A stretch of 45,194 nucleotides of DNA from an uncultured Pseudomonadota bacterium (GTDB taxonomy: Bacteria > UBA10199 > GCA-002796325 > CAYWXY01), in assembly GCA_964462555.1 (NCBI GenBank), contig CAYWXY010000004.1:1-45194 (forward strand), written 5' to 3'. The notes beneath the pieces are model-generated. The model searched no databases and had not been told where the DNA came from. It worked only from the letters and a program-made list of their open reading frames with translations. The first letter of the stretch is position 1; each line of letters starts with the position of its first letter. Shown piece after piece: positions 1 to 45,194 of this stretch. The position numbers and the translations under genes were made by a program.

Positions 1-494
1 TGAAAAAGAATCCTTATGAATATTATTTTGTTTTTACCGTCCAAGAAGAAATCGGACTTCATGGCGCAAAAACGTCTGCCTACACAATCAATCCCGATTG
101 GGGCCTCGCCGTAGACGTCTGCGTGGCCAATGACATCATGCGTGAATACGGTGAAGACTGCATTACACTTGGGCAGGGCAACGTCTTAACTATTATGGAC
201 GATTCGATGATTGCCAACCGTCGAATCAACAACCATATCAAGGATATTGCCGAGAAAAAGGATATCTCACTCCAGTATGAGGTGAGTGATCTAGGAACAA
301 CAGACGCGAGCAAAATTGTGACATCTCGTGGTGGCGTTCCAGCTTCAGTTATCAGCGTCCCAGTGAGGAACCTTCACACCACATGTAGCATGGCCCATCA
401 GCGTGACATCAAAAACTGCATCACCCTTCTTTCTGAGCTGATCAAAAAGCCGCCTAAAGTAAAAGTGACAAAGAGTATCAAAGAGGTTTTATAA
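1..494 (+). CDS. M42 family metallopeptidase (FrvX/YsdC-like), 5'-truncated by window edge
   Basis: The reading frame is open from the window edge. The translation KKNPYEYYFVFTVQEEIGLHGAKTSAY...WGLAVDVCVANDIM...VISVPVRNLHT resembles the M42 aminopeptidase core (VQEE.GL.GA motif). Stop at 492-494. Confidence 0.8.
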   Translation, partial: KKNPYEYYFVFTVQEEIGLHGAKTSAYTINPDWGLAVDVCVANDIMREYGEDCITLGQGNVLTIMDDSMIANRRINNHIKDIAEKKDISLQYEVSDLGTTDASKIVTSRGGVPASVISVPVRNLHTTCSMAHQRDIKNCITLLSELIKKPPKVKVTKSIKEVL

Positions 495-499
495 AATAT

Positions 500-602
500 G
501 GTTTGGGTTGCGATGTCCGTATCGTTAAGTGGTTAGGGTTTCGTTTCTTCGCAACCGAACAACGACAGACGATACGAGCTTCGAAACCGCAACCGTATTT
601 CC
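500..602. repeat. Family-A structured intergenic repeat, copy 1
   Basis: Shares ccgtatcgt...gacgatacgagcttcg(a/t)aaccg..ccgtat with 35974-36085 and, more loosely, 8515-8635. Complementary segments: 518-525/569-576, 537-543/582-588, 506-512/588-594. Lies between convergent genes. Confidence 0.6.
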
Positions 603-612
603 AAATATTAAA

Positions 613-1539
613 TTATCGAATGATAATTTCGAGGCGAGGACCAATCTTGAGATTAATGTGCGCGGTCTCTTCCTGCATATCGCCATCAACCATATAATGT
701 TGCGGTTTGTCGGTGTAAATATCAACCTCTTTGGCCATATCATCTTCATAAAACCGGCGATTGGGTGGCTTGCTGAAGAGGATTTTTCGAAAACTGGCCA
801 TCACCTGAAGTGGCGAACCGGCACCACCAATAACTTGAAAGTGGTCGGCCTCTGAACGTGCCCGATAAAAGGGTTTAAATCCAAAGACGAAGTCTTCCAT
901 CGTCCCGCCACCGATGAAAACAAAGTTCTTGAAGCGCCACTCTTTACCATCAACCACAACCTTGGCATTGAAACGCTCCATCAATTCACGAGCGGTTAAC
1001 GAGTTAACCAGGACTCCGCCAGCTACCTTTAGAAAGAACCAAAAGGCATCCAGTGGACCACCCTTGTTTCGATAAAAATGCTCAATGAATCGTGAGATCA
1101 ATCCGTTGCCAAAGAGAAATCCATATTTCCCATTGATATTTAACAGGTTAACCTTTGTTGTCTCAAAGGACTCATCGTTATGATATTTGATAATCAGGTT
1201 GGACAAAATCTGTTCCGGGCTTCCATGAATCCCCAAGGCATTTGGTATTGCGTTCATCGTTCCACCACGGAGAAATGCAATTTTCGGAAGGGGCGTATCG
1301 CCATACTCTTCTATCATTGTGGTCAAAGTACAATGATTGGTGCCGTCCCCGCCACTAATCCCAAGAATATCTATCTGCTTCTCTTTAAATTCATGAATAA
1401 TTGCCGGGATATCTAATATGTCCTGCGTCATCTTACAGGATCCCTTGTCCCCAACAATAAACCCCAGGCGCTTAATCCGATCCGGGTTTTTTCGATTACT
1501 GCGTGAGTGAGGATTTAAGATAATTCCGATACCTGGCAT
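613..1539 (-). CDS. Diacylglycerol-kinase catalytic-domain family kinase (YegS/BmrU-like lipid kinase fold)
   Basis: 308-aa ORF with the GGDGT nucleotide-binding signature (ISGGDGTNHC). GGGGAG SD upstream of the ATG at 1539. Only 20 nt downstream of kamE on the same strand. Confidence 0.75.
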   Translation of the reverse strand: MPGIGIILNPHSRSNRKNPDRIKRLGFIVGDKGSCKMTQDILDIPAIIHEFKEKQIDILGISGGDGTNHCTLTTMIEEYGDTPLPKIAFLRGGTMNAIPNALGIHGSPEQILSNLIIKYHNDESFETTKVNLLNINGKYGFLFGNGLISRFIEHFYRNKGGPLDAFWFFLKVAGGVLVNSLTARELMERFNAKVVVDGKEWRFKNFVFIGGGTMEDFVFGFKPFYRARSEADHFQVIGGAGSPLQVMASFRKILFSKPPNRRFYEDDMAKEVDIYTDKPQHYMVDGDMQEETAHINLKIGPRLEIIIR

Positions 1540-1559
1540 TGCACACTCCCCTATTTTAT

Positions 1560-2357
1560 CTATTTCCGCTTTTTACGTTGTGGGCGTTCGTGCTTTTTCG
1601 CAACCTTCCCCTTTGTTCGCTTGAGATATTCTTGAACAATAAACGAAGCCACCTGAGAAGGTTTTGTTCCTGGTCCATAGCCCGCGTCAAACCCTAATTT
1701 TTTGGCCAGGGCATGATCGATTCGAGGACCACCCACAATCGTGATCAAGTGTGGCTTCAGGCCCTTCGTCTTTGAAATCAACCCCTTCAACTCTTTCAAA
1801 TTTTTAATGTGGGAATTTCGCTGGCTGACAATTTGTGAAACGAGTAAGGCGTCGGCACCTCGTTTCGCGGCCTCTTCGACAAAATGCTTATTGTCGACCT
1901 GGGATCTCAAATTGACCGCCTCGAGGAGTGGATAACGCTCAAGGCCGTAATCCATGTCGAAGCCCTTCATATTAAAGATGGCATCGATCCCGACAGTGTG
2001 GGCATCTGCTCCCGTACACGCCCCGAGAACCACGAGCGGCTCCTTAATGTGCTTTTCCATATACTGAGTCAAAGGCTTATAGCTCATATGTTCAACATCA
2101 ATTTTCGGAACTTTAATTCTTTTGAGGTTAATCGAATGTTTTGCCGCACCATAGACGACAAAAAATGTAAACTGATCGCTCATCGACTCCATATGAACAA
2201 CCTTAACGTCAAAAAGCCCCAGCTTTTTCACGTACTGCTTGGCGGCCTCTTTGGCCTCTTCAGACTGCTTCACAGGCAACGTAAAGCTAAGCTGAACCAT
2301 CCCATCATCTAAACGATCGCCATATGCTTTTACCTTTGTGAGATCGACTTTAATCAT
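1560..2357 (-). CDS. kamE: Lysine 5,6-aminomutase beta subunit (B12-binding)
   Basis: VDLTKVKAYGDRLDDGMVQLSFTLP...GADAHTVGIDAI...LLVSQ matches the KamE layout, including the cobalamin-binding DxHxxG-type segment. I chose the ATG at 2357 (GAGG SD 6 nt upstream) over the GTG at 2396. Confidence 0.85.
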   Translation of the reverse strand: MIKVDLTKVKAYGDRLDDGMVQLSFTLPVKQSEEAKEAAKQYVKKLGLFDVKVVHMESMSDQFTFFVVYGAAKHSINLKRIKVPKIDVEHMSYKPLTQYMEKHIKEPLVVLGACTGADAHTVGIDAIFNMKGFDMDYGLERYPLLEAVNLRSQVDNKHFVEEAAKRGADALLVSQIVSQRNSHIKNLKELKGLISKTKGLKPHLITIVGGPRIDHALAKKLGFDAGYGPGTKPSQVASFIVQEYLKRTKGKVAKKHERPQRKKRK

Positions 2358-2404
2358 AATTAACCTCAGTACGTTGGTGCCTCTGTTCTTCAGCACCTCG
2401 GTAT

Positions 2405-3961
2405 CTATTTTCCCTTTTTTCTAAGCTCTTCTTCGAGAGGATTCCAATATTTCGCATCTTTCTGAAAAACGCCTTCGAGTCCCTTGCCACCATTCTCGTC
2501 ACGCGTCATCTCGGCAAAGACGCCGGCCTCGATCGATTTCATCAGGCCTCGGATCTTGATCTTCTTAAGCAGTTTCTCTGAATTGTCCAAAACCAGCCGG
2601 GCGCGCCTTACAATTTTTCCATTGGGATTGAAGGAGATCTCTTCGCCCAAGTTCTTCGCATTGTTGAATACATAATTGGCATTTTTGATAGCCCAATGGC
2701 GATCTTGGATATAGGGGTTATGGATTGCCTCAGTGGGAATCCCCAATAACTGAATTGACTGGTGAGACATAACAGCCACCATATTAAACATCGCATCCTG
2801 AACGTTTCCAAAAAAGATATCACCAGTCATATATTTGGTTGGCGGCATAAACTTGATTGGGGCCTTGTGAAAAATTTCGCGTACCAATTGGGCCTGTGCC
2901 AATTCATATAGGAATCCATCCTCAACTCGAGGATCGATCTCAAATGCATGACCGAGGCCCATCTGCGACGGATAGAGACCGGCGCTCGACCCAAACTGTT
3001 CGTTAATAAATTGACTGGCCAGAACGGTATGACCATTTTTATAGGCATCCGCTGTGGTAAGATAGTTATCTTCGCCAGTGTTAATAACTAAGCCTGAGCG
3101 CGCAATAATTAACCTCGAGAAGTATTGATCAACAAACGTCCTCTTCATATTGATATCGCGAAAGAGGATCCCGTACATCGAGTCATTTAAAAGATAATCC
3201 AGGCGTTCAAATGCCCCCATCACAGCAATCTCAGCCATGCAGAGACCCGATGAATAGTTGGTTAGCTGAACATAACGTTTCAGCTTTTTTCCAACTTTAT
3301 CTAATCCTTCACGCATGATCCGAAAATTGGCCTGCGTGGCATAGGTTCCACCAAAGCCTTCGGTCGTAATTCCATGGGGAACATAGTCCAGGAGCGACTG
3401 CGCCGTGTGGCGAATGACCGCAACAATGTCAGCGCCCGCTTCAGCTGCTGCTTGTGCCTGAGCAACATCGTCATGGATGTTTCCGGTGGCAACGATCACA
3501 TATTTTAGGGGCATCTTCTCATTCACATACCTCGTGACCAGCTGGTATCGTTTCTTTCGACATTGATCGAGTTTGAAGATTGCGTCCTTAACGAGAGGCT
3601 GGATCGCCTTCTTGATTTTTTCAAATGGAACATTCGGGAGCTTGTCAAATTTCACCTTACCCTTGGCAATGGCTAACGCCAGTTCGTTTGGCTCTTTTTT
3701 TGTGGCAACAAGGGCACGGCCAAACCAATAGGCAATCCCCCGGCGAAGCGTTTCTTTCGGAAGCTGATCTACAATTAAATTAACAAGCGGCATTTCCTGC
3801 CAGGCCGAATCAATACCAAAGGCCCGCAAAACAGTCCGCTCAATCGATGTCGTTGAGTGACGATCGATGTATCGCTGCACGGGACGAACGATCTCAGCTG
3901 CCATCTTTCGACATCCGGCCACTCGATCCCAATCGATCATCAATTTACTTGAAGTGCTCAT
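2405..3961 (-). CDS. kamD: Lysine 5,6-aminomutase alpha subunit
   Basis: 518 aa. Long collinear resemblance to KamD (YVIVATGNI..D..QA.AAA..GADIVAVIR...TTEGFGGTYATQ.NFR.MREALD...NTGEDNYLTTADA). Confidence 0.9.
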   Translation of the reverse strand: MSTSSKLMIDWDRVAGCRKMAAEIVRPVQRYIDRHSTTSIERTVLRAFGIDSAWQEMPLVNLIVDQLPKETLRRGIAYWFGRALVATKKEPNELALAIAKGKVKFDKLPNVPFEKIKKAIQPLVKDAIFKLDQCRKKRYQLVTRYVNEKMPLKYVIVATGNIHDDVAQAQAAAEAGADIVAVIRHTAQSLLDYVPHGITTEGFGGTYATQANFRIMREGLDKVGKKLKRYVQLTNYSSGLCMAEIAVMGAFERLDYLLNDSMYGILFRDINMKRTFVDQYFSRLIIARSGLVINTGEDNYLTTADAYKNGHTVLASQFINEQFGSSAGLYPSQMGLGHAFEIDPRVEDGFLYELAQAQLVREIFHKAPIKFMPPTKYMTGDIFFGNVQDAMFNMVAVMSHQSIQLLGIPTEAIHNPYIQDRHWAIKNANYVFNNAKNLGEEISFNPNGKIVRRARLVLDNSEKLLKKIKIRGLMKSIEAGVFAEMTRDENGGKGLEGVFQKDAKYWNPLEEELRKKGK

Positions 3962-3967
3962 AAAGAA

Positions 3968-5230
3968 TTACTCCTTGATTTCCGGCTCCAACTTAAATTC
4001 TCTCCCCTCAACGAGATCAAAATAGGCCTTTCCACGCTTAGGCTCATCCGGCATCGACCCGAGAATCTCAAACTCTGTTGAACAGTCACAATTCCGCTCG
4101 GTTGGTGCCGTATACGAACTCATCATACCACGATAGTTGCGAACCACAATACGCTCTTCTGTCTGCGTTAGGAGATAGTTCGGCATGATCGGAATTTTTC
4201 CGCCACCACCCGGTGCATCAACGACAAGTGTCGGAAGCGCAATGCCCGATGTGTGTCCCCTGAGATATTCCATAATTCTAAGCCCATTACCGATCGGCGT
4301 TCTAAAATGCTCGATCCCCACCGCTAAATCACACTGATAAATGTAGTAGGGCTTCACGCGAGCCTTCAATAGTTCGTGCGTCAGCTTCTTCATCACGTAT
4401 GGCGAACTGTTGATTTTACGAAGAAGAACCGACTGATTCATCATCGGCAAACCAGCGTCTACAATGCGCGAGCAGGCCTCACGCGCGGCTGGCGTCAGCT
4501 CGTATGGGTGATTGAAGTGTGTCATAAAATAGACTGGTTGATACTTCTTTAAAATATCGACGATTTCTTGGGTCACTCGCTGAGGAAAGACACATGGGGT
4601 TCGTGATGCAACGCGAATGACTTCAACATGCGGAATTGCCCGGAGCCCAGCCACAGTCTTTTCCAACTGTTTAGGGTCCAACATGAGAGCATCGCCGCCC
4701 GAAATAATTACGTCCCGAACCTCTTTGTGTTTTCGAATGTAACTCAGAACTTTGTCGTGCTCCTTGCTCAATTGAGATGATGTTTTATTTAGGACCATCC
4801 GCTTACGCGTGCAAAAACGACAATACACACTACAAACTTCACTGGCCAAAAAGAGAACGCGGTCGGGATAACGATGAACCAGACGTGGCACCGGCGAATC
4901 GGCATCCTCACCTAGTGGATCACGAATGTCGGCAGCAGCCTTATTGAGCTCTCGACCCTGAGGAATTGACTGGAGCCGAATCGGGCAATCAGGATTATCC
5001 TGATCGATCAATGACAAGTAGTAAGGTGTAATCTGAAACTTCGAAACTTCAACAGCGCGCCGCATACCTTCTCGTTCGTCATCACTCAATTTAAGAACTT
5101 TTTCAAGACCTTCAACCGTTGTAATGACATTCTTGAGCTGCCAACGCCAATCGTTCCATTCATCAACCGTTACATTCTTCCAAAGTGGAATATGTTTATA
5201 ATAATCTGGTTTAGATGTATCGACACGCAT
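3968..5230 (-). CDS. kamA: L-lysine 2,3-aminomutase (radical SAM)
   Basis: Radical-SAM motif CSVYCRFCTRKRM and the KamA-type N-terminus (IPLWKNVT.DEW.DWRWQL). The ATG at 5230 has a GGGAGG SD. The longer ORF to 5347 would overlap kdd. Confidence 0.9.
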   Translation of the reverse strand: MRVDTSKPDYYKHIPLWKNVTVDEWNDWRWQLKNVITTVEGLEKVLKLSDDEREGMRRAVEVSKFQITPYYLSLIDQDNPDCPIRLQSIPQGRELNKAAADIRDPLGEDADSPVPRLVHRYPDRVLFLASEVCSVYCRFCTRKRMVLNKTSSQLSKEHDKVLSYIRKHKEVRDVIISGGDALMLDPKQLEKTVAGLRAIPHVEVIRVASRTPCVFPQRVTQEIVDILKKYQPVYFMTHFNHPYELTPAAREACSRIVDAGLPMMNQSVLLRKINSSPYVMKKLTHELLKARVKPYYIYQCDLAVGIEHFRTPIGNGLRIMEYLRGHTSGIALPTLVVDAPGGGGKIPIMPNYLLTQTEERIVVRNYRGMMSSYTAPTERNCDCSTEFEILGSMPDEPKRGKAYFDLVEGREFKLEPEIKE

Positions 5231-5246
5231 CAAACCTCCCGGGATA

Positions 5247-6290
5247 TTATTTCCCAAATTTTTTATCAAACCACTCCTTGACCGTAGGATATTTCCGATA
5301 GGCCTCGAGCGTGAAATTCGCGTGATTCGGGGCATAGCCGTTACCAATAATCATTTCAACATCGTATCCGACGCCTTCCGCACCCAGAGCCGCCTTTTGA
5401 AAATTGGTTGCCATGTTGAAAAAATAGACCTTCCCGCCTTGTTTGCACGAAAGAAATGATGCAGCTTCGGTTCCCTCGACATTGGCCGTGTTAATTACGA
5501 GATCAACCATTTCACCCTTTGTCACATCTTTGACCTTGTCCATAAATTCGCCAGGGCGTAGGGCATCGGCCTTAAAACATTTATCTAAGATTCCAAGTGA
5601 CGAAAAAGTTTCAACTGAACTGTCGCGGGTCGCGCATCCAAAGATTTTTCCATTTCCGATTTTATCTCTGGCAACGGCCGCACAAAGGATGCCCGACTTG
5701 CCACCACCGATAACCAAAACATTCATTCCAGGTTCTACCAATCGCTCGGCCTGCGGCGGCGCACCTGCCACATCAAGAAGTGCCAGAGCCACATTAAGAT
5801 CCATATCCTCAGGAATCTTGGCAAGGACACCACTGTCAAAAAGAATGGCCTTGGCCTTCACATCGAGCTGCTCCGATTCGCGAACCGAAACAAACTCATC
5901 AACGATAAGCGGTGTCAGCGTGAGCGAAACGAGCGTACAAATATTGTCCCCAATAGAAACACCACACTTGTTGGTATAGTTAGGGCCCATGTCGAGAACC
6001 TTACCGAGAAGCATGCCACCCGAACCGGTAACTGGGTTTTGCTGTTTTCCCATTGTCTCAATATTCTTTTTTACCTGATCGGCAATACCCTGAAGATTTC
6101 CGCCGGCGGCATCTTTCATTTGGCGGAAGCTGGCCGAATCGATGTTGAGCGTCTCAACATCGATCAATATCTCGTTGTCATAGATCGGCAGTGTATTATC
6201 GAGCTTGGCTGCTGCCTGTGGCAAAGCACCCTCTGGGCTCACGACTCTATGCCTGCCCAATGGATCGCCATTCGGACGATAATCGCCCAT
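5247..6290 (-). CDS. kdd: L-erythro-3,5-diaminohexanoate dehydrogenase
   Basis: 347 aa with a Rossmann segment VLVIGGGKSG. The N-terminal region (LPIYDNEILIDVETLNIDSASF) is typical of Kdd. First gene of a kdd-kamA-kamDE array. Confidence 0.8.
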   Translation of the reverse strand: MGDYRPNGDPLGRHRVVSPEGALPQAAAKLDNTLPIYDNEILIDVETLNIDSASFRQMKDAAGGNLQGIADQVKKNIETMGKQQNPVTGSGGMLLGKVLDMGPNYTNKCGVSIGDNICTLVSLTLTPLIVDEFVSVRESEQLDVKAKAILFDSGVLAKIPEDMDLNVALALLDVAGAPPQAERLVEPGMNVLVIGGGKSGILCAAVARDKIGNGKIFGCATRDSSVETFSSLGILDKCFKADALRPGEFMDKVKDVTKGEMVDLVINTANVEGTEAASFLSCKQGGKVYFFNMATNFQKAALGAEGVGYDVEMIIGNGYAPNHANFTLEAYRKYPTVKEWFDKKFGK

Positions 6291-6350
6291 AAAAACCTCC
6301 TAAATACTTGATATAACTCAAAAATTATAGATTCACCCTGATGTCGCCCG

Positions 6351-6380
6351 ACCATATCAGGGGGCACCCAGGGCTGTCAA
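6351..6380 (-). promoter_or_regulatory. Candidate sigma-70 promoter of the kdd-kamADE operon (TTGACA-N18-TATGGT)
   Basis: On the minus strand, TTGACA (6380-6375), an 18-nt spacer, then TATGGT (6356-6351), about 60 nt upstream of the kdd ATG. The -10 hexamer is the same as in the riboswitch promoter candidate at 16466-16471. Confidence 0.4.
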
Positions 6381-6399
6381 GAAACCTCGAAAACCATTC

Positions 6400-6427
6400 T
6401 AACCTCCGTGGTTAACCACGGAGGTTA
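6400..6427. repeat. 28-nt perfect palindrome TAACCTCCGTGGTTAACCACGGAGGTTA (family P, copy 1)
   Basis: Perfect inverted repeat. A second copy at 34543-34570 differs only by paired substitutions that keep the palindrome. Similar flanks (aaccatt..taacctcc / ggaggtta..a.tagg). Overlaps the last codons and stop of the Nif3-like gene. Confidence 0.7.
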
Positions 6428-7179
6428 ATAGGAGGTTCGTTGAGGTAGATGGTTTGGATGTTGAATTTTGTCTCAAGGAGTTTGCCGAGGGCTTGGACGC
6501 CGAGTTGTTCGGAGTGATAGTGGCCGAGGTAGATGACGTTGATCCCGGATTCCTTGGCCAAGTGATAATCCTCATAAACCCCTTCGCCAGTCAGAAAACA
6601 ATCGACACCCTTATCAACTGCCTCTTGAAACATGCTGGCCCCTCGACCTGCAACAATCGCAATCGTTTCATTCTTCTTGGGACCAAAGGGGAGAATTGAT
6701 GACTTACCATTCAGCGTCCCTTGCAGTTTCTCAGAGAGCTCTTCGTTCGTCATCGGCTGTTCGAGCTTCCCCTGAAAACTAAGAACCGTCCCCTTGTAAT
6801 CACCAAAGGACTCGACATCCTTGAGGGATAAGAGCCTAACCAATTCGCTATTGTTACCAACCTCAGCATGCATATCGAGCGGAAGATGCGCCGCATAGAG
6901 ACTCAATTGGTGATCAAGCAGATATTTGACATGACTGAAATTCCGTCCTGTTACTGAATCCATCCCATCCCAGATGAGGCCATGATGAACAATGATCATG
7001 TTGCATTTTTCTTTGACCGCCTGTTCATATGATGCCAAGCAAGCATCGACGGCCAACCCAACCTTTTTGACCTCGTCCGAACCCTGGACTTGGAGACCAT
7101 TGTTGGAACTGTCGGCAATCTCCGAGACCGACAGTGTTTCGTTTAGAAAATTCACGATTTGAGTGCGCGCTACTGTCAT
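6412..7179 (-). CDS. Nif3-like dinuclear metal center protein (YbgI/YqfO family)
   Basis: NGLQVQG...VGLAVD...MIIVHHGLIW...YAAHLPLDMH...YLGHYHSE are typical NIF3 family motifs. The ATG at 7179 is preceded by a GGGGGA SD. Confidence 0.8.
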   Translation of the reverse strand: MTVARTQIVNFLNETLSVSEIADSSNNGLQVQGSDEVKKVGLAVDACLASYEQAVKEKCNMIIVHHGLIWDGMDSVTGRNFSHVKYLLDHQLSLYAAHLPLDMHAEVGNNSELVRLLSLKDVESFGDYKGTVLSFQGKLEQPMTNEELSEKLQGTLNGKSSILPFGPKKNETIAIVAGRGASMFQEAVDKGVDCFLTGEGVYEDYHLAKESGINVIYLGHYHSEQLGVQALGKLLETKFNIQTIYLNEPPINLRG

Positions 7180-7208
7180 TGGTTCCCCCAACTGTTAGAC
7201 ATTCTGGA

Positions 7209-8450
7209 TCAATTCACCTTTGCGGCTTCAGCCAGCGACTCTTCAACCACCTCTAGGGCACGATTCAGATCTTCATCGGTATGACGGTGACAAATATACC
7301 AATGGTGATACGGCTGAATGAAGAGGCCGCGACGAATCGCCTCAGTATAAAAGTGGACCCGACGTTTCTTATAAAGGCCGGTGTCATCCTTATCAAATGT
7401 CAGGAATGGCATTGGCGGAATACCGGAGACCGTAACTGGAAGACCCGACTTCGTCACAACTGCTTCCAGCTGTTTCAAGAAATCGGTGCCGCGTTCCCAG
7501 ATTGAATCGCAAACCTTTTCACGTTCCAGAATTTCAATTGTCTTGAGGGCAGCCACCATTTCGGTGCTATTTGGAAAAAAGGTTGATGAGATAAAAACTT
7601 CCTTCTCGACCATCTTCATAAATTCCCTTTTCCCGACAATAGCGCCGATCGGATAACCGTTTGCCATCGCCTTTCCGATACAAGAGATGTCCGGTGTTAC
7701 GCCATATCTCTCTTGTGCTCCACCGAGACTCACACGAAAACCGGTGCGAATTTCATCAAAAATCAAAACAACATTATGCTCATCGGCAAGTTTCCGCATT
7801 CCCTCGAGATAACCAGGCTTTGGCGCTTGGACCGGCAATGCTAACGGATGACCCACCGGAGTCACAATAATACAGGCCACCTGATCTTTGTTCGCCTTTA
7901 AGAGCCCTTCAACCTCTTCGAGATTATTGTAATGAAACTCGAGCGTGTCTGCGGAGACATGGTCGGGCACACCGCCCTTCACCTCGACACACCAGTCGCC
8001 CCAGCCATGATATCCGCAACGTAAAATCTTGTCGCGGCCGGTGTAGCCCCTCGCGATCCGAACTGCACAGGTCGTCGCATCGGAACCGGTCTTGACGAGA
8101 ATCGCCATTTCGGCCGATGGAACAATATTGCAAAGCTTTTGTTCGAGTTCATTTTGAACCGGCTGAACCAGACTAAAACAGAATCCTTTTTTAATTCGCT
8201 CTACAACTGCATCGTCGATCTCCGTCTCTTTGTGACCCAGAATGATCGGTCCGTATGAACAGAGCATATCGATATAATCGTTCCCATCGACATCGACAAT
8301 GTGACCGCCGTAACCGGTCTCAATAAAAATCGGGTACTCCCCTTCGATAAAATTATATGGCCGACGAATCCCCAAAACACCACCGGGTGATAGACGTTTT
8401 GCTTCATCAAAAAGCTTGAGTGATTTTGTAAGATTAAGTTTTTCAGACAT
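7209..8450 (-). CDS. Class-III PLP aminotransferase, glutamate-1-semialdehyde aminomutase-like
   Basis: HemL-like layout: LSPGG...DVDGN.YID....YGP.ILGH...TGSDAT..A.R.ARGYTGRDKI....YHGW...FDEIRTGFR with the PLP lysine in CIGKAMANG. GGGGG SD. Confidence 0.8.
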   Translation of the reverse strand: MSEKLNLTKSLKLFDEAKRLSPGGVLGIRRPYNFIEGEYPIFIETGYGGHIVDVDGNDYIDMLCSYGPIILGHKETEIDDAVVERIKKGFCFSLVQPVQNELEQKLCNIVPSAEMAILVKTGSDATTCAVRIARGYTGRDKILRCGYHGWGDWCVEVKGGVPDHVSADTLEFHYNNLEEVEGLLKANKDQVACIIVTPVGHPLALPVQAPKPGYLEGMRKLADEHNVVLIFDEIRTGFRVSLGGAQERYGVTPDISCIGKAMANGYPIGAIVGKREFMKMVEKEVFISSTFFPNSTEMVAALKTIEILEREKVCDSIWERGTDFLKQLEAVVTKSGLPVTVSGIPPMPFLTFDKDDTGLYKKRRVHFYTEAIRRGLFIQPYHHWYICHRHTDEDLNRALEVVEESLAEAAKVN

Positions 8451-8514
8451 GACAACCCCCTTCGGTGAATCTCGTTATATGCCATATTTTTTATGCAAGC
8501 AAATACTTTCACGA

Positions 8515-8635
8515 ATAACGATACGGTATCGGTTACGATGCTCGTATCGTCACGCGGTTAGGTCCTACGTTACCGATGGACGAAAGACGAAACGAGCTTC
8601 GTCACCCAAACCGCAACAACGAAACCGATTCCATA
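8515..8635. repeat. Family-A structured repeat, diverged copy 2
   Basis: Contains ctcgtatcgtc...gacgaaacgagcttcgtcacccaaaccgcaacaacgaaaccg, which aligns with copies 1 and 3. An extra upstream acgatacg (8518-8525) is complementary to cgtatcgt (8543-8550). The 3' part overlaps the end of the rlmD-like CDS, so the boundaries are uncertain. Confidence 0.45.
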
Positions 8636-9669
8636 TGATAGGTCTGGGGAAACATGTCGAGCGGCTGGGAACGAACAAAATGATACCCCTCGTTTAATAA
8701 TATCTTGAGGTCTCTGGCCAACGTCGACGGATTACATGATATATAAAGGATATTCTTAGGGCTGATCTTTGCAATATTCTGAACGATCGATTTCTCCATC
8801 CCCTCTCGCGGGGGATCCGCCAAAACAAGATCAACCGGACCAAACGAACGAACATCCGAACGACCAAAGGCCTTCCCAACATCGGATACGACAAAATGAA
8901 TTTTTGACGAACCCGATTTCTTTTCTACAAATTCTTTTCCCAGGGCAACGGCACGTTTGTCGCGCTCCACTGCCATAATTCCCTTTGCAATCGCCGCCAG
9001 CTCAAACGTCAAATTTCCGCTCCCTGCGTAGAGCTCCAAGATATTCTTTGAAGTCAGAGCTAACGCCCACTCTACAACCAATTGCTTCAGGGCCTCGTTT
9101 ACAAATGGGTTCACTTGACTGAACGTTTCCTCCGGATCATCTGAAATTTCGTAACGATTTCCCCTCGCTGGCCAAACCTCGCGAATCTCTCTCAACTTTC
9201 TATTCAAACCTGGACTTGCGATGGGACACTCAGTTACATCAACAATCTCATCCGACTCCCTCTTCAGAAAACCGGTCTTCCCTTTTTTATGATGGACCTG
9301 AATCCGATTACGATAGTCCCAGATAATCGGTGACGGAATTGTCGGCAGGATATCTGGATTTTCGAGTCCGGCAAAACGACAAAGTTGCTCTTCGAGAATC
9401 AACTGTTTCCACAAAAGCTGATGGGCATAACCAATATGTTGCAAGTGACATCCCCCGCAGCTTTCAAAGTGAGGACAACCAGGTTCAACCCGACATGCGG
9501 AACCCTCCAAGATCTCTACAATTTCAGCATTATCAAATCCCTTATGACTCTTAACAACACGAACGTCCAGGAGATCGCCAGGTGCCGCAAATGGAACAAA
9601 GACGGCCTTCCCATCATTAAAACCGAGGCCATACCCCTCATAGACCAATTTTTCTATTTTCAACTTCAT
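8602..9669 (-). CDS. rlmD: 23S rRNA (uracil-C5)-methyltransferase, RlmD/RumA family (TRAM + Fe-S + SAM MTase)
   Basis: TRAM-like N-terminus (GYGLGF.DGKAVFVPFAAPGD), a Cys cluster (CPHFESCGGCHLQH), a SAM motif (ELYAGSGN) and a C-terminal YISCNP..LARD...DMFPQT.H.ES. The start ATG at 9669 forms an ATGA overlap with the larC stop. Confidence 0.8.
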   Translation of the reverse strand: MKLKIEKLVYEGYGLGFNDGKAVFVPFAAPGDLLDVRVVKSHKGFDNAEIVEILEGSACRVEPGCPHFESCGGCHLQHIGYAHQLLWKQLILEEQLCRFAGLENPDILPTIPSPIIWDYRNRIQVHHKKGKTGFLKRESDEIVDVTECPIASPGLNRKLREIREVWPARGNRYEISDDPEETFSQVNPFVNEALKQLVVEWALALTSKNILELYAGSGNLTFELAAIAKGIMAVERDKRAVALGKEFVEKKSGSSKIHFVVSDVGKAFGRSDVRSFGPVDLVLADPPREGMEKSIVQNIAKISPKNILYISCNPSTLARDLKILLNEGYHFVRSQPLDMFPQTYHMESVSLLRFG

Positions 9670-10805
9670 GATTTTATCATCGCCTGTCGATAGACTTCTT
9701 TCAGTGGCATTTTTTTTCGCTTCGCTATCTTTTCGCAATCAGAATATTCCGGTGCAACCGTTACAACATCACCCTCGTAGCGAGCCACTTTCACACCCAC
9801 CACCCCATATTTTGTCTTTACCTTTTTTATCTCCCTCTCAACCATCGCCCGCTCGATGGGAAAATAACGGAGACCAAAAGTCGTCGTCTCCTTCAGAATA
9901 ATTCTCGAAAGACTTTTGCGATCACCTTCCTCACACAAAACATGTAAAATTGCACCGGGTCTCCCCTTCTTCATGACCATTGGAATTAGGCCCGCATCGA
10001 TTGCCCCATCATCAAGAAGTTTCTCGATAATGTAGGGGTAGAGTTCCGGATTCATATCATCAATGTTTGCCTCCAGCGCAATGAGCGGCATCCCTTTCCC
10101 CGCAATCAACCGAAGGGCATTCGGCATCTTTGGAATCACCAAATCACCAAAGCCATATCCTATTTTCTCTACCTCTCTAATCGGGGAACTGCCAAAACCG
10201 TGGGCGATCGCCTTCAGTATTGACGCCCCGGTAGGCGTCACGATCTCTCGTTTTACCGGTGCCGGCTCAAGAGGGACGCCTTTCAGAACCTCGAGCGTCG
10301 CTGGCGCTGGAATCGGCAGTCGACCGTGGGCACACGTCACATATCCCCTTGTTATAGGAAGTGGCGAAACATAAATTTTTTCGAAACCAAAGTAATCAAG
10401 ACCGATCGCGGCGCCAACAATATCGACAATCGAATCGAGCCCCCCGACCTCATGAAAATGGACATTCGATAATTTTCGACGGTGGACCTTTGCCTCCGCT
10501 CGCCCCAGAACCTCAAAGATATCGAGCGCACTTTTTTTAACTGAAGTTTTAAGACGACTTGAACGAACCAATCGCACAATGTCACGATAGTGCCGAATGT
10601 TCGGCTCTTTCAAAACGGCCACATGGAGATTGGTGCCGCCTATAGCATGGCGACTCCGCTTTTTTATTTCTAAACGGTACCCACTCAGCTTGAGTTTTTT
10701 GAGTTCCTTTTTCAGATAATCTAAAGACATGCCGAGGTCGATCATGGCGCCCAACACCATATCGCCCGCAACACCTGAATAACAGTCAAAGTAGGCTATT
10801 GTCAT
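9666..10805 (-). CDS. larC: Nickel-pincer cofactor biosynthesis protein LarC (DUF111)
   Basis: N-terminus YFDCYSGVAGDM.LGA..DLG, HFHEVGG.DSIVDIVG and C-terminal ...TTT.GLRY...R..L.R are characteristic of LarC. Confidence 0.85.
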   Translation of the reverse strand: MTIAYFDCYSGVAGDMVLGAMIDLGMSLDYLKKELKKLKLSGYRLEIKKRSRHAIGGTNLHVAVLKEPNIRHYRDIVRLVRSSRLKTSVKKSALDIFEVLGRAEAKVHRRKLSNVHFHEVGGLDSIVDIVGAAIGLDYFGFEKIYVSPLPITRGYVTCAHGRLPIPAPATLEVLKGVPLEPAPVKREIVTPTGASILKAIAHGFGSSPIREVEKIGYGFGDLVIPKMPNALRLIAGKGMPLIALEANIDDMNPELYPYIIEKLLDDGAIDAGLIPMVMKKGRPGAILHVLCEEGDRKSLSRIILKETTTFGLRYFPIERAMVEREIKKVKTKYGVVGVKVARYEGDVVTVAPEYSDCEKIAKRKKMPLKEVYRQAMIKS

Positions 10806-10819
10806 TACCGCTCCAATAA

Positions 10820-12076
10820 TCAGGCGATTGTCACGTCATCTGGAGAAACAGTCTTGATCACCTCCACCTCAAGGACCGCACGAGGTGTAGCATTTCGAAT
10901 GATGAATGTCCAATGACCCAGCTGAATCTTTTCATCTATTTCGGGTATTCGTTCAAACGCCTCAAGAAGGTAACCAGCAACCGTCTCGTAATCTCCCAAC
11001 GGTATTCCGAGATTGATTTTTTCATTCGCCTCTTCGATCTCCATCCGACCGCTCACCAAATAACGACCCTCCGAAAGAACCCGATAGTACTGCTCTCCAA
11101 ACTCATACTCATCTCGAATCTCACCAACGATTTCTTCGAGCAAATCCTCCAACGTCACAAGTCCCGTTGCACCGCCATACTCGTCAACGACGACGGCCAT
11201 TTCTTCTTTTTCCTCCTGAAGTGTTTCGTACAATTCATAGAGCGGCATTGTTTCTGGAACGTAGATCACTTGCTGCATGATTTCGCGCAGTGGCCGTCGC
11301 CCAGTGGAAAAAATACAATCGGTGGCATCGATAATCCCAACAATATTATGGGAACGGTGCTCAAACAGTGGCAACCGGGAAAAACCCTTCAGATCGAATG
11401 TTGCCAAGGCCGCTTCTGTGTCGGCTGTCACAGGAAGCATCTCGACTTCAACGAGCGGAATCATGATATTTTCGACCTCAGCATCGGACAGTTCCAATAT
11501 CCGCTGAATCATCTTTCGCTCTTCGGGTGGCATGTCGGAACCCTTCGCCTCTTTGGATGTCAGCATCAATGCCAATTCGTCACGTGAAATTTGTGCTTCG
11601 GTCACCGCTGCACGACGAACACCACCAAAAAGAAAATCGGTCATCTTCGAGAGAAACCAAACCGCCGGGAAAAGAACAAAAGAGATCCAGCGAAGGATCG
11701 CCCCTACACGCGCAGCCACACGATCAGCATGATGCTGATAGATACTCTTTGGCAAAACCTCGCCAAAGATCAGGATGACCGGCGACAAGAGAAGTGCAAA
11801 CAGCGCGTATTCTACACTGTAATTTTGAATAATAAAATAGGTCAGGACCGTTGATGCGGTAACCGTACAAACATTGGTCCCGAGAAGCGTCGTTGCAAAA
11901 AGTTTGTGCGGATCCTTGAGTAGCGAGAGCGTCATCCTGGCCTTGCGGTCACCTTGGTTGGCGCGGTTCCGAAGACGAAACTGGTCGGCCACAACAAGCG
12001 CCAGCTCAGACCCTGAGAAAAAACCCTCAAGGAAAAGGCAAACCAAAATGATTATGATCAATATCGCTAAACTCAT
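10820..12076 (-). CDS. CNNM/hemolysin-family membrane protein (DUF21 + tandem CBS + CorC_HlyC)
   Basis: DUF21 N-terminal TM region (FFSGSELA), a CBS pair and a C-terminal CorC/HlyC transporter-associated domain. Its start overlaps the upstream paralog's stop (ATGA at 12073-12076). Confidence 0.85.
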   Translation of the reverse strand: MSLAILIIIILVCLFLEGFFSGSELALVVADQFRLRNRANQGDRKARMTLSLLKDPHKLFATTLLGTNVCTVTASTVLTYFIIQNYSVEYALFALLLSPVILIFGEVLPKSIYQHHADRVAARVGAILRWISFVLFPAVWFLSKMTDFLFGGVRRAAVTEAQISRDELALMLTSKEAKGSDMPPEERKMIQRILELSDAEVENIMIPLVEVEMLPVTADTEAALATFDLKGFSRLPLFEHRSHNIVGIIDATDCIFSTGRRPLREIMQQVIYVPETMPLYELYETLQEEKEEMAVVVDEYGGATGLVTLEDLLEEIVGEIRDEYEFGEQYYRVLSEGRYLVSGRMEIEEANEKINLGIPLGDYETVAGYLLEAFERIPEIDEKIQLGHWTFIIRNATPRAVLEVEVIKTVSPDDVTIA

Positions 12077-13089
12077 TTCTTTCGCTTCTCCAATTTCTCG
12101 GTAAACAATAGACGGAAGATATCGTCCATTGTTACCAAACCAACCACTTCACCCTCTTTGTCTTTCACAATTGCGATGTGAATTTTGATTTTTTGGAAAT
12201 CGTCCAGAAGATCGTCGATCAACGTATCATCTTTAACAATATGAACGGGGCGAACGATTTCTTCAATATCCTGCATATGTCCACGCTGACGCCCTCGGTA
12301 GAGTCGGAAGACATCCCGTGAATGAAGGGCCCCGATAATATCGGAGTCGCCGTTCCGATAGACCGGCACACGGCTATATTGCGTCTCGCGCATTTCACGG
12401 ATAATCTGATCGAGCGGCAGGTCGATCGGCAGATGAAAGATCTCTCCCCCCGGTGTCATAATTTCGCGAACGGTCATATTGCCGAGCTCAAAGACGCGGT
12501 GGATCAGCTCCGACTCTCCCTCTTCAAGTACTCCTTCGCGGTATCCCATGTCGACCAACTGACGAAACTCCTCCTCCATAATCATGGTCTTCAATTTTGT
12601 GGGATCACCGCCCAAGAGGCGAACCATCTGGTCAGAAAAGGCCGAAAGAAGCCACCGAAAGGGAAAAACAACTTTATAAAAAAGTGAAAGCGGCACAACC
12701 AAAATGGGAACCAAGCTCGCCGCAAAACGAACGGCAATATTTTTTGGAATTACCTCGCCGAAAATCAAAACCATTGGCACCGCAACAACGATCGATATCA
12801 AAGTCGAAAGTTTCCAGCTGACATGCCCCATAAGATCATAGATGACCGAGGCCACAACAATCGCAAAGGCAACATTGACCAGTTCATTACCAAGCAGAAT
12901 CGTAACGAGTGTTCGCCTGGGATGCTGCAGCATTCGAATGATTGATGCGGCATAACCCCGCTTTGACTCCTTAAAACTATTGATCTGAGCGCGTGTTAAC
13001 GAAAAGAATGCCGTCTCGGAACACGAAAAGAATGCGGAAAGAAACAACAAGATAAAGATGGACAATATTTTTAGCGGATCTACCGTCAT
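12073..13089 (-). CDS. DUF21 + CBS domain membrane protein (CNNM paralog lacking the CorC_HlyC domain)
   Basis: FFSCSETAFFSL DUF21 motif, 4 TM segments and a CBS pair. I chose the ATG at 13089 (MTVDPLK) because it avoids overlap with thiL, whose stop is at 13094. Confidence 0.8.
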   Translation of the reverse strand: MTVDPLKILSIFILLFLSAFFSCSETAFFSLTRAQINSFKESKRGYAASIIRMLQHPRRTLVTILLGNELVNVAFAIVVASVIYDLMGHVSWKLSTLISIVVAVPMVLIFGEVIPKNIAVRFAASLVPILVVPLSLFYKVVFPFRWLLSAFSDQMVRLLGGDPTKLKTMIMEEEFRQLVDMGYREGVLEEGESELIHRVFELGNMTVREIMTPGGEIFHLPIDLPLDQIIREMRETQYSRVPVYRNGDSDIIGALHSRDVFRLYRGRQRGHMQDIEEIVRPVHIVKDDTLIDDLLDDFQKIKIHIAIVKDKEGEVVGLVTMDDIFRLLFTEKLEKRKK

Positions 13090-13093
13090 CAAC

Positions 13094-14095
13094 CTAACTT
13101 CCAATCTTATGAACAAAACCCGATTGCTTTATTTTAACCTCTTCCCCATTAAGATTCAAGACATGACGGTCCTCGATATCGTCAACAATCTCCCCAATAC
13201 ATGTAATCGGACAACCAAAATCGATCTCAGACGCCAACTCGGTGAAATGAGCCTCCTGCTCCGGTGACATCGTGAAGAGAAGTTCGTACTCTTCACCACC
13301 AGTCAGCGCTATTTGAAGCGCGTCATGCTTGAGCTGCCGTGCCAGAGGATATATTGCCTCTTCAACCAACACTCGATCCGTATGAAGACAAAAACCGACC
13401 TGACTTCGATCGGCAATATGCTCTAGATCGGCAATGAGACCATCGCTAATGTCGATCATCGCGTGTGCGGCATGGTTCTTGGCCAACCAGCGTGCCAGAT
13501 CGATCCTCACCTCAGGCAAAAGATGTCGCTCAATGAGATTCTGGTAGGCGTCATCCGTAATTCCTTCTTGCAGGCACATCAGCCCCGCTTTCGATGCCCC
13601 GAGCGTTCCGGTAACAAAGATCTTATCTCGCGGCTTTGCCCCGTGACGATAAATGACCTCATGCTTTTCCATTCGGCCGATAACTGTGACAGACAGTGAC
13701 AATTGACCGCTGGCGGCCGTCGTGTCTCCACCGATCAAAACCATATCAAACTGATCGGCAACGGCTCGCATTCCGCTGAAAAGCTCTTTGATTTCTTTGG
13801 GTGACATGTCGGAAGGACAACCTATCGAAACCAGATAAAACCACGGCGTTCCCCCCATCGCCACTACGTCACTAATATTAACCAGCAGGGATTTCTCTCC
13901 GAGCGTCAGCCAGTCGGCCCACGCTCTTTCAAAGTGAACCCCCTCTGAAAAAATGTCGGTTGTCACCAACCAACAACTCTTTTCCGGGCCATCGATCACC
14001 GCTGTGTCGTCATTGATCCCTTGAAGGAGTCCTTCTGCTTTTCGAGGCTGACCTTTAGCAATCGCCTGAATTAGTTCAAATTCATTCATGGCCAC
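13094..14095 (-). CDS. thiL: Thiamine-monophosphate kinase
   Basis: EFELI......GI.DD.AV......LV.TTD...EGVHF...........G.K.L.VN.SD..AMGG.P and GGD.T motifs of the ThiL/PurM superfamily. The start is uncertain (GTG 14095 or ATG 14089). Confidence 0.85.
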   Translation of the reverse strand: MAMNEFELIQAIAKGQPRKAEGLLQGINDDTAVIDGPEKSCWLVTTDIFSEGVHFERAWADWLTLGEKSLLVNISDVVAMGGTPWFYLVSIGCPSDMSPKEIKELFSGMRAVADQFDMVLIGGDTTAASGQLSLSVTVIGRMEKHEVIYRHGAKPRDKIFVTGTLGASKAGLMCLQEGITDDAYQNLIERHLLPEVRIDLARWLAKNHAAHAMIDISDGLIADLEHIADRSQVGFCLHTDRVLVEEAIYPLARQLKHDALQIALTGGEEYELLFTMSPEQEAHFTELASEIDFGCPITCIGEIVDDIEDRHVLNLNGEEVKIKQSGFVHKIGS

Positions 14096-14250
14096 CTTCT
14101 ATCATTTCTCTCTCTCCTCGTAAAGCCTCACTTCATCCAATACCCCTAGGGATTCTCCCGCCATCAGGTCGTCAAGGCGCTGAGTATATAATTTTGAATT
14201 GCAATCTTGAGGGAGTCGGCATAGCTTAGGTCTTCCAGGGGGAATTGCCG

Positions 14251-16386
14251 ATGAAATCGTGGATTACACTTTCACTAACCGTTATTTTAGCTCTTTCGGT
14301 CTCGGTCGTTTCGGCTGAAGAAAAGAGCTGTCCAAATACAACGCTTAAATGCAACTGTTCAGATTCTGCAAAATTGCTCAGAGCAGCTACAAACAATGAT
14401 GCGACTCATATCGAAAAATTGGATATCGAAAAGTTATCGATCGGTGATCAGTGCCGGTCGAGCATTATGGAAAAGTTGGCGATCGGCGGCATTGAGATCG
14501 GTGACGTCTTCAAGAATGTCAACAGCGCTTCTCAATATTCCAAGACGGCCTTTCTCAATTTTGCAAACGGTAGCGGCTTTAAGGCGGCCTATAAAAAATT
14601 CCCGGTTTCATCCAAAGATATTGCGGACCCAAACGTCTCCGGAAATACGGGTGTCTGTCTTCCCGATGGAATTCAGCCCTCTCAGGCCATCGTAGCCGGG
14701 AGCAAGATTCCGATTACTCGAATCCCGAAAAGCCAGGACATGGATGGAATTTGGCGCGTCGATACCGGCAAAATGAAGTCGACCCGTTGTCTGATCTATC
14801 TCCCAAAACCGTACGTCTCTGCGGCTGCCGGAAATTCTCACCGTGAACTCTACCCACACGATAGCTCATATGTGATCAGCACACTCATTGATCGGAACGC
14901 CGATGGGGATCTGACGCTTGCAAAGGGAATGATTGATGACATGATATTTGAGGCCAAACACTTCGGTTATCCACTGAACGGGAACCGCGGTTATTTTCTG
15001 ACACGGAGCCAAAACAATACACTGATGACGAATATTTGGGAATATGCCCGAATATCCGATGACGTGACATGGCTTGAGAATGAGGCGCTCCCCGTTGCCC
15101 TTCGGGTGATTGATTATTGGAATACGCGAATCGGCGTCATCAACCTTTCCGGAGAAAAAGAGATAGAGACCGCCGGTGATGTTGAGGGAAATCGCTGGAT
15201 GGCGCATGGTATCGGTCCGTGCCAAGAAATCTGGGAATCTCACGAAGCTCGTGGGTATTATTATTATAGAATTCTTGAAAACTTGATTGAACTGGCACTC
15301 ACCCCCAATCCAAAACGTCCAGATTACGCCAAAAATTTCGATTATAACCGTGTCGTCTTTGTTGCGAGCAACAATCACCTGGAGATCTGGAAGAAAAAGA
15401 ATGCCCTGGTCGAATTCCCAGGAACGATCGAGGGTCTCAAGGGAAAGCCTTACATTTTGAAGGGTTCTGTAAGTCTTTCAGAGCGGGATGAACCGGCGAT
15501 TGAGATCAATGGCACGTTTTACACGTTGATGCCGAAATATTATTCCAATGATCGTGCCCAACGGACGTCTGGTTACAATACGAATCATCTTTACGGTCCG
15601 TTCAATTCTTTCACTGATGAATTCGTTGACGCAACACTTAACATCCAACTTTATCGCGCTTATGTTGATGTTGCGAAGATGTATGGTCGGCTGGCAAAAC
15701 AATATGACGGTCGCGACAAAAAGAAGAGTAAAACATATTTGGAGAAGGTTGAACTCTACGAGTCAGAAGCCAAGCAAAAGAAGGATATGATCCTAAAATT
15801 CCTCTGGGACGATAAACTGGGAATGATATTTAATTACAGTAATTATATTCATAAGCGGCGAGTTAACTACCCATTCGCGAGTGGCGGATATGTTATTTGG
15901 GCAGAACTGTTTGACATTACGATTCCTGAAGAACGGACGAAGCTTTTTCGACTTGTCGATTATATGAGCAAACATCTCGAGGGTCCGGATGGATACTTTG
16001 CAAGTGCGATCGAAACTGGACTTCCCTGGGACAAGCCGCACGTTTGGCCGACGCATCAAGGGATGATCGTCGCCGGCATGCGACATTATATTGATCAGCT
16101 TCGTGGACTAAAAATGAAAAACGAGGCGGCCAAACTCGAACGGGTCGCCGACCGTATTGCGCTCAAATATCTGATGGCCAATTATGACGATTGGCTGGCA
16201 TCTAAGGGGCAAAAGGCGGCTGAAAAAGTCGATCCTGCTGGTGAAACGATCCGAACCGGATACGGTAGCGGCGCCGATTATGCCTGGAATCTCGCCGCCA
16301 TCTGGGACCTTCACGCGGGCCTCAGCAAAAAAGCCCAAACAATATTCAACACTTACACCACCACCCGCACCCTCCCCAACAAATAA
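14251..16386 (+). CDS. Secreted trehalase-family (GH37-like) glycoside hydrolase with N-terminal extension
   Basis: Signal peptide MKSWITLSLTVILALSVSVVSAEE. Also NGNRGYFLTRSQNN (compare trehalase G.R.YY..RSQPP) and LPWDKPHVWPTHQ (compare the QWD.P..W.P signature). The ATG at 14251 follows a GGGGGA SD. Confidence 0.6.
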   Translation: MKSWITLSLTVILALSVSVVSAEEKSCPNTTLKCNCSDSAKLLRAATNNDATHIEKLDIEKLSIGDQCRSSIMEKLAIGGIEIGDVFKNVNSASQYSKTAFLNFANGSGFKAAYKKFPVSSKDIADPNVSGNTGVCLPDGIQPSQAIVAGSKIPITRIPKSQDMDGIWRVDTGKMKSTRCLIYLPKPYVSAAAGNSHRELYPHDSSYVISTLIDRNADGDLTLAKGMIDDMIFEAKHFGYPLNGNRGYFLTRSQNNTLMTNIWEYARISDDVTWLENEALPVALRVIDYWNTRIGVINLSGEKEIETAGDVEGNRWMAHGIGPCQEIWESHEARGYYYYRILENLIELALTPNPKRPDYAKNFDYNRVVFVASNNHLEIWKKKNALVEFPGTIEGLKGKPYILKGSVSLSERDEPAIEINGTFYTLMPKYYSNDRAQRTSGYNTNHLYGPFNSFTDEFVDATLNIQLYRAYVDVAKMYGRLAKQYDGRDKKKSKTYLEKVELYESEAKQKKDMILKFLWDDKLGMIFNYSNYIHKRRVNYPFASGGYVIWAELFDITIPEERTKLFRLVDYMSKHLEGPDGYFASAIETGLPWDKPHVWPTHQGMIVAGMRHYIDQLRGLKMKNEAAKLERVADRIALKYLMANYDDWLASKGQKAAEKVDPAGETIRTGYGSGADYAWNLAAIWDLHAGLSKKAQTIFNTYTTTRTLPNK

Positions 16387-16444
16387 CCATTCTCGAAGCA
16401 CCGGGAGCTTAGATTTCTAAGCTCCCGGTGCTTCGAGAATGGTT
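16385..16444. repeat. 60-nt perfect palindrome (approx 28-bp stem), probable terminator or insulator
   Basis: aaccattctcgaagcaccgggagcttaga-tt-tctaagctcccggtgcttcgagaatggtt. Starts at the stop codon of the hydrolase gene and ends in the -35 of the riboswitch promoter candidate. No U-tract follows. Confidence 0.7.
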
Positions 16445-16471
16445 GACGGGGTTTGGGGGGCGGGATATGGT
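16443..16471 (+). promoter_or_regulatory. Candidate sigma-70 promoter (TTGACG-N17-TATGGT) for the B12 operon
   Basis: TTGACG at 16443-16448, a 17-nt spacer, TATGGT at 16466-16471, directly upstream of the riboswitch. Confidence 0.4.
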
Positions 16472-16477
16472 GCCCGC

Positions 16478-16665
16478 AGATTGTAGATGTTCATTGAACC
16501 GAAGTGATTGTGTGTGGAGGGAAGGCAGTGAGAACCTGCCACGGACCCGCCACTGTAAAGGAATGATTGCCGCGTCGTAAGTCACTGTCCTGGGGGATGG
16601 GAAGGCAAGGCGCAGCGATCGACAACCTGAGTCAGGAAACCTTACACTCAATCTCATAGGTAGCC
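16478..16665 (+). promoter_or_regulatory. Cobalamin (B12) riboswitch
   Basis: Conserved core GGAGGGAAGGCAGTGAGAACCTGCCACGGACCCGCCACTGTAAAGG (GGGAA..GGTGAGAA..CC...CCCGCCACTG) and a B12-box-like GAGTCAGGAAACCT at 16629-16642. Lies immediately 5' of a TonB-dependent receptor gene. Confidence 0.8.
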
Positions 16666-16685
16666 ACTCTTCGTGGAGAGAGAGT

Positions 16686-18686
16686 ATGGCACTATTTTTT
16701 TATCAATTTAAAATTACCGACATCCGATGCGTCGCGCTGGCGATTGGTATTCTTTTGTTTTGCGTCGCCTTGCCGTCTTTGGCGGATGAACCGGCCGAGC
16801 TCGGCGAAATCCATGTTGCCGGTGAGACGAAGGCCGAGTCGATCGAGGCGCCCTCTTCTTTTGTCACAGTCATACGGCCCGAGAGAGAGAACACCACATT
16901 CGAGAGTGTCGCTGACTTGATTGCGACGTCGCCCGGCGTTACGGAACGCTCGCTCGGTGGTATGGGACAATTTTCGACCGTGTCGATTCGTGGTTCGAGC
17001 CCCGAACAGGTGAGCGTTTTTCTCGATGGTATCAAACTCAATACCGCGTCGGGTGGCGCATTCGACTTCTCGACGATCCCAATCGATATTATCGACCGCA
17101 TCGAAGTCATTCGCGGTGGTGGCACGGCGCAATTTGGTGCCGACGCGATCGGCGGCGTTATTAACATTGTTACGAAGTCGGCGCGTAAAGGCCGCCGGAT
17201 TGAGGCCTTTGCGGGCGGCGGCTCGTTCACCACGTTCAAGCTCGGCTCGACGTATAGCGAACAGTTTAAGCGCGATTCGCTAACGGTTTCGTGGAGTCAT
17301 TTTCAGAGCAAGGGCGACTATACGTTCAAAACAAATTCGGTTCGTCTGAGTGGCGGGCCGGCTGTCGGTGGAGGCCAAACATTTACTCGTATTCATAACG
17401 GTTTCTTGAGTGAATCGTTGCTCACGAATTGGAAACATAAATTTTCGGATCAGATCTCGCTCAATTTTTTAAACGATTTCTTTTTCACGGACCGTCAGGT
17501 GCCAGGCACCGAGGAAGAAACCACACTTCTCTATCCAACCAATCCACTCGACGCCAAAGAGAGAATTTTTCGAAACACGACTGGGCTGAATCTTAATATC
17601 GACCCATTCTTTACCAAACCGCTCAGTTTTACGTGGGGCGCCACTAACAATCTCAATGTCGATATCTTTAAAGATGCCACGCCGGCGATCGGAAACCCGA
17701 TCAATGTTAAGACAACGAATGATTCGGTCGGCAGTTTTCTCAGATGGCTCGCCTTTCTGGATCACGGCAAGGTCAACCAGACGATTACACTTCGTTACGA
17801 TTATCTTTATGATTATTTGACCGATTCGTCTCCCCTAACCAATGCGATACTCACCGGCACAAAGACGCGTCACACAAACAGCATCTTCATCCAGGATGAA
17901 GTGGCCTTCTTCGATGACAAACTGATCATCCTTCCCGTCTTTAGATATGAAGATGCCTCCGATTTTCCGGATGACATCAGTTATAAGGGTGGAGTTAAGA
18001 TTCAGCCGATCAAATGGGTCTCGCTCAAGGCCAACTTTGAGCGCTCGTTTCGGTACCCCAGCTTCAACGAACTCTATTTTCCCGACCAGGGCTATATCCG
18101 TGGCAATCCTGACCTTAAGAAGGAACAGGCCTGGAACCTGGATGCCGGCATCGATGTAAAAACGAAATATGTCGGCGCTGAAATCGCCTATTTTCAAAAT
18201 TGGATCGATAACTCGATTCTATTTGTTCCGATAAGTGCTACAACAATCGAACCCGTCAACACGTTTCAGGTGTCGACCAAGGGACTTGAAGCCGCGATCT
18301 CTATTGACCCGATTAAATACTTTCATCTCGACGCAAATTACACATACTTGGATGCCCACTACACGTCGAACAACAATCAACTTCCTGGTCGGCCCAAGCA
18401 CGAGTTTAACGCCCGCCTGGAACTGGCCTACGATTGGAAGAAGAATATTGGCGCAACACTCTTTAGCAACTTTAACTACAAGAGCCAGGTGCCGCTCAAC
18501 CAGGCCAATTCGGTCTTCCTGGCGGCTAGGTCTAAAATTGATCTTGGACTCAATTTCCGTTTTCTAAAATATTATTATTTAACATTTCAGGCAAAAAACA
18601 TCACGAACGTCCAGATTTATGACGCTCGTGGATTTCCACTGCCCAGGCGAAGCTTTTTTGCAACACTGGGTGGAAAGTGGAGCTAA
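16686..18686 (+). CDS. btuB: TonB-dependent outer-membrane receptor, cobalamin type
   Basis: 666 aa with a signal peptide, a plug domain (IEVIRGGGTAQFGADAIGGVINIVTK) and beta-barrel repeats with an aromatic-rich C-terminus. Sits downstream of the B12 riboswitch. Confidence 0.85.
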   Translation: MALFFYQFKITDIRCVALAIGILLFCVALPSLADEPAELGEIHVAGETKAESIEAPSSFVTVIRPERENTTFESVADLIATSPGVTERSLGGMGQFSTVSIRGSSPEQVSVFLDGIKLNTASGGAFDFSTIPIDIIDRIEVIRGGGTAQFGADAIGGVINIVTKSARKGRRIEAFAGGGSFTTFKLGSTYSEQFKRDSLTVSWSHFQSKGDYTFKTNSVRLSGGPAVGGGQTFTRIHNGFLSESLLTNWKHKFSDQISLNFLNDFFFTDRQVPGTEEETTLLYPTNPLDAKERIFRNTTGLNLNIDPFFTKPLSFTWGATNNLNVDIFKDATPAIGNPINVKTTNDSVGSFLRWLAFLDHGKVNQTITLRYDYLYDYLTDSSPLTNAILTGTKTRHTNSIFIQDEVAFFDDKLIILPVFRYEDASDFPDDISYKGGVKIQPIKWVSLKANFERSFRYPSFNELYFPDQGYIRGNPDLKKEQAWNLDAGIDVKTKYVGAEIAYFQNWIDNSILFVPISATTIEPVNTFQVSTKGLEAAISIDPIKYFHLDANYTYLDAHYTSNNNQLPGRPKHEFNARLELAYDWKKNIGATLFSNFNYKSQVPLNQANSVFLAARSKIDLGLNFRFLKYYYLTFQAKNITNVQIYDARGFPLPRRSFFATLGGKWS

Positions 18687-18692
18687 TTATGA

Positions 18693-18804
18693 AAATCTCA
18701 AATAACAAACTACAAATTACAATCAAATCCCAAATTACAATTTCAAAATTGTTTTTTTGGGCATTGTGATTTGTTTGTGATTTGTAATTTGAACATTGGA
18801 ATTT
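18693..18804. repeat. Family-H long hairpin repeat (CAAATTACAA-type), copy 1
   Basis: A G-free 5' arm (aaatctcaaataacaaactacaaattacaatcaaatcccaaattacaa) faces a C-poor 3' arm (tttgggcattgtgatttgtttgtgatttgtaatttgaacattggaattt). Homologous copies at 23166-23290 and 44032-44156. Confidence 0.7.
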
Positions 18805-18820
18805 ATCTAAGGAGGTTATC

Positions 18821-21289
18821 ATGACAAAGAAGCTGATCTTCATCTTAATGGCGATCATCATCCCCTTAACCACGGGGTGTGGTGGAGGCATGTTCACGAC
18901 CGACAACACGCCCGAAGGCGACGACATTGACGGTTCATACACAACGCCGTGGGGAAATGTCACGATCACAAAAAATGCCTTTATCTTTGGTAGTGACTAC
19001 CCGGCCGACATTGTTATTCCTGATGTTGACGGAATGCGGAGCACCGCCTTTGTTGTCAGCTTCATGTCGCCAAGTGGCGTCTTGGCCATTGACCTGGAGA
19101 CCAGCCCGCTTCAACTCTCCCAGAGTTTTGCTGGCGTCATTTCACCCAGCGGTACCGGCTTCCCGGGAAATCTATATATTATGAGTACGACGCGTGCATT
19201 CTTGCTGACCTCGTCGCATGTGATCGACTTCAACCCAACGACCGGCAATGTCAATACGACGGTTGAACTCCTGGGCGAACTCGACCTCGGCGCTTATCAT
19301 CCGATCTCTGGAAGTTTTGATGTCGATGGCGACGGCTCGGAGGAGGATGCTATCCAAACGGTCTCAATGAGCTATCCATCCGATCTCGCCGTTCAGGGTG
19401 ATAAACTTTTTATCACAATGTCGAACTTGATCAGCCCTATTCTTCCCGCAATTGCCGGACCCGGAACGGTTCGCGTTTTCCAAATCAATTCATCCAACCC
19501 ATACCTAACGGCGACCACGTCACCGATCATCACGTCCGATTTCAATCCGACTGGCGTCACACCACTTCCCGATGGAACAGTGGCCATTACCAATAGCGGT
19601 GTGTCGGACATTTTTGATGCCGTCGCCCACCCGATCACAAACTCGAGTATCGATATCATTGACCCTTCGACAAATACCATTACCGCTAATATTTCGCTCG
19701 GCGCGGCATCACTCTCGTTCAAAAGGCTTGCCGTTACATCCGATGGTTCGACGGCCTATGTCGGTAGTGCCTCATATGGTGAACTCTATGCCGTCGACCT
19801 CGAGAACCTAACGGTTCTCTATTCACACCAATCGCCAATCACGGTCACTGGAAACGACGCCGGAAGCGACTATTTTTCAGCAGTCGCCCTCAGTTATGAT
19901 GATTGGTATCTTTTTGCGGCAAGTTTTGATAACAGCGCCATCTATCCGGTCGATGCTAAGGCAACACCACCTGACGTTTTACCACTGGCATTCCCGAATC
20001 CCTTTACACTTGGATTTCCAAAGGGTGTGACGGCAGAAAATCCGACCGGCGTTAATACCGGCATTGGCGATATCGCCATTCGTCCCGGCATTCCAGGTGT
20101 CGACTATGATGGACCTGATATTTTTGCGATTACCGGGAACCCCGGAACACTCGTCACGATCAATACGCATGGCACAGAAGAAGGAAGTGCCCTCCAGATC
20201 AAGACGATGGAAATTGAACCGAGTGTTATCGAGGTAAACAGTATCGACGACCCGCTTCAACTCTCTCTAAAAATTGAATTTGGTGACGGAACGATTGTCG
20301 ACAATATTCACGACACGTTTACGAACCCATTTAGTGGCTATCCGACTCAGGTCAAATGGAAGTCGAGCAATCCTTCTGTTGCCACCATCAATCTTTCGGG
20401 GGCATTGATGCCGAAAGGGCTTGGCTCAACGACAATCTCAGCATCGATTGGACAACAGAGCGCCGAAGCCTCGCTCAATATCAATACATTCTCACCCAGT
20501 TCAAACAATCCACCGCCGGATGATGATCCAGAAGATCCCGAGGAACCTGTTGATGACCCTGAAGACCCGGAGGATCCCCAAATCTTCTATATCCCATATG
20601 TCCCAATAATTCACGTCTATATCGATCCCGATATTCTCGAGATCTTGATGAACCTCTATGGAAACCAGGATGATCCGGACGAGATTGAAATTTTGACCGA
20701 GGCACCTCCTGGAACGGACCCTTTTGCCGATGAAGTCACCGAGTTTAATCCCGGTGACGGCTTTGGTTTTGGAAATGACCAGTTCCCCGATATCGTCCTT
20801 GGATCTCCCGAGGGAAATAGCTCGGGGGGCGGGGGCATGGATGTCTTGTCTCTCGGCTTTGAGGGTGAAATCATTTTGGAGATGACCGACTTTATGATTG
20901 CGGATGGTGACGGCGTCGATTTTATTGTTTTCGAAAATGCCTTTTTTGCCGGCGGCAATCCAAACAATCCCTTTTCGGAACCTGCGATTGTGAGTGTCAG
21001 CGATGACGGCAACGACTTTGTTGCGTTTGATTGTTCGTGTAACACGGCCGACAAACCATTATACCCAGGTTGCGCGGGGACACTGCCAACATATGCCAGC
21101 TCCACCAATGGCATTGATGCGACAGATCCAGCTGTTGCCGGTGGCAACGCTTTTGATTTGGCCGACGTTGGCCTGGAGAGTGCTCGTTTTGTAATGATTA
21201 CGGATTGCGGTGTTAGTGGCAACTATAGCCCCACAGCCGGATTTGACCTCGACGCCATATCGGTGGTAAATGGAGCTTTAGTTGACTAG
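18821..21289 (+). CDS. Large lipoprotein: beta-propeller-like repeats + Big_2 Ig-like domain + acidic Pro/Asp linker + C-terminal globular domain; function unknown
   Basis: Lipobox PLTTGC after a signal peptide. Repeated strand-turn motifs are typical of YVTN/YncE-type propellers (LAVTSDGSTAYVGS.YGELYAVDL, IDIIDPSTNTITANISLG). Big_2-like VKWKSSNPSVATINLSGALMPKGLGSTTISA. Linker PPPDDDPEDPEEPVDDPEDPEDP. The C-terminal domain ends GFDLDAISVVNG. AAGGAGG SD. Confidence 0.8.
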   Translation: MTKKLIFILMAIIIPLTTGCGGGMFTTDNTPEGDDIDGSYTTPWGNVTITKNAFIFGSDYPADIVIPDVDGMRSTAFVVSFMSPSGVLAIDLETSPLQLSQSFAGVISPSGTGFPGNLYIMSTTRAFLLTSSHVIDFNPTTGNVNTTVELLGELDLGAYHPISGSFDVDGDGSEEDAIQTVSMSYPSDLAVQGDKLFITMSNLISPILPAIAGPGTVRVFQINSSNPYLTATTSPIITSDFNPTGVTPLPDGTVAITNSGVSDIFDAVAHPITNSSIDIIDPSTNTITANISLGAASLSFKRLAVTSDGSTAYVGSASYGELYAVDLENLTVLYSHQSPITVTGNDAGSDYFSAVALSYDDWYLFAASFDNSAIYPVDAKATPPDVLPLAFPNPFTLGFPKGVTAENPTGVNTGIGDIAIRPGIPGVDYDGPDIFAITGNPGTLVTINTHGTEEGSALQIKTMEIEPSVIEVNSIDDPLQLSLKIEFGDGTIVDNIHDTFTNPFSGYPTQVKWKSSNPSVATINLSGALMPKGLGSTTISASIGQQSAEASLNINTFSPSSNNPPPDDDPEDPEEPVDDPEDPEDPQIFYIPYVPIIHVYIDPDILEILMNLYGNQDDPDEIEILTEAPPGTDPFADEVTEFNPGDGFGFGNDQFPDIVLGSPEGNSSGGGGMDVLSLGFEGEIILEMTDFMIADGDGVDFIVFENAFFAGGNPNNPFSEPAIVSVSDDGNDFVAFDCSCNTADKPLYPGCAGTLPTYASSTNGIDATDPAVAGGNAFDLADVGLESARFVMITDCGVSGNYSPTAGFDLDAISVVNGALVD

Positions 21290-21331
21290 TTACTAGTGGG
21301 GAAGTTTTCAGTTATTAGTAGGGAATTAATA

Positions 21332-22171
21332 ATGAGACAACTCAATTACATTTTGTTTGTATTAATCCTGTTCTTTCCGGTCATATCCTCAACTTCCGAA
21401 CTTCCCCACTTCCCCACTTCCCCACTTCCAAAGCGAATTATTTCGCTCAAACCAAACATCACCGAACTTCTTTTCGAGATTGGAGCAGGAGATCAGGTGG
21501 TTGGTGTCACCACATGGTGCGACAAACCGGAGGCCGCAAAAAAACTGCCAAAGGTCGCCGACTACATTAAACCCAATGTCGAAATGATCATGGCCTTAAA
21601 GCCTGATCTTGTCGTTACTTCTACGGAAAACAGCATCAAGACACCGATCGATGTCATAGAAAAATTGGGCGTGCCGGTCTTGCTTCTTCCGTTTCAGAGC
21701 ATTGACGATCTTGTCGCGTCAACGAAGAAACTCGGTGATGCAACGGGACACGGCAAGGAGGCAACAGACTTAATTCGTAATATCAATGACATCACAGCGA
21801 ATAAAACAGCAAATGACCGCAAAACATTGATTATCGTTGGCAAGCGCCCACTTATCGCGGCGGGTCCTAAGACATTCTTAAGTCAGCTCATCCATCTGTC
21901 GGGCGGAAAGAATATTATCGAGAGCAAGATTCCCTACCCCCATGTTAATATGGAACTGGTTCTCGCAAGCAATCCCGACGTTATCATCGACCTCTCGATG
22001 GGGAGTGAAGATGGATCAAAAAACTCACTCAATAGATGGAAACAATATCCGATCACGGCATCGAAGAAAGACCAAATTTATACGCTAAACATATCGGATT
22101 TTCGAATCGGACCGGGACTCATTAAACAGATAGCAACATTAAAAAAGATCCTTGGAGAGAATGACAACTAA
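21332..22171 (+). CDS. btuF: Periplasmic cobalamin/siderophore-type ABC substrate-binding protein
   Basis: KRIISLKPNITELLFEIGAGDQVVGVT.WCD.P......PKV......N.E.I.ALKPDLV is a BtuF/FecB-type motif. I chose the ATG at 21332 (signal peptide MRQLNYILFVLILFFPVISS) over the GTG at 21296. Confidence 0.8.
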   Translation: MRQLNYILFVLILFFPVISSTSELPHFPTSPLPKRIISLKPNITELLFEIGAGDQVVGVTTWCDKPEAAKKLPKVADYIKPNVEMIMALKPDLVVTSTENSIKTPIDVIEKLGVPVLLLPFQSIDDLVASTKKLGDATGHGKEATDLIRNINDITANKTANDRKTLIIVGKRPLIAAGPKTFLSQLIHLSGGKNIIESKIPYPHVNMELVLASNPDVIIDLSMGSEDGSKNSLNRWKQYPITASKKDQIYTLNISDFRIGPGLIKQIATLKKILGENDN

Positions 22172-23160
22172 TGGCGCATTTGACTCGGAAAAAATATTGG
22201 ACGATCAATGGGATCTGCTTTCTCTTCTTGGTTGTCGTTTGTCTCGTCACGCTCAACATCGGCCCCGAATCGGCCACACTCTTTTCTGGAACCGGCGACT
22301 CACTCGGTCATCATATTATTTTTCTGACGCGCCTGCCGCGCATCCTTCTCGGTCTCTTAGTCGGAATGGCGCTCGCCTCATCCGGGACCGCGTTTCAGTC
22401 GCTCCTTAGAAATCCTCTGGCTGATCCTTATATATTAGGTGTTTCCGGTGGTGCCGCACTCGGCAGCGTGATTGGCGTCAGCCTGGGCCTCCCCTTCCTG
22501 CTCGTCTCGGGCATCGCCTTCGCCTCAGCCTTTTTATCGATGCTTCTCATCTATTGGATCGCGGAATCGAAGGGACGCCTTCCCGCGCATACACTTTTAC
22601 TTACCGGCGTCATTTTCAACGCCTTTGCCTTTGCACTCATCATGTTGATCCATTCGCTGGTCACAATGGAGCAGGCCCACGAGATTCTCTTTCTCCTGAT
22701 TGGGAGTCTGGAACTTTACTCCTATTCAACAATCGCCGTTATTGCCGTTGCTGTGTTGACCGGTTTCATTTTGTTAAATCTATTTTCAAACAAACTCAAC
22801 CTGATGGCGATGGGGGATCGAACGGCCTTTGATCTTGGGATCAACATTGAACGCTTCCGACGTCTGACATTTTTTTCGGCATCACTGATGATCGGCGCCG
22901 TTGTGTCGGTGAGCGGCCTGATCGGCTTTGTAGGAATCTTCATCCCACACATGCTTCGAATGATTTTAGGACCCGATCATCGACTACTCGTACCCACGGC
23001 GGGACTCGTCGGCGGGGCTTTTCTGATCATCGCCGACACCATTGCACGAACATTACTATCAAGTGGCGCTTATCAAACAGAGCTTCCCGTCGGCGTCATT
23101 ACGGCACTGATTGGCGGACCATTTTTTGTATATATATTGAAGAGGCAACTGAAGACATAG
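22171..23160 (+). CDS. btuC: FecCD/BtuC-family ABC permease
   Basis: 329 aa, about 9-10 TM segments, RLPRILLGLLVGMALA..G..FQ...RNPLADPYILGVSGGA motif. TAATG overlap with the btuF stop. Confidence 0.85.
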   Translation: MAHLTRKKYWTINGICFLFLVVVCLVTLNIGPESATLFSGTGDSLGHHIIFLTRLPRILLGLLVGMALASSGTAFQSLLRNPLADPYILGVSGGAALGSVIGVSLGLPFLLVSGIAFASAFLSMLLIYWIAESKGRLPAHTLLLTGVIFNAFAFALIMLIHSLVTMEQAHEILFLLIGSLELYSYSTIAVIAVAVLTGFILLNLFSNKLNLMAMGDRTAFDLGINIERFRRLTFFSASLMIGAVVSVSGLIGFVGIFIPHMLRMILGPDHRLLVPTAGLVGGAFLIIADTIARTLLSSGAYQTELPVGVITALIGGPFFVYILKRQLKT

Positions 23161-23165
23161 GAGGC

Positions 23166-23290
23166 AAACCACAAATTACAAGCAACAAATTACAAACAAT
23201 ATACAATGACCAAAATCACAATTAACAAACCCTATTGTTTGGGTCATTGCGATTTGGAATTTGTTTGTGATTTGGAATTTGTGCATTGAA
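23166..23290. repeat. Family-H long hairpin repeat, copy 2 (inside the operon, between btuC and btuD)
   Basis: cacaaattacaagcaacaaattacaaacaatatacaatgaccaaaa ... tttgggtcattgcgatttggaatttgtttgtgatttggaatttgtg. The arms are imperfectly complementary. The 3' arm contains a 17-nt direct duplication (gatttggaatttgt twice). Confidence 0.7.
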
Positions 23291-23294
23291 ATTT

Positions 23295-24077
23295 ATGATT
23301 ACAATCAAAAATATATCCTTTTCTTATGGGGTTGAAACGATCATTCGGGACCTCTCCCTTGGCGTGGAGAAGGGTTCGTGGGTCGGCCTGATTGGGCCGA
23401 ATGGTGCGGGAAAGACAACGCTTTTACAGTTGATTAGTGGGGCACTTACCCCCTCCTCCGGACAAATCACAATCGATCAACACGATATTCATGCATATTC
23501 GCGCCGCGAAATGGCGAAGAAAATTGCAGTCGTTCCACAGGGCGCCTCTTTTGCATTCTCTTTCTCAACGCTCGAGATCGTTTTGATGGGGCGCGCACCC
23601 TATCTCAAACATTTTGGTTTCGAGACACCAAACGACCTCGAGGCTGCGAAGCGTGCGATGGAGCTGACCGACACGTGGCAGTTTCGAGACCGACCCATTG
23701 ATCAACTCTCGGGTGGCGAACGTCAACGCGTCTTGATTGCGCGCGCACTCACCCAAGAGCCGGAGATTCTCCTCCTCGACGAACCAACGACCTTTCTCGA
23801 CATTCGACACCAGGTTGACATCATGGGAATCCTCACCGATCTTAATCGAAGAAGTTCGATCACGATCATCTCGGCGATCCACGATATCAACCTGGCAATC
23901 TCGTATTGCAACACGATCGCCCTCCTTCACGATGGAAAGATCCGGGTCGAAGGCAAACCTGAAAATGTCATCACGTATGCCAACCTAAAAGAGATCTTTG
24001 CGACCGATGTTTATGTTGGCGTTAATGAATTTACCGGAAAACCGTACTATGTCCCGATGCAACGGGATGGAGAATAG
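23295..24077 (+). CDS. btuD: ABC transporter ATP-binding protein (BtuD/FepC type)
   Basis: Walker A GPNGAGKTT, signature LSGGERQR, Walker B LLLDEP. I chose the ATG at 23295 (MITIKNISFSYG). Confidence 0.85.
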   Translation: MITIKNISFSYGVETIIRDLSLGVEKGSWVGLIGPNGAGKTTLLQLISGALTPSSGQITIDQHDIHAYSRREMAKKIAVVPQGASFAFSFSTLEIVLMGRAPYLKHFGFETPNDLEAAKRAMELTDTWQFRDRPIDQLSGGERQRVLIARALTQEPEILLLDEPTTFLDIRHQVDIMGILTDLNRRSSITIISAIHDINLAISYCNTIALLHDGKIRVEGKPENVITYANLKEIFATDVYVGVNEFTGKPYYVPMQRDGE

Positions 24078-24659
24078 ATGCGATTTAGAATATCGACAGC
24101 CTGGGTTACCTCGTTTCTTTTTCATGCGGCGTTGATCGGACTCATCGTCTGGGTGAGCGTCAATACACCGGAACGCGCGGCGGGATCCGAGGATTACATT
24201 GTGGCCGTTGATATTTTGCAGGAAATGCCTGATGCAACTTCGGGGGTTCAAAAGGAAAGCATACCCGAACCGGAGAAAAAGGGAGAACGTCCCACCCGGC
24301 AAGAAATGACAAAAAGAGAGCGCTCGAAGGATGGAGGCAAGGCAAAGGGCTCGCTTCAGGCCACAACACCACTGCGAAGCGTCGGCGGTGGTGGCTCGAA
24401 TCAGATACTCACAAAGATCAAGGCCAAGATCGAATCTTCCAAGCGCTACCCTCGAATCGCCCTCAAGAAGAAGCTCGAGGGCCGACCGACCGTCCTTTTT
24501 GAGATCAATCCGGATGGCTCGATTCGTTACGTCCAGATCGCGCGAAGTTCTGGAGAAACCGTCTTGGATAATGCTGCGCTTGAAACAGTCCGGCGCGCCG
24601 CCCCACTCCCCAATTATCCCAAGCCGATCCAGCTCGCGATCCGCTACGAACTTCGATGA
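24078..24659 (+). CDS. tonB: TonB-family energy transducer
   Basis: N-terminal TM anchor (FLFHAALIGLIVWVSV), a charged linker and a TonB C-terminal domain (YPRIALKKKLEGRPTVLFEINPDGSI..V.I.RSSG...LD.AALE.VRRA.PLP). The ATG directly follows the btuD TAG. Confidence 0.8.
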   Translation: MRFRISTAWVTSFLFHAALIGLIVWVSVNTPERAAGSEDYIVAVDILQEMPDATSGVQKESIPEPEKKGERPTRQEMTKRERSKDGGKAKGSLQATTPLRSVGGGGSNQILTKIKAKIESSKRYPRIALKKKLEGRPTVLFEINPDGSIRYVQIARSSGETVLDNAALETVRRAAPLPNYPKPIQLAIRYELR

Positions 24660-24660
24660 T

Positions 24661-24745
24661 TCTCCCCTCCCTTGACGGGAGGGGATTAAGGGAGGGTGAA
24701 GACCTCACCCCCTCCCTAACCCTCCCCCATCCAGGGGGAGGGAAC
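24661..24745. repeat. Cluster of three G/C-rich hairpins (CCCTCCC/GGGAGGG type); the first is the probable operon terminator
   Basis: tcccctccc-ttgac-gggagggga (24663-24685); agggagggtga...tcaccccctccct (24688-24718); ccctccccc-atcca-gggggaggg (24720-24742). Related to the element inside fmt at 43130-43198. Confidence 0.6.
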
Positions 24746-24760
24746 ATTGTTCCGAAACTC

Positions 24761-24789
24761 TAGACAAAGGATGTCACCCCCGGTATATA
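24761..24789 (+). promoter_or_regulatory. Candidate sigma-70 promoter of asnS (TAGACA-N17-TATATA)
   Basis: Hexamers at 24761-24766 and 24784-24789. SD CAGGAGGA at 24799-24806, ATG at 24814. Confidence 0.35.
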
Positions 24790-24813
24790 CATTGCTTCAG
24801 GAGGAACGGAAAT

Positions 24814-26109
24814 ATGACCAAGTGGATTCTCGCAGCAGATATTGCGAAATATGTCGGAAAAGAAGTGATTCTCAAGGGTTGGGCGTTTAACAAGCGAAGC
24901 TCGGGCAAAATCGCCTTCATTCAGCTTCGAGATGGCACCGGCCTGATACAGGTCGTGATCGAGAAAAAATCGATTCCGGCCGAAAGTTGGGACCTGGTCG
25001 ACCAGATCACGCTCGAATCATCGATCATCTGCACCGGAACCGTCAGCAAACATCCGAAAAAAGAGGAGTACGAACTTCAGTGCAGCTCGTTAGAGGTCGT
25101 TAATATCGCGGGGGAATATCCGATTGGAAAAAAAGAACACGGTCCCGGCTTTCTCCTCGACCATCGTCACCTCTGGCTTCGTTCCGGCAGGCAGTGGGCG
25201 ATTCAGCGCATCCGCAACACCGTTATCAATGCCACCTATGAATGGATGGCCAAGCATCATTTTATCAAGATTGACTCTCCTATTCTAACACCGGCCGCCT
25301 GCGAAGGGACAACGACGCTCTTCGAAGTCGACTACTTCGATCTCGGTAAGGCCTACCTATCGCAATCGGGCCAGCTCTATCTTGAGGCCGCTATCGCATC
25401 ACACGGCCGTGTTTTTGATTTTGGCCCGGTCTTTCGCGCCGAAAAAAGCAAAACGCGTCGTCACTTAATTGAGTTTTGGATGATGGACGCCGAGGCCGCC
25501 TTTGTTGAACATGCAGGAAACATGGAAATCCAAGAACAATTAATCACATATGTTGTAAAATCGGTCCTTAAGAGAAACGCAATCGAACTCAAGATCCTGG
25601 AACGCGACATCGCGACACTTGAAAAGATCGAGGCGCCGTTTCCACGCATGACTCACGCCGAAGCCGTCAAGAAACTTCAGGGAATGGGGTCTAAAATCGG
25701 CGATAATGACGACTTGGGTGCAGAAGATGAAACAATGATCGTCGAGGGTCTCGATAAACCGCTCTTTATCGAAAAATATCCGGCCGAAATCAAGGCCTTC
25801 TACATGAAACGTGACCCCGAGAACGAAAAACTGGCGCTTTGTTCTGATCTGATCGCGCCCGAAGGATACGGTGAAATTATCGGTGGCTCCGAACGTGAAG
25901 ACGACTATGAGACACTCATCAAGCGCATTGACGAGCACAATCTCCCGCGCGACGCATTTAAGTGGTACCTCGAGCTTAGAGAATATGGTACAGTGCCGCA
26001 CAGTGGTTTTGGTTACGGCCTCGAACGAATCGTTGGCTGGCTCTCTGGAACCAAACATATCCGTGAGACCATTCCGTTTCCGAGACTGATTAATCGAATT
26101 GGGCCATAA
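24814..26109 (+). CDS. asnS: Asparagine--tRNA ligase
   Basis: Class IIb synthetase with an OB-fold N-terminus. AsnRS-type motif 2 region GPVFRAEKSKTRRHLIEFWMMDAE and motif 3 GFGYGLERIVGW. Confidence 0.9.
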   Translation: MTKWILAADIAKYVGKEVILKGWAFNKRSSGKIAFIQLRDGTGLIQVVIEKKSIPAESWDLVDQITLESSIICTGTVSKHPKKEEYELQCSSLEVVNIAGEYPIGKKEHGPGFLLDHRHLWLRSGRQWAIQRIRNTVINATYEWMAKHHFIKIDSPILTPAACEGTTTLFEVDYFDLGKAYLSQSGQLYLEAAIASHGRVFDFGPVFRAEKSKTRRHLIEFWMMDAEAAFVEHAGNMEIQEQLITYVVKSVLKRNAIELKILERDIATLEKIEAPFPRMTHAEAVKKLQGMGSKIGDNDDLGAEDETMIVEGLDKPLFIEKYPAEIKAFYMKRDPENEKLALCSDLIAPEGYGEIIGGSEREDDYETLIKRIDEHNLPRDAFKWYLELREYGTVPHSGFGYGLERIVGWLSGTKHIRETIPFPRLINRIGP

Positions 26110-26119
26110 GAAGGATTTA

Positions 26120-27082
26120 ATGGACGTCATCCCAAGAGATTCGCACGATCACCATCGCAGCTTTAATAAAAAACGCCTGATTTATGCCATCATCATCACG
26201 CTGATTACACTCGTCATCGAGGTTGTCGGTGGAATCCTGACAAACTCGCTCGCGCTCCTCTCCGACGCCGCGCATATGTTCTCTCACCTCTTTGCGCTCG
26301 GCATCAGTTACGTTGCAATCTGGATCTCGCTCAAACCGGCCAGCTCCGACATGACGTATGGCTACTATCGTGCTGAAATTCTCGCTGCGTTTATTAACGG
26401 TCTCACGCTCTTTCTGATTGTTGGTTTCATTCTTCACGGCGCCTATGAACGTTTTTATAATCCGCTCGATATCAAGGCCGGTCACATGTTGGTCGTTGCT
26501 ATTATCGGTCTCGTTGTCAATATCGCTACGGCGATACTTCTCCATAGCGGCAGCAAAGAGGATATCAACATCAAGGGGGCCTTTCTTCACGCCCTCGGCG
26601 ACATGATTTCATCGATCGGTGTTGTGGTGGCCGCTATCGTTATCCACTTCACCAACTTCTATCTTCTCGATACGATCGTCAGTGTTTTTATCGCCCTGAT
26701 CATTATATATTGGGCGTTCAAACTCATTCGTGATTCCGCGCATATCTTATTGGAAGGATTCCCGCGGGAACTCAATATGGAGGCCGTCAAAAAGACGGTT
26801 CATGATATCATTGGGCGACCGATCTATATTCATCACATTCACGTTTGGCAGATTAGCACACGAATCTATGCCTTCACGTGTCATATTTCAATCGACGATA
26901 TCGACCAACACGAAGCCACGTATCTCCTCCGAACGATTCGCGACGCACTCGATGAGCAGCACAATATTCATCATACGACGATCCAATTTCAGTGCAAGTC
27001 GTGTGGCGGCGCAGAGAATTCAGAAGATATCGACAAACAAACATGTTTTGACCCGGATAAAGACGATGACATCCGATCCTAA
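26120..27082 (+). CDS. Cation diffusion facilitator family transporter (CzcD/ZitB-like)
   Basis: LLSDAAHMFSH, YGYYRAEILAAF..G and HALGDM motifs, six TM segments and a cytoplasmic C-terminal domain. The ATG at 26120 follows AAGGA. Confidence 0.85.
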   Translation: MDVIPRDSHDHHRSFNKKRLIYAIIITLITLVIEVVGGILTNSLALLSDAAHMFSHLFALGISYVAIWISLKPASSDMTYGYYRAEILAAFINGLTLFLIVGFILHGAYERFYNPLDIKAGHMLVVAIIGLVVNIATAILLHSGSKEDINIKGAFLHALGDMISSIGVVVAAIVIHFTNFYLLDTIVSVFIALIIIYWAFKLIRDSAHILLEGFPRELNMEAVKKTVHDIIGRPIYIHHIHVWQISTRIYAFTCHISIDDIDQHEATYLLRTIRDALDEQHNIHHTTIQFQCKSCGGAENSEDIDKQTCFDPDKDDDIRS

Positions 27083-27785
27083 TATCATCCATGAAGATCG
27101 CCACATCATTATCGTCGATAAGCCGGCGTTAATGCCGACCGTTGATGTCCCGGGCGGCATCCCAGAGACACTCGTCAAGTGGCTGATGGCCTATTCATCG
27201 AAATTTAAGAAGATTAACGAAAAGGTGGGCGATGCAGGCCTGATTAATCGGATCGACAACGAAACATCGGGGATTGTTGTTGCCGCGAAGAACGAAAAGT
27301 CTCATCAGAAACTCAAAGAATTATGGAGCAGCAAGGAAATTTCAAAAACATATATCACTCTTGCCATTGGTGAACCGCCACCCGAAGGGATGATCACCAC
27401 ACTCATTGCACACCATCCCAAAAAGGCCAATCGGATGATGGTGGTTCAAGATTCCGGTGAGGCAAAGAATCTCAAGGCTCGTTATGCGGAGACACATTAC
27501 CGCGAACTGGAATCCTTTTATGACTATGCCCTATTGGAAGTTCGGATCGTTACCGGCCTCCGGCACCAAATTCGTTGTCACCTGGCCTCGATCGGCCACC
27601 CGATCGCCGGAGATAAGATTTATCGGCGGACCAAACACGAATCGCGGGATTGGCTGAAGCTCCCACGCCATTTTCTCCACGCAAGCCGCATTCGCCTCCC
27701 CCATCCCTCGTCTGGAAAGGTTATTGAGTATGATTCCCCACTTCCAGCCGACCTAGAGGGAGCCCTAGAACAACTCCGGAAATAA
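27066..27785 (+). CDS. RluA-family pseudouridine synthase (no S4 domain)
   Basis: IIHEDRHIIIVDKPA.M, NRIDNETSGIVVAAK (HRLD..TSG-type catalytic Asp motif), GLRHQIR.HLA..GHPI.GD..Y. Overlaps the CDF gene end by 17 nt. The longer ORF from 26730 is an out-of-frame read-through of the CDF gene. Confidence 0.85.
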   Translation: MTSDPNIIHEDRHIIIVDKPALMPTVDVPGGIPETLVKWLMAYSSKFKKINEKVGDAGLINRIDNETSGIVVAAKNEKSHQKLKELWSSKEISKTYITLAIGEPPPEGMITTLIAHHPKKANRMMVVQDSGEAKNLKARYAETHYRELESFYDYALLEVRIVTGLRHQIRCHLASIGHPIAGDKIYRRTKHESRDWLKLPRHFLHASRIRLPHPSSGKVIEYDSPLPADLEGALEQLRK

Positions 27786-27789
27786 ACCC

Positions 27790-27817
27790 TAGACTTGCCA
27801 TTTTATTTCGCTATAAT
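27790..27817 (+). promoter_or_regulatory. Candidate sigma-70 promoter TAGACT-N16-TATAAT abutting the start codon (possible leaderless mRNA)
   Basis: The consensus -10 TATAAT (27812-27817) is only 8 nt from the ATG at 27826, and no SD lies in between. Confidence 0.3.
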
Positions 27818-27825
27818 TCGCCACC

Positions 27826-28476
27826 ATGAAAACAAAAACAATCATTCTATTGGTCGCCCTTCTCACCCTCCCCCTCATCGTTCATGCTGATGGTACGCGT
27901 TATATCGAGGGATTTACTAGCTCAAAGGTCGGTGGATTTCCGACCGGCTGGCGAACGCGCCCCGGCGAAAAACCGCAGGCTGAAGCGGTCTACAAGGTCC
28001 AAGAAGAGGGCGGCAACAAGTACCTCGCGGCAAATGATGAACAGGGTTACTCGGTTCAGATTTTCAAGCTGGCGCACTGGGATCTCAACAAATATCCAGT
28101 CTTTAAGTGGAAATGGCGTGCAAAAAAGCTCCCGAAGGGCGCCAACGAAACGATCCCGGCCAAGAACGACAGCGCCTGTGGAATCTATATCTCCTTTGGC
28201 ATGTCGCGCGGCAGTGCACTCAAATATGTTTGGTCGACGTCGGCGCCAAATGGAACGTTCTACAAGAAGAACGATCAAATGACGATGATTGTCAAACAAA
28301 CTGGCGGCGGTGGCGGTTGGGTCAATGAATCGACAAATGTCGTTGAAGACGCCAAGAAGGCCTTTGGCAAAGTTCCTGATCGGACACTGACTGGAATCGC
28401 CATTCTGACGGACGGCAATGCAACAAAATCCCCCGCAGCCTGCGACTACGACAGTATCGGGTACGCCGCCCAGTAA
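27826..28476 (+). CDS. Secreted DUF3047-like protein
   Basis: Signal peptide, then a pattern resembling DUF3047 (FP.GW.......AVYKV.......YL.A......S.Q......DL..YP.F.WKWR........ND.A.GIY.SF). Confidence 0.55.
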   Translation: MKTKTIILLVALLTLPLIVHADGTRYIEGFTSSKVGGFPTGWRTRPGEKPQAEAVYKVQEEGGNKYLAANDEQGYSVQIFKLAHWDLNKYPVFKWKWRAKKLPKGANETIPAKNDSACGIYISFGMSRGSALKYVWSTSAPNGTFYKKNDQMTMIVKQTGGGGGWVNESTNVVEDAKKAFGKVPDRTLTGIAILTDGNATKSPAACDYDSIGYAAQ

Positions 28477-28499
28477 TGATCATTTAATCGAGGTGATTT

Positions 28500-29270
28500 A
28501 TGAAAAGGATTCTTGGAATCTTATCTATTACTATGCTTGTTGTTCTATTCTCTCTACCATCAGGAGCAGCACGTAAAAAGTTACCTAGCAAAGAGATGCT
28601 CTCTGACCACTATTTCCCGGTTGAGGTGGTGGAATCGATTCGCGAAGATGATATTTTAGGGGCCATTCGCGGTCTTCGGATGGAGGCCAACTCCCCTCGG
28701 CGCCAATTCATTCTTCGGGAACTTCAGCGGATTGACCAGTTTGAAACAAAGGCGAGCAAGGCAACAAAAAAGAATCACCGAAATCTCTTCAACATTGGTG
28801 TTGCTTACCACAATCTCTATCTCTTTCTCCAGGCGAACGGCACATCGAGTGAAGCGGTCTACAAAGACGCTCTCAAGTATTACAAAAGGGCCTCCAAATC
28901 TAAACTCCCCGCGAGAAAAAACAATGTCATGCTGATGATGGCGGCGCTCTATGCCTCAAAAGGTGACATCAAAAAATCGGACAAGGCCTTTGAAAAGATC
29001 GATTTTTCGGCCTTTGAGGATGAGTACCAAAAGTCAGAAGGGTTGGCGCTCTACTATTCGGCGCGTGGGGATGTGGCTAATGCCATTGAAAATCTTAAAC
29101 AGGCCCACAAGCTGAAGCCGGAACAGACGACGTTTTGGCTGGCCGTCAGTGACGATTTTGTTGGGATCTCAAGTGATAAGGAGTTTCAGGCCCTTCTTAG
29201 GAAATGGAAAGTAAAGCGCCTCGCCCAAGGCACCCCCTACACATGGAAGAACAAGAAGTTGGTCTATTAG
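28500..29270 (+). CDS. Secreted TPR-like repeat protein, unknown function
   Basis: Signal peptide plus helical-repeat segments (FNIGVAYHNLYLF, ALKYYKRA, AALYASKGDIKKSDKAF, LALYYSARGDVANAIENLKQA). GAGGTGA SD. Confidence 0.55.
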   Translation: MKRILGILSITMLVVLFSLPSGAARKKLPSKEMLSDHYFPVEVVESIREDDILGAIRGLRMEANSPRRQFILRELQRIDQFETKASKATKKNHRNLFNIGVAYHNLYLFLQANGTSSEAVYKDALKYYKRASKSKLPARKNNVMLMMAALYASKGDIKKSDKAFEKIDFSAFEDEYQKSEGLALYYSARGDVANAIENLKQAHKLKPEQTTFWLAVSDDFVGISSDKEFQALLRKWKVKRLAQGTPYTWKNKKLVY

Positions 29271-29278
29271 GTTTATTT

Positions 29279-30865
29279 CTACTTAATTCTCTGGGTCTCT
29301 CTTCCTTTAACAAAGACTCCTTTATGGATTAGTGTTCCAACATATTGTTTCAGGATTTTTCCACGAATTCTCAAATTTCCTCCCACCTCTTCAATATAGC
29401 CTAATTTTAGGAGGGGCTCGACTTCCTTATCCGGCAAGTCTCCGCGGCCTCTTTCTCTGGCGTGAAGCTGAATGAGAAGGTTCGTCTGTTCTGTCGACAA
29501 ATTATTCAAAATAAAGAGGGCGTGCGATGTAATGGTGGCGGCATCGTGAAATGCGGGACTAGCAAGCAATCCTTCATATTCCGTCAGGATTCTATCTTCG
29601 TGACTCTTCCGAAAACGACTGGCAACAGCTTCGACCGTATCGGTCGTTATATAATTGGATGGTGGCCCGTCGTAACTCCTCACCTCACGGTGACCGAGCA
29701 TTACATCAATTATTGCCTGAATAAGAAAATTGATTTCAAAAACCCGTCCCCCTGTTAAATCGTAGACTCGATCCGTAACATCTTGAGGCGGTTGATATTT
29801 TCCACGATCTGTACGAATAGAGTTCCCTAAGACATCCTCCACATACTCTCTTGTTTCATTTCGATTAAGCGGTGCTACCCAGTGAACAATTGCTGCTGGA
29901 TAACGTGCCGCTAGGGCCTCAAACTCACCGGCAACATAATGAGCGCCAATCACCAGTTGGGCGCTCTCTTCTCCAACCACTCGATCGACGAGGGATCGAA
30001 AATCGGATGCCATCATTCTAAGGGGTCCCTTTATTTGCCCACCAGATTTGTCTGGAGAATCGGCAACGGGAACCTCATCCAGAATGGCATATCCTGCCCC
30101 ACCGATTTTCCCGGCCCGTTCGACAGAATCAAAATCACGAAAATCGATGAAGCGCTCAATGAGCCATAGACGGCGTGGCTCTACATCTTCAATAGCGGCC
30201 TGAATAAGCCTTAAAAGTGTTGTCTTGCCCGATCGTTGATGGCCCACTAGAATAATAGGCGATCTGGGAGTCAACTTTTCAGCAAGAGTCTCGGCCAATT
30301 CCTTCGTCGGTTGCGCTGCCATACGAACCGCATCGGGATCTCTGTGATATTCCAACGCATCGACCTTCATGTGGCGATGTCTATCAACGGTAAAGCTGGT
30401 TACCTCATCAGCTTCTCCCTCAGGAATCGTTGATACCCGTGTTATGAAATAAACGCCACCCGCAAGCGTAAGAAGAATTCCAAGAGCAGTAAAAACGCCG
30501 TCACCATTACACCCAGTAATACAACTTGTGGAGGCAAGAAGAGTGGGGCGGACTAAGCGACCCAAGAACGATTTCGTTCTTTGAGCGACCTCTCCGGCTG
30601 ATGCCATCATCGTATCAACAACCGACATCTGTGGCAGACGAACGCCTTGTTTGGCCTTATTCACAACCCTTGTCGCCCAAGTCTCTCTCGACGCGACACT
30701 CATTGCACTTTGGGTTGTGACTCCAACCTGTAGTTTTGGGAGGGTCGTAAAGACCGATCGATCGACAAGTGTAGTGATCGGAGACGCTTTGGCCGTTCTT
30801 AATACGGGGTTAGGTAGAATTTTTGCGAGACCGGTTTTGCCGCGGGCGGGCTTGGCTATACTCAT
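29279..30865 (-). CDS. Membrane-anchored P-loop NTPase (Arch_ATPase/AAA-like) with helical C-terminal region
   Basis: Walker A LVGHQRSGKTTLL, Walker B GYAILDEV, a sensor-like YDLTGGRVFEINFL, and one TM helix (VFTALGILLTLAGGVYFI) N-terminal of the ATPase. I chose the ATG at 30865 (GAGGAG SD 6 nt upstream); the ORF is open to 30916. Confidence 0.7.
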   Translation of the reverse strand: MSIAKPARGKTGLAKILPNPVLRTAKASPITTLVDRSVFTTLPKLQVGVTTQSAMSVASRETWATRVVNKAKQGVRLPQMSVVDTMMASAGEVAQRTKSFLGRLVRPTLLASTSCITGCNGDGVFTALGILLTLAGGVYFITRVSTIPEGEADEVTSFTVDRHRHMKVDALEYHRDPDAVRMAAQPTKELAETLAEKLTPRSPIILVGHQRSGKTTLLRLIQAAIEDVEPRRLWLIERFIDFRDFDSVERAGKIGGAGYAILDEVPVADSPDKSGGQIKGPLRMMASDFRSLVDRVVGEESAQLVIGAHYVAGEFEALAARYPAAIVHWVAPLNRNETREYVEDVLGNSIRTDRGKYQPPQDVTDRVYDLTGGRVFEINFLIQAIIDVMLGHREVRSYDGPPSNYITTDTVEAVASRFRKSHEDRILTEYEGLLASPAFHDAATITSHALFILNNLSTEQTNLLIQLHARERGRGDLPDKEVEPLLKLGYIEEVGGNLRIRGKILKQYVGTLIHKGVFVKGRETQRIK

Positions 30866-30986
30866 GATATACTCCTCTTCAAATGCCCGCTGCGACATTT
30901 TGGATGTACCAGCCATTATCGTCGGGCGCTCAAGATTGTTGCTACGATTCTGAACTGGGGCTTATTATGTGAGTAATATCAATGGG

Positions 30987-31628
30987 TTATTCAGGTGGAA
31001 CGACTTCGATCAGGGCGGTAATGCCGTGGCATTTGGAATGCGTGGCAATGAGGAATACTCTCTCTTTTTCTTCAGTCAACATCGCCTCCATATTTTGCCA
31101 GGCATTCAGAACCTGTTGCATAGGAATGGTTGCAACCTCGCGCGCAAAGTGAGTGCACTCAAAACGAAAAAGTGAAACATTTCCCTTGCCTTCAATATAA
31201 CCCTCGAGCCATCCGCCAACATCCCAGTCAAGATCTCCTTTGGTCAGAGGGCAAACTTCGGGTTCAATACAATTATCGACGCACTGTTCGGTTGTGAAGC
31301 TGATTGCCTTGAGTCCCTCTTGCAAATCGATTTCGTATGGCGTTCCAATCTCTTCTGGAAAGGGGATCATCTGCCAACCCCACCCCTTGCGATCAAAGAT
31401 CTCGACAAAGAGTCGCGCCAGGAGATGTGGGGCGGCATGTGACGGGATCAGTTGGTCGTCGGTCGTGTAGCCCGCAGGTCTTCCGAGGAGCCAATCGGCA
31501 AGGGATAAAACACCGTCATCCCAAACCTCAATCTCATCCACCTCGATTTCGCCGGCCTCCCCTGCTTTGGTAAGATTCTCGATGTAGGTGTCGGTTGAGT
31601 CATCTCTGTCAGCAATGTAGAAATTCAT
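30987..31628 (-). CDS. Hypothetical acidic protein with Cys/His motifs (CVDNCIEPEVC, ECTH, SKCHG)
   Basis: 213-aa ORF. AAGGA SD 7 nt upstream of the ATG. Starts 2 nt after the nth stop. I recognise no family. Confidence 0.6.
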   Translation of the reverse strand: MNFYIADRDDSTDTYIENLTKAGEAGEIEVDEIEVWDDGVLSLADWLLGRPAGYTTDDQLIPSHAAPHLLARLFVEIFDRKGWGWQMIPFPEEIGTPYEIDLQEGLKAISFTTEQCVDNCIEPEVCPLTKGDLDWDVGGWLEGYIEGKGNVSLFRFECTHFAREVATIPMQQVLNAWQNMEAMLTEEKERVFLIATHSKCHGITALIEVVPPE

Positions 31629-31630
31629 AT

Positions 31631-32266
31631 CTAGTCCTTACAATTATTCGATGGGCAGTAACTATTAATCAGACAATCGCAACATTTTGGCCGTCGCGCA
31701 ATGCAAATATTTCTTCCGTGAAAAATAAGGAGGAGACTCAGCGCATTCCAATCCTTCTTGGGAACGATCTCCATAAGATCGCTCTCGATCTTGACCGGAT
31801 TGCTATTCTTGGTGAGCCCCAGGAGATTTGAGAGGCGTATCACATGTGTGTCGACGACAATGCCCGGAATATCAAAACAGGCGCCAAGGACCACATTGGC
31901 GGTCTTTCTCCCGACACCCGGGAGCTTGACGAGTTCATCGAGTTTTTCAGGCACCTTCCCTGTGTGACTTTCCACGAGCCCCTTGCAACACCCAATGATC
32001 GACTTTGTCTTGTTTTTGTAAAAACCGGTCGAGTGGATTAGTTTTTCAAGCTCAGCCGGCCTTGCCGCGGCGAAATCTTTTGCTGTTTTATACTTCTCAA
32101 AGAGGGCTGGCGTGACCTTGTTGACCCGCTCATCGGTGCACTGCGCCGAAAGAATTGTAGCAATTAAAAGCTGCAGTGGATTTTTGTGCGTGAGCGGCGT
32201 CTTCGCCCCTGGATATTCTTTTTTAAGTTTCTGAATAATCTTTTTTACGCGTTCTTTTTGATCCAT
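31631..32266 (-). CDS. nth: Endonuclease III
   Basis: HhH-GPD motif LVKLPGVGRKTANVVL and a C-terminal Fe-S cluster loop C-x6-C-x2-C-x5-C (CIARRPKCCDCLINSYC). Confidence 0.9.
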   Translation of the reverse strand: MDQKERVKKIIQKLKKEYPGAKTPLTHKNPLQLLIATILSAQCTDERVNKVTPALFEKYKTAKDFAAARPAELEKLIHSTGFYKNKTKSIIGCCKGLVESHTGKVPEKLDELVKLPGVGRKTANVVLGACFDIPGIVVDTHVIRLSNLLGLTKNSNPVKIESDLMEIVPKKDWNALSLLLIFHGRNICIARRPKCCDCLINSYCPSNNCKD

Positions 32267-33957
32267 CGTTCAAATTCCTCAAATGTCCATGCGTTGATAA
32301 TGTCTTCTTTGGTGAGCCAACCCTTTCGTGCGATCCCTACGCCATATCTCATATCGCCCATCCCCTCAATACTATGCGCATCGGGACAGATGGCGACCTT
32401 GACACCCTTCTTCTTAAGCTGTGGGCCGAGTCGCCAATCGACATCCAGGCGATGGGGATTGGCATTCAGTTCAATGGCCTTACCATACTCCGCAGCAACA
32501 TCGATCACCTCTTGCATATTGATTGGGTAGGCCTCGCGCGCCAGGAGAAGCCGACCCGTCGGATGCCCCAATATCTTAACTGCCGGATGTGTTAAGGCTC
32601 GACAAATCCGACTCGTCATTTCGCTCTCGGTCATTCCAAAGCGCGAATGAACCGAGGCGATCACAAAATCAAAACTTTCGAGAACGCTATCGTCGTAATC
32701 GACAGACCCGTCGGGGAGAATATCGGCCTCGATCCCCTTGAGGATACGCATCCCTTTCAGTTCTTCGTTCAATCGCTCGATCTCTTTGTGCTGACGCTTG
32801 ATCGCTGCCTTAGAGAGCCCGCCGGCATACGATGCCGCCTGTGAATGGTCACATATTCCAAGATATGTGTAACCGAGCTTCTTTGCGGCGAGGGCAAGCT
32901 CCTTGATCGTGTTTGACCCATCACTATATGTGCTGTGAATATGAAGCATTCCTTTCATGTCGGCTTCATTAACCAATGTCGGCAATGTTCCCTTTTCGGC
33001 GACCGCGATTTCTCCCATATCCTCGCGAAGTTCCGGCGGAATATAGGCAAGACCCAATTTCTTAAAGATCTCCGTTTCGTCTTTACATGGAACATTCTTC
33101 TCGCCCTTAAAGAGTCCATATTCGTTCATTTTATAACCGCGCTTTTTGGCGCGGGCGCGCATCGCGGTATTGTGTTCCTTGCTCCCGGTAAAATGGTGGA
33201 GGGCGTAGGGAAACTCTTTATCGCTGACGAGCCGAAGATCGGCATTCACCCCAAGTTTCAAAATAACACTCGTTTTCGTTTCACCGTGGGATATTGTCTC
33301 GTCGACATCTGAAAGTTTCATAAAGAGATCGGCAACTTTCTCGGGGGACTTGGTCGAGGCCAGGATATCGATATCTTTGACGGTCTCTTTATGGCGGCGG
33401 ATACTCCCAGCCACTTCAATTCGAATCACATCTTTATTCTTCTTGAGCGCGGCAACGAGCCTCTCGGCAAGCTCGGCGCCAAAGGGATAGAGGTAACGTC
33501 CCTGATATTTTTTGAGATAAATGATTCCCTGTAGAATTTTATCCTGCGATTTCTGACCGAATCCGGGAAGATCTCGGAGACGGTTTTCATTACAGGCATA
33601 TTCAAGCTCGCCGATCGTTGTCACGCCGAGTTTATCCCAGAAAACCTTCACCTTCTTGGCTCCAACACCGGGAATTCGAAGCATCTCAAAGAGCCCGGGT
33701 GGAATCGACGCCACGAGTGCCTCATAATCTTTAAGATGTCCGGTTGTGTGGAGTTCGATAATGTGGTCGGCAAGGTTTTTTCCGATACCGCGAACCGTCG
33801 TCAGCTTCTCTTCGTTTATCAGTTCTTCGAGATTGGATAGTCCATCAACGACGCGCGATGCATTTTCATACGCGCGGATCTTGAAGGGATTCTTTCCCTT
33901 AAGTTCCAGGATGGCGCCCATATTGGCCAGAACGATTGCGATTTCCCGATTGTTCAT
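32245..33957 (-). CDS. polX: Family X DNA polymerase with C-terminal PHP phosphoesterase domain
   Basis: HhH N-terminus (ELKGKNPFKIRAYENA), Pol-beta nucleotidyltransferase motif GSIRR..ETVKDIDIL, PHP motifs (HIHSTYSDG, CDHS, HSRF). The ATG at 33957 aligns with typical PolX N-termini; the ORF is open to 33981. The 3' end overlaps the nth start by 22 nt. Confidence 0.85.
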   Translation of the reverse strand: MNNREIAIVLANMGAILELKGKNPFKIRAYENASRVVDGLSNLEELINEEKLTTVRGIGKNLADHIIELHTTGHLKDYEALVASIPPGLFEMLRIPGVGAKKVKVFWDKLGVTTIGELEYACNENRLRDLPGFGQKSQDKILQGIIYLKKYQGRYLYPFGAELAERLVAALKKNKDVIRIEVAGSIRRHKETVKDIDILASTKSPEKVADLFMKLSDVDETISHGETKTSVILKLGVNADLRLVSDKEFPYALHHFTGSKEHNTAMRARAKKRGYKMNEYGLFKGEKNVPCKDETEIFKKLGLAYIPPELREDMGEIAVAEKGTLPTLVNEADMKGMLHIHSTYSDGSNTIKELALAAKKLGYTYLGICDHSQAASYAGGLSKAAIKRQHKEIERLNEELKGMRILKGIEADILPDGSVDYDDSVLESFDFVIASVHSRFGMTESEMTSRICRALTHPAVKILGHPTGRLLLAREAYPINMQEVIDVAAEYGKAIELNANPHRLDVDWRLGPQLKKKGVKVAICPDAHSIEGMGDMRYGVGIARKGWLTKEDIINAWTFEEFERWIKKNA

Positions 33958-33984
33958 TTGTATTATTCCTACATTTTTCATGTC

Positions 33985-34101
33985 ATTCCTGCGAAGGCAG
34001 GAATCTCATGTACGCACTCTGGATCCCCGCGTTTCCGCCAAAGGCGGACCAGCCTCCGGCTGGCGCGGGGATGACATACAACATCTATAATGTTGTATGT
34101 C
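33985..34101. repeat. REP-like cluster of three hairpins between polX and rlmH
   Basis: attcctgc-gaag-gcaggaat (33985-34004). atccccgcg...cgcggggat (34022-34071) encloses ccgcc-aaa-ggcgg and ccagcc-tcc-ggctgg. gacatacaacat-ctata-atgttgtatgtc (34073-34101). Spurious ORFs across it read RRQESH and IPAFAGMT, as is typical of a widespread palindromic element. Confidence 0.65.
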
Positions 34102-34522
34102 ACTTGTGATACGGTTCGCCGCGGATGATCATGCAGGAACGATAGAGCTGTTCGAGCAAGACGATTAGCGCAAGATCGTGTTGCATTGTAAAACGCGAGA
34201 GCGACACAATCTTTTTTCCCTTCGCACGGGCATGTTCGCCCCACCCCTCCGCCGGCCCCAACGCAAAGATGAGCGATTTCGTCGAGCGAACCTGGCGTTC
34301 CTCAACAAACCCCGCAAATTCCGTCGAGATCATCTCTTCGCCGCGCTCATCGCAGATCACAAGATAGTCGGTCGGCTGAATACGCTTAAGAAGAGCCTCT
34401 TCATCCTTAACAACAATCATCTCAAAGGGAAGATAGTGGCCAAGGCGCTCCATATAGTCGGCGGCAATCGCCTGATGCGCCCCCTTCTTGACTTTCCCAA
34501 TTGTCATAACCTTCAGCTTCAT
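34100..34522 (-). CDS. rlmH: 23S rRNA (pseudouridine1915-N3)-methyltransferase
   Basis: SPOUT/DUF163 pattern: MKLKVMTIGK.K.......Y..R........I.......LDE.G...S.EFA........G...I.F..G...G.......A....SLS..T..H.L.R..L.EQ.YR. The ATG at 34522 has a GGAGGGG SD. Confidence 0.9.
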   Translation of the reverse strand: MKLKVMTIGKVKKGAHQAIAADYMERLGHYLPFEMIVVKDEEALLKRIQPTDYLVICDERGEEMISTEFAGFVEERQVRSTKSLIFALGPAEGWGEHARAKGKKIVSLSRFTMQHDLALIVLLEQLYRSCMIIRGEPYHK

Positions 34523-34542
34523 TATGCCCCTCCAACCATTAG

Positions 34543-34570
34543 TAACCTCCAAGGTTAACCTTGGAGGTTA
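34543..34570. repeat. 28-nt perfect palindrome TAACCTCCAAGGTTAACCTTGGAGGTTA (family P, copy 2)
   Basis: Between the elbB stop (34574) and the rlmH start (34522). Differs from copy 1 at two positions per arm, changed in a compensatory way. Confidence 0.7.
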
Positions 34571-34573
34571 GAA

Positions 34574-35236
34574 TTAGGTTAGGGTGAGGATGGCGGTGAC
34601 GAGTTTGGTGACACCTGACTCGACCTCGCTGATCCGTTCAGCCATCATATAGGCCGGCGTTGTTACAATCTTGTTGGCCGTATCGGTTATGGCGTCGGTC
34701 ACCGCGCATTCTTGATGTTTGGCGCCCATCGATTCGATATCGCCGGCAACATTTGGATTGCTACCAATCGTGAGCGTGGGATGAATGCCGCTTCCCTCAA
34801 GCGCTTTTGCAACTACAACCGGCGCAATGCAGATTGCGCCTACCGGCTTTTTGGTATTCACAAAATCGAGAATCAGTTGTTTGACGCGTGCATCAATCTC
34901 GCAATTTTTTCCGACCTTGCCATAGTTGCAGAGATTGGTTGCCGCACCAAAACCGCCGGGAAGAATGAGTGCGTCAAAATCGTCAACAGAGATTGTCTCA
35001 ATCTTTTTCACATTTCCACGCATGATTCGACCGGCCTCGATCATCATATTTCGCGTCTCGGACATCGGCTGACCATCGAGATGATTGGTTACTTGTGCCT
35101 GATTACCATCAATCGCCACACCCGTCACTTCGGCATCGGCACGATCCAGGGCCAAGAGAGCACATGTTGCTTCATGGATCTCTGAACCATCTTTATATCC
35201 GCAGCCCGAAAGCAAAACTGCTACACGTTTTGACAT
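34574..35236 (-). CDS. elbB: DJ-1/PfpI-family glyoxalase ElbB
   Basis: Collinear with ElbB: RVAVLLSGCGY.DGSEIHEA...LLA..R..A...........Q..V.NHL.G......RN...EA.RI.RG.......D.DALI.PGGFGAA.NL......IVTTPAYM. The ATG at 35236 has a GGAGG SD. Confidence 0.85.
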   Translation of the reverse strand: MSKRVAVLLSGCGYKDGSEIHEATCALLALDRADAEVTGVAIDGNQAQVTNHLDGQPMSETRNMMIEAGRIMRGNVKKIETISVDDFDALILPGGFGAATNLCNYGKVGKNCEIDARVKQLILDFVNTKKPVGAICIAPVVVAKALEGSGIHPTLTIGSNPNVAGDIESMGAKHQECAVTDAITDTANKIVTTPAYMMAERISEVESGVTKLVTAILTLT

Positions 35237-35297
35237 AAACACCTCCCTTATTGACTATTCGGCCGACATTTATGCACAGATTTCAACCCTCTGCAAG

Positions 35298-35330
35298 CAC
35301 CCACCTAAGCTCCCGGTGCTTAGGTGGGTG
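35298..35330. repeat. 13-bp-stem hairpin sharing a 17-mer with the 16385-16444 palindrome
   Basis: cacccacctaagc-tcccggt-gcttaggtgggtg. The string ctaagctcccggtgctt (35305-35321) is identical to 16417-16433. Confidence 0.5.
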
Positions 35331-35464
35331 ATGTGACAAAGTTTTGACGGCTTATGGGTGGTCTTTTACGCCTATGAGAGAATGATGTCCGATAACAGAC
35401 AGTTCAGAATGAATATTCGGCAATAAAATCAACCGTTTATAACAAATTCGCAAATCATTCATGG

Positions 35465-35480
35465 TGGCATGTTTCTTGCT
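35465..35480 (+). promoter_or_regulatory. Sigma-54 (-24/-12) promoter TGGCATgtttcTTGCT
   Basis: Matches TGGCAC-N5-TTGCW at 15 of 16 defined or spaced positions. Lies 36 nt upstream of the ATG at 35517. An IHF-like site AATCAAccgtTTA at 35427-35439 lies upstream. Confidence 0.65.
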
Positions 35481-35516
35481 CTATTTACCCTCGTGACCTT
35501 CTGAAGGGGGTAAGAA

Positions 35517-35933
35517 ATGAAGAAACTCATACTCAACATTATAATGATAACATTAGTGCTCTTCCTTGCAGCTCCAGCCAGCGCCATCCAGGAAGTCGAC
35601 CTACCGCAGGAAAAGGGTCAGGGCCCTGTCGTGGTGCCAGACACACCCGACACATACGTTATCTACGATGGATATGCCAATTCGAGTGATGTGACGATTG
35701 TGGGCGGTGTCATGGGTGTCATGTATTATTTCTGCAAACAACATAGCCCTGAGTTCTGCTCCGATCAGGAGGGTGTTCTTCTCGTGAGCGGCGGCGATAC
35801 CGGGAAGATCCCTGGGATCCTTAAACTTCTCGACGAACTGATGGGGGGTAATACGAAGGTTGTCGTCAAACTCTCCAAAACCAAAAACTTCTCAGGCGTC
35901 CCCATCATCATAGATGCCCAGATACTGAATTAG
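35517..35933 (+). CDS. Small secreted protein, unknown function
   Basis: 138 aa, signal peptide (LVLFLAAPASA/IQE), two Cys (FCKQHSPEFC), GGGGG SD, sigma-54 promoter upstream. Confidence 0.6.
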   Translation: MKKLILNIIMITLVLFLAAPASAIQEVDLPQEKGQGPVVVPDTPDTYVIYDGYANSSDVTIVGGVMGVMYYFCKQHSPEFCSDQEGVLLVSGGDTGKIPGILKLLDELMGGNTKVVVKLSKTKNFSGVPIIIDAQILN

Positions 35934-35973
35934 TATCTAGCGAGATTTTTCGCAATAAATTCTCTTATTGAAC

Positions 35974-36085
35974 TGGTGTCGTTTGTCGGTATGGGTTTCG
36001 ACGCCCGTATCGTCTGTCGGTAGGGGTTACGTAACCGACACCATTCGACGATACGAGCTTCGTAACCGAAGCCGTATATCCGATT
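35974..36085. repeat. Family-A structured intergenic repeat, copy 3
   Basis: cccgtatcgtc...gacgatacgagcttcgtaaccgaagccgtat. Complementary pairs: 36006-36014/36047-36055, 36025-36031/36061-36067, 35994-36000/36067-36073. Confidence 0.6.
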
Positions 36086-36132
36086 CTTGATGAACACTTG
36101 CCTCCTCTGGTAACTTCTAGTACAGATTCTCC

Positions 36133-38154
36133 ATGCTCTACGTCAATGTGGCGATCGACGTGCCACTTCATAAGACATTTACATATACCGTTCCCGAAGA
36201 GATGTCCGACCGCATCGCGCCTGGAATGCGCGTCGTCGTCCCCTTTCGAAAACGGGAAAGAATGGGTTACGTTATTGAAATTGATGTGACGCCACCCAAT
36301 ATCGCTAACCTTAAGGAGGTTAGCGACCTTCCCGATGAAGAACCTATTTTGTCGGAAAGACTCCTGTCGCTCCTTCAATGGATGGCCGGATACTATGCCG
36401 CGCCGATTGGCGAGGTCTGTGCCGCGGCTGTTCCCAACATTTTGAATCGCGCGGATGAGATCGGGAAGAAGCGCCAGACGCCAAAGGAGATAACGAATCT
36501 CGAATCATTCCAGAAGGAACGAACCGAAAGCCTGACCGAATCTCAAGAAACTATCTGGAAATCGTGGGAGACGATTCTCAAAAAAGAGACATTTGACGTC
36601 GCCCTTCTCCATGGCATTACTGGCAGCGGGAAAACCGAGCTCTATCTCAAACTGATGGAGAAGGTTGTATCCGATGGAAAAACGGCGATCCTCCTGGTTC
36701 CTGAAATTTCGCTCACGCCGCAACTCGCCGGGCGCGTCATGGGCCATTTTCCTGAGCGCGTGGCCATCTATCACAGTGGCATTACCGATGTGCAACGCCT
36801 TCATCAATGGGAGGCGATTCAAAGAGGCGATATTGATATTGTGGTCGGCACACGGTCGGCAATGTTTGCACCGCTCAAAAATCTCGGCGCTATCATTATA
36901 GATGAAGAACATGACCATTCATACAAGCAAGAAGAGTCCCCGCGGTATCATGCTAGAGACAGCGCGATCATGCGCGCAAAGCTTGAGGGGGCCTTTGTCG
37001 TTCTTGGCTCGGCAACGCCTTCTATTGAATCACTCGCCAACGCTAAGAGTGACAAGTACCACTATTATCACCTACAAGAACGTTATGGCGACGCCGTTCT
37101 TCCGGACGTTCGCGTGATCGATATGCGAAAGGAACCGCGTTCGGAACTCCTAAACCCACATCTGTCGATTGAGCTGATTTCGGCGATTGACAAACGTCTG
37201 AAGAAGAACCAACAGACACTCCTCTTTCTGAATCGTAGGGGCTACGCCAACTTCTTCCTCTGTCAAGATTGTGGCCATACGCCTGAGTGCCCAAATTGTA
37301 AGATCACGCTGACGTACCATAAAAAGGGACGACAACTTACCTGCCACTATTGCGACTATTCGATCCCCGGATTTGATTCCTGTCCAAAATGTCATGGCAT
37401 CGATATCCTTTTGATTGGCAGCGGCACTGAACTGATCGAGGAGGCCATTGGGAAGCGATTTCCATCGGCGCATATTGCACGACTAGATCGGGATACCGTC
37501 ACGTCGGAAAAGAAGCGCCGCGAATTACTTTCCGATATGCATCGTGGAAAAATCGACATCCTGATCGGAACACAAATGATCACAAAGGGACATGACTTCC
37601 CAAACGTTACACTGGTTGGGATCATTTCAGCTGACCAGTCGATTCACTTTCCTGATTTTCGTTCATCGGAGCGGACGTTCCAATTGATCACACAGGTCTC
37701 TGGGCGTGCTGGACGCGCCAAGGATCCAGGCGAAGTCATTATTCAGACATATGATCCGGAACATATATCCATTGCGACGGCATCTAAGAATGAACTTGAT
37801 CGCTACATCGAGTCAGAACTCAATGTTCGAAAAGAGCTTTCGTATCCCCCCTTTTCACGCATTGCCAATATTCGGATCGTTGGTAATCGTCCAGCGGACG
37901 TCAAAAATACATCCGAACAATTGATGAAGGGGCTTAATCAATTGGCGGGTGGCAATCATGGTGTCCGCCTTCTTGGGCCGGCGCCCGCGCCTATTGCGAT
38001 GATGCGAGGGAAGACACGTTGGCAGATTTTAATCAAATCTCCCTCGGCCGGCGAACTCGCTCGCATTCTTAACCAACTGATGAACCATCTCGAAGAAAAT
38101 CCTATCCGTGGCATCCAGGTCTCCATCGACGTTGATCCCGTTTCAGTAATGTAA
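36133..38154 (+). CDS. priA: Primosomal protein N' (replication restart helicase)
   Basis: N-terminal 3'-DNA-binding domain (VAIDVPL...FTY), Walker A GITGSGKTE, DEEH box IIIDEEHD, Cys-rich Zn insert (CQDCGH..ECPNC...LTCHYC....CPKC). Confidence 0.9.
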   Translation: MLYVNVAIDVPLHKTFTYTVPEEMSDRIAPGMRVVVPFRKRERMGYVIEIDVTPPNIANLKEVSDLPDEEPILSERLLSLLQWMAGYYAAPIGEVCAAAVPNILNRADEIGKKRQTPKEITNLESFQKERTESLTESQETIWKSWETILKKETFDVALLHGITGSGKTELYLKLMEKVVSDGKTAILLVPEISLTPQLAGRVMGHFPERVAIYHSGITDVQRLHQWEAIQRGDIDIVVGTRSAMFAPLKNLGAIIIDEEHDHSYKQEESPRYHARDSAIMRAKLEGAFVVLGSATPSIESLANAKSDKYHYYHLQERYGDAVLPDVRVIDMRKEPRSELLNPHLSIELISAIDKRLKKNQQTLLFLNRRGYANFFLCQDCGHTPECPNCKITLTYHKKGRQLTCHYCDYSIPGFDSCPKCHGIDILLIGSGTELIEEAIGKRFPSAHIARLDRDTVTSEKKRRELLSDMHRGKIDILIGTQMITKGHDFPNVTLVGIISADQSIHFPDFRSSERTFQLITQVSGRAGRAKDPGEVIIQTYDPEHISIATASKNELDRYIESELNVRKELSYPPFSRIANIRIVGNRPADVKNTSEQLMKGLNQLAGGNHGVRLLGPAPAPIAMMRGKTRWQILIKSPSAGELARILNQLMNHLEENPIRGIQVSIDVDPVSVM

Positions 38155-38170
38155 CTCTACCATCGCAACA

Positions 38171-38275
38171 CTGTTCAAATGTTCAAAAACTAGTTTGCAA
38201 AAAATATAAAACCATTTCTCTGTTCAAAATGTTCAAAAAATAATTGAGCTGATTTATTTTTGAACATCTTGAACG
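38171..38275 (+). promoter_or_regulatory. Three copies of a 19-21-nt motif GTTCAA(N1-2)ATGTTCAAAAA (two direct, one inverted); possible operator or hairpin
   Basis: ctgttcaaatgttcaaaaac (38171-38190), ctgttcaaaatgttcaaaaaa (38220-38240), and inverted tttttgaacatcttgaacg (38257-38275). Copies 2 and 3 can form a stem of about 20 bp. A weak promoter candidate TTCAAA-N17-TATAAA (38182-38210) overlaps copy 1. Confidence 0.4.
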
Positions 38276-38332
38276 TTTTCTCTCGTCTCACAAATAGATT
38301 CCACAACTTTCGTCCACTCATCTCCGAAAAAT

Positions 38333-38364
38333 AAGTGTGCCTAATTTTTGAGGCACACTTTTTT
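38333..38364 (+). terminator. Intrinsic terminator-like hairpin in the leader of the RyR-like gene
   Basis: 10-bp stem aagtgtgcct/aggcacactt, 8-nt loop, then TTTTTT. Ends 29 nt before the ATG at 38393, with the SD AGGAGAG in between. Confidence 0.6.
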
Positions 38365-38392
38365 ACAATCAATCCAACAGAGGAGAGAAAAG

Positions 38393-39385
38393 ATGAGTGG
38401 TAAAACAGGTAAACCAATACGTGTTAAAACAATAATCGCAAGACCGGTAGAGATTACCAAAGGGGCAACCATCAGTCTTGGTCAGATGGTTCGCAAGGCA
38501 GGCGAGATTAAACTTCCGATTTCTTTTGTTCGCACCTTGTCACCGACGGGCGTCACAACACAACAATCCGCATCTCGATTTTCCGTTAGCGTTACGACCT
38601 GGCAAACAATGAGTGTCGGAAAAACAATATCTGGCCAGCAACCCATTGAGTGGGCAGGACGCACGGCTGAAGGTTCTAGCCTCTTACAGAGAATGATTCG
38701 TGATTCAAAGGGTGAAGGAACTCAGGCACTCTTTGCTGGAAGAAATGCAAATCCAGGTCGTCCCACTGGTCAGAAATCAAAAACAAGTGGTGGAATCCTT
38801 GCTGCCGGCGGCAAAGATAGCGGTTCTCCACTTAGTGCAAATGAAACAGCTCTCATCTCAGTTGTCGAAACTGGACGTACGAGCTACGCGACAGAACTCC
38901 ACAACGAGTGGCGAAATGGCCGACAGATTACTTCCGGTCAGGCGGTCGATGGCCTCCCCGCACGTGAGCCGCGATGGAAAGAGGTTCCGGCCGATGATCC
39001 CAGTCTTGCGACGGCAGGCGCTTTCAAAAAGACCGAAGATGGAAAACACTATGTAGACATTGCCAACCTCGACTTCGGACACCTCCCTGTAAAATTTCAG
39101 TATGAAAATGGTGAGGCCGCAAAGGGTGCGATGGATATCATTGAACGTGCCATTGTCGAACAGGCCGGTGCAGAGGTTATCGTCATCAACCTTGAGACCG
39201 CCAGTGCTGAGGTACACGAACAATGGTTAGAGCGCAACGGCAGCTGGGCACCCGCCGAACAGAACAAACCATACGGCGAGCTATCCGAAGGTGAAAAGCA
39301 GAAGGATCGCGATATCGTCGTTGGCGCTGTGAAGCACCTTAATGAGGCAATGAAAGATAGCGCTGTTCAGTTCGTCATTAAATAG
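38393..39385 (+). CDS. Hypothetical protein with RyR-like (ryanodine-receptor repeat) C-terminal region
   Basis: 330 aa. The C-terminal half carries LHNEWRNGR...EPRWKEV...YVDIANLDFGHLPVKFQYENGEAAKGA and VHEQWLERNGSWAP..QNKPYGELSEGEKQKDRDIV, resembling the bacterial RyR domain pattern (H..W.......PY..L.E.EK..DR). The N-terminal half is Gly/Ser/Thr-rich and looks disordered. Confidence 0.6.
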   Translation: MSGKTGKPIRVKTIIARPVEITKGATISLGQMVRKAGEIKLPISFVRTLSPTGVTTQQSASRFSVSVTTWQTMSVGKTISGQQPIEWAGRTAEGSSLLQRMIRDSKGEGTQALFAGRNANPGRPTGQKSKTSGGILAAGGKDSGSPLSANETALISVVETGRTSYATELHNEWRNGRQITSGQAVDGLPAREPRWKEVPADDPSLATAGAFKKTEDGKHYVDIANLDFGHLPVKFQYENGEAAKGAMDIIERAIVEQAGAEVIVINLETASAEVHEQWLERNGSWAPAEQNKPYGELSEGEKQKDRDIVVGAVKHLNEAMKDSAVQFVIK

Positions 39386-39406
39386 AACTTAGACCAATTG
39401 TTAGAA

Positions 39407-39441
39407 ATAAAAAAGGGGTGCCATGTCGGCACCCCTTTTTA
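39407..39441. terminator. Bidirectional intrinsic terminator
   Basis: A-run, ggggtgcc-atgtc-ggcacccc, T-run, between convergent genes. Nearly identical stem to the terminator at 40551-40586. Confidence 0.8.
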
Positions 39442-39481
39442 TATCTATTCTTATCCTACGTACTATTCGGAACACGACTGA

Positions 39482-40252
39482 TTAATTAACCTGCATCCTT
39501 GCGCAGTCTTCGCGATTTTCCAGATCTTCGCACATCTCAATCTCTCTATCGGTTTTTGCCTTTTCGAAGCAGGCATCAATACTGTCACAAGGTAATCTTT
39601 CTATATCAACCAGACCCCTCAGGTAAAGATCAACAACGATCGATCGATATGACTCAACGCTTCTTCCTAGATCCCTCACTCCTTCTTCTTTAGTTTCAGC
39701 TTTGTGCTTTTCGGCATCTTCTTCAGTTTCCGAAATCTCTTCTTCAAGGGCTTCTTTTTCTTTTGATATTTCTTGTTGAATGAGCCCCACCTTGTTTCGA
39801 ACATTCTCGCGATAATTGGCAATTTTCCGCTGAATGGCTTCAGCCTTCTCACGCACATCATTTCGATAGTCTGCACGATTTTTTACCTCATAAATATCAG
39901 TCCCCTTCTCTACTTCTTTCTCATCCATCCCATATTGATAAAGACTGGCGCCAACTCCAGAAAACGTAATTTTTCGAGCATTTCTCATGATCCCACGCTT
40001 TTGCATCTCCTCCATCATCGTTTCTTGCATTTTCTCTCGATCTTTCTGTCTCTTTTTTGTGTTTTCAATTTTTTGCCTTTCCATCATCCTTTGATATTCT
40101 TCCATCAATTCATTGGCCTTTCTCTCAGCTCTCTCATGAGTTTCTATTGAAGCTTCTGAAGCCCCTATCTCTGCGGCAGCTGATTTGATATGAATTGAAA
40201 AACTGGATAGAACGATTCCAAGAATGAGCCCACAAACAGTAAACTTCTTCAT
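39482..40252 (-). CDS. Secreted K/E-rich coiled-coil protein with one C-terminal Cys-rich module
   Basis: Signal peptide MKKFTVCGLILGIVLSSFSIHIKSAAA, long charged helical region, C-terminal LPCDSIDACFEKAKTDREIEMCEDLENREDC. GGGGAGG SD. Sigma-54 promoter upstream. Confidence 0.7.
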   Translation of the reverse strand: MKKFTVCGLILGIVLSSFSIHIKSAAAEIGASEASIETHERAERKANELMEEYQRMMERQKIENTKKRQKDREKMQETMMEEMQKRGIMRNARKITFSGVGASLYQYGMDEKEVEKGTDIYEVKNRADYRNDVREKAEAIQRKIANYRENVRNKVGLIQQEISKEKEALEEEISETEEDAEKHKAETKEEGVRDLGRSVESYRSIVVDLYLRGLVDIERLPCDSIDACFEKAKTDREIEMCEDLENREDCARMQVN

Positions 40253-40302
40253 TCAGACCTCCCCTGGTCTTCCCCTTCGATACCCTTGAGACTCCAGGAA
40301 GA

Positions 40303-40318
40303 AGCAATATTTGTGCCA
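40303..40318 (-). promoter_or_regulatory. Sigma-54 promoter TGGCACaaataTTGCT (minus strand)
   Basis: The reverse complement of agcaatatttgtgcca is an exact match to TGGCAC-N5-TTGCW. Lies 50 nt upstream of the ATG at 40252. Confidence 0.7.
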
Positions 40319-40550
40319 ATCAATCGCATAAAAAAACACCCTGATTTCAATATGTTACTAAGTGTGTCGTCGTTTTAATGGGACAATTCTGGTCGAATTG
40401 AGGGGTCAGTTCACCCCAATGGCGGATCTTGGCAATCTATATACCATCCAAAGTGGCCATCTTTTCGCGAAACAGACTAACGACTTGTGATTAGAAGTTT
40501 CTCACCTAGTGAACAGCCTACCAGATAAGCTTTTACCAGGCACCATATGT

Positions 40551-40586
40551 AAAAGAAAGGGGTGCCGATCTGGCACCCCTTTTAAA
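40551..40586 (-). terminator. Intrinsic terminator of the 40609-41469 gene
   Basis: ggggtgcc-gatct-ggcacccc. On the minus strand it is followed by TTTCTTTT. The stem is identical to the 39415-39435 terminator. Confidence 0.75.
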
Positions 40587-40608
40587 TCATTCGATTTGAT
40601 TTTCTCTA

Positions 40609-41469
40609 TTATTCAGAACAGGTCAGATCGACCATTCCACATTTCCTAAGCCTTAGATCGTTGTCACCGGCCTTATCAACACAAATATCGTAGCAATCAC
40701 AGGGGACATCTTCTGGATCTAGAAAACCGTGAAAGAGATCTTTCACATCTGCCAAACACTCAATTTCTTTTTTCTTCTTCTCAATCCGATCGGCAATCGT
40801 GGAAATTCCATTTCCGGATCCTATCAAACCTGGGCGATCAACGAAATCTGAGAACTGAATACCGCTAAAGCTCGCCCCTAGCACTTCAGCCCTATCGTCA
40901 TCATCGGAATCGTCAACAAAACGAGAACCGTCCTCGCTTGGGTTTCCGTAAAATTTATCATTGAGGCTACCGTATTTCGTCTTCGTTTTTGTATTTTCTG
41001 CATCGCTGCTCCGCATACACTCATCCTTAAATTCATTACAGAGTTCGTCTTCGTGGCGTGTTTCAGCTACATCGAAACAGGTATCGAGGCAACCACAGGG
41101 AACCTCGTCCGCATCAAAATCGTCATAAAAATAATCTTCTATAATTACTGAGCAGGCGCGTTTGAATGATTTAATCTTAAGCTTCAACAGTGGCGTTTTG
41201 TCTGCCGCATCCTTCATCAAATTATCTACTAGTATCTTCTTTTGTTTCTTGGCAGATTTCCTTTTGGCCTTCGCTTTCTGTTTTTCTCTCGCCTCTTCCT
41301 GTTTTTCAGCAGCTGCTCGGCTCACGACATTCGTTACCGTCGATGCCACACTCACATCAGATATCGTCTTCATCAGCTCCTCTAACCAATCAGAATCATC
41401 GGCGCGAACTGAAACGCTGGTCATTAACAGGGCTACTGCAACACTAAATACCACCAAGATCTTCTTCAT
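40609..41469 (-). CDS. Secreted charged protein with two copies of the Cys-rich module
   Basis: Signal peptide MKKILVVFSVAVALLMTSVSVRA, a K-rich helix, then VPCGCLDTCFDVAETRHEDELCNEFKDEC and VPCDCYDICVDKAGDNDLRLRKCGMVDLTC. GGGAGG SD. Sigma-54 promoter upstream. Confidence 0.7.
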   Translation of the reverse strand: MKKILVVFSVAVALLMTSVSVRADDSDWLEELMKTISDVSVASTVTNVVSRAAAEKQEEAREKQKAKAKRKSAKKQKKILVDNLMKDAADKTPLLKLKIKSFKRACSVIIEDYFYDDFDADEVPCGCLDTCFDVAETRHEDELCNEFKDECMRSSDAENTKTKTKYGSLNDKFYGNPSEDGSRFVDDSDDDDRAEVLGASFSGIQFSDFVDRPGLIGSGNGISTIADRIEKKKKEIECLADVKDLFHGFLDPEDVPCDCYDICVDKAGDNDLRLRKCGMVDLTCSE

Positions 41470-41529
41470 TTTTACCTCCCACAGAGTTATATCTCTTCTT
41501 CGAGATCGTTTTCGTATGGAGCGTTACTA

Positions 41530-41545
41530 AGCAATAACCGTGCCA
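41530..41545 (-). promoter_or_regulatory. Sigma-54 promoter TGGCACggttaTTGCT (minus strand)
   Basis: The reverse complement of agcaataaccgtgcca matches the extended consensus TGGCACG-N4-TTGCW exactly. Lies 60 nt upstream of the ATG at 41469. Confidence 0.75.
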
Positions 41546-41686
41546 AGAAATAGGCATAAATCTGTGTAATATTTCCGGTGGTTTACAAAATGACCCATGG
41601 GGCAGCCTGGGGACTATACTGGTCAAATCACGGGGTTACCTCCCCATCTATTGACCTCGCGCCGGCCAAATGCTATACGAGGAAAC

Positions 41687-42223
41687 ATGACACTTCTTAA
41701 GATCTTTAAATATCCGGCGCCGGTCCTGAAGAAAATTTCGGTACCAGTGACCGAAGTTACTGAAGATATTACGAAATTGCTCGAGGATATGGCTGAGACA
41801 ATGTATGCCGAGCCTGGCGTCGGCCTCGCTGCCCCTCAGGTTGGCCAGAGTATCCGTGCACTCGTGGTTGATGTGGGGATCGAGCAGGAGGATGGATCGT
41901 TTGAGAGCAATCTTTACTCACTGATCAATCCTGAAATTGTCAGCCGTGAAGGCGAAATCGAATGGGAAGAGGGTTGTCTCTCCATCCCGGAATTCACGAT
42001 TAAGATGACACGTGCCGCCAAGATTCATATTAAGGCGTTGGACAAATTCGGAAAACCGATGGAGTTCGATGCCGAGGGTCTTTTCGCGGTTGCCCTCCAG
42101 CATGAGATCGATCATCTGGATGGTAAGCTGCTGGTCGACAATATTAGCCCTCTCAAACGTGAAATGTATGTTAAGGAACAGGAAAAGAAGAAACTTACAG
42201 ATAAGGAACCGACGTACCTATAA
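41687..42223 (+). CDS. def: Peptide deformylase
   Basis: The three PDF motifs are present: GVGLAAPQVG, EGCLSIP, HEIDHLDG. I chose the ATG at 41687 (MTLLKIFKYP) with AGGAAAC upstream. Confidence 0.9.
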   Translation: MTLLKIFKYPAPVLKKISVPVTEVTEDITKLLEDMAETMYAEPGVGLAAPQVGQSIRALVVDVGIEQEDGSFESNLYSLINPEIVSREGEIEWEEGCLSIPEFTIKMTRAAKIHIKALDKFGKPMEFDAEGLFAVALQHEIDHLDGKLLVDNISPLKREMYVKEQEKKKLTDKEPTYL

Positions 42224-42372
42224 TCAAGCCGGCAAACTTCGTCCAGTGGACGAAGGCAAACGGTGCGATAGTATAATGATCCGCTAAAAACAAATGATGC
42301 ATCACTTGTGGCATAAACAACATTAACTTAGAAAGGAATTCCGCCGGGCTATGCTTTTCGGCGGCACCTTAT

Positions 42373-43362
42373 ATGCAAATCGTTTTTATGGGCTCCGCGC
42401 CCTTTGCGGTTCCCTCACTCATCAAACTGGTTGAATCGAAACACGATATTGTAACGGTCATCACACAGCCGGACAAACCGGCTGGCCGCGGTCGCAAGAT
42501 TACACCATGCGCTGTTGCCAATAAGGCTGCCGAACTAGATCTCCAACTCTATCAGCCCAAATCGGTCAAGAGCAGTAAGGTCATTGGCAAGATTCGCGAC
42601 ATGAACGCCGATATTTTTATCGTTGTGGCTTATGGAAAAATTCTCCCTCTGGAATTGATCGACATTCCACCGCTCGGCTGCGTCAATATTCACGCGTCAC
42701 TACTACCTAAATACCGAGGGGCGGCTCCAATCAATTGGGCCATTGTTAACGGCGAGAACGTCAGTGGAGTCACGACGATGCATATTACCGAGGAGCTGGA
42801 CGCCGGTGATATTTTGCTGACGCACGAAGTACCTATCAAAGAATATTACACCTCCCTTGTTCTTCATGATATTTTGGCGGAATCGGGCGCCGATCTTCTC
42901 GTCGAGACTATTGAAGGTCTTAAGGCAAAAACGATAACGCCTAAACCTCAGGATCATTCGAAGGCCACGTTCGCCCCGCTCATCGAGAAAGACGATGGCC
43001 GAATCGATTGGTCGAAGAGCGCCGAAGAGATTCACAATTTGATTCGGGGGATGCAGCCGTGGCCAAGTGCCTTTACGACACTTGACGGAGAAAACCTTCG
43101 GATTTATGAATCGGTTGTGATTGAAGGTTCCCCCTCACCCCAACCCTCTCCCCATCCGCCAGAGGCGGATCAGTCTTTGGCTGAACAGGGAGAGGGAGAA
43201 ACACTTCCCGGAACTATTGTTGAAGCCAGTGAACGGCTAATCATTGCGGCGGGTCAAAACCGGATCGAGATCCGAGAACTTCAACTTCAGGGAAAACGAC
43301 GGATGACAATTCGTGATTTTTTGAATGGTCACCCGATCAAACAGGGAAACCGATTGGAGTAG
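42373..43362 (+). CDS. fmt: Methionyl-tRNA formyltransferase (carries an in-frame repeat-derived insertion)
   Basis: MQIVFMGSAPFAVPSL, QPD.P.GRG, NIHASLLP.YRGAAPI.WAI..G. Standard two-domain Fmt with about 21-23 extra residues (GSPSPQPSPHPPEADQSLAEQGEGE) in the C-terminal domain. Confidence 0.9.
   Translation: MQIVFMGSAPFAVPSLIKLVESKHDIVTVITQPDKPAGRGRKITPCAVANKAAELDLQLYQPKSVKSSKVIGKIRDMNADIFIVVAYGKILPLELIDIPPLGCVNIHASLLPKYRGAAPINWAIVNGENVSGVTTMHITEELDAGDILLTHEVPIKEYYTSLVLHDILAESGADLLVETIEGLKAKTITPKPQDHSKATFAPLIEKDDGRIDWSKSAEEIHNLIRGMQPWPSAFTTLDGENLRIYESVVIEGSPSPQPSPHPPEADQSLAEQGEGETLPGTIVEASERLIIAAGQNRIEIRELQLQGKRRMTIRDFLNGHPIKQGNRLE
43130..43198. repeat. Palindromic G/C-rich element embedded in frame in fmt
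   Basis: ccctctccc (43144-43152) pairs with gggagaggg (43188-43196). Inner hairpin atccgcc-aga-ggcggat (43154-43170). Shares ctcacccc..aaccctc.ccccatcc with the intergenic element at 24703-24742. Confidence 0.6.
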
Positions 43363-43365
43363 ACG

Positions 43366-44025
43366 ATGGCAAAGAAAGAGATAGCACCCTCCATTTTGTC
43401 CGCAGATTTTTCAAAACTCGCTGAGGAAATTCAGGCAATTGAAACGGCTGGTGCAGACATCGTTCATGTGGATGTTATGGATGGTCACTTTGTCCCCAAT
43501 ATTACGATTGGCGCTCCCGTTGTTAAATCGATTCGGCCAACGACCAAACTCCCACTCGATTGCCACCTCATGATCACCGATCCAGACAAATATGCCCCCG
43601 ACTTTGCCAAGGCTGGTGCTGACATGATTTCTGTCCATGTTGAAACATGCGATCTTAAGAAAAGTCTGCCCGCAATCAAGAAACTCGGTTGCCAGGCCGG
43701 TGCCGTCATCAACCCGCCGACACCACTTGAGGAACTCCTCCCCTTTGTTGAGTACGCCGACTTCATCCTCGTGATGAGTGTCAATCCCGGTTTTGGCGGT
43801 CAAAGCATGATCCCGGACTGCGTTGAAAAGGTTCGCGTTCTGGACGCTCTAAGAAAAGAAAAGGGTTATAGCTATCGCATTCAGATCGATGGCGGCATCA
43901 AGGTCGACAATATTCATATTGCAGCCGAGGCAGGTACCGACATTTTTGTTGCCGGCTCAGCTATCTTTAATAATCCACCGTATGAAAATGTTATTTCGGA
44001 GATGAAGAAGATCATAAATTCCTAG
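43366..44025 (+). CDS. rpe: Ribulose-phosphate 3-epimerase
   Basis: PSILSADF..L..EI.....AGAD..H.DVMDGHFVPN...G, HLM, VMSVNPGFGGQ and DGGI motifs. Confidence 0.9.
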   Translation: MAKKEIAPSILSADFSKLAEEIQAIETAGADIVHVDVMDGHFVPNITIGAPVVKSIRPTTKLPLDCHLMITDPDKYAPDFAKAGADMISVHVETCDLKKSLPAIKKLGCQAGAVINPPTPLEELLPFVEYADFILVMSVNPGFGGQSMIPDCVEKVRVLDALRKEKGYSYRIQIDGGIKVDNIHIAAEAGTDIFVAGSAIFNNPPYENVISEMKKIINS

Positions 44026-44031
44026 TTTATC

Positions 44032-44156
44032 GAAATCACAATATCCAAACTACAAACAATTTACAAATCACAATGTTCAAAACGTCGTGGTTTCGGTCAT
44101 TGTAATTTTGATATTGGATATTGTTTGTAATTTGTAGATTGAGATTTGTAATTTAT
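44032..44156. repeat. Family-H long hairpin repeat, copy 3
   Basis: aaatcacaatatccaaactacaaacaatttacaaatcacaatgttcaaaac ... tttcggtcattgtaattttgatattggatattgtttgtaatttgtagattgagatttgtaattt. Between convergent rpe and a lipoprotein gene. Same orientation as copies 1 and 2. Confidence 0.7.
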
Positions 44157-44171
44157 ATTTTGTGAGCTACA

Positions 44172-45089
44172 TTACCAATCTTCATTATCTTGCCAAACAG
44201 TATTTTCTTCGACAACTTCACCGTAGGAAGGAACAAGAGATGAAGAGATTCGCTCAAACTTGTACGGATCTTCTTTATAATTGACGGAAACGGTATTGCG
44301 GCTCTCTTCAGGGACACGAATAATACTACTATTCGCACCCAAAAGCGGATGCCATGTATTTACGCGATAGACACCACGGGGAACATTAACGATCGTAAAA
44401 TAACCTTTCTTATCCACCTTACCATACCAGGCCTTGTTTGTAATAACGACCCAGGCATCCATCCAGCGATGAAAACCGGAGGCAATGTGCCAGATGTCGG
44501 TTCGGTTGGCGAGGAAGCTAATCGGCATCCCTTGTGGCACACTGTGGATACCTGGTGTCTGCAAGGTGAAGACGCTTGGCGTATCACCATAATATTGAAC
44601 ATATTGTTGACGTTTGCGATGTTGACCATCGACCACAAACCAGTGGTCCTTCCGGTCATCATTGACGATCTCAATTTGTGTTCCAACGGGAATAACGGTC
44701 ATTCGCGGATAAAATTCGCATTCGCGCTCTTCAATTATAACCGTGCCCGGCGAACCCTGTCCGTGCCCGAACTTCAGATTGCTAATATCCTCCGGCGACA
44801 TATCTTCCCAGACTGGCTCTAACCAAACGGCAACATCGATCAAACGCTGATGCCATAGGCGTGATTTTTTGAGTCTTAAGATTTGGTCTGCATGACGCTT
44901 TCCACAAGCTCCCCGATAGGCCGTTGTCGGAATGGGATAGACGATCGGTGACACTCCCAACCACAAGACCTCGCCACGTATCGTAAATAGCTCTTCGTCC
45001 ATCTCGGATGAGCGCTTCGACGGATGCGTTCCCCACGTGGCACAGGCCGAAACAACAAAGAGTAGCAGTATAATAATGAAACGTTTCAT
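44172..45089 (-). CDS. Lipoprotein of unknown function
   Basis: Lipobox LFVVSAC. The C-terminal half has beta-rich segments (KKGYFTIVNVPRGVYRVNTWHP). Only 9 nt downstream of the preceding minus-strand ORF. Confidence 0.65.
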   Translation of the reverse strand: MKRFIIILLLFVVSACATWGTHPSKRSSEMDEELFTIRGEVLWLGVSPIVYPIPTTAYRGACGKRHADQILRLKKSRLWHQRLIDVAVWLEPVWEDMSPEDISNLKFGHGQGSPGTVIIEERECEFYPRMTVIPVGTQIEIVNDDRKDHWFVVDGQHRKRQQYVQYYGDTPSVFTLQTPGIHSVPQGMPISFLANRTDIWHIASGFHRWMDAWVVITNKAWYGKVDKKGYFTIVNVPRGVYRVNTWHPLLGANSSIIRVPEESRNTVSVNYKEDPYKFERISSSLVPSYGEVVEENTVWQDNEDW

Positions 45090-45098
45090 AAAAACCTT

Positions 45099-45194
45099 CT
45101 ATCGAAACTTCAACATCTCGTGCACAACGCTCTTTTTAAGATCAAGAAGCTCCCTCTTTGGCGTATCAGTTTCAATCAAAAGCTGATAAAGCCG
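45099..45194 (-). CDS. 3' end of an unidentified CDS running off the window
   Basis: Open minus-strand frame from the window edge (RLYQLLIETDTPKRELLDLKKSVVHEMLKFR) with its stop at 45101-45099. Too short to identify. Confidence 0.4.
   Translation of the reverse strand, partial: RLYQLLIETDTPKRELLDLKKSVVHEMLKFR

What the first reader, a model, noticed from the sequence alone, without database searches (positions are those of the whole stretch)
39482..41469. Adjacent paralogous secreted proteins built around a roughly 50-aa Cys-rich module I do not recognise (PC-x-C-x-D-x-C ... C-x6/7-C)
The module occurs three times:
- LPCDSIDACFEKAKTDREIEMCEDLENREDC (C-terminus of the 256-aa protein);
- VPCGCLDTCFDVAETRHEDELCNEFKDEC (286-aa protein);
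- VPCDCYDICVDKAGDNDLRLRKCGMVDLTC (286-aa protein).

Each copy is preceded by an acidic/aromatic stretch (D.Y/F....D). In the 286-aa protein each copy also has an extra upstream Cys. Both proteins have signal peptides and long Lys/Glu-rich helical regions.

Each gene has its own sigma-54 promoter and a nearly identical terminator stem (ggggtgcc/ggcacccc at 39415-39435 and 40559-40579), which indicates a tandem duplication of a whole expression unit. By eye this block looks more AT-rich than its surroundings; I did not compute this.
Basis: seen in the sequence. Interest (0 to 1): 0.7.

Follow-up and report, generated by a model that had tools for sequence, protein, structure and literature searches.

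The report
New secreted cysteine-stapled three-helix module
Two neighbouring genes of an uncultured marine bacterium encode exported, acidic proteins built around a ~54-residue three-helix unit that is probably held together by up to three disulfide bridges. This unit was found in only four proteins among about 15 billion and matches no domain or structure library, so it is a real orphan family whose job is still unknown.

Summary
Two minus-strand genes (39482-40252, 256 aa; 40609-41469, 286 aa) encode signal-peptide proteins that share a Cys-rich module. Each has an exact sigma-54 -24/-12 element, a Shine-Dalgarno site and a GGGGTGCC/GGCACCCC terminator. The block is the lowest-GC part of the window (GC 42.5% vs 47.9%).

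The module is longer than described, about 54 aa: C1-x18-(P)C2-x-C3-x3-C4-x11-13-C5-x6/8-C6. It has no Pfam, NCBIfam, PHROG, PADLOC, PDB-sequence or Foldseek match. An exhaustive profile search of 1.84 billion representatives found only an ortholog (P0002) and one distant three-module protein (P0004). Both are signal-peptide proteins behind exact sigma-54 promoters.

AlphaFold gives a confident three-helix unit (pLDDT 90). Natural variants lose cysteines in pairs (C1+C3, C4+C5), which implies disulfides C1-C3, C4-C5 and C2-C6.

The upstream regions of the two genes align beyond the promoter, so a cassette duplication is supported. The coding similarity is confined to the signal peptide and the module.

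Function is unknown. My best guess is enhancer-activated envelope proteins carrying disulfide-stapled acidic binding modules. This is a very rare orphan family of moderate interest.

The parts
40609..41469 (-). geneB: 286-aa exported protein with two 6-Cys modules
   Evidence: ORF. One ortholog, P0002, at 61-69% identity in the same def/priA position. dN/dS is 0.15, which indicates a real gene under purifying selection.
41401..41469 (-). geneB Sec-type signal peptide (residues 1-23, predicted cleavage VRA/DD)
   Evidence: Read directly from the sequence: a KK n-region, a hydrophobic core and V-x-A at -3/-1. The same layout occurs in P0002. No predictor was run.
41011..41172 (-). Module B1 (residues 100-153, KSFKRAC...DECMR), 6 Cys
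   Evidence: Alignments A2 and A4. HMM domain score 82.8 bits. The AlphaFold model has pLDDT 90 and three helices.
40612..40773 (-). Module B2 (residues 233-286, KKEIEC...DLTCSE), 6 Cys
   Evidence: Alignment A4. HMM domain score 77.0 bits. In the full-length model pLDDT is 66-77 here and below 50 in the linkers.
41530..41545 (-). geneB sigma-54 -24/-12 element TGGCACGGTTATTGCT, 60 nt before the ATG
   Evidence: Exact consensus match. The 16-mer is identical in ortholog locus L001. The promoter-to-ATG stretch is 75/81 identical, while 4-fold sites are 41-52% identical.
41610..41627 (-). Conserved upstream element TTTGACCAGTATAGTCCC, a candidate enhancer (bEBP) site 65-82 nt upstream of the -24 element
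   Evidence: It is shared with geneA and L001 at the same spacing. That it binds an activator is an inference.
41475..41480 (-). geneB ribosome-binding site GGGAGG
   Evidence: Read from the sequence.
40556..40582 (-). geneB intrinsic terminator (GGGGTGCC-AGATC-GGCACCCC followed by a T run)
40484..40545 (-). TACCWGGTA-like repeats and a conserved hairpin 3' of geneB, also about 190 nt upstream of geneA's promoter
   Evidence: The element aligns with the DNA just 3' of the P0002 and P0004 genes. All 10 predicted pairs are kept in all 3 sequences, several through G-U changes. Its function is unknown.
39482..40252 (-). geneA: 256-aa exported protein with a charged helical region and one 4-Cys module
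   Evidence: ORF. An identical protein occurs on 4 other contigs. There is no other full-length homolog in 5.8 billion clusters.
40172..40252 (-). geneA signal peptide (residues 1-27, predicted cleavage AAA/EI)
   Evidence: Read from the sequence.
39497..39667 (-). Module A (residues 196-252), 4 Cys: C1 and C3 are replaced by Tyr/Arg-region and Ser
   Evidence: BLASTP E 3e-5 and 4e-5. HMM 70.2 bits. Leave-one-out E 1.9e-6. Alignment A4.
40303..40318 (-). geneA sigma-54 -24/-12 element TGGCACAAATATTGCT, 50 nt before the ATG
   Evidence: Exact match. The same 16-mer precedes the P0004 gene in L002.
40380..40397 (-). geneA copy of the upstream element TTCGACCAGAATTGTCCC, 62-79 nt upstream of the -24 element
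   Evidence: Upstream-only similarity: A vs B z 4.8, A vs L001 z 7.2.
40258..40264 (-). geneA ribosome-binding site GGGGAGG
   Evidence: Read from the sequence.
39410..39440 (.). geneA terminator (GGGGTGCC-GACAT-GGCACCCC), bidirectional and shared with the convergent ORF 38393-39385
   Evidence: One search finds it on both strands. One search gives -23.1 kcal/mol, z -6.9.

Best explanation
**What it is.** These are two members of a very small, previously undescribed family of Sec-exported, strongly acidic envelope proteins. The host is an uncultured marine diderm bacterium.

**The folded unit.**
- It is a ~54-residue three-helix module with the pattern C1-x18-(P)C2-x-C3-x3-C4-x11-13-C5-x6/8-C6.
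- After export it is probably locked by up to three disulfides: C1-C3 ties helix 1 to helix 2, and C4-C5 and C2-C6 staple the helix 2/helix 3 hairpin.
- Modules are strung on charged, largely unstructured or flexible linkers. There is one module in the 256-aa protein, two in the 286-aa protein and three in P0004.

**The expression unit.**
- Each gene is its own monocistronic unit: a conserved element at about -100, an exact sigma-54 promoter, an SD site, the CDS and an intrinsic terminator.
- Transcription should therefore be off unless an enhancer-binding activator, encoded elsewhere, is switched on.
- The two window genes share the -100 element and would be co-induced.
- The pair arose by duplication of the cassette, followed by heavy divergence or remodelling of the coding part outside the module.

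**Inferred function (low confidence).** The modules are stable, acidic binding knobs for a cationic ligand or a partner protein. They would be deployed in the periplasm or at the cell surface as a conditionally induced envelope response.

**Shown versus inferred.**
- Shown: gene structure, module homology and rarity, promoter/terminator anatomy, purifying selection, a confident helical model.
- Inferred: disulfide map, activator dependence, localisation beyond Sec export, function.
For: **Real genes.**
- geneB vs its ortholog has dN/dS 0.15. The neighbouring priA, def and fmt have 0.03-0.05.
- SD sites, signal peptides and terminators are present.

**Module homology.**
- BLASTP E 3e-5 and 4e-5.
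- Leave-one-out profiles give E 1.9e-6 for geneA and 6e-12 for P0004.
- The A2 profile against 1.84e9 proteins finds only P0002 (1e-48), geneA (4e-19) and P0004 (8e-10).
- geneB vs P0004 BLASTP gives E 2e-9 over module-linker-module.

**Fold.**
- AlphaFold on the 8-copy alignment gives pLDDT 90.1 and helices 2-15, 26-35 and 39-53.
- In the full-length model only the two modules rise above pLDDT 57-77; the rest is below 50.

**Disulfide map.**
- Five copies have 6 Cys. The geneA copy lacks exactly C1 and C3. P0004 copy 3 lacks exactly C4 and C5.
- Mature proteins have 4, 12 and 12 Cys.
- C4/C5 (32+45) and C2/C6 (26+52) lie in antiparallel register on helices 2 and 3 (plus positions in A4).

**Diderm host.** A TonB-dependent receptor and TonB are encoded in the window.

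**Sigma-54 control.**
- Exact TGGCAC-N5-TTGCT lies 50-60 nt before the ATG in 4 of 4 family genes.
- No sigma-70-like site lies upstream of either gene.
- The promoter-to-ATG stretch of geneB is 75/81 identical to L001, while 4-fold sites are 41-52% identical.

**Shared upstream element and duplication.**

**Acidity.** Modules carry net charge -5 to -10. Mature proteins have pI 4.4-5.0.
Against: - No experiment or coordinate-level check of Cys-Cys distances was possible.
- The co-loss argument rests on two variant copies.
- The window carries lysine-fermentation genes, and the samples are from oxygen-deficient water. Many anaerobes lack a Dsb system (own knowledge), so the cysteines might stay reduced.
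- Neither rpoN nor an enhancer-binding protein is in the window, and the -100 element is not recognisably present upstream of P0004.
- There is no conserved gene neighbour to anchor a function. P0004 sits in an unrelated context.
- Outside the module geneA and geneB are not alignable.
- geneA has markedly lower GC3 and is absent from L001, so simple in-situ tandem duplication is not proven.
- The linker of geneB is well conserved between orthologs, so function may not reside only in the modules.
Confidence: 0.55

Rival explanations
1. The cysteines are metal ligands, not disulfides. The module would be a periplasmic thiolate metal-binding or buffering unit for Zn, Cu or Cd, induced through a sigma-54 metal-responsive two-component system in the manner of E. 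coli ZraP.
For: - The clustered C-x-C-x3-C motif plus acidic residues resembles metal sites (own knowledge of CxC/CxxxC motifs).
- The organism is probably anaerobic, from oxygen-deficient water, where oxidative folding may be weak.
- Sigma-54 control of a periplasmic helical protein has a precedent in zraP (own knowledge).
Against: - Cysteines are lost strictly in pairs that match helix-helix contacts (C1+C3, C4+C5), while the rest of the module is kept.
- Cys counts in the mature proteins are even.
- His is nearly absent from the window proteins, at 2 per protein.
- There is no match to any metal-binding family.
Confidence: 0.15
2. The proteins are precursors. The linkers are pro-regions, and the ~50-aa disulfide-rich helical modules are released by proteolysis as diffusible peptides (signals or bacteriocin-like toxins). 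This would be analogous to multi-copy peptide precursors and to small helical disulfide-stapled secreted peptides such as E. coli STb or ciliate pheromones.
For: - There are one to three module copies per protein, separated by low-confidence linkers.
- Basic stretches lie just before the modules: KIKSFKRA, EKKKKEIE, and LKIKS..GKIAKP in P0004.
- The family evolves fast compared with its neighbours: 61-69% vs 91% protein identity.
- The phyletic range is very narrow.
Against: - No protease, exporter or immunity gene is adjacent in either context.
- The geneB linker and N-terminus are well conserved between orthologs, unlike disposable pro-regions.
- The modules are strongly acidic, whereas most bacteriocins are cationic (own knowledge).
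Confidence: 0.1
3. geneA is not an in-situ tandem duplicate of geneB. Instead the 2.35-kb segment 38155-40510 (geneA plus the 330-aa ORF) was acquired as a block from a related genome that uses the same regulator, and was inserted between geneB's 3' element and priA.
For: - L001 has geneB directly next to priA, with neither geneA nor the 330-aa ORF.
- geneA has the lowest GC3 of 37 genes (0.366), and the 330-aa ORF has 0.444 against a mean of 0.518.
- geneA's promoter 16-mer is identical to that of the distant P0004 gene rather than to geneB's.
Against: - No integrase, transposase, tRNA or flanking direct repeats were seen (sequence).
- The upstream element, its spacing, the SD context and the terminator stem all resemble geneB's or L001's.
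- A deletion in L001 explains the difference equally well.
Confidence: 0.2
4. The 'module' is a chance resemblance between low-complexity, Cys-containing stretches, or the ORFs are not real genes.
For: - The family is tiny.
- Both proteins are compositionally biased (K/E/D rich), and weak spurious Pfam hits arise from that bias.
Against: - Significant pairwise and leave-one-out scores.
- E 8e-10 to an independent protein in a 1.84e9-protein search.
- dN/dS 0.15.
- Conserved promoter, SD and terminator.
- A confident fold prediction.
Confidence: 0.02

Closest known systems
CHCH-domain / twin-CX9C proteins of the mitochondrial intermembrane space (Pfam PF06747; e.g. Cox17, Mia40 substrates). Compared from own knowledge.
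   Same: A helix-turn-helix hairpin stapled by two roughly parallel disulfides. It folds oxidatively after translocation into an oxidising compartment. It is a small domain.
   Different: - The spacing here is C-x5-C / C-x6(8)-C, not twin CX9C.
- There is an extra N-terminal helix tied on by a third disulfide through a CxC motif.
- The protein is bacterial and Sec-exported.
- There is no Pfam hit.
- It is not a member.
Helicobacter cysteine-rich proteins (HcpA-E), Sel1-like repeat family (PF08238). Compared from own knowledge.
   Same: Bacterial, signal-peptide-bearing proteins made of repeated alpha/alpha units, each bridged by a disulfide. Copy number is variable, evolution is fast and the phyletic range is narrow.
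   Different: - Hcp repeats are contiguous 36-aa SLR units that form a superhelix.
- Here the 54-aa units are isolated by long charged linkers and have three helices and up to three disulfides.
- There is no Sel1 hit.
- It is not a member.
Small secreted three-helix or helical-hairpin disulfide-stapled peptides: Euplotes pheromones (Er-1 etc.; 38-40 aa, 3 helices, 3 disulfides, acidic) and E. coli heat-stable enterotoxin b (48 aa, 2 disulfides). Compared from own knowledge.
   Same: Size, all-helical architecture, two to three disulfides and export through a signal peptide. For the pheromones, the acidity is also shared.
   Different: - There is no sequence or Foldseek similarity.
- The modules here are embedded in 230-350-aa proteins, and no processing is shown.
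- The Cys pattern and the inferred connectivity differ.
ZraP / CpxP / Spy periplasmic helical stress proteins. zraP is transcribed from a sigma-54 promoter under ZraSR. Compared from own knowledge.
   Same: A small monocistronic gene for an exported, helical periplasmic protein, driven by a sigma-54 promoter with an upstream activator site. This is the regulatory logic proposed here.
   Different: - Those proteins have no cysteine staples, carry LTXXQ motifs, and are adjacent to their two-component regulator.
- None of these features is present here.
- There is no Pfam or NCBIfam hit.
- The resemblance is in logic only.
Saposin-like and plant 8-Cys-motif (nsLTP / 2S albumin) helical disulfide-rich domains. 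Compared from own knowledge.
   Same: All-helical small domains with three to four disulfides. The plant motif also contains a CxC.
   Different: - They are eukaryotic, longer (70-90 aa, 4-5 helices) and have different Cys patterns.
- There is no fold or sequence match.

Membership tests
Any curated protein family (Pfam-A, NCBIfam, PHROGs, PADLOC) | Score above the family's threshold with the family HMM | tested here: not met
   For whole proteins the best Pfam hits are 16.9-18.5 bits, far below the cut-offs, and lie in K/E-rich regions. For the eight isolated modules the best E is 0.068. NCBIfam gives E >= 0.012 with nothing near a cut-off. PHROGs and PADLOC give nothing.
Any solved structure (PDB), by sequence or fold | A significant HMMER or Foldseek match | tested here: not met
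   The profile A4 against PDB sequences gives 0 hits at E<=10. Foldseek against PDB gives a best E of 8.8 and TM 0.42. Foldseek against BFVD gives a best E of 2.8. Foldseek is weak on 54-residue helical queries.
CHCH / twin-CX9C | Two CX9C motifs facing each other in a helix-turn-helix | tested here: not met
   The spacings are C2-x5-C4 and C5-x6/8-C6. There is no PF06747 hit.
Sel1-like repeat (Hcp) proteins | Tandem 36-aa SLR units matching PF08238 | tested here: not met
   There is no PF08238 hit. The units are 54 aa and separated by 80-130-aa linkers.
Sigma-54-dependent promoter | GG at -24 and GC at -12 in TGGCAC-N5-TTGCW, correctly placed and oriented upstream of the gene | tested here: met
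   Exact matches lie at 40303-40318 and 41530-41545. They are the only two in the window, against about 1.2 expected even when one mismatch is allowed. Exact matches also occur in L001 and L002. The site is conserved against a saturated synonymous background.
Sigma-54-dependent promoter | An upstream activator (bEBP) binding site about 80-150 bp upstream | tested here: inconclusive
   A conserved 18-mer lies 62-82 nt upstream of the -24 element in geneA, geneB and L001. It has no clear dyad, it is not seen upstream of P0004, and binding is untested.
Sigma-54-dependent promoter | rpoN and a cognate enhancer-binding ATPase encoded in the genome | not testable with these tools
   Only 45 kb of the genome is available. 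No Sigma54_activat domain appears among the annotated window ORFs.
Sec / SPase I exported protein | An N-terminal n/h/c signal peptide with small residues at -3/-1, no lipobox and no twin-arginine | tested here: met
   By inspection of all four proteins: VRA/DD, VKA/DD, AAA/EI and AFA/QA. No dedicated predictor was available.
Disulfide-bonded exported domain | Cysteines oxidised in defined pairs | not testable with these tools
   The evidence is indirect: even Cys counts, pairwise co-loss of C1+C3 and of C4+C5, and a helical register compatible with those pairs. Model coordinates could not be inspected.
Tandem gene duplication | Homology of the two units along the promoter, the coding region and the terminator | tested here: inconclusive
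   The regulatory DNA, the signal peptide, the C-terminal module and the terminator are similar. About 170 aa of geneA has no counterpart in geneB, and no relic module is present. geneA is absent from L001.

The most novel reading that the evidence does not exclude
The module is a new bacterial fold class of secreted, disulfide-stapled three-helix mini-protein. It would be released from multi-copy precursors as a diffusible signal or antagonistic peptide in anoxic marine water. It would be produced only when a dedicated sigma-54 enhancer-binding sensor fires, and each cassette would travel with its own conserved 5' enhancer and 3' RNA hairpin. That would make it a bacterial counterpart of ciliate three-helix pheromones.
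Probability: 0.1. Interest if true: 0.7.

Novelty: new variant of a known kind. Interest (0 to 1): 0.4.

Why it matters
If the reading is right, this adds a compact disulfide-stapled helical domain to the small list of bacterial extracytoplasmic mini-domains. It has no relatives in any domain or structure library.

Its disulfide map can be read from natural variants, and it could be useful as a stable scaffold.

The locus is also a clean natural example of a whole sigma-54 expression cassette being duplicated and its cargo remodelled. The cassette comprises the enhancer, the promoter, the leader, the module and the terminator.

The biological pay-off is limited for now. The family is confined to one uncultured lineage from oxygen-deficient sea water and has no functional anchor.

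Tried and rejected
- **Searches for further loci.**
  - Genome contigs with geneB found none.
  - Metagenome contigs with the geneB/P0002 alignment found none.
  - Metagenome contigs with the 3' hairpin DNA pattern found none.
  - The module alignment was too divergent for the search for related loci.
- **Taxonomic placement through PriA.** The best hits were only 36-53% identical and scattered over many phyla. Only two peptide patterns were scanned, so the lineage stays unidentified.
- **Is P0004's contig from the same genome?** It occurs in the same sample and has similar GC. The tetranucleotide correlation is 0.856, no better than for an unrelated locus (0.86), against 0.94 within the window. 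The result is inconclusive.
- **A degenerate, Cys-free relic of a first module in geneA.** This was suggested by a BLASTP E 1.5 segment. The profile gives no hit at all on residues 1-195, so it is rejected.
- **Relationship to the Cys-rich 154-aa two-repeat protein next to P0004.** hhalign gives probability 0.2%, so it is rejected.
- **Rfam families in the UTRs or the 3' element.** Nothing was found at E<0.1.
- **A structured 5' UTR.** The signal is weak: z -1.8 for geneB and 0.08 for geneA.
- **Phage or defence origin.** There are no PHROG or PADLOC hits.
- **Full-length AlphaFold model of geneB.** Confidence is too low (pLDDT 47) to say anything about the linkers or about module-module packing.
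Full report
**1. What is in the sequence**

I call them geneA (39482..40252, 256 aa) and geneB (40609..41469, 286 aa).

Their neighbours are as follows:
- priA lies on one side (36133..38154, +).
- An unannotated 330-aa ORF lies next to it (38393..39385, +) and converges on geneA.
- def lies on the other side, followed by fmt and rpe. Comparison with the ortholog shows that def really starts at 41687.

Other genes in the window are chromosomal housekeeping and transport genes. They include a TonB-dependent receptor and TonB, so the host is a diderm and Sec export delivers proteins at least to the periplasm.

Both proteins start with a classical Sec/SPase I leader: MKKILVVFSVAVALLMTSVSVRA/DD and MKKFTVCGLILGIVLSSFSIHIKSAAA/EI. 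I judged these by inspection.

Each gene has:
- a GGGAGG-type ribosome-binding site;
- a strong intrinsic terminator with the same GGGGTGCC/GGCACCCC stem;
- an exact TGGCAC-N5-TTGCT sigma-54 element 50 nt (geneA) or 60 nt (geneB) before the ATG.

These two elements are the only exact matches in the 45-kb window. About 1.2 matches would be expected by chance even with one mismatch allowed. No sigma-70-like site lies upstream of either gene.

The block is modestly but clearly AT-rich:
- GC is 0.425 against 0.479 for the window, and the lowest 1-kb windows of the whole sequence lie here.
- GC3 is 0.366 for geneA, the lowest of 37 genes and 2.9 sd below the mean. It is 0.436 for geneB.
- The bias is therefore not only a consequence of Lys/Glu codons.

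**2. The module is real and a little larger than described**

Statistical support:
- BLASTP between the two proteins aligns only the C-terminal ~50 residues of geneA, to each of the two Cys-rich stretches of geneB (E 3e-5 and 4e-5).
- A profile made only from geneB and its ortholog recovers the geneA copy at E 1.9e-6, and the distant protein P0004 at 6e-12, among 14,829 six-frame ORFs.

Aligned over eight copies, the unit is about 54 residues:
- C1-x18-(P)C2-x-C3-x3-C4-x11-13-C5-x6/8-C6.
- The last spacing is x6 in geneB and x8 in geneA, not x7.
- Every copy is strongly acidic, with net charge -5 to -10. The mature proteins have pI 4.4-5.0.

**3. How rare it is and who else has it**

The word-indexed search of 5.8 billion protein clusters gave geneB a single relative and geneA none but itself. 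The relative is P0002 (255 aa). BLASTP gives 61% identity and the codon alignment gives 69%.

An exhaustive HMMER search with the module profile covered 1.84 billion representatives of about 15 billion proteins. It found three proteins:
- P0002 (E 1e-48);
- geneA (E 4e-19);
- P0004 (373 aa, E 8e-10), which carries three copies.

Properties of P0004:
- It aligns with geneB over module-linker-module (E 2e-9).
- By eye it also shares short linker motifs with geneB or P0002 (LKIKS, SIGDQI).
- It has a signal peptide (…MNAFA/QAE).
- Its gene is preceded by TGGCACAAATATTGCT 57 nt before the ATG. This is the very 16-mer of geneA.

The P0002 gene sits alone between def and priA in a sister genome (L001). 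It has the same promoter 16-mer as geneB.

All four known family members are therefore signal-peptide proteins behind exact sigma-54 promoters.

On provenance:
- Contigs identical to the window region, and the P0004 contig, come from the same set of metagenomes.
- One of these samples is described in PMC12220078 as marine water column from oxygen-minimum or oxygen-deficient zones.
- I could not place the organism. The PriA-based genome scan gave only 36-53% identical hits across many phyla, and it used just two peptide patterns.

**4. It matches nothing known**

No significant hit was obtained in any of these:
- Pfam, for whole proteins or for the eight isolated modules;
- NCBIfam;
- PHROGs or PADLOC;
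- PDB sequences;
- PDB or BFVD folds by Foldseek, best E 8.8 and 2.8.

Foldseek has little power on a 54-residue helical query. 'No structural neighbour' is therefore weaker evidence than the sequence results.

**5. Structure and the disulfide map**

AlphaFold2 on module B1, using the eight-copy alignment, gives a confident model (mean pLDDT 90.1, pTM 0.68). It has three helices, at residues 2-15, 26-35 and 39-53.

The full-length geneB model is poor (pLDDT 47). Its only better regions are the two modules (57-77). The N-terminal ~100 residues and the 75-residue linker fall below 50. The picture is folded knobs on flexible, charged tethers.

The cysteines are distributed as follows:
- C1 lies in helix 1.
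- C2, C3 and C4 lie in helix 2.
- C5 and C6 lie in helix 3.

Natural variation is informative:
- Five copies have all six cysteines.
- The geneA copy lacks exactly C1 and C3.
- The third copy of P0004 lacks exactly C4 and C5.
- Mature geneA, geneB and P0002 have 4, 12 and 12 cysteines.

Loss in pairs implies the pairing C1-C3, C4-C5 and, by elimination, C2-C6. The two hairpin pairs are in antiparallel register (positions 32+45 and 26+52).

This is an inference. I could not read model coordinates, and no chemistry was done.

**6. Selection**

Between the window and L001:
- 4-fold degenerate sites are only 41-52% identical, which is near saturation.
- PriA, Def and Fmt proteins are 86-93% identical, with dN/dS 0.03-0.05.
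- geneB has dN/dS 0.15 and a 31-residue length difference in the Lys/Glu-rich region.

geneB is thus a genuine gene under purifying selection, but it evolves four to five times faster than its neighbours.

Its N-terminus, both modules and, unexpectedly, the acidic/Gly-rich linker are well conserved.

The non-coding 163 nt from the upstream element to the ATG are 81% identical. By my count the promoter-to-ATG stretch is 75/81 identical. The regulatory region, including the 5' leader, is therefore under strong constraint.

**7. One cassette, copied**

The upstream regions of geneA, geneB and the L001 gene align.

Beyond the promoter they share an 18-mer, TTYGRCCAGWATWGTCCC:
- It lies 62-82 nt upstream of the -24 element in all three.
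- It occurs nowhere else in the window, even with three mismatches allowed.

Restricted to the DNA upstream of the promoter, local similarity of geneA to geneB has z 4.8, with 1 of 500 shuffles reaching the score. Similarity of geneA to L001 has z 7.2, with 0 of 500.

I read the 18-mer as the likely enhancer for a shared activator. Its position fits that reading, but binding is untested.

There are limits to that conclusion:
- About 170 residues of geneA have no counterpart in geneB, and no relic of a second module is present.
- geneA and the 330-aa ORF (window 38155 to about 40510) are absent from L001.
- geneA's GC3 is aberrant.

Duplication followed by loss in L001, and later acquisition of the block from a relative, both remain possible.

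**8. How it most likely works**

Shown:
- monocistronic sigma-54 cassettes;
- Sec leaders;
- a conserved, confidently helical Cys module;
- purifying selection.

Inferred from established knowledge of sigma-54:
- Closed complexes need an ATP-dependent enhancer-binding protein.
- The genes should therefore be silent until a specific signal activates that protein.
- geneA and geneB should respond together.

Inferred from the Cys pattern:
- Folding is oxidative and takes place after export.
- It gives rigid, protease-resistant acidic knobs.

The function itself is a guess. I favour a conditionally induced envelope or surface protein whose modules bind a cationic ligand or a partner protein. The nearest regulatory analogy is the sigma-54-dependent periplasmic helical protein ZraP of E. 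coli (own knowledge).

The rivals are a thiolate metal-binding module, a precursor of released helical peptides, and block acquisition rather than in-situ duplication. They are scored separately in the report sections.

**9. Comparison and verdict**

In construction the module resembles several known things:
- CHCH/twin-CX9C hairpins;
- the disulfide-bridged alpha/alpha repeats of Helicobacter Hcp proteins;
- small three-helix, three-disulfide secreted peptides such as ciliate pheromones.

It fails the defining sequence features of each of these, and it is not a member of any curated family.

I rate it as a new variant of a known kind, namely exported disulfide-stapled helical mini-domains. 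It is a real and neatly organised orphan family. Its extreme rarity and the lack of any functional anchor keep the interest moderate (0.4).

Noticed in passing
window 40484-40545 (-); L001 about 2510-2583; L002 about 9742-9786: A conserved non-coding element lies immediately 3' of the family genes in all three lineages, although P0004 sits in an unrelated context. It consists of TACCWGGTA-like repeats (period about 15 nt; 3 in the window, 4 in L001, 2 in L002) that end in a hairpin TTAYCTGG-N11-CYAGGTRR. All 10 predicted pairs are kept in all 3 sequences, and the changes are G-U-compatible only on the sense strand. In the window and L001 it follows the intrinsic terminator. In the window it also lies about 190 nt upstream of geneA's promoter. 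It has no Rfam match, and an exact-pattern scan of metagenome contigs found nothing. Single-sequence folding of the window copy prefers an alternative pairing.
   Followed up: partly
window 35465-35933 (+); L001 5276-5291 (-) and gene 4802-5242: A third sigma-54-type element, TGGCATGTTTCTTGCT, lies 36 nt before the ATG of a 138-aa signal-peptide protein (MKKLILNIIMITLVLFLAAPASA/IQE) with no family hit. The identical 16-mer precedes the orthologous gene in L001. It lacks the 18-mer upstream element of geneA and geneB. Small exported proteins behind sigma-54 promoters may be common in this organism.
   Followed up: partly
window 38393-39385 (+): This is a 330-aa orphan ORF convergent with geneA and sharing its bidirectional terminator. 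It has an SD site and was called as a gene on contig L077. It has no significant family or PDB hit, only a weak RyR-domain-like C-terminus (Pfam E 0.044). Together with geneA it forms the ~2.35-kb stretch that is absent from the sister locus L001.
   Followed up: partly
window 38177-38349: The intergenic region between priA and the 330-aa ORF holds AAATGTTCAAAAA direct repeats (38177, 38227) and an inverted copy. A 10-pair hairpin (38333-38360) lies just before the ORF's SD site. This could be an operator or attenuator for that ORF.
   Followed up: no
window 41597-41686: The mechanical ORF for peptide deformylase starts 30 codons too early. The ortholog in L001 starts at MTLLKIF, which puts the real start at 41687. 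The geneB-def divergent intergenic region is therefore 41470-41686 and contains geneB's promoter and upstream element.
   Followed up: yes
window 41470-41529 (-): geneB's 5' leader is almost invariant between the window and L001: 75/81 identical from the promoter to the ATG, against 41-52% at 4-fold sites. This is more than a promoter alone would need. Its predicted structure is only weakly better than shuffles (z -1.8).
   Followed up: partly
window 16478-24659 (+): A cobalamin riboswitch (71.7 bits) lies directly upstream of a probable B12 uptake cluster: a TonB-dependent receptor, an 822-aa protein with no family, a periplasmic binding protein, a FecCD permease, an ABC ATPase and TonB.
   Followed up: no
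window 1560-5347 (-): Lysine fermentation-type genes are present: a lysine 2,3-aminomutase-like radical SAM enzyme and the D-lysine 5,6-aminomutase alpha and beta (B12-binding) subunits. They point to an anaerobic amino-acid-fermenting lifestyle, consistent with the oxygen-deficient source water.
   Followed up: no
L002 7894-8358 (-): A 154-aa protein without a signal peptide is transcribed divergently from the P0004 gene. It is made of two 4/5-Cys helical-looking repeats (C-x17-C-x5-C-x15-C). It is not related to the module (hhalign probability 0.2%). The same contig also holds two paralogous large orphan proteins and secreted proteins with faint DUF4215 Cys-rich repeat hits.
   Followed up: partly
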